Below are positions 1-64,000 of a stretch of DNA of 64,000 nt, in pieces (positions within the stretch are counted from its first letter, which is position 1; every line of letters starts with the position of its first letter). The notes beneath the pieces are model-generated. The model did no database searches. It was not told where the DNA came from and saw only the letters and a list, made by a program, of their open reading frames with translations. This DNA is from Pocillopora damicornis (lineage: Eukaryota), in assembly GCF_003704095.1 (NCBI RefSeq), contig NW_020844475.1, forward strand, positions 1 to 64,000, written 5' to 3'. A program made the position numbers and the translations under genes.

Positions 1-159
1 GGGGAAGGTGGGTTGTCTAGGTTGACTAACTCTGGTGCCTTTCCCGTGATGAAAACAGAGGACTAGGACCAGCTTTTTCTATTAATGCCCAGATCTCTGC
101 GCGGTTAATCTAAGCTTCAGTTAACGAATGATGTGGCGTGACAATCAAGGAACTGACTT

Positions 160-3100
160 ATGACTTTATTTTCGTTGAGAGTTTGGAGAAAAACCCTGGT
201 GGTTGCAAGGAACACTGAAACAAGCAGAGGCTTTGGTGTGTTTACAGCCATGCTGCGTAAAGAGGACGTTGCTTCCATGAGAAGAAACTATGAAATGCCC
301 GATGGCTTCGATGAATCTCATCTTGTGGCAAAGGAACCTTTTATGCAGTTCGATGCGTGGTTCAGAGAAGCTTCCAAAAGTCCTAATATCGGAGAGGCAA
401 ATGCCATGATTCTATCCACATGCGGAAGGTTTGTGGTGATTTTTCTCATCTTTTCAATTAATTTTAATGTATTCTTTCGCATCACCCGGTACCTCTTACA
501 TAGCATTATTGTTATGATGTTCGCCATATTGGATTATCAACCGTTTCAGCGGCGTTAGGAATGGAAAGAGTTTCTTTCTCAAACTACTGTTTCTTCTGCA
601 GGGACTGTCGTCCTACAGCAAGAGTGGTGTTGTTAAAAGGCTATGATAACACAGGATTCACTTTCTTCACTAATTATAACAGCTCAAAAGCAGGACAATT
701 GGTGAGCTTACCTTATTATGTAATCATGGTTATGTAATGTTTTCAATCTTAGAACTGAAGCAACATTCACATTATTGGACGCACGGGTGTCGCTGATATG
801 TTTTTCGAATTTCAAAACTAGATACATACAATCTATGCAGATCATTCTGGATACTTCTTTTGTTTACATGTTTGTGTAAAGAGGGAGGGGAGGGTTGGGA
901 GAGTCAAACTCTCAAGGGACGTTGCATTGATGCAAGGTACTGAACTTCACTTTTATTTTAATGATAAGCTGAATTATATTTTTATTTTGATTGGATCTTT
1001 CTTATAATCCATTGGAGGACAGATGCATTGATGATGCCACCATTGAAAAAATTTTATGATTAATTTATATGAATTAAAAGGATTCCATGTTGCAGTGGTC
1101 TTGCTCAGTAATAGATCACAAAAGATGTCAAGCTGTGGTAAGAACGTTAGTGACACTCAGCTGTACCACATTTTAGTGTCATGTTTGATTTATCACAGAA
1201 AAGATGCATGGCAATATGGAGTCTACATGTATTTTTTGAATAAGGGTGCAGGTCACAACTGTTATCCCAACATATAGTAAAGTGTTGAGGTGTTGCAAGT
1301 ATCTTAAAGCAATCAAGGTATCAGGTTGATTATTGGCGCAAATAAAGTAGCCAACCTAAATATGGCTGGATAGGTTCATCTTTACTGCTTAATAAACACA
1401 TTTAGCAAGAGAACCAGCCGTAACTTCACCGACAGAACCACTAATAGTACACTTTGTTCATGCACTGTCACCTACATCAGTATGTGTATGTCCATATCAC
1501 CATTTGCCCACTCAGTTCTAGCTAGTCCAGTGAATACAAACCCAGTTTGCAGTCCACTGCTAATCTGACCTGCACTTGTCAGCTCTCCCATACACATGGA
1601 ATGAAAGTTAAGAAGATGTACCATCTCAATCAAGTCACATCTTTCACAGTGATTTCAAATTTTTAATACAACATCACAATCTCAGGCTGGAGTCTTACAT
1701 GCAAAAAATGTGTGAAGGTTTTGTTGTCAGCCATCTACCTCTGAGCCGTTCTGTAACCAATGAGAGGATGGTATTTACTCTAGAAGAACCAAAAGATAGG
1801 TATGAACTTGGATACTATGGCTAACTTCTGTTCTTTTTTTCAGAAAGAAAACCCTTATGCTTCATTATTATTTTACTGGGACCCTTTGCACCGACAGGTA
1901 AAACTGTAATCTTTTGTTTATGCATTGTTTTACTTTCCTCTCAACTTCAAGAACATCATGTAAACTGCTATATTTTTAATTATCTTATTACTTTTTGTAG
2001 TTTGTTTCTTTTCCTTCATTAACAAAGTATTGTAGATGAGATCTAAATCATCTTGTAGCTATCAATGCTTCTATAGCTGATTTGCTAAAGAGGTGAAATT
2101 GTTAAACATCCCTACAGGGAGAAGCAAAGGGGGGCTCCTGGTCACATTTTGTGCAAGAATTTAAGAAAAATTCACATGTCACAGATATACAAGGGGAAAA
2201 GTCAAATCTCTTTACCAGTGCACAAGGTTTCAGTGAAATTCTGAGGTAATCATAAACTGAAAGAAAAATTCTTAGGTCACATATATTTTTGGAGGCAAAT
2301 CACAAATTTGAATAAATCATGCTTGCCTTTCCATAAAGTTCACACACCAAGAATCAATTTTGGTCTTAATCATGGGTCATGTTTAAACTCTTTGCCACCC
2401 TTCAAGGTTGCTTTTTTAAGGGAGGACTGGGAATGGTTACACCTCAGGCAGTTTGAGCAAATTGGAAACATGTTAAATTTCATCTTAACTTTCTAACCTT
2501 CCCCTTATTAATGTTTATCTAGGTGAGAGTAGAAGGGAGAGTGGAAAAACTGTCGCAAAAAGAGAGTGAGGAGTATTTTCACTCTCGTCCTCGCTCAAGT
2601 CAGATAGGAGCCATTGTCAGTAATCAGAGCTCAGTTATTGCAAGTAGAAAGGTGTGTATTTTCAAATGAATATGATTGACTCAGATTGCTATTACTACTC
2701 TGAATACCATAATCCCATCATGTTATCTCATATTTGAAAGTTTTTTATTTTTTAAGGGAGATCTGCTCCACATGCCTAACCCTCTCATCCCTAAGAGTAA
2801 CCAGTATCTAATTTCTGCTCAACAACTAATCACATATTAAGGTCACAAATTCTCCTTTCTAGCACTGAAGGAAATGTATAGAGAATATAATGGAGAATAT
2901 GCATACTGATGTTAGGGTGTAAAGGGTTAAGAAGTTGTTTCTTGTTGTGGAACTCTTATTAATTATGGGATATTCCTGTCAATAAATGAATGTGTGCAAG
3001 CATAGGCTCATTGTGTTAGAGGTCTTCATGATTAGGATTTTCATCACCTCTGAGGTACTAACTATGATTATCAGTCAAGCAAGACATGGCAGAAGTTTGG

Positions 3101-4526
3101 TGACCACATTTCAACATTAAAACTTGTTGGCTGTGTTTCCAGTGGCAAATTGTCATTTACTAAACTTGTCTAGGCTTGTCTAGGCAACACATGGCTCTTG
3201 AGATTTGGTTAGCCTGCAAACGAAGAAGGTTGCCTGTGACAATACCATTATTTCACTGTAACAGTCAAAACTCCATTAGCAAATTTTTTCCACACCTCAC
3301 TCAACTGATTATTGGCTGTTGGAAATGAAGACTTTGATGATTATTAAGTTTTTAATTAAATCTGCTTTACCTCCTCAATTAGGTTAATTGTTGAGGTAAT
3401 TTCCAAAACCCAGGGGTCTGAGAAGCAAAGTTTGGTTGTCATAAACTCATGTTTTTGTATTCACGTTAAATAACATTTTCTGTGGGTACCTGCTCTAATA
3501 TTATTCACTGTAAATACAAGAACACATTAAGTTTGTGCAGTTTCCTTGTTGGAATTCCACTAGCTTCATTCAACTGACATTAAACTTAAAAGGTGTCCTT
3601 TACTCTAAAGTGCAATCAATAATGTTATTTTAAACTACATGCTCTTCATTGCATGTTTACCGATCACCCATTCTTAAACTCTTGAAAACATCATCGTGCA
3701 GCATGTAAATGAAGATGTCAAACTTTGTTTCTAAAGTGGAGCCAAGTGTTATAGGACNNNNNNNNNNNNNNNNNNNNNNNNNNNNNNNNNNNNNNNNNNN
3801 NNNNNNNNNNNNNNTCAAAGGGTGTACATTTTCAAAGAAATGTAGAGATGTAGAAGCAAGCACATATCAAACAATAATGATGATATGGGTTAGATAAAGC
3901 CAAAATGTAGTGAGGAAAGAAGAAAAAGAACAACTCTTTGATTCTGGTTCTTCTAAATCCTTGATATGTCCATGATTAATGCTGTCAAGGTTCAGGGCAT
4001 CCATTAGGTTTTTCCGTGAAATTAACTAAACATGGTTTAATATTTCTGTGATATTCATTATTTAAAGGTTTTGGAAGTAAAGGAGAAGGAACTTAAAGAG
4101 CAATATGCTGATGAACAAAAAGTGATTCCAAAACCAGATAATTGGTAAGTGGTCACCTTATAGTGAAGCACATTTACATGGGGTAACAAATCCGATACTT
4201 CCAAGAATTTTATTCTTTAGAACAAAAAAAATATATTATTTCATAAAGGAGCATGGTATAGTGTTGCAAAGCATTGTCTACTTTCCTTTAAAGCAGTACC
4301 AGTACTTGTGTTATAAATTAGTTAAATATCACCTAACAGAATTATTGTATTATTTTTTAGGGGTGGTTTTAAAGTAATTCCAGATAAAGTTGAATTCTGG
4401 CAAGGGCAATCCAGTAGACTCCATGACAGGATTGTTTTCCGTAAACAAGAAGCAGATGAAGTTCTTGCTGAAAATGTAACAAAGAAAGGAGACAATGGAT
4501 GGGTCTATGAGAGACTTTCACCTTAA
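160..4526 (+). CDS. PNPO: Pyridoxine/pyridoxamine 5'-phosphate oxidase; exons 160-428, 602-701, 1844-1897, 2523-2651, 4068-4144, 4361-4526 (264 aa)
   Basis: All introns are GT-AG and phases are consistent. Motifs [82 protein letters not shown] and WVYERLSP match the pdxH/PNPO family. Confidence 0.96.
3758..3814. other. Assembly gap (57 N) in PNPO intron 4
   Basis: Run of N. Confidence 1.
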
Positions 4527-5094
4527 GGGCCACGGCAAGATAAAATTAATATTGTAACAGTTATAGATATTATAAGACTTACACGTACAATGTTATAGTT
4601 GAAAAAACTAAAATTTGCTATGTTTTAATTGACTCTGTAAGCTTTTTGTGGAATGTATATTTTTTTCTTTGTATTAAAATGTGCAATATAACTAAGGTAC
4701 CTTAGCCCCTTCCTAATAAATGTAAGGAGAATCTATCTAACAGTTGTAGGAATTGCTACTATTGGAGTGATATCACTATATCTCTACAGAAGAAGCCATC
4801 TAGATAGTTTTAAAAGAACACTTTTCATGGATTACTCTTCTCAGTATTAATGTGGTCGTATGAGCATGTATTATTTATATATTTTTTGTTAGTGTTCTTT
4901 CTCTTTCCCTCTCTTATATGTGTATAGCTTTTATGTTACTGTAGGAAAACAATTTAATTTATTGTGAAGGGCATCTTTTTATCTTTTATTAAATTATTGT
5001 GCCCTTCTCCATTTACTTTATCTAGTTTGTAATTATTCAAAATGTTGTAATTGTTGGAACAGAGGAAATTAAAACTACAGCACAATACAACCAA

Positions 5095-5194
5095 NNNNNN
5101 NNNNNNNNNNNNNNNNNNNNNNNNNNNNNNNNNNNNNNNNNNNNNNNNNNNNNNNNNNNNNNNNNNNNNNNNNNNNNNNNNNNNNNNNNNNNNN
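5095..5194. other. Assembly gap (100 N, probably a placeholder size) between the PNPO and CLP1 3' ends
   Basis: Run of N. Confidence 1.
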
Positions 5195-5419
5195 AGCACT
5201 CAATAAAAACATCATTGTGTTCCAAATGGAAAGAAAGATCTCAAACAAGACTGGCATGGATAATCCTATTCCAATTCAACAGACTGGTGAGTTCAAAGTA
5301 CTTGCAGGCCATATGCTGTTGCATGAGCAAATGAAATTGCTGAAATAGGACTTGGAAGCTAAATAAATGATGTCAACGAGAATTGCATGAAACAGTAACA
5401 CATGTCATGCTTCTTCAAA

Positions 5420-8400
5420 TTATTTGAAGTCCATAAACTTGACATCGCTGAGCAGGAAGAACTTTCTTGGTAGTGGCCTTGGCGCTGGAGACAGCACCAC
5501 CATCATTTGACGATCTAAATCAACATCATTACTGTAAAGCGGAAAAGATAGTGTTTATTGAATTAGGAACTGTATATATAGTGGATCAATGAAGCATAAA
5601 ATATGAGACAAAGGAATGAGGCTCTGTGAATGTAAACAAAACAAAATTTTTGCTTACTCTGTAAATGCTTGTACTACAATAATTGTTTAATATTAAACTG
5701 TGAAATATCGAAACAGACTCTAAATTCACTAAGTGGGATTGACAAATTCTAGTGAAAAGCAATCCAGGTATATAATTTTGTACTTACACCACAACAAATC
5801 CTATTGTGTTTGTTGTAACTAAGTCTTCTTCTAGTGATTCAGCAGCGCTCAATGCCAACACACAGTGCTTCAAATCACGTCCTGTAAAAATATGGGTTGG
5901 AAGAATTCATATCGGTCCTTTGTTATCAGTCAGTGCTCCTTTCCTCCAGTTTAGACAACTACATTACAATAAATGTTTAGGTACTCACTTCAACCTCACG
6001 CCCATTCCATAAGATGGAATGGGCATGAACCCTATTGCAAATTTGCTCCTTACTAGTTTTCTTAACAAAGGAATTGAAGATTTGGGAGAAAGAGGTTTAA
6101 GTAGGGATGAACATGTTTCATTATAAGACAACCCTAAGAAGAGTACAAATAATAAACATATCTAACAAAAATATCACACAATATTGCACAGTTATTTGAA
6201 CAGTTGGAGAGTATTTTCATAAATTTGTAGTCCCTAAATTATAGAAAAAGGGACAAACCTAACATCCTGTGAACTTAACTGTACAAGTATAGTGGATTAA
6301 GCACATGACAGCAAAAAGTACACTTAAAAAAAGTTACGGGAAAAACAAAACCATCTCAAGTGGACAAGGTGCCTCAATCATTTCCAGTTTGGTACCTATC
6401 ATGGTAGTTGCTCTCTGCAATTTCCACAATCTTTGTTTCATTTCAATTGATAACACATTTTTGTTGCAACTGTTTCTACTGTAACATACTTTAATCCTTT
6501 TACAATGACAAATTTAAATTATGTGACTGTAGACCTTATGATCTGTAATAGTTGTACCTGGTTGAACTGGGACCAGTTTGGTTTCATTCTGATCTGGAGC
6601 CATTCCAAGTGGCAGACATGAATCAGGAACAGCAGGGGCTGAAATGTTTCAGAAATGAAAGCAAATGAAGCTGGTTAGCAGACAAACTAAAAAAGACAAA
6701 ACAAATATTTTCAACCCTGAACACTGGCCAATATCAGTATGCTGATTCTCCTTACTGCTCTTTATACATTTCCTACAGTACTTACATGGAGAATTTGTCT
6801 AACAATCAAGAGCTCCTTTCAGTTGTTGATCATTTCTTTTATTCTTGTGACCTTATTGTGTGATAAGTAAGGAAATTCAAAATTAAAATTTACTTACCCC
6901 CAATCTTGTAGATCTTTATGTCTGCAAATTTGACCTCAAAAATATGCGGATAAAAACTGGAGTTAATTCCATAAAAGTAGTCTCTCACTCTGTTATCTCT
7001 TGTTTCTCTGCGAGTCTCTTGACTTCTTACCACCACCTACAAGTTAGAGATACAAGGTTTTACTCACTTTTACTTCAGCTCACAGCTTAAATGCACCATA
7101 TTTTCAAAAAGAATTTTTGGGGTCATAATTTAAACAATTTCTATAAAGATTAGACAGGTCACTTACCCCGCCAGATTTTGGTAGATGCACAATCTGAACC
7201 TTGCTGCCAAACTGCTTCTTTAGATCATTGTAAAGTCTCTCTTGGTCAAGAACAACAATGACATTCACTAAAAGTGAAAAAATCCAAATAAAAGCAAAAC
7301 AACAACCACTGAAAACCTATCACAAGAACTTGTTCAAGGATTAACACACAAGAGCAGTTTTCAATGAGTGTTGGAGAACTAAAACCAAAGTAATCGCAGA
7401 AACCAACCAGAACAATGATTACATTATCATTAGCCAATAAGAACTCAGAGTGAGAAGAAGCTCCAATACCAATACCAATTCCAACCCAAGAAATTCATCC
7501 CTTTTAACCCTTTAACTCCCAAGATCTGATTGTTAATTCTCCCCTCTAGCTGCTACACAATCCCTTGTAAATTAGTTGCAAGAATTTGGTGTTAGATCAA
7601 GATAACAACTTCTTACTGATCAGTTTGAATATTCTCATTACCTGCTTGCTGGATAATGTAAGGACATTATAGGGAGAAGTATCTTGTTAATCACTTCTGA
7701 GTGTTTAATGGTTAATCACATCACAACTTTCTATATCTTTTTAGTGACCAAGATGTGATTGTTTTTAATCTAAATTTGCATCCAATTGTTGAGGAGGCCT
7801 GGGATGGGGCAAATTCTCTGAACTAAATACAGAATAAAGTTAAGTTAAACCAAATCAGTCCCTGATTACTTTTGACCCTCAATTAAAAATTGTTCTTAAG
7901 ACAATGCTATAGAAAACAGGTTGACTGTTAACCTTCAAATGCTTCAGCAGCATGCACCAGAATTCTATAACCAGTTCCAGTCACCCAGCCACAGGTATTG
8001 ATAATACATCCACTGACTCGAGCTGCAACGAGACAAACCCCTTTTGATCAGTTATTGTAACAAATTGTGCAAGACCCATATACAATTCACTCAAATTTCA
8101 AGATCAAATCAGTAATTGCACAATAATGCACAGTACCCTTGAATGCATCAGAAACACCAAACCATCTACTTCAGGGAGGCCTGGTTCTCATTGAAAGTAA
8201 GTTTGTGTATTTAATACTCATGCAATTGTGAGTAAATATTGTTTTTTGTATCTTTCTTTGATGTAATCATGTTGCCATATATTGATGACCTTGTTGGATT
8301 ACAGCTGTTTGAAACCATTGCTTTAAACTAAAAGCAAAGCTTATTAATTCAAACTTCTTGTTCAGCTGTTGTGCTTTATAATAAATGCAAGAAAATGAGC

Positions 8401-11400
8401 TTTTTATCATTTTAGTATTCCAAATTTTGACAACAGGAAAACTTGAAAAAAGTAGCAATAGTCTTGTTGCATTTTATTTGGCTCACTGAAGAAACACTAG
8501 AAGGGGTTGTTTGCAATTAAAATTTATTTCAAGAAGCTAATAAACAGAAATTAAAGCACCTGCAAAAACCAAAGGATTAGATGTCAGCATTTATTGTGCA
8601 TGTTCATGTACAGTATCTGCACTGGAGCAACTGACTTATTTACTTACTGGTTAACTACATGTACACTGTCAGTTGTACATTTTATGAAGCACACCTACCC
8701 TTCTTGTTCTTTTCAAACCTCTCTTTTGTGACTTCAGCTATTTTGCTGGATATCTTGTTGTAAAGCTTTTCACTGGGAGCTGGTGACACGTGACCATAGT
8801 GATAAACTAGTGGTGCTTGAAGTGGAAATCCTGAAATTCCCAGAAAACAAGTATTTGCTATAAAATTGTCTGCATAATGTCACAAATTTATCATAACAAT
8901 TATAGTAAGTCTTGACTGAAACAATCTAAAAATTACAATAGATAATGTTAACCCTTTACACCCCAACATCAGTATGCATATTCTCCATACTGTTCTCTAT
9001 ACATTTCCTTGCAAAAATATGGTTACTTACAGGGAGAATTTGTTTAACAATCAGGAGGTTTTTTTAGTTGGTGATCATTTCCTTTATTCTCATGACCTTA
9101 ACACACGATTCAGGGGTGATATTGTACGTAGAAATTAGATGATGAACACTCTTAAGGGTAAAACGGTTGATTTAAAAAGGAATACTTCACCTTCTTCAAT
9201 GTCAGCAGGTCTTTCAATTAAAAGAGCACCTATTCAAAAGAAAGTAAATTATGTATGTTCATTTGATTCATCAAATTGTTTGCAGAAATCATGTCTCAAA
9301 AATCTTGGATCATATAACTTGGGAGAAAAATCAAGCCTCAATTCCTGCTCAACAATCATGACACCAAAGACTCAAGATTAACCTTTTCACTCTTAGAGGT
9401 TATCTGGTCTGCTACACATATGTTCACTGTCCATAAAATTTCAATACTCAGTCAAGAATCTAAATAAAATGGGAAAGGGTATACAAAATAGTCTCACTGT
9501 ACTTACCCATTGTGCCTGGGATGCCAATATAACCCTACATGGAAAAAAATTGCACGGATCTTTGAAATAATACTTGGAGATTACACAATTTTATTAAAAA
9601 GTCATGTAGTAGTACTTGCTTGGAAATAACTCTCTTAAGTTTGCAGAGATTTATGTACAACAACATACCATATTAAAAAAAAGTTACTCTGACTAAAATA
9701 TACATAACATTCCATTCCCAGGCAAATTACAAGATTGTCCTTCACCCTTCCAGTCCCAAGATGTTATTAATAATTCTCCTTACCCTCTGCAATACAATTC
9801 TGCTGAAATTGGTTTGGAGAATTTGGTATTAGAGCAACTTAACTCCCCTAATTGATATTTTTGTTCATTCTCATCATTTGCATAATTGAAATTGTATTGA
9901 TGTTGTGAGGAGAAATTATGTCTTGGTCACTCATAGGAATTAAAGAGTTAGTGTTCGATATCATGCTTTTCCAGATAACCAACTGAAATTCCACGGACAC
10001 AAAAACTCTTCAAAACTACATATGTCTTGCATTTGTGAAAGTACATGTACTCTGACTGATTAATAACAATGCATATCTTTCTTTAAAAATTTTAATTAAG
10101 TCAAGTACTATACTTCATACCTGACCCACATCCAGATCAACAAATACTGGTCTTCTTCCCAATCTAACAGCATAATTCGACAAAAGTTTACAGAGTGTTG
10201 ACTTCCCAACATCAACTGGGCCAGCAACCATCACCTGGGTATCAATTATAAAGAATAATATTATAATACAGTTTTATCCATTTGTCTATTGAACCCCTTT
10301 AACTCCCAAGATCTGAGTGTTAATTCTCCCCTCTAGCTGCTACACAATTCCTTGTAAATTAGTCACAAGAATTTGGTGTTACATCAAGATAACAACTTCT
10401 ACCTGATCAATTTGAGTATTCTCATTAACTGCTTGCTGGTTAATGTGAGGGTCTTATAAGGAGAAGTTACTTGTTAATCATTTCTGAGTGTTAAATGGTT
10501 AATCACATCTTTCACAACTTTCTATACTTTTTTTCAATTATAATGCATGAGCTTTCCTTACTAACATCCAGGGCTTGCCTATTATATATTTTTGAAATTT
10601 TTTATGTTGCAATGCAAAACATAATTTCTTAAGTCACTCTTTAGGGTCAAAGGCTAATTGGGTAAAGAGGACTCACCCTTGGACCAGTCTCTGGTTCATC
10701 AACAGCTTCAGCCTTCTGTCTCATCTGTTCCAGTCCCATGTGAAGATTCAAGTACATTACCATTGGTGTCTCTTTAGAGACATATGCATCAACAGGACCA
10801 GAGATTTGAATGTGGTTATGGAAAACACAGTTAGAAATGTTATGAAACCTAACTGTGCAAATAATTGAATGTACTAAATGCAAATACCCCTATTTTTCTA
10901 ATTTGGGAATTATGGTCTAATATGAGAGAAACATTTTCATACTATAATATGAATACTCTGTTGCTTTCTTTCATTAAAATTGCCTCTTTCATGTAGCTTT
11001 CCCAAGTATTAAGCCTCAGATTGTCAGCTATGTATTCAGCTATGATGCATGCGTTTTCAAAGACAAACTGTGCAATCAATGGAAGAGTACTTAAAATCAC
11101 ACTGTGCAATGCTCCTTCCCCTCTCTTTCTCTGGTGTCACCTAAAGAGCTCTTAATTTGATTTGCTGGCAAAGAGTGAGATGCCCCAAGCATCACCTACT
11201 GGAGGTATGGCAGCATGCTTCTCCCAGAATTGTGAAAAAAATGAAGCAGATGAGATGTGCCCTAATACATGTACATTCTGTTTGAAATTGTTCACAGTAA
11301 GTGAAAAGAGAACAAGGAGTAAATTCTATTTAAAGGGACAATTAATTTTATGGGTAATTAACTGAAGCGGCAGTTTGCAACATCAAAATCAACAGTTTAA

Positions 11401-14400
11401 ATGACAAACCCTAAATAAGTGAGAACAAAACATTTACAGTTTTAGCACAAGAGTATAAGATTGAATCTGTTTATGCAATTTTCATGCTCAGTTTAAGAGA
11501 CTTACAATTATAAGAGTTTTGCATTTAACTTCTCTCTGATGACCCTTTATCATCTTATATGTGAGTCACCAACTGGCTTCATTGAATTTGGAGCCTACAT
11601 CAAAGATCAGTACAAATAGGAAAGGATATTTCTACAGTGCAACCATGCCAAGTAAAAATTGCAACATTTGATCCAGCTTTGAAAGTGAACTTCTTGTTTC
11701 TCACCAGTTCAGTTCCAAACACCTCACCTTGACCTTGTAGCAGCTACAATGAGTAAAGGGAAAGAAAACTGTCTTGTATACATTCAATGAATAAAAAGTA
11801 CACCTTCCTGTATACTTTTAGGGTTCTATTTTTCAACATGCCTTTATCTGGTAAAGGCTTAGTGAATATACCAGCAGCTGACTAGCTCCCAGCACCAAGA
11901 TCATGGGATATTTAAAGATACTGACAAAAACCGAAGCAGAGAGATAATAATTCAACCCCTCCCAAGATCTGATTGTTAATTCTCCCCTCTAGCTGTCACA
12001 CATTACTCCTTTGCTAAGAGAACTCCACTGGCTACCAGTGCGCTCGCGCGTAGATTTTAAGCTTCTCCTTGTTACATTTAAGATTCTTCACGGTGTTGCG
12101 CCTAGCTATCTTAAGGATCTTGTCTCTGTCTTACCGGTCTCACGTTACCAACTACGCCGTAACAATAATGGTATATTGTTAGAAAGACCTCAGCTAAGAA
12201 CAAAGAAGACCTTGGGAGATCGCGCGTTATCGATGGCTGCCCCCTTTTTATGGAACAGTCTTCCTCTGCCAATTAGACAGGAAACATCAATCGACTCTTT
12301 TAAACGCTCTGTTAAAACTTATTTATTTAAAAAGGCTTTTAGTTAGATTATTTATTTATTTATTTTTTATTTTTATTATTTTTATTTTTTTAATATTGTA
12401 ATGTTAATATTGTAATATTGTAATTTTACCGAGTAATTTTACTGGTTTTAATTTAATCTTTAATAATATTGTAATGCGCTTTTGAGTATTTTTATAGAAA
12501 AAGCGCAATATAAGTATTAAATATTATTATTATTATTATTACATCTCTTTGAGAATAATATTATTAGTTATGAGAACTTGGTGTTAGATCAAAACAACAA
12601 CTTCTACCTGATAAGTTTGAATATTTTCATTACCTGTTTGCAGGATAATGTGTGGATATTATACAAAGTTAATATATATTAATCACTGTGGAAGTTTAAG
12701 GCTGGGTTAATTTTGCATATCAATTATTTAGGTTATGGTAAGAACATCTATATTTTTACTGTTGTAACTAATTGAAAAACATCTGTAAATTTTGCATTGA
12801 TTGTTTTTGTTACTCCTTTGCTCAAAAGTAAAAGTGACTTCAACTAACAAAACATGATGAAATGAGAAACCAATTAACCCTTTAAATCCCAAGATCTCAT
12901 TATTAATTCTCCTTACTGTTTGCCATACAGTTCTTATGATGTTAATTTGGAGAATTTGGTATTGGATCAACTTATAATCCCCTAATCTATATTTTTCTTT
13001 ATTGTTATCACTTGTCTGCTTGATATTGTACTGATATTGTAACAAAAAATTATGACTTGGTCACTCATGGGAATTAAAGGGTTAAAAATTGAGGAAGAGC
13101 ATTATGTTATCAGGTTCCTTTAAGCAGAGAAATCTCCTTCAGGCAGGCTCTTTCTTCAAATCTAAACAATGTCTCCTAAGCTACCATTTTTTAATTTCTC
13201 ATTTGTGAAGGGTATTTGTAAAAAAAAAAAAAAGAACTCTACCAATTCAGATGAAAGCTCAAATGTTGTTTATAACTTGGATTTTAGTCTTGTATGTGCA
13301 CAGGCCTGCCACCACAACTTTATCAGAGTAGCTGTCAAAACAATACTCTCTCTTCAATCCCTTCACTGCTTACCCCACTGAGAAGTCCTGCCAATGCTAG
13401 TTCACTTACTTTTTTTTCAGAATTATACCCTGTTTTGAGTTTTAGAGGCCAGGCTATCTCACATCTCCAGTGCCAGAAATTTGACTTTTACTATCTAACT
13501 TTTGACACACTGAGTACTCATGTAGGCACACAGTATGCAAATCGCATGACAGTTTGACCATCAAGACTACTCGATTGTCTTACTTTGTATATACATGAAC
13601 AGTTGCATTGCTTACCACAAGTTGTGCTTTTCCTTTTCCCTCTGGGATTTCAATACGTAATTCTGAGTCCTTTTCAAGTTTCCATTGCTGCCTTTCTTCA
13701 GGCTAAAACATGAAGTTTTTAAGTTAATATCAGCTAACCAACACCCACCTTAGTTCAATTCAGGTTTAATCACAGGTATAACATTTGAATGTGTAGCTAC
13801 ATGTAGTCTGATTGTTCAGGTGAGAGTGGTTCTGAGAAGGATGTGTTACAATGATGTCATAGTCTTTATCATCCTATAGTATATGTACCTTGATTGGTGA
13901 ATGATTAAAGGGGCTAAGTTTCTAAAGAAACTGTGGTGCTGCATCAGTAGGGAAGTACAACAGGGTAATTCAGTAGTATCAACTGAGTTGATATGTAAAT
14001 TGGCCACCTTTAAGAGTTTCAAAGCTGATGTTTTGAGTTTTAGTCCTTCATCAAAGTTAACGCACAAACTGTCAGCTTTGAAACTCTTTTCTGTGACCAC
14101 AGTTGAGTTAGCAAACTCTTTACTGCGGTCATAGTTGAGTTAGTGATCTCACACGTTTGGATATCCTCATGACAACTAGAACCATGAATGTTGGTAAGTA
14201 AATTCATTTTACATTGTTTCCCTTTTCAATATTACTTCAGGTTTGTAAGTACAGTGGATCAGTTAGCATTTTATGATTTACTTCAGTTGACCTTTTGCTT
14301 TATATGGAACAGAAGTGATTGAAATAAATGAGTGTGCTGATTAATGTTCCATGAGTTTATCCAAAGTATTAACAGGATGGTTGTGGGTAGTGGTGACTGA

Positions 14401-15104
14401 CATTTCAACACCCTGAGAGGGAGTCATCATCTGAATCAAGTGAGTAGTTGTTGTCATTCTAGTGTCATAAGTCCTGTTTGTGTAAACTAACACGCCTTGG
14501 TCCAATTATGCACAGCTATACATGCACAGAACATACAGCCATCGAGGATAGCTATCTAACAAGAAGCCATTCTTTCCAACATTGGGATTGCCATGATTGC
14601 AATAAGATATCATAATAAATAAGATCTTACATAAATAAATTCTTGTTTGGTGATAATCTAGGGCCTGGTTTTCATGTGTCAGGTTTTTCTATTTCAGTGT
14701 TCCCCAACTGTCTCTGATTATTCCCACAAATTAAATCGTTGGAATCGCCAACTGTCTGAGCTGGTCAGCGACAAATCGGGAAAATTGAGAACGTTTCTAT
14801 TCTCCTTGCTAGTCTAATCCATTCCTTTAGTCGTTTGGCTTCAATGCCGCCGAGTCACAAATAAAAATGTCGTGCGAAATTATGTGGGAAAGTAGTGTGT
14901 CGATCTCTCAATATTTCGGCAAATCATGGGACGGTTGTGAAACGGTGATATCGCTGATCGTCTGGGTTTTTCTTAACATATGAAAACCAGGCTTAGCAAA
15001 GCACGTGCATGGATTCATCACTCGTGCTTACTTTAACATAGCTTCAGGTTTTGACATAAAACACGAACTATACTCACTGGGCCTTTCTCTTGTTCTGTCT
15101 CCAT
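5420..15104 (-). CDS. CLP1: Polyribonucleotide 5'-hydroxyl kinase Clp1; exons 15104-15078, 13702-13616, 11743-11630, 10805-10677, 10234-10121, 9534-9507, 9229-9191, 8830-8699, 8022-7933, 7267-7167, 7036-6898, 6638-6558, 5881-5788, 5531-5420 (428 aa)
   Basis: The spliced translation contains [25 protein letters not shown]-loop [49 protein letters not shown] and LSPAPRPLP. The exons sum to 1287 nt with continuous phase. Confidence 0.95.
7504..7715. mobile_element. piggyBac-like TTAA MITE copy
   Basis: ttaaccctttaactcccaagatctga ... gtttaatggttaa; homologous to the copies at 10291, 11953 and 12874. Confidence 0.8.
8310..8570. repeat. Dispersed ~250-bp repeat, second copy at ~15565-15810
   Basis: Shared blocks gttcagct, ataaatgcaagaaa, ttttgacaacag, ttttatttggc, gaaggggtt and agctaataaacagaaa in the same order. 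Confidence 0.75.
8948..9162. mobile_element. Related TTAA MITE subfamily copy (other copies at 2777-2930 in opposite orientation, 6712-6870 and 9743-9950)
   Basis: ttaaccctttacaccccaacatcagtatgcatattctccata matches the reverse complement of the 2890-2930 end. Internal similarity (gagaatttg...tgatcatttc..tattctc) to 6712-6870. Confidence 0.7.
10291..10502. mobile_element. piggyBac-like TTAA MITE copy
   Basis: Near-identical to 7504-7715. Confidence 0.8.
10806..11629 (-). other. U12-type (minor spliceosome) intron 3 of CLP1, AT...AA termini (AT...AC alternative 6 nt earlier)
   Basis: On the minus strand the 5' splice site reads GAA|ATATCCTTTC (11629-11620). A branch-point-like TTCCATAAC lies at 10823-10815, followed by CACATTCAA|ATCTCTGGT. 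No phase-compatible GT-AG pair was found near these positions. Confidence 0.85.
11953..12710. mobile_element. piggyBac-like MITE copy split by the LINE insertion
   Basis: The MITE 5' part (cccaagatctgattgttaattctcccctctagctg) ends at ~11995. The rest (ttggtgttagatcaa..acttct..ctgggttaa) resumes after 12540. Confidence 0.8.
11996..12540 (+). mobile_element. 5'-truncated non-LTR retrotransposon (CR1/L2-group LINE) 3' end
   Basis: ORF2 C-terminus [52 protein letters not shown], followed by an AT-rich 3' UTR ending in an (ATT)n tail. Confidence 0.9.
12874..13085. mobile_element. piggyBac-like MITE (TTAA-CCC...GGG-TTAA)
   Basis: TTAA target duplication at 12874-12877 and 13082-13085. 14-bp TIRs ccctttaaatccca / tgggaattaaaggg with one mismatch. 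Confidence 0.8.
13905..14100. mobile_element. Decayed copy of the Penelope-like terminal repeat
   Basis: taaaggggctaagtttctaaagaaactgtggtgctgcatcagt...aactgagttgat...aaagctgatgttttgag aligns to 43437-43583 with CpG transitions. Confidence 0.7.
14662..14993. mobile_element. PIF/Harbinger-like MITE in CLP1 intron 1
   Basis: TIRs ggcctggttttcat / atgaaaaccaggct flanked by a 3-bp TAG duplication (14659-14661 and 14994-14996). Confidence 0.75.
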
Positions 15105-15225
15105 TTTATCCGGGGATCAATACCATGAGAGACTTGAAAGTTAATCTTGCGAGTCCATATCGAAAATTAAAGGTAAATCTACGCCTTAACAACACTGTTA
15201 TAACAAGTCAATCGTCTCAATCTGT

Positions 15226-15235
15226 CCGCCATCTT
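15226..15235 (-). promoter_or_regulatory. YY1-type motif AAGATGGCGG in the CpG-rich bidirectional promoter region between CLP1 and the ankyrin gene
   Basis: Plus-strand ccgccatctt lies ~120 nt upstream of the CLP1 ATG, within a locally CpG-rich stretch (~14740-15960) flanked by CpG-depleted DNA. Confidence 0.5.
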
Positions 15236-15359
15236 TGAAATTTCTCTCTTCCCAGTCTCTCTCCGAATTCGTCGAACTCTTGGAAACGAGGTTGTAGTAA
15301 CCCGCGTCTGTGGCGGGAAAGTTGTGTTTATCAATGTGTAGCAATTTTCAAGGTTGACT

Positions 15360-15446
15360 ATGTTCATTTTGTGCGAGCCCGTCGCTTTTTCCTTTCACTC
15401 TGCATGGAGTTTGAAAGAAATTCACAGTTATTTAATCCATCTTAAG
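15360..15446 (+). other. Probable non-coding first exon of the ankyrin gene (5' end uncertain)
   Basis: Strong donor AAG|GTAAGG at 15446/15447 in the CpG-rich promoter. Matching acceptors at 16999 and 17037 precede the coding exon. Confidence 0.45.
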
Positions 15447-17147
15447 GTAAGGCATAAAATAAGCTTGTGAATTTGATACTCGAAAAAGTGTTAGCAAGTA
15501 TTGCTTTTAGTATCTTTCTTTGCAACGTGATTACACGTTGCAAAGATGAATTACTACCGTTTGAGGAAAGCGTTGGTTTTAATTAAGAGCAAACCTTACA
15601 AATTAAAAGTTCTCGTTCAGCTTTTGTGTTTTATAAATGCAAGAAAGATAGCTTTTAGTTTTCCGGATTTTTGACAACAGAAAAACTCGAAAAATTAGCA
15701 ATTTTCTTCTTCCGTTTTATTTGGCGAACAGAAGAATTATTTGAAGGGGTTCTGCGTAATTACTGTTTGTTTCAAGGAGCTAATAAACAGAAAGTACCTG
15801 CACAAATTAGGAGTTAAATAAGAGTAGGAATATGTCACGAGTACAGCAATTCTGTGCTACATGACTGCCAACTTAATCTCCTTGGACTTCCAAGCTTTCT
15901 TCAGTTGTCTCATAAATTAATTTATTTTTTCGAGCTTAGCTCGGAATCTTTCCAGCATTAGGATTTTTAATTTTGATCTCTTATCCTTCTAAGTTTTTTT
16001 TTTCTATTAAGAAAAAAAAATAATAAAAAGCAAGAGAGAATGATTTTGAAAGCAGGAAATTTTGCTATTTTTTCCTTTCTCTTTTTTTAACCTATTTTTT
16101 TCTTTTTTTTACAATATCTTGTTAACAAAGGTTTATAATACACAGTTTCTAACCTGGTAACAATACATTACATACAATGGATTATTCACACAACATTGCT
16201 TACAATAAACAACAATATTCTATAAATGAAGTTTACAATACAAAAGAGGGAATGAAAGACACAGAAATAGATATATAGATAGAACAGAGATGGAAACTGC
16301 TAAAATCACAAATACAAATTAATTTTTAATTCACTTAGTTACTTAATAATTCACATTAGTTACTTGCTAATGAGTTTGTTACCAAATGATAATGAGAAGA
16401 ACCATCAAGAACAGTTGTGAGCACTTGAATCTCTCAAACCAGCCACAAGAATGTTAAACACATGTTAGAATGTACTAGACTGTTCAAAAAAGTGGTTTTG
16501 TCACCACAAAAGAACCAAGAACATTCTGTTGAGCCAAAAGGTCATGGATGTACACGCACATGTATAGTGCTTTTGAATACACTTGCCTTTTTTAGCTGAT
16601 TTTTGTGACTTTTTACCACCACCCAGTGAGAATCATTACCCTTTGCAGCATTGATTGATTGAATTAATGTTCACATGTGTTCTTAATTATTCTTCTCATC
16701 AGCATTTAGTGAAAAACTCGTTAGCATATGATGAATTCAGTCTAACAAATCAATTTTGTATAATTTACTTATTACTTAAAAAACAAAAAAATTTACTTTT
16801 AATGAACATTTAGTAAAATGGGAAATTTTACTTCTTCTAAGAATTTTCTCCTAGCTCAAGGAATCTAAAACAAAGGCCAAGGGCTCATAACACAGGAATT
16901 GGAAGGAAAAATGTGTTCTTAAATTGTCAATTTCACTGTTTTTCAGTGTTCAAGAACCTGTGAAGTTTTTTCTCTCTTTTCTCTCTATTATTTTCCCAGG
17001 TTCTCCTGTTTTAACAAAAATGTTTCCTTTGTTGTAGATCACTCATGTTCCTAGTAAGAACCTTTTTTCTTTCCCCTTCCAATCTTCTCATAGAACTGTT
17101 GGAAAGTGGTTTATATTTCCCCTTAAGGTGCACACTTGGCTTTGATA

Positions 17148-20100
17148 ATGCTTCAACTGAGCCCTGTTCACAACTTGAACACTTTTTTCCGACTTGGTAT
17201 CCATTGTCTGGTTCAAGCTATCAACAGAGTTCATGTGTTTGGAGAGAAATTCATCAGTGAGGTAGCTGTTGTGGCAACAACAAAATGGAAGCTGATCTTG
17301 TTCATTGTTACAATAATGTACATTTTCTTCAAAGTACTGCAAAAGACACGTAAGTGGGTGCTGAAGGAAGTTGCTGATTCAGCCTAATATTTCACTTGAA
17401 GGCAACTTTTTGACCACATTTTAGTATAATTTATTCATAAACTGAAACTTCAGCAACTTTCTTTTCATATCACAACATTTTTTTGATACATGTACAAACT
17501 TGCACATTGTGCTGAAGAAGCCTGTTACCAGTTATAAATCAATTCTGTTACCATTTTAAGGAAAATGCTGTATATTATGGTGACGGACATACATGTAATT
17601 ATTCTCTCTTTGCACAACATGACTTTGTGTTACAGTTCACAAAGTCCTCCTTCAAAATATTTGGGAAATATTTAATTGTCAGTTAGAGACACAGTTAAGT
17701 GTTTAAGCATGGTAAGATTGTATAGTTTACCTGGCTAAGGGGGAGGAAGCCTGTTTGGATTGGTTACCAGATGGACCATCACTTATTAAAACCTGTTATC
17801 ACCTGGCAGTGGTTGCATGCCTTAGGATGGAATCTGGCTTTAACTTTTTGTAAACTATACAAATGTGAATTTTTTTTTGTAGCCAATGAACAAAAGAAAT
17901 TATCTCTAAACAAATGTTCCATTTACTATTAATGATAATTTTAGGTGAGGAGCTCAAGGCTACTGAGGAAGTAATTCTTATCACAAGATTATTTCAAATG
18001 ATCAAGGTTTGGATGCCCAATTGTATTAGCCATTTACACCATCATATTTATGATCACATATTTGCATGCAGTCAAGAAAATTACAAGTTGTTGAAAAAAT
18101 ATCTTGTGAAAAGATTGAAATTGTTTTTAAATGGTTTACTAGGACATTCAATTATTTTTCATTGAGACGTGTTGCTGATTAAGAAATTATCGCCATTTTT
18201 CTGTCATAGAACACGCAAAGGCCTGGAGTTACTACAGATATTATATCACTCATAGAAAAGCACAAGATTGATGTGAACAGGAAACACCCTAAATCAGAGT
18301 CTGGCCTAACTTTGTTTTTGGTGAGTTGTCCAAAACTGAACAATGTGTTCAGAAAAGATTGCAGCTTAGGATGTTGGGTTCAAAACAGTTGAAACTAAAT
18401 GCTACTGAGAATAATTTTAATAGTACAAAAATGTAAGGCATTATCTTTTAAAAGACAATGTACAAAGTTAGATTGTGTAATGTCAAAAGTGGTTGCCACA
18501 GAAATGGCAAGAAACTTGACAGTACCTTATTTGTTTAAGTCTCCTCAAACTTCTGTCTTGAAACTTTTCTAGTTATCCACTCTTTTGTATAATTACTGTA
18601 TATGTGCAATTTTTACTGTTGATTAATCAAGGATTTTGACTTATTATTAAGAAAACTATCTATAATGCTTATGTTTAGAGCTTATCTTTAAAAGTATGGA
18701 AACTAAGAATCCTACCTGTAGAAACTGTTTAAAATGTACCCAGGTAGAATTACAAAAAAAGTCATGAAGGAAATTTGTTTGAGACAAAAATCTGAAGATA
18801 TGAGTTTACTGCCTGGGGAAAAACGTTTGTAAAGCAAAGCTTGCTCCAACCTGATGCAATTGATATTTTATTAGTGATAGTACTTTTTAATAGATACATG
18901 TAACTAAAAATAATTTAACTATGTGCTTGGAAAAATACTTGAAATAGTAATTCAATGAAAAAAACTTACCAGATCTGTATCTTATGTATTGCTAGTGTGC
19001 CTGTTTGAGTGGGGACAATTGCCTTATTTTATACATGTTGAATAAAGGTGAGGAGTTTATCCCTTTTTTGAATTAATTAAGATATTAGTGCCTTAAGTAA
19101 AAGAATGGACAACTTTATTTCTCATAGTCTTTGATCAATATCAAACCTTTTATACTTTATCTGAATGTTCCTTGAATCAGGAGTTACCAGAAACCCTTCA
19201 CGTATCTTTGAAGAATAGGTTTAAAGTGAAAGGCAATCCTTTTTGGTGAAATAGGAGCAGGAGCTGACACTGCACTTTATTCTTTTTATATGATAAAATT
19301 GAATAACCTTTACATTTTATCTAAGAATAAATTGAAAAAGACTTGCATTTTTATAGGAGCTGATATAAATTCAAATACTTCATGCAAGGATAGTGCCCTT
19401 CATCTCGCTAGCTTTTTTTGTGGCACACAGAAGGTCTCAAACTGTCTTGGAGTTATAACCTCCTTGTTTGAAGCAGGTAAATTCCAGATGAAGAAAGCAA
19501 TACACTGATCTCAAGGTATAAATTGCATTATTTTTCTCCATCCCATCCTTGGGGCCAGGGTTATTTTGGATAGTAGACTTTCAAAGGAAAAATCTTGACA
19601 GGTTTCAATTCAAAATCAAAAAAAAGGAAAAATGCCAGGAAGTAACTAATATCAAATTATGACAGTTTTAGGCTTCCTCGTCTTAACCCTCACTTCTCAA
19701 AACAGTTTAAAGAAAAACTTAAATTTTTGGACGGACATTTCCTGAATGCTTTTGTAAATCAATTGTGGTTTTACTACGTAACGTTTTATTAAATTTGAAT
19801 TCTTTATCCTGGTTTACTTGATACAGCTGGGGGGTTGATAATACCAAGTTACGATAGAGCTGATTGACTATGCTGGTATATTTGAAAAAGAGACCCTTCT
19901 CCTACATCATTGGCCTTACCAAATAACTCAATAGTTATCATCTGTGTCAATTTTACTTTCCAGGGTGCGACATAAATTCTCAAAACTGGGTTGGTAATAC
20001 TCCTCTGACTATTGCTGCATCCTCCGGGAATTGTAACCTCGTGCAACACCTGATATCTCTAGGTATGGGTATAGTTTTCCGACTGGTGCTCGTTAACCAA

Positions 20101-21043
20101 AACCTCACAGCTTTTTTTGTAAGTTTTGTCGATTTCCCGGCATCGGGAAGGTTTCAATACATTCACGTACGTCAAATTTATGAAATTGAGTGTCTAAATT
20201 ACGACAAAGATAACAGTGGTTTTTTTTTTTGGAACTCGTTCTAAATTACGCTTAAGTCGCTGACCATGTAAACCTAACCCTAAGCAACTCTCTCCCTAAC
20301 CTTTTCTGGCATGTGCGAAATGTTTTACTTGTTGACGCGAATAGCACTCTTTTTTCGGAATTATTAGGTGCAGATAAGAGTCTTTGTACAAACGACGGAA
20401 TCTACCCCATGGACTTTGCAATAAATAGTGGTAAGTCCCTGGTCGTGTGTGGTTCCAGATTTCATGTTTTGAAACGTGGGGTGCAGATTATAACGCTATG
20501 TAGTTAAAAACGTACGTTCAATAAAGCGCTTTTTCCGCGTCCGGAATTTAATAAAACTAATAGAGTGGTTTGTTTTATTCCTCACCACGGATCGTAGGAA
20601 AGAAAAATTTATATTTCTAACACGATTAGGTGTTATCCCAAGGCTAGTCGATTAGACAATTTACTTTGGAAATAACAAAAAAGGGTTCCGCGACGCATAA
20701 AGCATTGATTACGTAATTAAGGTTGACCTCTGATATTTCGATTTTTTATCCCTTTGTTTGTTCATATCTTTTAACTGCATTAACATTGCCATCGTGACCT
20801 TTTGGAATGTTGTTAAATTCGTCTTCCCTGTGGACAGGTCATCTTGATGCAGCAAATTTGCTGGCTATTGCCGTTCCAAATCCTCATGTTTGGGACATCG
20901 TTGAACCCCATACTCCCCCAAGAGTTAAACTTGGTCTTCAGAGTCCTTGCAGGCAGCATCTGGTGAATTCTTCATTTCGAAGGAGTCGCATGGACTTCAC
21001 TAAGAAGCAACAACATACTGCACCAAGTATGATACGTTGTTAA
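17148..21043 (+). CDS. Ankyrin-repeat protein with an N-terminal hydrophobic (TM-like) segment; exons 17148-17349, 17945-18006, 18210-18320, 18996-19047, 19357-19476, 19964-20062, 20368-20430, 20838-21043 (~304 aa)
   Basis: GT-AG introns with continuous phase. Ankyrin motifs GLTLFLCAC, GADIN..DSALHLA, GCDINSQNWVGNTPLTIAA and GADKSL..GIYPMDFA..GHLDAA. Hydrophobic stretch WKLILFIVTIMYIFFKVL. The start codon is the least certain part. Confidence 0.8.
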
Positions 21044-22870
21044 AACTGTAGTGAGAGGTTATCCTACATTGTTGCATCACTCTTAGATCCTCCTACACTA
21101 ATCTCAGTAATTGCTTAGGGTTAGGAAAATATGCCACAAAGCTTGCAAAAAGAGACACATTATTCGAAATTTGTTTCTCTATCCCATTTTGGAGGTAGAT
21201 TAATTCTCTACAGGAATGTGTCTAATCCTTAATAGCTCTTAATGTTTCTCAGTCATTGTCACTGTGGATTGTTAAAATTTACAGTGAAATTTTCAGAATG
21301 ATTTGTAAAAATCGTTTGTATTACGAAAACTTCCTTCACTTTGCACATCTATCAACATCGTGAGATATTTAAAAGATTACAAGGAAGTCTTTAAACTTGG
21401 TAAGAAGATATTTGTGGTTTAGAAGGGTACTTAACTTGTCGATGATTCATTCCTTTCCGTGACCTCACGGTTGGGTGTGTTTTCCTTCGGAGACATGTCC
21501 ACTTGAAAGATATTTTCTTCTAATATGCGCATCATCAGTCAGAACGCGGAAAATTTTTATTCGGCCTTTCAATACATTTTTCACTGCGCAGCTTTTCGCT
21601 TTTTCTTTTTCTGTTAGTCAGCCCCACAAAAGAGATAGGTGGCGGAAGACAGTCTTCGTGCTCGAAACTCTAACCGAATGAATACAGACGCCTCGCGAGT
21701 CAACGCCTATTTACACGTTCAAAGGGACGAAATTGAAGTGTACCTGTTGGAGGTGTTGCTAAATTTTTTCTTTTTTTTATTATCTCTCAACTGCTCTCTT
21801 GCATTTTTGTAGAGTATACACCCACTCGTGTAATTTGACAATGGTTATTGTATTTCTCCCAAAGCGAACGATCATTAGTATTGGCCCTAACCCTACACCG
21901 CCTTTACCATTTTCCAGTTGGATTATATAAACTTCGCCCTCCAATTTAGTTACCGTAATCCTGACAAATATAATACACATCGAGTATAGTTCGTGATCTT
22001 TAGACCTCAACATTGGTCCGACATTTGCTTTAAAAAGCGAAGAGCAACAAGAAATCTCGACAAAATACATACATTTCATGATTCGTTCAAATTAGTGTAA
22101 TCAGGCATTTAGCCGCGGAGGAAAAACGGAAACCTTCTGGAGTTCATGCTATTGTTTGTAGTTTGGTGACTCCTACCTGGCATCTCAATTCTTTGAACAG
22201 AATAAATGGGCAAGAACATGTAGACACTTTTTGGCGATTCGTTAGTCAGCTCTCCGGCGACCCTTTAGAAGTTGCTGCAATTCTCGCCAATTTACAGACT
22301 AAAACAAAGAACTTCCTGTCGCACCTTTGTTATTTTTTCTTCCCAAAGCTCGTTTGGTTCAAAAGAAAGTAAACACGTTCCTTTACATGATTAACTCAAC
22401 GAAATGATTATATAAACTTAAAATCTCGCGATACAACGCTTTGTGTTGTTCTTTCGAACTCTTCCGGTGGGAAGAGTTATATTGCAAATAGAGCTGATAG
22501 TTGAAACCACGTTGTTCGACCGCAGAATGACATTTAGAAGTCATCGACAAATATTCCTTACGGCAAATACGAGCAGTTCCGCTTGTGTAGACAGCGTGTG
22601 TTTTTATGTAAATTGTGATGACTGGAGTACGAGTGTCTGTTATGTGATAAGCGCATTTGATTGGTCGGACGGAGGATCCGTTTAGAAGGTCATTGAAAAT
22701 TTCCGATTGATTAATATATGTGAGAATACCAAAGTGACCTCAAAGCCTCTTATGAAATCCTTGCTCCAGTGCGCATCTGCATAAATGAAGTAATAACAGA
22801 GCACTCAACATAGACGGACTCACACCTGGCATTCCTTCAGTGTTTCTCGAATTCCTCTAACATTGGGACC

Positions 22871-25800
22871 ATGGAAGAAACATTTTTTGTAGTACTTCTG
22901 CTTGTCAATCTCGCCCTGGTTGTCAACTGGCAAGGTATGTTGTTTCACCTCCTTTTATAAATGTTAATCAACTTTCACTTTACCACGTCAACATCGATTT
23001 CTGGTAAAATTCAGTCGCAGCCTAAGCAAATTTGCCCGGTACACGCCTTGTATGTTTCTTTTCCTTTAATATTTCGGGTCGTTTCTTCCAGTTAGCGCTT
23101 ATTAACGATAACATTTAGAAGTCATCGTAGAGCTCAACTGCACGTGACATGTTTAAGAAATGTTTACAGTGTAACTCAAAATAAAAGTGTGAGTTCGTAG
23201 TCCAAGGATTGACAAGTGATCTCAAGGTTTACATTTAAAGAAAGTTCGATAATCATTTCCCATCTAGTTTTCAAATATCTTCCTTGACATCATTAAAAGG
23301 AAAGTTCTGCTCCAACGTGCCTGCTCTCGAGTGCTTTATGGCAGCTAACAATCGAAATTAAGTAGTAATAGTAATTTGAGTTGATAAATTTGCTGTCAAA
23401 GTTGGGATCGCGAGTGAACAATTCATGTTTACAGTTTTAAGTTGCGTTAATATCCACCACAAGTATTGTAGAGATGAGCGGCACGTTTTCGACGCGTATA
23501 TTTGAAATACCGAGAGACGAACTCTTTTGCATGCTATGTCCTTCGTTGACACTAACGTCAATCTTGTCTTGTTTATCTGTTATCAGGTGGTCAAGCACAA
23601 CTCATTGGTAAGTTACTCGTTTCGAGTAGTAAGTTTCAACCCTTAATTAGCATTTGTAACATTCATCTTTCGAATCGTGTTGATGATATGAAGCCATGAA
23701 AGGAGGTAGCAATAAGGTGTCAGATCAGATTTTAAAAGTGTGTTAATAGAAAGTAGATTTGAAAAAGCAACATCCAGGAGGCGTAATACATTTTGCGTGA
23801 TAATGTCTACTGATTGGGATGTTTGATCGGCACTTAAGATTTTAATATAGTCGTATTTCGTCTTTCTGTTTTTTCACCGAGGTCAAGGTATTCTGTAAAT
23901 TTCCAGCCTGATCCTTCGGATCGAAACTAGGGGGAGGGCACCCCAGTGTCCAGTGTAAAGGAGTTATTGGTATGTGTCAAGCTAGATTGAACAGAAATTT
24001 GATGTCTTCTCCCGAAATACAGTATAGAGTTTGAATTTGTCAAGTACATGTTTGCAAGCGAATCTCTTGGTCTGAGAGGGAAAATATTAGCGCTACCCTA
24101 AATCGCAGGTGCACCCTTCTGGAACATTCGTGAAATATTATAACCGAAACACTTCAAAGTCGGTTACTCCTTTGTAATCTATACTGTTTTTCACTTGTCT
24201 GTCGGGTCGCTCCATCCTCCCGCTCATCGTGACTTTCAACATGACCCGTCAATATAATAAATCACACCTGAAATGTCCTTCATTGAAAACTGTTTAAGAT
24301 TTAAGTGCATAAATGGCTCAGTAAGAGGCCTGCACACAAGTCAATTTTGATATTTGCACAGCTCATTTTAACTATACAAGTCAAATGTCGTGTGGGAATT
24401 TTAAAGCTAGAAGACATCCTTCAAACGGAACTTTTAGGGCAGATTGGTTCGTTTAAAATTGAATTAATCGAAACCTTTGTGTATGGTCGATCAGAAGGAT
24501 AACTCGCTCAGTGGGGGCATATTAGAAATGCAAAAAACTCGGTTAAAGAATTGCGCAAACAAGATCATCTTGTCAGATATGTAAATCAAGTGAGGCCAGG
24601 TATGCTACGCTAATTTAGTTTATCGTCGCATATCTGGCCTCACTTGATTTACACGTCTGACTTTATAGCACTATGCTACTCAAGGACAACATTGAACTCT
24701 TGATAAAGCTAATCTTGGTTTTCCTAATTAAATAACAAAAGCCGTTATCGATGTCTTAATGCTTAGTAGATATGTGCTTAGGAGTAACTCTTGTAAGAGG
24801 CCACCCAGTGTATTCTGTTTCCTTATCCTTTTTTTTTTTGTCCCAATGGTCTAGGACTTAATTTTACCAAGAATATTGCGGAATTTCTCACAAAGTTTTG
24901 TCTTCGGTTAGAGCTGAAATATCTTGGGAAGAGTGCGTGTGGTTTTAAAGGCAAATTTGCAGCCTGATTGTATCCCTCTGCGTTGAAATAGGTGTTAACG
25001 CACCTCGTCTCAAAAAATATTTCTTTTCATTTTGCATTCGCCCAAGATATATTGTTAAGGTGGATTAAGATTAGCACGTTTTGCATTATTTGAAAGGTAT
25101 AGTGAGAATAATAATGCAATCAATTTTTTCAATTCCTAATTACGTTGTTTTTATTACCCTCACTTTGTTCTTTAAACCCCCAACTGCTTTTCTCCAGAAT
25201 TGTTTATTCTATTGAGAGCGGGTTTGTGTACTGATAAGTTAATGATTTTCTCTGTTTTGTCTTCATTTCATTTGCTTCTGCTTTGTTCAGATCAGGCTAT
25301 TTTTGCATCTAAGTTGTTACGACAATATTTATACATTTTGAATCAAAAATCGCAAGAGGTAAATTATCACACCTTTAAGTAAGAACAAAAATTATTCGGC
25401 ATATACAAAGGTTGAAACTAAACTTATCGGCTTGTACTGATTTCTTTCAGATGACTGTGGCGGACTTATCGAAGGGAGAGGTGGTATCATACAGACACCA
25501 AATTATCCTTTGAACTACCCAGTGGATAAAGTTTGCGCATGGGTTGTTAAAACCGAACCGGGTGACAAAGTCGTGCTTACTTTTGAAACGTTTGCCCTGG
25601 AAGACAACTCTGTTTGCCAATACGATTACGTTATTATAAGGGATGGTTCGACCTCCAAAAGCCCTATGATTGGGAAGTTTTGCGGCACAAGCAGACCAGC
25701 CACCATTACCTCTACGGGCAATTTCCTTTGGATTGGTTTCCGATCAGATTCGTCCACTACCAAACAGGGCTTCAAAGCAATGTGGAAGGCAGAAAAGCTT

Positions 25801-28800
25801 TCCGAAAAGCCACCACCAGGTACCGAAGAAAAAGTGACTACGCCTACTATGCCTACAGGTTTGTTGATTTATCTGGCTCTTTTTCTCACTAAAATTCTTT
25901 GAAAACTGCTGCAAAGCGCAGATTGTAGATATTTGTTCGAAATCTTAAAATATCTACCAGCACTTCCTCAGCGAGGCTTAATCGTGGTCAACGCTGAAAT
26001 GTCTCTACGGGCCTTCTGTATTTTGCGTTAGTGGCTCTTGCATGGTTACCAGTCTACCTGGACCGGTGGTAATTTTTCGTCGTTCATTAGGAATGTTTCG
26101 GTATAATTGCCTCTCTTATTCGTGAACATGTAGAGAAAGTGGACGAAATGATGAGGCCCGTATGAAAGCTCGTTGTCACGAGGCACCTAAAGAGCACATA
26201 TAAATGTATTTCCTTGTTGATTTTGTAACAGACTCTTTAAGGACTGATGTGTAGGATGCTTTTTTTTCCTTCTATTTTGGAAGTTATTCGCTTTATATTG
26301 TTTGTTTTCTTTCTCTCATGAAATTGTCTCCATTAATTTATTCATTAATTTTTCTTCAGGATGCGGTGGCCAAATGACTGGTGATGGTGGGAATTTTACA
26401 TCACCCAACTATCCTGAATCGTACTCAAAGAACAGCGAGTGTGTGTGGACAATAGTTGTGCCTCTCCAAGACACGATTGAGCTTACTTTTCACGAATTTC
26501 ATTTAGAAAATTCCGGAAGTTGTAATTATGACTTTGTCGAAGTTAGACAAGGTAGCACTCGCTTCTCTGAAATAATTGGAAAATTCTGCGCAAGTACGAT
26601 CATTTCACCTTTCAATTCAACTGGAGATTCCCTTTTTATAAGACTTGTCACTGATGGAACAGTCAATGAGAAGGGTTTTAGGGCTACATGGAGAAGGATA
26701 TCTCATTACATTCCTGCAAATCAAACGGCTCAGTCGTCCACAACCACCAAAGCTACACCTTCAATTACACCGCCTGAAAGTAAGCAATATTTTCTGTTAT
26801 TTTCTAGATTTCTAATTTTTACTGAACTAGAAATTAATTGCCGTTAGCGAGCAGTCAACCTTTTATGATTTTAGAGTAAACCATTTTTGTGTATTAACAC
26901 GCATTCTTCCCCTTTTTTACTTGATAGATGTTTGTTTGTTTGTTTTTTTTTTTGCTGAAACCCCAGTCGTCAAACCTTCATACCTAATTCTATACTTCCT
27001 TACTTTTTTCTCCTCATTTTTCTTTTCATATGTATTTGTTTACATTTTATGTACGTTATTAAGTTATTTGTTTTTATCCTCAGAGTGCGGAGGAATTTTG
27101 AATCAAGAAAACGGTGAAATAACCAGCCCAGGTTACCCTAACCAATATCCACTAAACCTAGATTGCATTTGGGTAATTTTGGCACCAAGTAATCAGGTCA
27201 TCCAGGTAGAATTCAGATCATTTCAACTCGAAAGACAATCCAGATGCCTGTATGACTATTTGGAGGTCAGGGATGGCGATAGATCAGACATGCCCTTGCT
27301 TGGGAAATTCTGTGGAGATGTAGTTCCTTCCCCCGTCAAATCTTCTCAAAACGCAATGTACATAAAGTTTCACTCAGACGGTTTAACTCCAAAACGAGGA
27401 TTTCAGCTTAAATGGCACGCTTTTAAAGGACAGCCGCTACCACCTGGGCCTGCACCGACGTCAGATGGGGACCCCGGTAAGTAAAATCACGCAAACAAAG
27501 GGTGAATTTAACTATAGATATTCATTGGAATTCCTGGGAAATATCGTTATTCTTTGGAAATAATCAGTCAATTACTGAATTTATTTTTACGATAGGCTGG
27601 TTGAAATTTTTTTGGCACCGAAACAAATTTCTTCTCACATCTATTACTCTACAGTTTGTGGTGGTACTTTCACCAAAATGTCTGGCGTTATAAAGAGCCC
27701 TCGCTATCCCAAAAAGTATCCAGAGGATGTAATGTGTCAGTGGGTCATAAAACTATCACCACAATACAAAATACGCTTAGAGTTCATGTACTTGCAAGTG
27801 GAGAAGAGCACAAGCTGCCAGTATGATTTTGTGCTCGTTATGGATGGCCTCCCGACTTCTCCAACTACTCTCGGGAGATTTTGTGGCAACTCAAGCAAGC
27901 CGGTGGTAGACTCAACATCCAGTGAAATGACCGTTTTCTTTAAGTCTGATATGAGCGTGACAGACAAAGGATTTGAGGCATACTGGTATGCCCATCCAGT
28001 TCTAGGCACTAAATCTCCGTCAACCGAAGTAAACGTGATTGGTAAGTATGATTTATTTCTCCAAATATTTTGAATATCCACTAAGTGTAAACTTCCTGCC
28101 ACATTTCATGTCCCTCTCATTTGCAAAATGAAATGTTCATTCTTCAGGTTGACAAAAGTCATTGACTAGGTGGGCGACATTCCACTGGGAGAGTGACTAG
28201 ATGAAAACTGGTTCTATAAAAGTTACCCGTAGATAAATGGCGGTCCAAGACATTTATAGTAACGATGAGATAAGGGTCCTGTTACCGCCTATAAGCGCAT
28301 TATTTTTTGCACTAGATGACATGACAAACAATTGTGTGATTCATTGTAAAGATATAACGGTTTTAATAATCGTCTTTTACTTTATTAAGAGCCGTGTGGT
28401 GGAAAACGTATGCGTCCAAGTGGTGACATCTTCTCACCATACTACCCTGCCTTCTCTGGTGCCCAAGGGCCTGTTGACTGTGTATGGGTTATATCTGTAT
28501 ACGAAGGAAACAAAATTGCCATTGGTTTTAACGAATTTGATCTGAACAGTGACGATAACTGTGTTACGGAGTACGTGGAATTGAGGGACGGGCCATCAGA
28601 GACGTCTCGTCTGCTAGGACGCTATTGCATTTCTGCACCGATGGTGGTGCGAGGTTCTACGGATACATTATGGATGCGTTATTATACAATTGGAACGGGA
28701 AGTAAGGGTTTTGAAGCAACGTGGACTACTATGAAGCAAACATTAAAACCTATGAAACCTAGTGGGAAGCCTTCGACGGGATCTGTTCCTCATCCACCAA

Positions 28801-31800
28801 GTAAGTTCCACCCAATGATTATGCCAGTTCAATTCTCCGTTGGATTCTAACAAGCATACGTATACACAGGGGAAAGTAATATACTGAATCGAGCGATAAA
28901 AACTACTCTTCAAATGCATTAGCTTTTCTCGCTGCCTAAGGTGATTTTTAAGATTTTATTAAGTTTTCAATTAGTCTTCAACAAATTGAGAATGAGACGT
29001 TTTCAACGCCCTCACACGTAAACCGTTTTTTAAAGAATGTCTACGTGATTCTCAGCTGCATCTTAAATAATGTTTTTAGTAATAACATTAATATGCGTGT
29101 TAGCCTAACTGTTTCTCCAATCAACATTTCACTTGAGTAGTATTTCCACTAATTGCTAATTTATTTTTCATCCTGAACGATGCGATTTCTTTTGTTCACA
29201 ATATTAGGTGAAGAATACACTGTTATAGAGCCAACTGATTATCGCTTATTTTTTGATAAGGTTTTTCGAACTTATTGATCTTGTACCGGTCGCAATACTC
29301 TATTGTGTCTCTTGGCTCATAGTTTAAAAACTGTTCCAATCTGCCTTGCAGTAACTCCGAGAATAAACACCGTTACTATTCTGTTTGAGTCCAATCCTGT
29401 TTTAGTTTCATTACCCATATATATATATATATTTACATAAACGATGTCTTTTTTAGAAAAATGCGGCGATGCACTAGGTCTTGAATCCGGTGAAATAAAA
29501 AATAAACAGCTGTCGTCATCTTCCACGTGGATGGGCATAAGCACCTTTGGTCCGCAGCATGCAAGACTCAATAACAGTAAGTGGCCCCAAGGCTGGAGTG
29601 CTGATACAACTGACCAAAATCCTTGGCTCAAAGTCACGTTTCAATCGGATTACGTAATTACTGGCATTGCAACGCAAGGTTATGGTAATCCAGTTTTCAA
29701 TGAATGGATTGAGAGCTATTATTTGCTTTGGCTTGACAGCAAGGCTGGAGAGGTGTATTATCACGAAGATGGAAAAGTGAAGGTAGGTGACAGAATGACT
29801 CTGTACCGATGGTGGTTTTTTTTCATATTTTTTACATATGGTTTACCACTCGTGATATGTATCAGCAAAAAGAAGTACCCCTTTGCTTGAGATACACAAC
29901 CTCACTTCATACAGTAAATGGCTCCACCAGTAACTTCGATGAAACACCGGCTCGATTCACGTGCCGAATTTTATAAGAAATTTACAGGCATGTTTTTTCT
30001 ATTATTATTATTTCAGGCATCCCTTTTTTAATCATTATTATTGCACTATTTTTATGATTTTTTGTTTTTTTGTTTCTTGCAAGCTTAATTACGGCTGGCT
30101 GATTCATTGAGTTATGATTATAGTTTCTTTATTCGGTTTGATCAAAGTGGTAAGTTTCGTATCTTAACCAAAGCCCTAGTATCTTCAAGGTTATACAGGG
30201 CACCCAAGCCATTGTCTTTCTGGTGAATGTTTTAATTGTGTTTGACTCACAGGTTTTAGATGGTAATAGTGATCACAACACGATTGTACGCCATATGCTG
30301 AAGGAACCCTTCATTTCTAAAGAAGTAAAAATCCAACCAAGAAGTTGGAAAGGTGGTGTGGGCTTGCGATTAGAACTCTATGGATGTAAATTTGGTAAGC
30401 CATTATTGTAACATTAATTAGAGAATTTCAATTCGGCCTACTACTTTTGATTGTCGCTCATTTTTACTTCAAATTCACAACTAAGTTAACCTTAAAAGAA
30501 GATGTTTTTCGTCTTGTCACTAACGTGGGAGAAAGAAAAAATTCTGAGTCCCCATGAGGAATCGAACCTCAGACCTTCGGATTCCGTGTTCCAATGCTCT
30601 ACCACTGAGCCACAGAGACTCCACCGTGAGCGAGGTCGGTTACGAAGTTCTCCCTTTTTTTATGAGGAAAGCTAGCTATACTTCTTTGCCCTATTTGTTG
30701 TATTATTGCGCACGTTTTTTAACAGTTTATAAGAATGGTTTTATTATCCTTTTTTGCTGTTGTTTTTTTTTTGTCATATGCAGACGAATGTCAAGAGCCT
30801 CTTGGGATAGAAGACCCGGATATTATTGAAGACGGACAGCTAACAGCCTCTTCCGCATGGGAGGATGATCATGACAAGTTCGGTGCCCAGAGAGGAAGGC
30901 TCAATTTGAATCGCTGGCCTCAAGGTTGGACGGCAAGCGTAGAGGATCGTTCCCCTTGGTTTCAAGTAAACTTGAAGCACCCTTTTATAATAACGCGGGT
31001 GGCAACACAAGGCTATGGAGGATCCGTTGATCAGTGGGTGGAGAAGTACCGAGTGTCATGGAAAAGTGAAGAAGAAGTTTGGCGTAATTATTCCGTTCCT
31101 CGTCAGGTGAAGACTTCAGCCGTCCTTTGGAAGAACAAGGTGATAATTACATGTTAACCGTAGATACTGTTTTAAAATGAGACTAAGCTCATTTTCATCA
31201 TCGTCAAGTCCTATAGTTCATAGATTGATCGCTATAAAAATCAATTGTATCATTTCGTCTCTCATGTAAAAGTTTGGTGCTCCCGTGTGTTTTTGATCTT
31301 TTTTAACTAACCAACCGCAAATACAAAATTGTCAATTTTCGTGTTCTTTATGTTCAAGTTTTGAAAGTTTAGCACTCCTAACAGTGAGATGAACAGAGTT
31401 GTTTCTACGCTTGCAGTGTGTATACGGTGTGATAAATGACGAATGAATGAACAAATAACGCTTAAGACATGAAAAGATTTTTACTGTCTTCAAACGAATT
31501 TATATCATTCATTCCTCAGGTATTTCATGGAAATAAAGACAGGAATTCAGTGATATCTCACACTCTATGGAACACCATTAAGTCAAGCACGCTCCGATTT
31601 TGGCCAATGGTTAAACGTAACTTTGTTTCTATGCGAACAGAATTGTACGGGTGTATGACAGGTCAGTATTTCTAGTCTAAAACGTCGAACATCAGTTCTT
31701 TATAAGCCTCTTGTTTTGGATCGTGTCTTCTCGATAATAAGTCTATAAGAATCTGTCATTTTTTTTAGTATTTTTAGCACTATACGTTTTGCTGTGAGAT

Positions 31801-34089
31801 TTGTTTTTCTGTGGTTATTAATCTTGTATCTCACTTGATTGCTAATCATACACTATACAGACCAATCGCGATCCGCAACCGAGTGCTCAACAGTTGGCCA
31901 TCGTATGAGTGGTGAATCAAATCCGCCCAGCAGAAAAGGTTGCCATTGGCATGTCACTTCTTCAAAGGCGGAGAGCACAGTAACGCTGAAGTTTATAACT
32001 TTTGATTTCTTAAAAAGCGATCCTTCATGTTTGAAAGACTACGTTGAAATCAGAAACGGCCTTACTAAACACGCTCCTCTGATAGGAAGGTATTGCGGAG
32101 ACAAGATACCTGCTCCCGTGCAATCCTCGGGAAACGGTCTCTGGGTGCGTTATGTGGTGTCAGGTGATATAAAAACCAAAGTTGGCATGACTTATCACGA
32201 CGGTCCTTCTAAGTCTTCTCAGGGTGATGAAGGGAAGAAAGGTACACTTACAATGGCGAGTTCTTTTGTTTGCCTGTTACTTAAATGAACTAGGGGTACA
32301 AAAGCCTGAAACGTTTATTGTTCCTGTGTAACCAAATTGATATTAAATGCAGCTTTCGTTTAGGGAGAATGGTTGGTCACCATGAAATAACAATAAAGCA
32401 CGTTTTATCATTGACAGGTAAAAGCGCAGGAAGAATTTCATAAGTCTGTTCACCCGGAAAATGACTGTTGGTGATAAGTTTATCAATGGTCATATTTTAT
32501 CTTAAATGTTCGTGAACGATAAAGATGAGATTTAATGATTTTTACCTGGATGGTAACAAAATGGTTAAATTTAAGATTTGTGATGATTCATAATTTTAAA
32601 GAGCTACCTGTAAATAAAAAATTTTCATAGTGTGTTATGACTTGACAACGATTTTGAATGTCCACTTTTTTCTTATTTATTTTCACATCAAAAGCCCATA
32701 TTACTCCCTATACTAATATCGGATCGTTTTGCAATTCTCTGATTCCTTATCTCTCCAGGATGCGGTAATCTAAAATATTCTGTCTCTCCGTGGGAGTCCG
32801 ATGGAGATTTACCAAAGCAGTGGCCTGGCCGATGGCCCTGGCAGGTAGCTCTTCTGCTTATGGGACAATCTGTTCAGCAGTGTGGCGGCGCTCTCCTTGC
32901 TCCTCGATGGGTACTCACCGCAGCCCATTGCTTCAAAAGGTATTAAAAATTTATTCAAAGGTGCTCGTTTTTTCAGCTACAGGTGAAAAGGGTGCCTCCT
33001 TAAAAATAGAAAATATTTAATATGAAGATTTATCATATAAACTATGGTGTTATACAAGGATTTCCAGCCATGAGAAAAGCCATAATAACACATGTGAAAA
33101 AATACGATATTTTTTCACGTGTGTTTTATATCGCCAATCAGCTGCTGATACGTCACTCGCTTTTCGTGCCACTCGATCAGGTTGTTGAATGAATGGAAAA
33201 GCCTTCACGATTCTCAATACAAGGTAGTTTGTCGGAACGTTCTCGAATTATAGCGGCTAAAACATTTAAAAATCCGTATCGCTCACAGACGGTGACTTTC
33301 AAACTTTCCTAGAAGGGAAGATGAAACCAATGTACGAAAATAAAAACCGAAAGTTACGTGTTCGGTGACTTTGGAAATGGCGTTTCTCGCGGCTGAAAAC
33401 GAAAATCGACAACTGGAAGATTTGCCATAGGCCGATTTTGGCCGTTTACCTGAAAGACTTTTACTGTCGGTAAAGAAAAAGTCAATAAACCACAGACTTT
33501 CGTTTGCAGGTTTAAACAACCTCTTCAGTGGGTCATACGGGCTGGAGAGTTTGATCTCGCGAAAAAGGAAAATTCTGAGCAAAATATACGAGCAGAAAAA
33601 ATATATGTTCATTCATCATATATCCCGTCAACAAACGAGAATGATATCGCTCTGGTATACCTTGAGCGAGCAGCACAATTGAACGATTTGGTGGAAACGA
33701 TATGTCTACCAGATGAAGGAGAGCTACAGCTCGAGAGCAAGTGCGCTGTAGCAGGTTGGGGTTTTAGGCCGGCCAACGTCCATCATACATCTACCCCGCT
33801 GAGGTCCCAAAGAGTGCCCGTTGTTTCCCGCCAGGTCTGTAACGGAGCCAATGCATACGGTGGTCTTGTGAAAGATAATATGATTTGTGCAGGGTATGAG
33901 AGGGGTGGCGAAGACAACTGTTACGGAGATGGTGGAGGCCCTCTCATGTGCCAGAATTCGGTAGGAAAGTGGTTTGTTGGTGGAATTAATAGCTGGGGAC
34001 AAGGCTGCGGACTGCCTGGCAAATATAGTGTGTACACCTATACGGAGAGGTATCGTGACTGGATAAACCGTCATATGCAAGCAGACTAA
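22871..34089 (+). CDS. Secreted mosaic protein: signal peptide, 5 CUB, 2 F5/8 type C (discoidin), CUB, inactive trypsin-like domain; exons 22871-22934, 23587-23607, 25451-25858, 26360-26779, 27084-27476, 27655-28041, 28390-28800, 29457-29782, 30253-30394, 30784-31139, 31520-31661, 31861-32241, 32759-32939, 33510-34089 (1403 aa)
   Basis: Signal peptide [25 protein letters not shown] motifs CGG..SPNYP..C.W..C.YD...G.FCG..SD..GF. FA58C motifs LGLE, ARLN, W..PWL, IATQG and LRLELYGC. Trypsin motifs WPWQV, CGGALL, LTAAHC, DIAL, MICAG and GDGGGPL. Exons total 4212 nt in frame. Confidence 0.92.
24572..24661. repeat. Imperfect 42-bp-arm palindrome (MITE-like) in intron 2 of the CUB gene
   Basis: gtcagatatgtaaatcaagtgaggccaggtatgctacgctaa versus the reverse complement of the right arm, 5 mismatches. 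Confidence 0.75.
30501..30650 (-). mobile_element. tRNA-derived SINE
   Basis: Minus strand gagtctctgTGGCTCAGTGGtagagc...gaGGTTCGATTCCtcatggggactc has Pol III A and B boxes and a cloverleaf-like head, but an aberrant anticodon arm and a non-tRNA tail. Confidence 0.8.
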
Positions 34090-37000
34090 CTGTTCTCACT
34101 TGCGTCAGATAAAGGAATGGTGAATCAACTTTTGAGTCCACACTGCAAAATACCAAATTATAAGGGCCTGCGATTGGCGCTTGTCGTGGCCGGCTCATCC
34201 CGTTCGATTTCGGGAGGGATTACATCCAAGTAAAACATAGTAGTAGCTATGAAAAGGAACGTGTAAGTCGCTTTCAACGTTTTGCAACTGACTAAAACAT
34301 ACGTTTTGTTGTTCAGATAAGTAATAGGCTGTAGCCAGTTAAATATATATTTTTGACGTAATCACAATTCAATTTCGAAAATGTGAAACTAATTTTTAAG
34401 GGCTCATCGTTTCGGTATTAGTAATGGAAGAATAATGGGACGCTGTGAAGTTTAGCGAGGTCTTAATTAAACGAGCCGTTTCGAACGGAGCTTGATAATA
34501 CAATTAAACCAATCGAATTTTCCTTGAGAGGATTCAAACGTAATGCGATCTTTGTGACCTTGTGGATATGAATGGTTAGTCAACGTCTACAGCTGTAAAA
34601 TTCTATATTTACCTAATTGTACTTAGCTAAAATGTAGTTTCACTGTGATATAATTACTGAAGTGTTTCCGGTCTTTTTTTTTTTTTTTTTTTTGAATAAG
34701 GCACCCTTCAGCCCTTTGGTCTCCTACGTAATATGGCAGTTAGCTTGTATCCTTTTTTTCTTTGTGTGAAAATCTATGGTTTCCTGAATGTCGAGGTATT
34801 TTTTCCGATGTACGTAATCTTTTTTTAATCTCGTTTACAAGGGCTCTCAACCAAGTTACGCCATGGCGTAGAAGCCATGAGCGATAGTTATCGGTGTTCT
34901 ATTTACGATACTGCTGGATTTATGAGTTTCATATCAGGACGTGATTAACACGTCGTCTTAGAGATTTCTTAAACCTAAGGAACCCCAATTATCATTGGAA
35001 TCTAAATGATTTCTCAATTCGTTTAAAAGGTTTCTTAAAATGCTTTATTTTTTTTGCGACTTCTTTTTTTCTCTTGGAAGGATTTTTGTGATGGTTAGAA
35101 GTTCGATTCAGCAGCCTTTCAAATGTCACTAAACGACATCAACATGGTGAAGGCTTAAATGAGAGATGATATTGGGAACGTTAGCTTAGTTTTATGGTAC
35201 CATGAATGATGTTACTTGTTCAAAACGTCTATCAGATTGGTATGCTAGCGGACTAAATTAAATATGAAAAGTTGCGAAAGGACTTATCTACCACATGTAG
35301 TGGTAAAAATAATGCCAGCTGAAGTAAACTGTCAGGAATGTGCAGCTGATTGTACATGCAACATCATCAAAAAGTCAATAATTTATATTGATCGTTTGTC
35401 TCGCAATATTAACCCTTGGGACGGTTCCCACGGTCACGAGAAAAGCAAAGAAAGCAATCTTCTAAAGAGAAATCTAACTAACCGCTTTGCTGAAGGTCCC
35501 TTGTTATAAAAGGGAAACCTTTGATTTCTGTGTCATCCGCTGACAGAAAGCGGATCTGTCTAAATCACCGGAAAGCCGGCAAAGACATACTGAACAAGAA
35601 TTTATTTAATATATACATGTAATACTCGATCCCAGACGAAATTTTCGAGTTTGTCATCTCTTTTTTGTTAAGTAATAATAGAATCCTAGATAAGAATCGC
35701 GTCGTTTGGACCGTCTACGTTTGGTATTCGCTTTCGCTGGACTACGATTGGCTGATCTGTCTTTCATTATAATGAGTAGTCGCTTGAAGAATTTTTTCTG
35801 TTATGATATCGTCATACATGTTGAGCTCGTGCGTTGACGAGTTGTTCTTGCCTCAGTAACGTGGCTCTAATCGCTTTTTCACTTGCCGCACGTAGACTTC
35901 TGAACTTCATATGTTTGGATCGTTTACCATCTACTTTTGTCGCTGTTCCGTTTCCACCAACATTAGACAAAGTCCATGTTTTTCCGGATATTCGACATGG
36001 CTCATAAAAGAGAAGTACTTGTCATCAAAGATTTGATCTGTGTCCAAGGAAAGTCTTTTTAAGATTAACAATCAATACAAGTTTATAGCAACGACAACAC
36101 TAGCCGTCGGATTCATCTCAGCTTATAAGGAGTAAGTAGAGGATGTAACCGTTTGCTATAAAACATTAATTTTTTTGAATTGCTAACTTTTAATCACACT
36201 GCAAACGAAAATACTTGCCATTGATTAGGTAGATAAAATCAAAGTCAATCAATAATGCTATGGCAATTGTTCAACAATTATATTGTGCTTTACGCAATTT
36301 AACCTTTGTGTTAAGTTTCTTTTTTTTTTTTTTTTCAATTTATTTTAAAGAATAGCAGATTTATGTCATGTGATTGTGTTGCCCTCTCGTGTTATCCCAT
36401 AACATTCAAGCCAACAAATGCGTCAGGTTTTCAGATAATTAAGAAGTGTGCTCTAACAAGCAAAAACAGCTCAAGTTGCACTAATGCCATCGACAATCCT
36501 TTCTGTCGAATACTAACAAAACTCTCACATTCAGCTCTGGTCATCGAAGTTCTTTAAAAGACAACAAATGAATACAATTATTACCTCTTGCCTGATTTCT
36601 TGATTCCTCTCAGACGATGAGCGATATTTAACAGCCCAGCTTGATATTTGAAGTATGCCTTGTTCTAAAAATAACGTACAGCTTTTAACCATTTTAACCC
36701 TATTTCGTTTCAAAGACTATTTCTTGTTACTCATGTCATTAAAGAGACAGTTTTGTCTCCTTAGCAGTGTGCGAGCCAAGGGAGAGCCTTAGATCCACTG
36801 TCGCCATGTATTTTATCCCTTTTCGGTACTCGGAATGGTTGAAAAAGAAAACTCGAAACTATTGTATTTGAAAAGCACTCTAATGAGATTTAAATTCTAG
36901 TACCCTTTGAACAAAACTTAACGTGAACACAGTCCGAGTATTGAGTTCGTCCTTTACATAATTCTTTGCCGTCGGACGTGCAGGCTCTTTATGGGTGTAG

Positions 37001-38013
37001 CGTCAGGAAAAACTAATGAATAGTAAATTACCGATCTGTAATTGCATTTAGCTCCGATTACTTAGTAGTTGTACTAATTACTTAGTGGTTATGCTTTTAG
37101 GCGGTAAAGCCGCCAAAAGTCCTCAAAATCTCTCACGTACCTCGATCGGATTACGAAAGCAGTCCTTTACTGCTTGGGAAACTTCTGATATTGTACAGTA
37201 ATAAACTACTTAGCTAACAGTTATGTTTAGCTAATAGAAAGATGCGTCAGAAAATTTCAGAAAGGGGCAAGATTTATCCCCTTGTTTCTTTTACAAAATG
37301 TTATTCCAAGCCTTTGACGTACAAACTATTTATATCGCCTATACAAATATTCTATTTGAGTACTTCTCAATCGCAACCAGACCGACCAATCCAGGTAGGA
37401 CCTCAAAGGTATGAGCTTAAAAATCGATTGTTTATTATCGGCCGAATGTAGTGCATTTCTAGAACTCTGTAGTTGGTATCGAAAATATTTAACTGAGGAG
37501 AGAGTTTTCCTCGAAATTCTGTTTGTCTTTAACTAGCTCCCTGTTTTAAATTATCTCCTGCTTTTCTGTCTCCGCTTGCAAGCAAAATTCTTACCTTTGA
37601 TTGCGTGGTTCCTAGACGAAACTAGTTGAGGGGCACGTGATTTGATTTACGCTGGGCGTGAAATGAAAGTGGATTGTTGGGTTTATATTTCGAGATATCA
37701 TATATGATAAAGATGAGGTTTATTTTTTCAACAAACCGATGTAAAAAATTCCTTTTGTAATGTACGCACTATTTGTGGGGTTAACGTGTATCCAAAATGT
37801 TTCAAAGGGTAATTTTAGTACAGTGCGTGTTCATTCTATTTCCTCTTCGGTGTTTTTGTTCGTAGCATTTTTCCAAAGTCCCATTCTGTTGTAAGGAAAG
37901 TGTCTGTGTCTTTACTTGAAAATGGTCCAAAAAATCGTCGGCCGTTTAATTCTGATGATGATCTCTCATACCAGTGGAGAGGATACTACTGTGTAACCAT
38001 AGTACCTCTCATG

Positions 38014-38157
38014 AATAAAGGGAGGTAAATTTAAAGAAGCTGTGGTATTGCGTCGGTAGGGGGTATCATAAGATAGTTTGGTTTTATCAAGTGAGATGAT
38101 AATGCAGTTCTAAAGAGTTTCTACTGAAGCTGGGTGACGTCTCAAGCGTTAGTCTTA
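38014..38157. mobile_element. Decayed copy of the Penelope-like terminal repeat
   Basis: ataaagggaggtaa..aaagaagctgtggtattgcgtcggt...tgacgtctcaagcgttag is similar to 43435-43575. Confidence 0.6.
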
Positions 38158-39891
38158 AGAGTTAATGTTACCTCTCAGTTGAGCGAAGTACAACAGATTG
38201 TATAGTTTTTCTGTCGAAACGTGTTTCTGATGTTGAGTTAAGTATATTATTTTAAGTATTGACGATTACACGCAAATTTTTACGGTCCCTGGGAGACATT
38301 CTTCTCGATCCTATAAATCCTATGAAGGAAAAAAGGAACTGTGGAGGGCAAAATATCGTACTGACGTATACCTCAGCTTTATGCGTATTCTGTCGCGGTA
38401 GTTCACGAGTCAAGAGAGCGATATTTTGTTATTTGATGAACGATTTTGAAAAGGTTATCCGGTGTTTAACTTTAATCCCTCCAGGACATATATATTTTTA
38501 GTTGGATGTTAAATGGTTTTCACTGCTTTTCTCATGCTCAAAGCAAGTCGGTCTTTAAAGCATTAATTTAGACCTCAAGCGCACAAGGTCGAAAACAGTT
38601 TTAGCTTTGTATAGGCGCCCTTTCGAAAGTTGAGCGGAGCAAGTCTCACGTGGGCTACAAAGCTGGGTAGGTACTTTCACATTGTCGTACATTTCTTTGT
38701 GAGATTGATCTCCTGGAGAAAGGAATCGTGCTGACAGTATTGTAACAATCTTACGAAGAGCGTGGCCGGGTCCAAAGTTTCTTTGGCACGTGAAAGAAGC
38801 GAGTTCAGTAAATTGTGCATTTGTAAAAGACAGCAGGGTATTCCCTCTTTTGAAAACAGCATAGACATAAAACATGATGACATAGCATGTTGCTTGATAT
38901 TTCAGTGATATCTTATTGCCCTCAAGGTTTCTTTTGCCATCCCGATTGAAGCGCACTTTGCGCTTGACTGATCTGCTTGTAAGTTATCATCAAAGCGTAT
39001 AGTTAGCCAATCTTACACTTTTAGAAGAACTAACTTTTTATCGTCATGATTCCTTTCAGATTCATTGTTACAAAAAAGGGAACATAAACAAGTCCACCTA
39101 CTCCGCTAACAACGTACCCTGAGGTGAGTGCTATATTTGGTAATTTTCATTTCTATTCTTTGTGGTAAATAGGTCAGATATATTTAAGCAAATTTACTAG
39201 TCTTTGTCGATATTTGGAGTTACGAATGAGGTCTCCCACGTGCCCTGTCGATTGCTTTCCATATGCCTTTCCACCAACAGAAAAGCATGTTGAGGGTGGA
39301 TTTTTGTCAAAGCGACCATGTCTTAAATTCTTTCCTCATGTGATGGAGCCTCAAACGGGAGGCCTTTTTGGGTAAACGTTGGCGAATGAACCTTGTTTGG
39401 TTACTGGAATTTAAAACATGATTGTCATATCCAAGACATTGTGCGAAAAGATTACAGCTAATTATGAATCGTTTTGTTATGATAATTTGTCAAAACTCAA
39501 AAATTTTTAACTTTGTCGTCCTTTTATTTAAGACAGTGGGTCGGTGCGTGAGTGAAATGTCAGGCTCTAAGTTGTTTTTAAGCAGATGGCACAGTGAAAT
39601 ACCAAAGTTCGTGTCATTTGAAATCATTTGGCATTGAAATCCGTACGAGAAACATTGAATTAGGTGAACGCATGCACTTCACGATTGAAATAGTTTGTCT
39701 TAAGGTGTTTGTGTTAAGTGGACCAGTCTACTGTAAATATGGCTGTTATTTATAGGCCATGTGTAGTTTTATTTATCTTTATATATTTTTTTTCAAACTT
39801 TGTGTGCAAAAATATTAACTCAGTTATAACGATGTGCCTTTCGTCATGCATTTTTTGGCAGGGCAGATCTTAGCCAGGAGGATAAAGATCA

Positions 39892-42388
39892 ATGGATCTG
39901 TTCCTTACTTTCCTGCTTTTTGCAGTACTAGGGACAACGTATGTGTGCAGTATATACGCTGAACTGATCAAAGAAGAAAACGGAAAACCCGCCAAGTGGT
40001 CCGACCTGACCATTACAGAAACCCAAGTGGAAAATGATGTAGGGACTCTATTTCTTAACATAGAAGAAGAAAGCAATTCGTTAGAAGAATTTGCTGAAAA
40101 AGTCCTTTCGGCCTTCACACCAACCAGAAAGACTTCCGGGCATGGCCTCTCCATAAAACAAGTGCATTCCAGCCAAGGTAGACGGAGAAGACAAATCTTT
40201 GGAGAGGACAACCGAGTTAATATGCGAACTTCTCTCGAAGCTCAGATGTATCCGTTCTCCACTGCAGTGATGCTTTCTTCCGGTTGCACTGGCACGCTCA
40301 TCGGGCCTGAGCACGTGTTGACAGCCGCTCACTGTGTACACGACGGCAAAAGACACTTAAAAATTGCCAAACGACTAAAAGTTGGTGAGTGATTAGACTT
40401 ATTCCTTCCTTAAGAATTGTGCAACATCTCTGGTACGAAATTTATTTGATCTTTATTTACAAGGTCTCATGTAACAGCCGGGCTCACTATGCAGTATAAT
40501 TCACTGATGTTAAAAAATCAATTTAGGTTACACCGGGTCGACTTTGCTAGAATATTCAAAATTATAAAATCCATGTTATCAATTTGACATGGTTGAGATT
40601 TTGTTAGCGTATTTTCAATCTACGGTCTCTGTCTATTTTAACGTGTCTTGTATTCCTCCCACTTCTTTACCAATTTTTGCTCTGTTACATTAATTTGTGA
40701 GGTTGTCACATGACTTCAGGAGGGCTATTAACTTCTCAAGGACAAAGCTGAAATCTTGAATTAAAGCGATACGACAAAATTGAAAAGCATCCTTCTTAAT
40801 GGTTTGTCAGACGAGTATGGCTCCAGCAAACAAAGACCCCACTTGACGACGTTTGTTTTGATTCGTCGTGAATAACGCCGGACAGTAACACTAAAATTAA
40901 TATGAGATTATTGAAATTAGTACCCTGTTATATTGGCAAGTGAGGCGTGCTGTGGGGGCGTGGAGCTTGACTAAGACCATTGCGGAAAGTGGAATGAACG
41001 TCATCTACTTAGAATCTTTTTCATAAGCATTATTCAAACTAAATGTCTGGGAGAATTATATACAGTTATGTTCTTGATTAGCTTGTTTGTTTTGTTCCTT
41101 TGATGCGTTTGCTCGTTATTAAGTGTCTCTACGGTAATCGATGAAAACCTCAAAGTTTTGAAGCATTCCAACAATGTAGTATTTTCGTGACATTCAATAG
41201 TGCGTGAAATAAAGCTACCCTCAGGTGCACATGTACCATACCTTAAACGAATGTTACGCTTTCTTTGCGAATTTGCTTTTGGAGAGAATGTTGGTCTAAT
41301 TCAGCTAAACACTGGACGGTCTCAATTTGACGCCGAATGTCTTCTCAAAGATTGTTTGGAAATTGTTTAGAGTGATGAGATACCTTTCAACGGCAAGATG
41401 TTGATTTAAGCAAACTGGAAAAATGTAAACGGTTCCAGAAATTTGAGATCATACGCCTGAAAAAATTCTAGGAAATCAAGAGGAAGAGCGGAATAAAATC
41501 TTGCATTTGCGATGTGCCCAAACCCCGTCATTCATTACAAACTTTCTTTTTCTTTGAGTTTCTGTTTTCGAGAAGTTCGTCTGAAGCGTCTCGAACCACA
41601 TTGGCCGTTTTTATGCTAGAGACGTTAAAGTTGTCTAAGACGTTAAAGTCGTCTCTTAGACAACTTTAACGTCTCTAGCATAAAAACGGCCATTGACTGT
41701 CTTTAGAGCCATTAAGTGCACTTTGTTTTTGCCACCCATACGTATTCTTTGAGAGCATATTTTCGACAAACCGAACCAGTGTACTTGAGGTACTCATCTG
41801 AATTATTCATAACTTTCTATCATTCAGATATCAGTAATGTTTTCGTAACGTTCTTAATTAAGGTCATCGATTCTTTTTTTTTTGTATGCTAATACAACTT
41901 TATTTCCAGGTTTGCTCCAGCGATCAGGAAAGTTCCACTGGATCCAAGTGAAGAGAAAGTTTATACCTAAAAAGTGGAAGAAACAGACCCAAACAAAAGA
42001 GAGGCTGAGATACGATTTTGCAGTTTTAAAACTGAAGCGCAAGCACTCAAGAAAACACATGTCCGTGCAGATAAGCAGTCTTCTTCCCGGTTCGAAAATT
42101 CAATTCTCTGGTTTTCATGGTGACAAATGGTACAATTCATTGTGGTACACATATTGCTCTGTATACAGAAAAGCGAACGACATGATTCTCAACTTTTGCG
42201 ATGGAGTTAGAGGCGTCTCCGGCTCTGGAGTTTACGTAAACTCCCCTAGTCGCCATGAGAGTGCGGTAGTTGGAGTGGTTTCGGCAATAGTTCGCGGAAA
42301 AGTCAAAGGCAAAGAGTTCAAATTTAATGTTATTAATTCCTTTACCGGCACTAAGGTACGGCAGATCTCAAAGTGGGTCCGGCGTTAG
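39892..42388 (+). CDS. PRSS23/PRSS35-like secreted serine protease; exons 39892-40384 and 41910-42388 (323 aa)
   Basis: Signal peptide, furin-type RRRR|QIFGEDNR, YPFSTAV.LSSGCTG.LI..HVLTAAHCVHDG, YDFAVLKL and CDGVRGVSGSGVY match the PRSS23 family layout. H, D and S of the catalytic triad are all present. Confidence 0.9.
41603..41691. mobile_element. 89-bp perfect-hairpin MITE (Harbinger-like) in the PRSS23-like intron
   Basis: 38-bp perfect inverted arms ggccgtttttatgctagagacgttaaagttgtctaaga, a 13-nt loop and a 3-bp ATT duplication on both sides. Confidence 0.8.
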
Positions 42389-43434
42389 AAAGAATAGAAA
42401 ACAGTCCACAGAAGCAATGGAATCGAACATTCTTTTTTAAATCGAAACGGGAAGCGACAGTTTGTTTCAGTAGTCTCGATACATTGGTTACAACACAAAG
42501 TTTACCACAAAGACACATTACTAGCAACTCATGAACAACTGTTTTCTCCATGATAGTTAAACAATGTCACACGAATTTCCCAAGACGACGAGCACTTACC
42601 TTGATCAAGAATAGAATGCATTGAAACTCATTCGTTTCACAACTTTTCATATCCGAGCGAAGAAGGCTACATGAACGCTATGTACATTTGTTATCAGTTA
42701 TAATTGGAAAAAAAGTTTCCGTGACCTTTACATCTTTAGAATTGCGCTTTAGTGAATTACGTTCTATTTAGGTTTGTATAAAGGTTGATGTTGATTAAAT
42801 GAAGATTATTGTAGCTTTAAGTTTTCCCGTGACACTCACATGTTGCGCTGGAACATCACATATACAATCCGCAGTAACTGTTTTTACTTCACAGCACTTT
42901 GATTAATTAAATAAAAGACGCTTTCAGCCTATATATTTGCTTATCTCACTTTCTAGAACTTGTTTTCAATTATGATCAGTTAAAATGCTACTTGTCAATT
43001 TATCATGTTATGAAACAGGCATTATATGTCAATTGGTAATCCTTAATAAGGGAAAGGTAATAAATGCAACAGAAAATATATTGGTACTATCATGATCTTT
43101 ACATTCTTTAAACCTTAGTGTCACTTAAAAGAGGGCGAGAACGAGATGCATTATATTTCACCAAACTAAACACAGATGGTTTTTGTAGTCAAAATCACCG
43201 TTGTCCTAAAGTGATTTATAACTATATCATTGATTTATACAGATTTTTCTAGGTGAAATTTAATTCCCTAGGTGTGTCCACAGCGTAACGCGTAGCAATG
43301 TTTAATTAAATGTTCATGCACAGTCTGCAACAACATTTGATGCCTTAGTTCTTACAAGTTATTTGAAGCGTTTCATACGATATGAAGTAATTTTAATATA
43401 TTATTTACATCAGCTGAACTAAACTGACTTACGA

Positions 43435-43685
43435 ATAAAGGGGGTAAGTTGCTAAAGAAATTGTGGTGCTGCGTCGGTGGGAGAGTAGAACGGGGTAACT
43501 TAACAAAACAACTGAGTTGATAACGTAAACTAGCCACCGTAAAGAGTTCAAAGGCTGACGTGTCGAGCGTTAGCCTTTCGTCAGAGCGATTGACGAAGGG
43601 CTAACGCTCGAAACGTCACACTTTAAACTCTTTACGGTGACCAATTTACGTTACCAACTCAGTTGATGAAACTAAATTACCCTGC
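43435..43685. mobile_element. Penelope-like element terminal fragment; ~90-bp inverted arms with hammerhead-like cores
   Basis: Arms 43493-43583 and 43591-43682 are inverted. Core (C)TGACGA-agggctaacgctc-GAAAC-GTC. Diverged relatives at 13905-14100 and 38014-38157. Confidence 0.75.
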
Positions 43686-44817
43686 TAAACTGACTTATGT
43701 CGAAGAATTTACTCAGTCAGCCGTATATGACAATTTTATGTGTTTTACTGGAAAATATTTGTACCTTTTACTGTCATTCGATGTTTCATTGGCCTCAGTA
43801 AACATTTACCCTAAACGATTTCGAATGAATGTTTACGTTATGTTTCTATGCACGTTGAGTAAACCAGTTGCTCAGTTTATGATTTGTAGTTTTGACTGCA
43901 GGTAAATCTCACTGGAGTTCGACATGCATTACAAACATAAAGTTCCGAATTCAATGCCCCTAATTGCATCAAACTAATGCAGGTTTTAGGAGCGTGGGAA
44001 CTGTGGAAATCTCGAGTTGTTTAGTACTTCCATCTGTGACGACAAAAGGCTGTTTACATTTCCATTGCCAATTTAAAAAATTGCATGTGTTTTTGGCTAG
44101 CTATCTGGAACCAAAACGCCAAAGGCAAGAATATCTTTTTTGCCCCCTGCATAGAGTGATGGAAGTATGATATGAGTGGTTCCTTTTAAGGCCAAAAATA
44201 ATATTCAGTAGCTTAACAACACTAAACCTTAAATGGAGCGTTCATCGCAAAAAAGACTACTGCTATGATGTTGATTAAACTTAACCATGCGTGTACCATT
44301 AATGAGGTTTGGCAATCATTAAATGTCCTAATGTGTGATTCTTGTGCAAAATCGTTTCTTCGATTATTTCACAAATCCTGCAAAGCCATTTTGCATATTT
44401 CCTTTCAAATCACGCTCGACTCCGTGACGATATCGCCAAAAGCAACAGCTCTAGAGTGGCTGTCTGCGGCAAGTTGATAATTTATTTCTTAACCAAACGC
44501 GTTTTCAAGAGGACCGCTCTAATTTTTTTTTTAAGGCCAAAACCTGAAAGCGAAAAAAAGTTACCTTTTCCTTTATGGGTGTGAATTTCAATACCACTTA
44601 AATGAATATGTATTTCAATATTAATTCCTTCAAGAAAGGCTAGAAGAAATGCTATTTCTTTCTTTATTTAAGGTTCACAACCTGTTTCGAGACCTCTTCA
44701 TCATTTACGAAAAAATCACACTAAATCTTCGACAACGAATCAATAGAGAGTAACAAATTGGCATTATAAATATCGCCCCTTCCCCGCGTTAAGTTACAAC
44801 TAGCAAAATGTAGCTAA

Positions 44818-44871
44818 ACAATTAACTACTACAATTAACAACTACAATTAACAACTACAATTAATCTACTC
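44818..44871. repeat. Minisatellite, 13-bp unit acaattaacaact, about 4 copies
   Basis: Directly visible tandem array. Confidence 0.85.
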
Positions 44872-47800
44872 AATCATTCTTGTCAACTAATGTCCTTAGG
44901 AATCGCTCTGATTGATATATGACAATAAAGGGATACTGAAATAAAAACAATTTAAGAATGCATGAACTTTGTTTTAGTTGTAAGTCCTTTCATGCAATTC
45001 TCGTTCACCTCATTTTTCATTTTAATCGTTGCAGTTGTTGCAAATATTCCCCCTAAATGGTGCAGAGTTAACTCATCCGCTCCTGTCACCAAATAAATTA
45101 CAGAAAAGAACTTGACTAAGACAATGTAATTTTAGGTCATGAAGCGTTTAAGCTTACTTAACTTGGTGCTCATTTTTCGATACTTTTGCCCCTTTAATGA
45201 CAAGTGAGGTTGAGGTATCTTCTTATGTTTGGAAGGTATTTCGATAATTTTGATCGAGTTGTATTTGCAGCTATGAAAACTCGTGGTATACCGTATTATA
45301 AGAGCTCACGACTCTACAGGGGAGTTCTTAACAAATGATAATAGTTTGAGTTGTCATAAATTCATGTTCCCTTAAAGACCTGAACCTTGAAAGAGAGCTT
45401 TTCAAAACAAAAGCCAATTTCTGCGAATTCGTGGAACATTGCTCTGAGAAAACAAGGGGGTGATATGATTCATCTAAAACTTAAGGATGATGTTGGTGTT
45501 CGAGGAACAACCAAATTTTACACAAAGGTAATCGCAAGTATGTATAGTTAAAGAGCTTTTAGATCTCGAATGCTGTTTGAAATGCTCTCGACAACCATAG
45601 GACAACTGTGCACAGGTCTCCGTTCACAAAAGAGATGAAATGGACGTCGCTTGTTGAACAAATGTACAGTGTGTGACATATACATGTTAGCCTATGTATG
45701 TTTAGAACTAGTTGATACTACAACATTCACTTGACTGTTCAGCCCGTTAGTAATGTGGTTACTTTCTCCGCATAGATTGTTCCAGCAAACAATTGGAATG
45801 TAACGGCAGTAGAGCACTCTTCGCTTGAAAACCGAAAATTCATATTCTTTGCTTTTAGTTACTTCCTCTGGACTGAGAGCCACTTACAGGTGACCTGCTT
45901 TTGTGTCATACATAATAGGGAGGAACTTTCAGCTTAAACAGAGAACTACAACAAATTTTAAGACTGTTCATAGATATATCATTTGACGATCTTAGCAAGA
46001 AGGTATACATAAAAGTGAAAAAAATTGAATTGAAAGTTAGTGAGTAGGTGATCTGATGATAGCATGTTTTATTCTTAGTGAGTTTTTTCTTGCAGCAACA
46101 GATTGAAAGGTTACATGACATTCATTTTCTGGCTTCAAAATCCACCGACTAACTTTGTGTTCAGCCTCAATAAAATTACTTTAGAAGTCTTTATTCGTTA
46201 GTTGGTGCGCTACTCTTTTTTAAACTAGGGCATTTTACGTTCATCCTAGCTATTACTCTATATTGTCATAAAATATGTTTCATGTATTTCCCTATTGTAT
46301 TCTACTGAAGATTGTTGTCGAATTTAAATGGCCATTCCTGACATTTCCCTGTGGTGTTTTCCTAGACTGTATTATCCGCGTTAGTTTGTCTTTAGTTAAT
46401 CCTATTATTTTGCATGAAAACCTTTGCATTACATCTCTGGCCATCTAAAAAATAAAAAAGCAAGTAACTATCATAACTCATCAATTTTTTTTTTGCATTC
46501 AGTAAAAATTAAATCAGTTGTTCTAAACAGTGATTGCAACGATTATGAACGTTTACGAAAAGAAATTCCTGATTTCGATAATGTTTAGAATTTCTATTCA
46601 GTAAATGCGAACACTAAAACTTTACGGCAACTACAGATACAGTAAGAAGCAGCCAAAAATTTCTACCAGAGTAGCACTTTATTGTGTTTCTTCCGAAGCT
46701 TTCTTTACATATACCAGATACCGGTCGCCCGTTTTTTCTTTGCTAATGAAATCCAATAAATACAATACCAGTTAAGGTCATTATATTTTAATTATAATGG
46801 TAATAGTTCCTCTTTCCTATGAGGTAAATGATTTCTATCGTTAGAAATTGCAAGCTTGGAGTTTTCAGAGAGCTTAAAACTTTATTGAGCAGAAAATTAT
46901 CGTAGTCTTCATCTAAACAGGCGTCTGTAGGACTCAGGGTATACTGTAGGCCATCGAGAAAACAAATCTCTACATTTTGGTACAACTGAGAATACACCTG
47001 CACGACTGAAGTAGCATTTCAGTGGGTGAAAGTTTGTGAGACCTCCCAATAAAGCCATTTATCTAGGAGCTGGTACAAATATCCGATTTAGCGAAAATTT
47101 TCAGTTGCCACTTTGGGGAGAGTGGAGAGAAGGCTCTTGATCGCCAATAGCTGCTTACCATTACAACCAAAAACAAAGGAAGCATTTAAATAAACATTAA
47201 CTAGGGATTTTACGGACTATTTTCATTAGGTCTGAATTTCCTTATTACAAGGATTTAATGGGAAAACATTTATTTAGATTATTTACAATTACCTGTGGTA
47301 GGTTTAAGGTTATATACATACAATCCCTACGTAATCAACCCTTTTATGCACATATGTAAAAGGCTGTCGCCTCTGTTATCTTATAGTGTCCCCTAACCGT
47401 GTTTGCTTTTGTTCAGTCTCTTTTTCTTTTGGATCGATGATATTTCAGGCAGGTTTGCGAACAAAAACAATATACGTAAATTGGTCGTGAAATCGAAACT
47501 TGCCGTAAGGCAAAAATGGTCTCTTTCACATTAATGTTAATTGTCTTTTCCAATGAAAAACATCTTGACAGATGCCAAACCGTTAAAATCGCAAATATCT
47601 CATTTAATATTGGATTATACCCTGAAGAGATTATCGCATGATTTTCACTCCAATTTCTCTTAATGGCTTTTTATGCGACCGCTTTCCATCAACATATTGA
47701 GAAGTTGCACCACTATTGCATAATCTCCTGTAAGTTGTTCTCCAGTTGGTTTTCATTAAATGTGCAATTGTACGAAGCACAATATCCTCTGCACTTGATT

Positions 47801-48103
47801 GACACTTATAAAGGTATTGTAAGCTAACTGTACGTTCAAATAGCTGGTTACAAAAATGAATCATAAATATAATACATGGCCATAAATACGGCAGCGTTAA
47901 CTTTTAAATTAGTGTTCACCTTAAACCTGTTGTCGATAGAACTTTTTTAACAAAGTTTCAGGTCTTGTTGTGGGGTTACCTTCGGAAACGCATCAAAACC
48001 TGAAATACATCTGCTATCTTAAATTCCTTTTGATGACTTATTGCTCAGTCGCTGTTTTGAATTAAGCTACAATTCGACCAAGAATAGACAAAATGAGACT
48101 CTG

Positions 48104-48448
48104 TCAGTTGCATGTTCTGCAGGCACATCTTTTTGCCACTGGATAGCGAATCACTTTCCTTTCCCCCCAACAGGTTACCGTTTTTTCTTCAATAGTATCT
48201 TCGATAGGTGCACAGCACCCACAACTCGAAGCAAATCCAGTTCCATAGCTGAAAGGTTTCGCCGACGACAAGCAGCCGCCTCGACAACCAAAAGTTGTAA
48301 TTCTGAAGCTACAGTTGGCCTTCCCCATGATGAGGTAGCCTTTCGATTTTCGGCAGTCCGAAGGTTGTTGTAGTCTGTGGGTCGATTTGCCCGTGGTGGC
48401 GGCTAATAGTAACACAACAACCATGACTTGGGTAACGGAAAACAGCAT
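48104..48448 (-). CDS. Secreted cystine-knot hormone-like protein (glycoprotein hormone/bursicon superfamily), single coding exon, 114 aa
   Basis: ATG at 48448 lies just after an acceptor (TCAG| at ~48459); the track's start at 48454 is a TTG. Signal peptide and 11 Cys in the pattern C-x13-C..CRGGC..CGCC..C..CACRTC. An NCS sequon is present. Confidence 0.88.
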   Translation of the reverse strand: MLFSVTQVMVVVLLLAATTGKSTHRLQQPSDCRKSKGYLIMGKANCSFRITTFGCRGGCLSSAKPFSYGTGFASSCGCCAPIEDTIEEKTVTCWGERKVIRYPVAKRCACRTCN

Positions 48449-51400
48449 TTTCAACGGCCTGACGAAATAGAAATAGTTTCACTTTAGAAAGGAACATGCC
48501 TCTTTAACCTATGTAAAATCTGAGGCTGACCTGTACCTAAGACTGTGAAAGTGTGAATGTGAACTTAGAAGCTCCTGAGAAAGAGTCGACTTGCAATTAA
48601 TGCTGCCGCTCTCATACTCAATAAAAATTGGCACAGGGAAAGCTAACACCTGAAGTGTATGTTTCTAATCAATTTTTGTGGAAAATTGTACGCATGGTGA
48701 AGGTTACATTGACATCAGGCATAGGACAAACGTATGAATCCCCAAACTGAAATATTTTTAAGGAACTTAACTAAGCAGCATTCAACTTTCGTGGCGGTGA
48801 TCCTGCGCAAGTCAATGGTAATTAAAGCGAACCTGCTTTGTTTACAAGAAGTCTTTAAAACCAAAAAGAGTGGCGTGTACGGCTCAAAATGCTCAGGAAA
48901 GCCGCCTGGAACTTAACACTAACTTATAATTTAGTTTACCCACTTACACAAGAAGACTCCGAGCGGTGAAAGCTGATTTTTTTTTTTTACCAAGCTTCCG
49001 TTTTTAGCTCGTGCCTACGAAAAAGGCAAGTAATCAAAAGGCGACACGCTTTCTACCTTTGCCTTTCGCCAATTGTTTTCTGATTAGTAATTACTAATAC
49101 ATAATGAGAACAAAGATTCTCTGTTTACAATGGAAATCGGCTCCTAAGTGACAAAGTTTGACATCTGAACTACTCTACCTTATACGGCCTCGTTTGAATT
49201 ACTCTATCAAAGTCATTAACGTTCGGCGTGCGACGACTTCTATTAAACATAGCTTTCGATTGTGAAAGGAAAACATTTAGTTGCGTCTTTCGTTGGAAAG
49301 AGTGTAAGTGAATATAGACCACCGCGTAAATGGCAATGTTTGTGTTGGCTGAAAACGTCGCAAGAAATATCTTGCTCCCGGCACACTTAGTTGATTTTAA
49401 TATGACTGCAACTAAGCTAAAGGTTTGATTTCCTTTTAACGCATGTGTATCCTACATTCCACGAATTACCAGGTGAAATAAGTTTTCTCATTGCTTTCTA
49501 GGTCTTGAATTGAACGAACAGGGATAGTTACAAAAATGCATTGTGGTAACCTTGGCCCTCTCTCAGCCTCTTAATAGCCTTCGGGTTTCATAAACAAAAA
49601 CAATATAGTTAATACCTTCAATCTCGGAAAGTGCTTATTTCGAGACAAGAACAGAGTTAATTTTCCTTCAATATCACATCATTAAAATTAAGTTGTCATT
49701 CTGGTTTACAGTTTACTGAAACATGTTAATGGATGAACTAGACCCTTAGACACATCTGGGAGCCTTTTCAAAGCTTTGCCTAGAATGAAAACTCATTCAA
49801 GTGAGTCGCTTTGCCAAATAAAAAAAGAAATATATACATCAGGCAAACACTTTGCTACAAATTCACATCCTAGCTGGTCTTCTTTTTCTTTGAACAGAGC
49901 AGATATGGCTCTCTGCCAACAATCACCAATATTGTCCTAGCACTGCCCGAAGCAATATCATGTGGGGCTATTTAAGGTATTCTTTGTTTCCTTTTTGCTA
50001 TTAACATGTAGAGTTTTTCAAATTGAGCGAGAAAGTGGTGGTGCGAAGATTGGGAGCTGCAGTTTGTCCTGACGAGAACTACGTTGTTACGAGTTGTGTG
50101 GGATGATTAAAGCAGCTCAATAAAATTTCTAGAGATATGAAAAGGGCGGGAATCTTAATTGGTCTTAATTCTTCTTGCATCCGTTTCCCATTAGAAACAT
50201 TGAGTGAACATGATAAAATTATTATCAACAGTTAAACGTTGTAGGAAAGCAGTGTTGTAGCGTACGTGACCAGAAAACTAAATACAACTCGTACAGCAAT
50301 AGTGTCCTCATGCAATCTTAAGAATAAGCTACTAAACGTTTTTTTTTTCTGCAACAGGTGCATCTATACATACCAAGAAACAATTTGCCAGTTGTTAAGT
50401 AATTGGAATCTTCTAGAAGATCTGGAGTAATCTTCCTTGACTTGTACATTCATCTAACAAGAGAGTTGATGAAAAGCTTGATACGCGTGATTAATCTTGC
50501 CGGGCACGTGACAGCAAGAACTAACTTGATTAACCGTTTTGTATGTAGACTTATGTAACTGCTCCTTCTTTCCAAATGAGAGACCCTTTCAAATGAGAGA
50601 CCTTTCCAGCATTCTTTGTTTGTCTAAATGTTACTTTCACATCATTTAATTTCTTTAGAACCTCCTCTATAGACTTTTGTTCATTCCCACACCGATGCAA
50701 AAAGATTGGCTTTTCATGATTCGACCAAGGCTGCGCCAGGTAAGCTTGCCTTGGTAACATTTAGAACCGATGGAGCTTCAAGTTACAAATCCCAAATTTT
50801 TATTTATTCTGTGTAAATCCATATATAATTGTACAATCTCCACGTGATCAAACAAGAAAAACTATATGAATTGGCATTTGCAAACAGCTGTAAGGCAATG
50901 GTGTTTCGTAATATTTTTGGGTTTCTTTGCTCGGATTTTGAATTTACCTTCATATTTTCCTTCTCCGAGTACATAAGTATCGACTGAAAACTTTAAAACT
51001 TTGACTAACTTCAGGTAAATTTTCATAGGGTTTTAAAGGATTATTATTCTCTCTGAAACCTTAATTGTTTGCCCTGGGACCTCATCTACTCCAATTCTCC
51101 AAGAAGACAGCCTTGCAATGATCGATATCACGGGGAAATTATAACAACAAACCAAGCAGGGAACTCACAGAACAGTGCATAACTTTCAATCCATACAAAA
51201 CTGATATTTCTCAAGAACCTTGCATATAGCCGATTTTTCTAAGACGCCTTGTCCCAAAGTCCATAGCATAGATTATAGCTTATTGAAAATTTAAAACCTA
51301 TTATCTATCTCTTCAAATTTGTATTTCAATGTTTACTCAAGGGGATATGTGTTTTTGTGTAATAATGTGCTTTAAATATATTTAGGCATATGTTTATGGT

Positions 51401-54400
51401 TAGAACGTGAGAAGGAGTGAATCGACCGTTGAATCCATTCGCCGCCATTGTTATGCAGCTAAAAATGGCAGATTGACTGCGTCACTCCCGAAATCTCGAG
51501 GGAATTCTGACGTGCCGCTGAGAGCAGCCAGACGACAAACAGAATAAAGATCCTAGTTTAACCTATGTTATTTTTCACATCATTTTAATTAAGTATTGTC
51601 ATGGTAACGGTTTGGTGTTTTGTGCAGGCCTTTTTTGTGCATGCTAACAGCCATTTTGACGTAAATTACTAAACAAGCAGATGTTTGATGTCATGATGGA
51701 AACTTGCACCAATAACTTAAATTGGTACCAGGCTGTTAACTAAGAAGCAAACAGGTAAATATCTCTATTAGTTTGCTTCTTTTGAGAATGTTTAAAAGTT
51801 TTAGTGATGAATGTGGTCTTGGCAGTATTATATAATTTATGCCCCTATGCCTGCTAAGTTAGCTGGCGGAGGGGGAAACTGCGGTGAAGCTTATCCTTCA
51901 GTAGCATGTATGAGGCCCAAGAAAGATAAAAACTTTCTTTAATCTAGGTATCTTTATGATATGTCTTATTTTTCTTTCAGACTTTGCAGACTCTTTTTCA
52001 CTTCTATCTGGCACTGGGTCATTACTAGAAGGTAGGCTTGGTACAAGATGATTGAATGCAATCTGTGTGAGTCTGACAATACTTTTAGGCAATGCAAGGG
52101 AGCTTGGAATCTACTTGGAACTACCTTAGCAAAGAAAACTTTTGATAAAGTCCACTTCACGAGATTGACATCCCCTTACAACCTTATGAAAGTTTTATTA
52201 TACATGCAGAATAAAACCGTTTTAAACTGGGCAGTCAGTGGTATAAGAATCGGAAGGATATATTTTGTTTTGGAAAACGTTCGTATTGAGAGGAGAAAAT
52301 CTAAAATGACAAAAAAGTTTGAAGATGGGCTTTTCTGAAATTACTTTAAACGAGCCCTGACCCCTCTCACAATCCATAGCCTTTCAGTGGTAATTCAAAA
52401 TAAATTTTTCTCCCTGTGGCACAATTACGTGGAGTCTTAGAGTAGTGTGATTTCTTCGACACGCCATATTGGTTACATCCGTTCATCATGTAATGTGAAT
52501 GGTTTGTTGAATATCTTTTCTATCAAAACGATCTAAAAATACATATCGTGTCATTTCACTGTTAATCTTCCTGAAATTGGCAATAATTTCGTATATTGTG
52601 CATTTTCTAGGTGTTTTTTTGGATTTAGGTAACTTTTTCGGCGGATGATTCCAGTATAAACCTATTGATGCCGACATTTTCGGCGTGGTGGGGTTCTCAT
52701 GTAATAGTTTTAAAAAATGTTGATAAAGATAAACATCAGAGAGAAAAAAGAAACAGGATCTCCTTTTTTGGGGCGGTTTTTTTATTTGTTCTGATGCGGG
52801 AGACGTGGAACCAAAATGATACGTACAGAGTCAGCATAGTCTGACTATATTAGTGGCTAGGTTTGAGGTACAGCCGGTGCTCTTGTAACCCTAATAGAAC
52901 CCTTAACATTGGAAGAGAAGAAAAGCATGGGGAAAAAGCCCTTAAATTTGCCAGAAAATTATATATCAAATTGTTCAATACGCCCGAGATTTTTTTTCTA
53001 TGAAATTTTTTTTCAGTTGTTACTTTGAAAACCTTGCTCCAGCTGCAGCAAAATGTACCGTGAACCAATGAAATGACGCACGTGATTAGTGCCAGTACAG
53101 GCTTAAATGGTGTAAGTTTTGCCGATTATATCTCCTAAACAAGCAAGGTGAACCATCTTTTTTTTTTTTATTCTATTTTTCGAAACAGACCTTGGTAGGG
53201 AACATTTAAGGACAGTTTAAAAAAAATGTTCGATACCTTTTTTTTCTGAGGAATCACTTTAAAGGGATTAGGAAATTTTAGCAGCATACAAATATAATAA
53301 TATTTAGTACAATAATTTAGTTATGCTAAATAATTCAAACTGTTAGAAGGTTTCAAACCTTTTTAAGCTGTCTAACTCAAAAATCGACAAATATATATGG
53401 AGTTCTATTCGGATTTCACCCTTTTCAAGCTGCTTTTGACAGGCGACATCAGCGGAGAAACTATTATGCAATCATACTTAATACACTAGATGCTTCAGCT
53501 TCAAATGCTGTAGACAACAAAGATTTGAAGACAGATGTTGCGTAAAAGCTCACTGCATGCATAACGCTTTTTGTTTCTTCGAGTGACAAATTACTAGTAG
53601 TGAACACCCTCTCCACTTATGAAGGGGTCAAAGCAAATAATAATGAGGGCACGAAATTTGTGAAAAAGCCAAAAAAAAAGCATCTAAAGTGACGTTTGTT
53701 AAAATCTGTTTTACACGCAAATTTATCTTCAAATGATATCATGTGTAATAGTTATGAATAAGCAATTAAGCAATAGGTAATTTGCCTTACCCGAGAGCTA
53801 TAACAGGAAAGAGTTCTGCGGAGGAACCAGGGTTATTGCTATAGAGTTAGACAGAGGAATCGAGCTTTAAATCTTCTATACACACCTTTAAAATCAGTGT
53901 ATAAATAATGTTGAGCTTAAATTATGGATTTTGAAATGGAAGCAATAAGTCCCCAATTTACTGCACCCATATGTTTCGAATCTAACTTTTCTTTACCGTT
54001 TTTCTTTCTTTTTTTATTTTGTTTTGTTGTTGTTTTTTTTTAAATTTTTGCCACATCGACAGGATTGCATACTTCAAATACTTATTTTACCTCAGAGATC
54101 TATTATGCTGAAACACAAGCTGTCACTTACTACTCGTTCTCCCTGACTTCTCTCAATATCTTTCAATAACTACTCTTACCTGTAAAACTTCAACTATTCC
54201 TCTGGATAAGAGAGAAAAAGTAATCGCAATAATCTTTCTGTTGTTTTATAGGCGATAACATTTGAAGCATCAATATCACTTGCGGCAACGACATCTCAAC
54301 CAATACATTTTGAGATCTCCTTAACGAGTTTTGCATAGTGCAAATATGTCTTTGGGAAAAACGCTTTCTGGCAAATATATATTTGTTGTATCGCCATTTT

Positions 54401-57400
54401 TCTAAACTTGCCGAAAAACTGGATAATAGAGAGAAAAAGCATGATAACAGTATTAATAAAAGAACAGACTTGATTATGACTTTGCGTGACTATGAAACCA
54501 ACTTTCCATTCTACCTGTCCTTGAGCAAGGACGAAATCACATCAAATACCTCGAAACACCGCCGCGTTATTAATGATTCGACCCCATGTGAGGGATCTAT
54601 CATGCAAATTTCAAGTTGCGTTCAGTTTCGTAGTTCATGCATTAAAGTAATCTAGTCGAATCAATGTCGAATCCTGGAAACAAGCAGTGTACGTCTGGTC
54701 CGAATTGCAGTTTGAAACAAAACGCAAATTGTATCACAAAAGATGTACGTGTAGATGCTTTTTCCAGTATTTTAATCGTATAATTTTTTAAAATATGTTT
54801 ATTAAAAGAGTAGTAAGTAAAGACTGCAATAAAAAAATAGATGTGCACGTGGTTTCGAATGAGCGTAGATTCCTCGGCTATAGTGGCCCTCCGTGATACG
54901 CTCAATTGCACCACTGATGATGTTTAAAAATACTTCTCATTTTATATATGGAGTTGCAGCTGAAGAAACAGCAACAATACAGAGAGTCACAAATAAAACA
55001 TGCGCACGTTTTCTTTTCATTCAATGCTAGCAAAGTGAAGAAATTTCTCGAATTTATGGTTATTATGATTATTTTTCTTGAATGTAGGAATACTATACTA
55101 TGCTGGAGCTGTTACATGCTTTTCGTTGACGAGATAGAATGCTGTGATTGAACATAACTGTTGTCTTGTACTGTTGTGGATAGTTACACAATAAGCTCCA
55201 ATCAGGCCTTCTAACTCTCTTACATTAATGAAAAAGTTGTAAAAACACTTACCAAAACGTGTCACTTGCGACAAAGCGTTAACTTAACTTCTTGACTCCG
55301 TCGGAAAAACGAGGTTGCACTTTTCGAGAATCTTTAGTCTTTTCTGGCTAGACGTCTTTTGATTAAACTTCGATTGCTCCCATTCTTGAGTTGTCATTTA
55401 AGGTCGTCTAGAATCCAAGATACAACAATGAGTCTAAATTACTTTACAGGCTTGGCAAGCCATTGAGATTCTCGAATGTTCTCAATTACCTGTAAGGCCT
55501 TATTTGAAAATAACCATTAACTAGGTTCCGAAATGGATTAAACCTTTTGAGTGAGATGAGGTAAATTTCTTCCCTCAAGATGTGATGTGACGTTATTAAA
55601 ATCAAACGAATATGTCGCAACAATTATGGTTATTTTCTGCTAAGTAATTAATTGAACAGTGTGTCAAATGTAAGGTGTGCCTTTTTTGTGAATTTTTTTC
55701 CTTGTGGTTTACATAAAGAAGGAACAACATAATTCTAGACCGTTAATGACCATGTCGTTTTTCCTCGTCGTGTGGATATGCAAATTGATAGCAGTTTTGA
55801 TCGTGTATAAAACTAAGGTGTCAGGGAACTAAATTGGGCTAGAGGAATTCATATTGTATTCCGAATAATAACTTACGAGGCATTGCATTACACATACCAA
55901 ACAAATAATCATGAAAAATTTCATTTAAACTGAGGTTATTATCGTTTCATTATGTAAATTACATGTATCTCGAGCAAAAAGTGCAAGTTTTGGCTCTGCT
56001 TCTAAACTTCCATTGCTTAAGAGACTAATGAAAAGGAAACTTCTATCAATTATTTCCATGAATATGAATTATGAAACCGATGTTTGCAACATATTACGTC
56101 AAACGCAGCGGAGACGATAGAGCGCAGTGGAAAGGTAATATTTGTCTTACGATTAATAAAATCGTCATAATTTTTCTCTTCTTGAGAAAACTTGTTACTT
56201 TCCTTACCCTATCCATCACAACAACAGATAAGTGGCATGACGAAAGTTACATTATTTTGACTCGTTTTCTAGGTATTAAATTACCAACAGAAGCCGACAT
56301 AACATAACTCAACGCTCATCTTGCATTCTTCCCTTAAATCTTTTATACCCACCTTAAATTGTATCCTAATTTCTAAGAGATGAACGCTTATACAGGTTGT
56401 GTGGCTCGCACTCACCTGAATGAGAATGACGATGTCATTTAGGTAATGGCTAAATATAGATCACTTTTGACAAACTTCTCTTGAACACTTATACATCCGG
56501 GATAAATAGAACATTATTTTAATGACAGCCGTAAGTAGTTTTATCAATGTTTGAAAGCAACTGAAAATAAATGAAAGAGACGAATTACTGCAATTAGCTT
56601 TGCGCGAATGCAGTTATTTCTTCTCACGTTTTTTTTTTCCTCAAGATGTACTCGAAGAAGAATCGAGAAAAATTTGACTATAATTAATTTATCTTGAAAT
56701 ATCTCTCGTGTCTGGTAAATTAAAATCACTCATCCACAAACGTAGCTAAGGTTCTATGCTTTCACACTTCTAAACATCAAGCGCTTTCGAATTTGTAATG
56801 CTTTAGTTATTGGCTAATTTTTGCAATTCTCCTTTACTAAAGCTCCGTCCCTATGTCTTCCCATTTTTTTTCTTTGAGTCCCAATGAGAGACGCAACATC
56901 GCTGAACTTTGCTTTATGCTTTCATCCGCAGCCCTCCTGTCTCCAAGTTTAAATGGAAAGTTTTGAAGGAAACAGACTGCTCTATGATGGTAAGAAGTCG
57001 AAGGGATGAATTCACCGTCCAAAATGAAAAACATTACGTCTCTTCCAATTGACCCAGCCATACCTAGCATTAATGCTTTATAATTAACACAATTTTCAGA
57101 CAAACGTACCCCCAGCTTGCATATTTGTTTCTCTATGGCACAGTCCAAATGATTAAGTTTCAAGATGGCATAATTGCTAACCACTTAAGACCGATATAGG
57201 GTGAAAGAGATGTTAACCTTATGTCCACGCCGCGGTTGCGTAATTTTTCTTACTCTCCGCTTGTTTCACCATGATCTTACTCGTACCACTGCTGTCTTAC
57301 ATTCGCCAGAAAAGGTGCTCCTGATTCGCATCAAATTTTCTTTTCAAATACAATTAAAATAGTATCATTCTTTGCATTGGTAAACACTTAAAAACACTTT

Positions 57401-60400
57401 GGCATTAAACTGAAGTGTTCCAATACTTCAACAAGCGATGATCATTTCTTTTACTTGCGGTCATACTCTCACAAGGCTTTTGCGGCGCCGCTATAGGATC
57501 TTAAAATGGCGCATTTACCCAAACGGCCCCTAGCCTGCATTGAAACAGGATTTCTGGCCTGTTAGGGATGGCAGCTTCATTGAACAACTAATAATGCTTT
57601 TATTAATACTATTTTGCGTGCGTCGACGTTTTGCACTAATGACACTTAAGAGAATGACAGTGGTTCTGCCCTACGGCGAGAGAAAGAGTTTCAGGTACTC
57701 AGAGGGCTCAGACGCACGCGATGTACTCACAATAACTCGAGTGGATATCGTTAATTCTCAGCTTTGGTATATCAATATTTTACCCACAACGATACTCATA
57801 GGAAGAGCGACGGTATGCACAAATGCACGACTGGCTATTACCATGCGCTGAGTTTTAATAATTGAGTGTAAAAATGTTTTGGAAGGTCCAGTGGCCTTCT
57901 CTTCCGGTCAGCTCTGGCCTTCTCACTCAAAACTGTTCGAGAAAACGATCGAAGAAGATGACCGAAAATGTCACGAAACAAAAATCAAAAGGCCCTTCAC
58001 TTATTGTGCAAGTGAAAGCACTTCGTGGCCTTTCCGTCTGTCCAGCTGTAACCATTATTTATTATTTAAAAATAGCACATTAACTACAGTATTAGGTTTT
58101 TGCGTTATCAGTGCGGCACCTTAAAGTTCTTATAGATGGCATAGCATGGACCGCCGTCATCAACTTAGTCTTGGTAAATTTCGCGGTAGTTAGGCAAAAT
58201 ATGTATTCTGTTTTAGGGGATGAACATTGCCAATGGTTTTGATATAATAGTTACGTCATTTTATCTACATAATATATTTCTTAAGCCCTAACTATTTTGA
58301 CAGAAAAATGGTGTTCAATCTCAAGTGCCCCATGCAAGATGGTTGCCAAGATTCTCGAACTGTTGATCCATTTCATAGGACTTTTCCCTGTTCAGAGCTG
58401 AATTTTCCGTAATTTCGCAGTAATTTAATAAGTATAAGAGAGATCAGTAGAACGCCGCAGACTTCCATTCATATTCTGCTGAGGCAGATTAGTATTTTAA
58501 GGTACCGTTGATCTAAATGCAGTCTTAAAAATTTAAGCAGTTACCTGTGAAGATGATCCTGTCTATATTCGATCTTTTTTCTCCCAAAGAGATTTTTCAG
58601 CAGCTTCGACCTCTTTCCAGCCAGAGATCGCCTTTCTTATAGACTCACTAGATGTAAAAAGAGAAGAAAAAAACCAAATGATGACATTTAAATATGTCAT
58701 AATAAACTTTTCGACGACATTTCTTCTTTGAACTTGATGCTAACTATATCTTTATAGGGTTTGTATTGGAGCAGTGGGTAGATTTCCTCGTAGTTGAGTT
58801 TCTATATATATTTTGACCAATATATCATTATCGTTACTGGCACTTTAGTTGCATAAGGAACTTTGTTCCCCAAAAGACTTTAGGTGTTAGAATTGGTACG
58901 ACTCCACTCTCTATAACCTGTCTTTGTTGAAAATACATACTCAATACGTTCTTCGTGTTCTTATAATAGCCTCCTTAGCGTTTTTCGTCCCTGAACCATT
59001 TTTATATATTAGTTCTTTGAGATACGCTTGAGCAGTTAATTTTTTTTGTCAGTCTTCTTCAACTTCAATTTGCACTTTTATTATGATCAAGATCGAGTCT
59101 TTCGAGAGACACGCTGATATTTTCACATTTTGTGTCTTTAACGAGTAAAAATGCAGCTGCTAACGTAACTTTGGCGGAAAATTGCTAATTGCTAAATCAA
59201 AGTGTGGATCGTTGAATACTGAGAGGAAAATTCAGTGCTTGTGTACTATATTTTTTAATTTTTGGAACATTTTATAGAGTAGTAAACTTCAAATAATTAC
59301 TTTATCGCAGACGTATATGGTTTCTGGAACACCAAGTGGTATGTTTTTCAGGTTTTCGATGGGACTTTCTACAATCTCATTTAATTAACTAGTCCCTCGA
59401 GCAAATTTGTATGAGAGAACAAATAAACAATAACAGCCCTTCAGTTGTTTTCTAGGCTGCAACATATCAAACATCAGTATCAGATGTGGCAAAGAGATTT
59501 CGGCCAATGTGGTTTTAGATCCCTTGATATTGACAAGTATAGTTTTACGAGGTACCGCATTTTCTCGATGAAACGCCCCCGGCTTTCATTCCAAATTTTG
59601 CCCATTGAATCGAGTGTTTTTTTTTTTTAAGGGTGCAACGTTTTTGTGTAAAAAGAAATTTGCCATCTTTTTTTTTTCACGGTTACATTGTGTTAACCAT
59701 CTAGGGTAAAGTTAGTCAAGAGGACGCAATTTGTTCCATCGTTCGGCCATAGTAATACATCAGTCGCCGCCACCCCCTGTCTTTGTTGACAAGACTATCC
59801 AACATTTTGTCAGTTTTCCTTTGTTTTTCTGCTAGTTCTTTTCGTTTCTGAGCCATTTTTATACATTAGTTAGTTGGGATAAGCTTGAGCCATTGCACTT
59901 TCACAATGAAGTTAGTTTGAATTTCAAGAAAATCTCTCCAGTATTTCTAACACTTCTGCTCTTTTGTCGAATAATTCACTGCGTAGCTGTTAAAGTAAAG
60001 TTGAACACGAATTAGTTATTTCAAACCGATTATCCTGATAAAAAAATGTGATATCGCGTTCTTGAATGCTCAGGTGGTGCCTCTTTTACTTCAGAGTAGA
60101 AGTCATGTCGCACTTCAATGAATTTATGATCAGGTATACAGATAAAATATAACTGATGACTATCTCATTAACTGTAACTGTAATGATGAATCAGTTGTGT
60201 ATTAAATGAAACTGAATAAGCTCGAACCATTTTACTAGGGAGCTTTAATTACTTTGGTCAATGGAAAACAAAAAAGCTTTCCCCGCTTAGAAGCTTTTGC
60301 CGACAAATCGTGTTCATGAACCATGAAGCTGTAACGGAGTTTGCCATGACGTCAAGGAATTTTCTGTCTTATGGGATACGTTAAACGTTGAAGAAAGAAA

Positions 60401-63400
60401 GTTGTACATAAGGATCAACGGATTGTGAAAAAATAGGACATGTCTACTTATGGGATTTGTCAAATAATAGAGCTATTATTTTTCTCCGACATGATCAATG
60501 ATTTAGTATCTTTGTCGTAGAGATGCCGCTTGGCTTCACGACACATTACAGGTCAAACACTTAAATAGTGCCTCTGCAACTTGCAATACCTTCTAGCACC
60601 GAATGGAAACTAGTACTTTTTCACCTCACCCACTTATCTAGTCATTATTTCGTTAGCACATTTGTGGGTTATCGATATTCGAACAAACAATTATCTATCA
60701 CAGAACCACACTGGTTTAAATGAGCCCAACCCTCTCGTAATAGCCTCAATACAGTACAGCACTACAATCAAAGCACATTTACTGAAGATCTTTTAAGAGC
60801 CGAACAAAGGGAAATTTATAATGTACGAACGAGGCCGTGTTGAAACTTTTGAGAACAAACCGTATGTGAACCGATTAAGGTATTCCCACTATCTTGAACT
60901 AAAACAAAGCGACAAAACCACTCGAGCTAACCTGAATTGGAGGCTTCTTCACTTCACGTAGCTTTTCAACCGCTAACGAGATCACCTGCTTTCAAAAGTA
61001 AATTGCTTAAATGGTTGTGGAAATAATTGATCGGAACTAGCTGAATGCCGAATAATGTATTCAACATCGTAAAAGTTTATCAGAACCACAACAAAGAACT
61101 CATTATTGGGAAAAGGAAATCGGAAATAATTGTCAGTGTGATGTTGCATTGTTTGAACTCACGGTCAAACAAAGTGTCTTTCAAATAATTGTGAATTGAT
61201 AGCCTAAGGCCTGTATGTTTAACATTCAAACCACGACACTAGTTTGGCCGAAAGAAATTCATGTCTCTCGAAGATTCATGAGAAAATTTCCATTTCACTT
61301 GTTCCATTGTTAAAAAATGACCAGTTTTCTCCTTGAGCGGAACTTTTCCAGTCATTCGTTCCAACTTTACATCATTCCTGAGAGAACCGAAGAGGTATGA
61401 TAGCTTTGTTTTGTTGTGTTTGTGTTTTTTTGGTCGTTCGCTTTACAAATAAGATCTTAAGCACCCTGGAGATGGCCATTATTAAAGGATATGAAAATGC
61501 GTTGGTGTGTTCAACACGCTTTAAGTCTCCAGTTTTTCACCTAGTAAAGCTTGCACCTTTTCTCGAAGTATGGATTTTATCTTTAGTACTTGATGAAAGA
61601 AGTTCTCACTGGTCATAGTAATAATGGCCAAAAATAGTTTTTATCGACGGCACATAAGAATCTTCTGAAACACCATGTATGAAACACATGCTGTTGACAA
61701 GCTTTCCCGCCGACTGATGGCGCAACAATTGCCTTTTATCAACTGATCAAGCGGTGAATACCAGCCGTATGTAGCAGTTTTCAGTATCAATTAATTGTAT
61801 TGGAGATGTTTTTCGTCTTCTGAATTCGCAGTTTTCCACGATAAGCTCAACTGGAGTTCTAAGTTTCTTAAATGATTTCGCTTCGGTAATTAAGCAAAAA
61901 GATAACAAAATAGTCGAACGTGATTGGTTATTGGTAGCCTCATATCAGCATTCTGAACTAGGTCTGTGTTTTCGTCATGCTTGTTATTGGTCAAACAAGA
62001 GAATATCATCAGTGCTATCGACTGATATTTGCTTTTGGATAAGGTCATACAGTCCCATAGGAACGAAATTAGTTTTGTTATTACTGAGGAGGTCCAAAGG
62101 AAGCATTGCCGCTTTTTAGGTATTTTAATGGCCGTGGGTGGGAACATAGGCACCCTTCCCGGGAAATTCATAAAATTCAATCACGTTCTAATGCCATTTG
62201 GTGCCTTTTGAAACACTTTAGGGGAAAAGCTTTCGGTCACTTTCAGCTGATCCTCTAAGAAGCCATTTTTCTCCTATACGTTGCCTAACTGAGGTTTCTC
62301 GCAATCACGCACATTGGTGCGAGAGCATTGTCCTTCTCCTTTAGAGAAGATGTGAGGGCACGGGGCTAGCCCTTCCCCAGTTTTAAGGATAACACACGTG
62401 ACATGCTTATATAACTGAATATTCGGCGTCAGTTACGCGCTCTGTTATAGTGATAAATATCATAATGATATATGAAAGGAAAAAGTGCCAACCGCTATGT
62501 TTTAATTTATGAACGCTTTTAATCGATGGTTTTTTTTTCCGCTATGTTACTTCGTCATAAAGTGATAAATTGGTCACAGGTCTTTATCAGTTGTCGATTA
62601 TGTTACTAATGACTCGTAGCATTACAGACCAAAGTGAACTCCATTCTTTCTTACTCTCATTACTGGTTCAGACCAGACACATTAATTGAGCCATTAAACA
62701 TTCACAGAATCAAATGATTACAACATTGCAAGGTTCGTCTAGTTGATCATGCAAAATAATGGACCTGTAATGCTGTCAATTATACACGACTGGTAAATTT
62801 TCTGTCTACTTTCAAACAGTTTTTCTCTTATAGAGTGATAAATCCAACCTAAGTGACGTGAAAAAATCATTATGTTTAGTTATAAGACATCGTAGATAAA
62901 CGAACGATTTTTTTTTGACAAATGCGCTCATGAAATGTCATCTAGCGGCATATTTGATACAGAATAGCTAGCTAATGAAAACTATCCATTGCTCCATCAA
63001 CTGAGGCATGTGTTTTACTATCTACTAGATGCCTTTTTTAAGCTTGCCTCTCAAGATTAAGTGAGTGTAATAATGTAAACCTTTCTTAAGAGACTGGAGT
63101 GATTTTTTTCATCTTAACTGAAACCAATAAGCGATATTTTAGACAAAAAAACAGAAACAGAGAGTTTTATTGATCGATGAATTCTATCATCAATTGGCTA
63201 TCTTAGTTGTTATAAATACCAGCATTTACAGACCTGCATTGGAATTACGTAATGTCTACGACAACAAAGGCAATCTATTTAGGGAGAAAGAAAGTCAAAT
63301 TATTTCAAGTGCTGTTTTATTCCTTCTATCACTCATTAACGCGACTGCTACAAAGGCTACAGTCTACATGCTTTAATTGATGATTTATTAACAGTAATTT

Positions 63401-64000
63401 GTCCCTTTAATTCCGAATAATAACTGACGTGCGCAGATGTGGTCGAATCAATTAACAAGTAAAATTATAAAAATACACTGTCTAAAATTTTTGTTGGAAA
63501 ACTGGTTTATACAAAGCTAAGAGCGGTTCTTTTTGCAAATTTATGAACCTTAAGTAGTTGCCTGTATTCATTTTAAAGTACACTGAATATGAAACAAGTT
63601 CACTGTCACTGACTTTCTTCCATCGTTTTGTTTATGTCTTATTTTTTGCTGAGTCAGATCACCAAGTAAAGGGCTAGTGAATTTAATCCAGCACTCTTTC
63701 CTGCCACCTCTGCCTCTACCTCTACCTTGTGGCCTTTTTTTACTTCCGCTCAAGAAACCTCTCGTCGTTGGTTGAAATGTGAAACTGCTCCTTCAATCGA
63801 AGTCTTGAGGACTGTTGACTACCACAACGCTCACTGAGACGGAGCTTTTAACTATTACACTTTACAACTGCTAGTTATTATTACGCCATTAGAGTGCGAA
63901 GTTCTATCATTTGTGCCGTATTTAAGTTTACGTATCGCGGAATATTCAGGAACGACAAATGTTTATTTAGAGGAAGGTCTATCTAACTCTACATGTTATT

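What the first reader, a model, noticed from the sequence alone, without database searches (positions are those of the whole stretch)
32759..34089. Catalytically dead trypsin domain on a large CUB/discoidin protein
Seen: His (TAAHC) and Asp (DIAL) are retained, but GDSGGP reads GDGGGP (GGT codon at 33931-33933). The zymogen activation motif R-IVGG is replaced by [12 protein letters not shown]. Both losses in an otherwise intact ORF argue for an evolved serine protease homolog rather than a sequencing error. Established: such homologs act as cofactors or binding scaffolds, for example HGF, haptoglobin and arthropod clip-SPHs in prophenoloxidase activation. Inference: a secreted non-enzymatic scaffold, decoy or recognition protein in coral immunity or extracellular/skeletal matrix.
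Basis: partly seen in the sequence, partly recalled or inferred. Interest (0 to 1): 0.7.

Follow-up and report, generated by a model that had tools for sequence, protein, structure and literature searches.

The report
Ancient disarmed protease shared by anthozoans
Stony corals and sea anemones share a large, transcribed and conserved gene whose trypsin-like domain lacks both the cutting serine and the usual switch-on site, so it likely works outside the cell as a binding scaffold rather than an enzyme, a known strategy in animals seen here in a protein with its own domain layout.

Summary
Codon 33931-33933 is GGT (Gly195) in 4 of 4 independent DNA contig sets; an RNA contig has the synonymous GGC. 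RNA joints give a 14-exon, 1403-aa protein: signal peptide, 5 CUB, 2 F5/8 (discoidin), CUB, trypsin-like domain, no membrane helix. It is single-copy in this Pocillopora-type genome. Orthologs occur in Pocillopora, Stylophora, Acropora, Montipora and the anemones Nematostella and Actinostola. All 23 rows of the clade (SH-aLRT 94) have Gly195, none of the full-length orthologs has an R-IVGG site, and Nematostella has deleted the segment. dN/dS is 0.08-0.18. His57, Asp102, Asp189, Asp194 and the cysteines are kept, while positions 99, 192 and 213 of the cleft are changed in a clade-specific way. So this is an old anthozoan serine pseudoprotease, most likely a secreted single-chain scaffold or cofactor that binds partners through CUB arms and the remodelled cleft. 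The partner and tissue are unknown. A skeleton-specific role is unlikely and an immune role has no support here. S195G homologs are common in animals: a new member of a known kind, of modest interest.

The parts
22871..22934 (+). Coding exon 1: start codon and predicted signal peptide
   Evidence: RNA joint 22932>23585 in 4 of 4 runs; the only hydrophobic 19-residue windows are at residues 1-6
23587..23607 (+). Coding exon 2 (21 bp)
   Evidence: RNA joints in 4 of 4 runs, model
25451..25858 (+). CUB1 exon, acidic calcium-type motif present
26360..26779 (+). CUB2 exon, acidic motif present
27084..27476 (+). CUB3 exon, acidic motif present; absent from ortholog P0002
27655..28041 (+). CUB4 exon, acidic motif present
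28390..28800 (+). CUB5 exon, acidic motif degenerate
29457..30394 (+). F5/8 type C (discoidin) domain 1, two exons (29457-29782, 30253-30394); hydrophobic loops at the positions of the factor V/VIII C2 spikes
30784..31661 (+). F5/8 type C domain 2, two exons (30784-31139, 31520-31661)
31861..32241 (+). CUB6 exon, acidic motif degenerate
32759..32939 (+). Protease-homolog exon 1: Cys1, degenerate activation segment (32761-32832), His57 (32926-32928)
33510..34089 (+). Protease-homolog exon 2: Asp102 (33643-45), Asp189 (33913-15), Gly195 (33931-33), Ser214 (33991-93), Tyr225 (34024-26), stop
33931..33933 (+). GGT codon, Gly in place of catalytic Ser195
   Evidence: GGT/GGC/GGG in 9 of 9 ortholog loci

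Best explanation
This transcribed, conserved 1403-residue gene of stony corals and sea anemones has a trypsin-fold domain that lacks Ser195 and the Ile16 activation site, and it likely encodes a secreted, non-catalytic scaffold that holds partner proteins, probably an active extracellular protease and its substrate or inhibitor, on a matrix or cell surface. Shown: gene structure, expression, Gly195 in the whole clade, loss of the activation motif, purifying selection, S1 fold. Predicted: secretion; a zymogen-like, single-chain domain that needs no cleavage. Inferred from known families: CUB1-4 bind Lys/Arg residues of partners through calcium-held acidic sites, the discoidin pair docks on a surface, and the remodelled cleft (Asn99, aromatic 192, Gly195, Asn/Ser213) is a partner-binding site. 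The partner and tissue are not identified.
For: Spliced RNA contigs span all 13 introns (12 joints in 4 of 4 runs, the last in 3 of 4), and a full-length 1403-aa transcript product exists (P0001). Gly195 in 33 of 33 proteins aligned and 23 of 23 clade rows versus Ser in 26 of 26 active paralogs. One clade, SH-aLRT 94 (quick tree). dN/dS 0.08-0.18 (NG86) for window versus 9 loci, with the Gly codon varying only at the third base. The dead domain is as conserved as the other domains (43-72% beyond pocilloporids), while the activation linker is 8-33% and shrinks from 24 to 8 residues in Nematostella. S1 fold: Z 26.9, rmsd 2.3 A over 222 residues. Low model confidence falls on the activation segment and the three activation-domain loops. 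Pseudoproteases act as ligands, cofactors or scaffolds (PMC13194640, passages).
Against: No partner, tissue or phenotype data. Low pLDDT may only reflect a 26-sequence alignment, and the five models differed widely (74 to 33). The S1-pocket residues are kept (Asp189 21 of 23, Gly216 21 of 23, Gly226 17 of 23), which fits a trap with a formed pocket as well as a zymogen-like scaffold. The CUB6-protease model has pTM 0.59, so no fixed arrangement is predicted. The CUB calcium motif and its Lys/Arg binding are recalled, and the signal peptide rests on hydropathy only.
Confidence: 0.55

Rival explanations
1. Substrate or inhibitor trap: the uncleaved domain adopts an active-like shape and binds Arg/Lys peptides or protease inhibitors in S1 without cutting them, acting as a decoy.
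For: Asp189, Gly193, Asp194, Ser214, Trp215, Gly216 and the 191-220 disulfide are kept. His40 is absent (Gln or Arg) and position 156 is Arg in 14 of 23 rows, echoing the Lys156-Asp194 bridge of single-chain tPA (PMC13194640).
Against: Arg or Lys156 also occurs in 8 of 26 active paralogs and is absent from the anemone rows; Asn/Ser213, aromatic 192 and Ser226 (5 of 23, including this species) alter the pocket; the loops are low-confidence in the model.
Confidence: 0.2
2. Secreted signalling modulator: the CUB4-CUB5-F5/8-F5/8 block works like a neuropilin ectodomain, or the dead domain like the HGF beta chain, binding a growth factor or receptor.
For: Top PDB matches of the Acropora ortholog are neuropilin-1/2 by sequence (E 1e-63) and by fold, with the same domain order. 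A Nematostella gene called Nrp2 marks one endomesodermal segment (PMC9882047, passage), identity unknown.
Against: No MAM domain or membrane helix; the first discoidin alone is closer to factor V/VIII (E 1e-16) than to neuropilin (7e-12); rmsd above 20 A means the domain arrangement was not matched; CUB and F5/8 domains are shuffled freely (99 F5/8 matches in this genome).
Confidence: 0.1
3. Immune recognition protein or melanisation cofactor, like arthropod clip-domain homologs.
For: Same S195G change as in a clip-SPH found in the search (P0005); CUB-protease proteins include complement components.
Against: No clip domain; clip-SPHs need proteolytic cleavage (PMC6901238, abstract start) and no canonical site exists here; the clade does not group with P0005 or the C1s-like rows; single copy under purifying selection.
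Confidence: 0.09
4. Skeletal organic matrix protein of stony corals.
For: Other CUB-plus-peptidase proteins occur in Acropora and Stylophora skeletons; 'cubilin-like' proteins are mentioned in a Desmophyllum skeletal proteome, and RefSeq names this gene cubilin-like.
Against: Orthologs in skeleton-less anemones; XP_022807247 is not in the Stylophora skeletal table, whose CUB-peptidase is another accession.
Confidence: 0.04
5. Sequencing error, recent pseudogene, or a still-active enzyme using another nucleophile.
For: His57 and Asp102 are kept; GGT is one transition from AGT.
Against: Confirmed in 4 of 4 DNA runs; Gly in all orthologs; dN/dS about 0.1; no Ser, Thr or Cys at 195; the activation switch is lost too.
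Confidence: 0.02

Closest known systems
Arthropod clip-domain serine protease homologs (PPAF-II, masquerade type)
   Same: Secreted S1 fold with His and Asp kept and Ser195 changed to Gly (P0005)
   Different: No clip domain; CUB and discoidin arms instead; no canonical activation site; independent origin on the tree
Protein Z
   Same: Pseudoprotease cofactor acting on a surface; that it needs no activation cleavage is recalled
   Different: Gla and EGF domains (recalled) versus CUB and F5/8; no partner known here
HGF/MSP and haptoglobin
   Same: Dead S1 domain used as a binding surface
   Different: HGF and MSP are activated by cleavage to two chains; different accessory domains
PAMR1 (inactive serine protease with CUB; recalled)
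   Same: Secreted CUB-bearing protein with a dead trypsin domain
   Different: One CUB with EGF and Sushi domains (recalled), not six CUB and two F5/8; no PAMR1 among the hits
Neuropilin-1/2 ectodomain (a1a2b1b2)
   Same: CUB-CUB-F5/8-F5/8 order; best PDB matches
   Different: No MAM, no membrane helix, extra CUBs and a terminal pseudoprotease
Nematostella trypsin NVJ_137929 (Babonis et al. 2019, PMC6767649)
   Same: The only DGGSP entry of 72 proteins, secreted, flagged 'likely non catalytic' (supplement file 1, part 1)
   Different: Listed motifs TTAHC and DIAV differ from TAAHC and DLAV of P0008, so identity with the ortholog is possible but not shown; not discussed in the main text
Coral skeletal CUB and peptidase domain-containing proteins (B8V7S0, B8VIV4, XP_022780694)
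   Same: Coral proteins with CUB and S1 domains
   Different: Different accession from the Stylophora ortholog XP_022807247; described as proteases; sequences not compared here

Membership tests
Active S1A (chymotrypsin-like) peptidase | Chymotrypsin fold and conserved disulfides | tested here: met
   Pfam Trypsin E 1.5e-59; Z 26.9, rmsd 2.3 A, 222 aligned; Cys122, 136, 168, 182, 191, 220 in 23 of 23
Active S1A (chymotrypsin-like) peptidase | His57 and Asp102 | tested here: met
   Asp102 in 21 of 21 rows that cover it
Active S1A (chymotrypsin-like) peptidase | Nucleophile Ser195 | tested here: not met
   Gly in 23 of 23 clade rows, 9 of 9 loci
Active S1A (chymotrypsin-like) peptidase | Activation site giving an Ile/Val16 N terminus | tested here: not met
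   Absent in 7 of 7 full-length proteins shown; present in 8 of 8 paralog rows shown
Serine protease homolog (S1 pseudoprotease) | S1 fold with a lost catalytic residue, kept under selection | tested here: met
Serine protease homolog (S1 pseudoprotease) | No measurable peptidase activity | not testable with these tools
   needs an assay
Serine protease homolog (S1 pseudoprotease) | A binding partner and non-catalytic role | not testable with these tools
   no candidate partner was identified
Clip-domain SPH | N-terminal clip domain | tested here: not met
   Pfam finds none in 4 of 4 orthologs but does in control P0005
Clip-domain SPH | Ser195 to Gly with His and Asp kept | tested here: met
Neuropilin | CUB-CUB-F5/8-F5/8 order | tested here: met
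Neuropilin | MAM domain and membrane helix | tested here: not met
Neuropilin | Common descent of the four-domain block | not tested
   no domain trees were built
Cubilin (RefSeq name of the orthologs) | EGF repeats and about 27 CUB domains (recalled) | tested here: not met
   6 CUB, no EGF
Coral skeletal organic matrix protein | Detected in skeleton proteomes | tested here: inconclusive
   absent from the Stylophora main-text table; supplements of other proteomes not seen

The most novel reading that the evidence does not exclude
An anthozoan-wide, cleavage-independent cofactor of an extracellular protease cascade: a factor V / protein Z-like surface-docking organiser built from a neuropilin-like CUB-CUB-F5/8-F5/8 block and a dead trypsin, fixed before corals and anemones split. 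It would show that pseudoprotease control of protease cascades, or a neuropilin-type module, predates bilaterians.
Probability: 0.12. Interest if true: 0.65.

Novelty: new member of a known kind. Interest (0 to 1): 0.32.

Why it matters
Databases name these orthologs cubilin, neuropilin-1 or uncharacterized, and a domain scan would count them as proteases; they are none of these. A single-copy pseudoprotease kept from anemones to reef corals has a real job, and Nematostella makes it testable by knockout. If it organises a protease cascade it would be an early example of a regulatory device known from blood clotting and insect immunity. By itself an S195G homolog is ordinary: the same genome has a second, independent one.

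Tried and rejected
Sequencing error and pseudogene: rejected. Tyr225 and the AGY serine codons as a sign of descent from clotting or complement proteases: rejected as uninformative, since Tyr225 is in 20 of 26 active paralogs and AGY Ser195 is the commonest paralog codon; no active sister paralog is resolved on the tree. The representative search was crowded by multi-trypsin proteins and gave only 3 clade members among 150 rows. The ESM Atlas gave no hit at 0.9 or above. Discoidin spike control: loop 1 of the first F5/8 domain has 4 hydrophobic residues against at most 3 in the 25 other domains that could be parsed of 29; crude, a lead only. The hole in RNA run X17 over the last exon is not used as evidence. 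Earlier findings of the scan: nothing by sequence, place or words. No complex was predicted because no partner is motivated beyond adjacency. Accession search for 6 ortholog ids found 0 papers; other searches found no paper on this gene family. The careful tree did not finish; the quick tree is used.

Full report
Observation. The window reads GDGGGP at 33925-33942 with GGT at 33931-33933. His57 and Asp102 are present. Contigs from 4 of 4 DNA runs laid cover the last exon with no differing letter; one of them may be the source sample. Among RNA runs, X19 has a third-base change that keeps Gly and X16 matches at that place. The activation motif is absent: counting from the WPW motif, positions 15-19 read S-D-G-D-L, whereas 8 of 8 paralog rows that include this region have an IVGG-like motif.

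The gene. RNA contigs from 4 runs (3 studies) give 13 GT-AG introns; 12 joints are seen in all four runs and the last in three. The 14 exons (22871-34089) translate to 1403 residues without a stop. Pfam finds six CUB, two F5/8 type C and one trypsin domain, in the order CUB x5, F5/8 x2, CUB, trypsin. The only hydrophobic stretch is at the N terminus, so a signal peptide and no membrane helix are predicted. A near-identical full-length protein is on record (P0001, 99% in the last exon), and its cluster holds named proteins of Pocillopora meandrina, P. verrucosa, P. damicornis (pdam_00017196) and Stylophora pistillata, annotated as cubilin-like or uncharacterized. The genome search found 72 trypsin-like matches; the best other match is 43% identical, so the gene is single-copy.

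Conservation. Full-length orthologs with the same C-terminal layout were found in Acropora, Montipora, Actinostola and Nematostella, and last-exon fragments in unnamed records. All 33 proteins aligned have Gly195. In a quick tree of 62 rows the 23 Gly195 rows form one side of a branch (SH-aLRT 94, below the 95 mark; the careful search did not finish), with the anemones as their own group; two paralog loci without a parsable motif were left out. Nine ortholog DNA loci of the 29 returned were used; dN/dS against the window is 0.08-0.18 (NG86) with dS above 1.3, and the codon is GGT, GGC or GGG. Close pairs give higher, noisier values (up to 0.42). The domain is as conserved as its neighbours, whereas the activation linker is 8-33% identical beyond pocilloporids and is cut from 24 to 8 residues in Nematostella. 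The loss therefore predates the coral-anemone split (several hundred million years, recalled). Among 36 exon variants classified (only part of the table was shown), 20 are synonymous and 16 not; the four in the last exon are three synonymous and one Arg to Lys.

Anatomy of the dead domain. It has the S1 fold (Z 26.9, rmsd 2.3 A, 222 residues). Against 26 active paralogs, the clade keeps Asp189 (21 of 23), Gly193, Asp194, Ser214, Trp215, Gly216 (21 of 23) and the disulfides, but differs at 99 (Asn 18), 192 (aromatic in 20, Gln in 20 of 26 paralogs), 195 and 213 (Asn 16, Ser 7, versus Thr or Val) (numbering assigned from motifs). The AlphaFold model (pLDDT 74, pTM 0.59) is uncertain in the activation segment and in the loops that are disordered in zymogens; that fits a zymogen-like state but could come from the shallow alignment. 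Loss of the Ile16-Asp194 switch is itself strongly inactivating (PMC13194640, passages), so two independent defects point the same way. CUB1-4 carry the acidic residues of calcium-binding CUB domains and CUB5-6 do not (motif recalled). The first discoidin has hydrophobic loops where factor V/VIII C2 domains bind membranes (role recalled), a weak lead.

How it most likely works. A secreted single-chain protein that does not cut, and whose conserved, remodelled cleft and CUB arms bind partners, most plausibly bridging or regulating an active extracellular protease on a matrix or cell surface (0.55). The main rival is a trap with a formed S1 pocket (0.2). Neuropilin-like or HGF-like signalling (0.1), an immune cofactor role (0.09) and a skeletal role (0.04) follow. 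That it is a real, selected, non-catalytic homolog is far more certain (above 0.9) than any of these roles.

Comparison with what is known. It works like other S1 pseudoproteases and meets the sequence definition of one, but it is not a clip-SPH, a neuropilin or a cubilin (membership table). Babonis et al. 2019 (PMC6767649; passages and part 1 of one supplement) list a secreted Nematostella trypsin, NVJ_137929, with DGGSP as likely non-catalytic and expressed in three adult metacells; it may be the ortholog, but two listed motifs differ. The Stylophora ortholog is not in the skeletal table of PMC7115838 (passages). Passages of PMC3748352, PMC4890752, PMC12549020, PMC12960093, PMC13581030, PMC9882047, PMC8846589, PMC6374515 and bioRxiv 2026.03.24.713908 do not describe this gene; PMC6901238 was seen only as a listing. 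A search for six ortholog accessions found no paper. The library lacks most subscription papers, and supplements of the cell atlases and proteomes, which I could not see, may hold its expression or detection.

Verdict. Confirmed and conserved; a new member of a known kind with a domain layout that my searches found only in anthozoans. Interest 0.32, higher if a partner or cascade is found.

Noticed in passing
window 39892-42388 (+): Next gene downstream is a two-exon PRSS23/35-like protein: signal peptide, RRRR then QIFG, triad motifs kept but Val at the Asp194 position, the pattern reported for the pseudoprotease PRSS23. It lies downstream of the ortholog in loci L032, L033, L035 and L037 too. 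The family label is by resemblance.
   Followed up: partly
window 39019-39718, also 35371-35436, 36174-36307, 38647-38761: Conserved stretches between the two genes: 74-78% identity over 600-700 bp with L032, L033 and L035, as high as the exons. Possibly regulatory or an untranslated exon.
   Followed up: partly
L022 (G000:C1169:472342-472872): A second dead trypsin in the same genome: Gly195 (GGG) and His57 also lost; groups with an active neighbour in a tandem cluster, so an independent loss.
   Followed up: partly
window 33029-33460 and 30532-30650: High-copy repeats inside introns (very high contig depth).
   Followed up: no
window 48107-48478 (-): Cystine-knot protein exon (Pfam Cys_knot E 1.6e-6).
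   Followed up: no
window 19927-20504 (+): Exons of an ankyrin-repeat gene upstream.
   Followed up: no
P0302, P0304, P0244 (unnamed records): Deepest members of the Gly195 clade, 43-46% identical; P0302 and P0244 show the same exon start after His57; organisms and domain layout unknown.
   Followed up: partly
P0002, P0132, P0006: Layout varies: P0002 lacks CUB3, the Montipora second discoidin has a degenerate first loop, and the Actinostola model has a long low-complexity insert that may be an artefact.
   Followed up: no
window 32213-32786: A low-depth RNA contig (6-9 versus 114-376 for the spliced joint) retains the intron before the protease-homolog exon in three runs.
   Followed up: no
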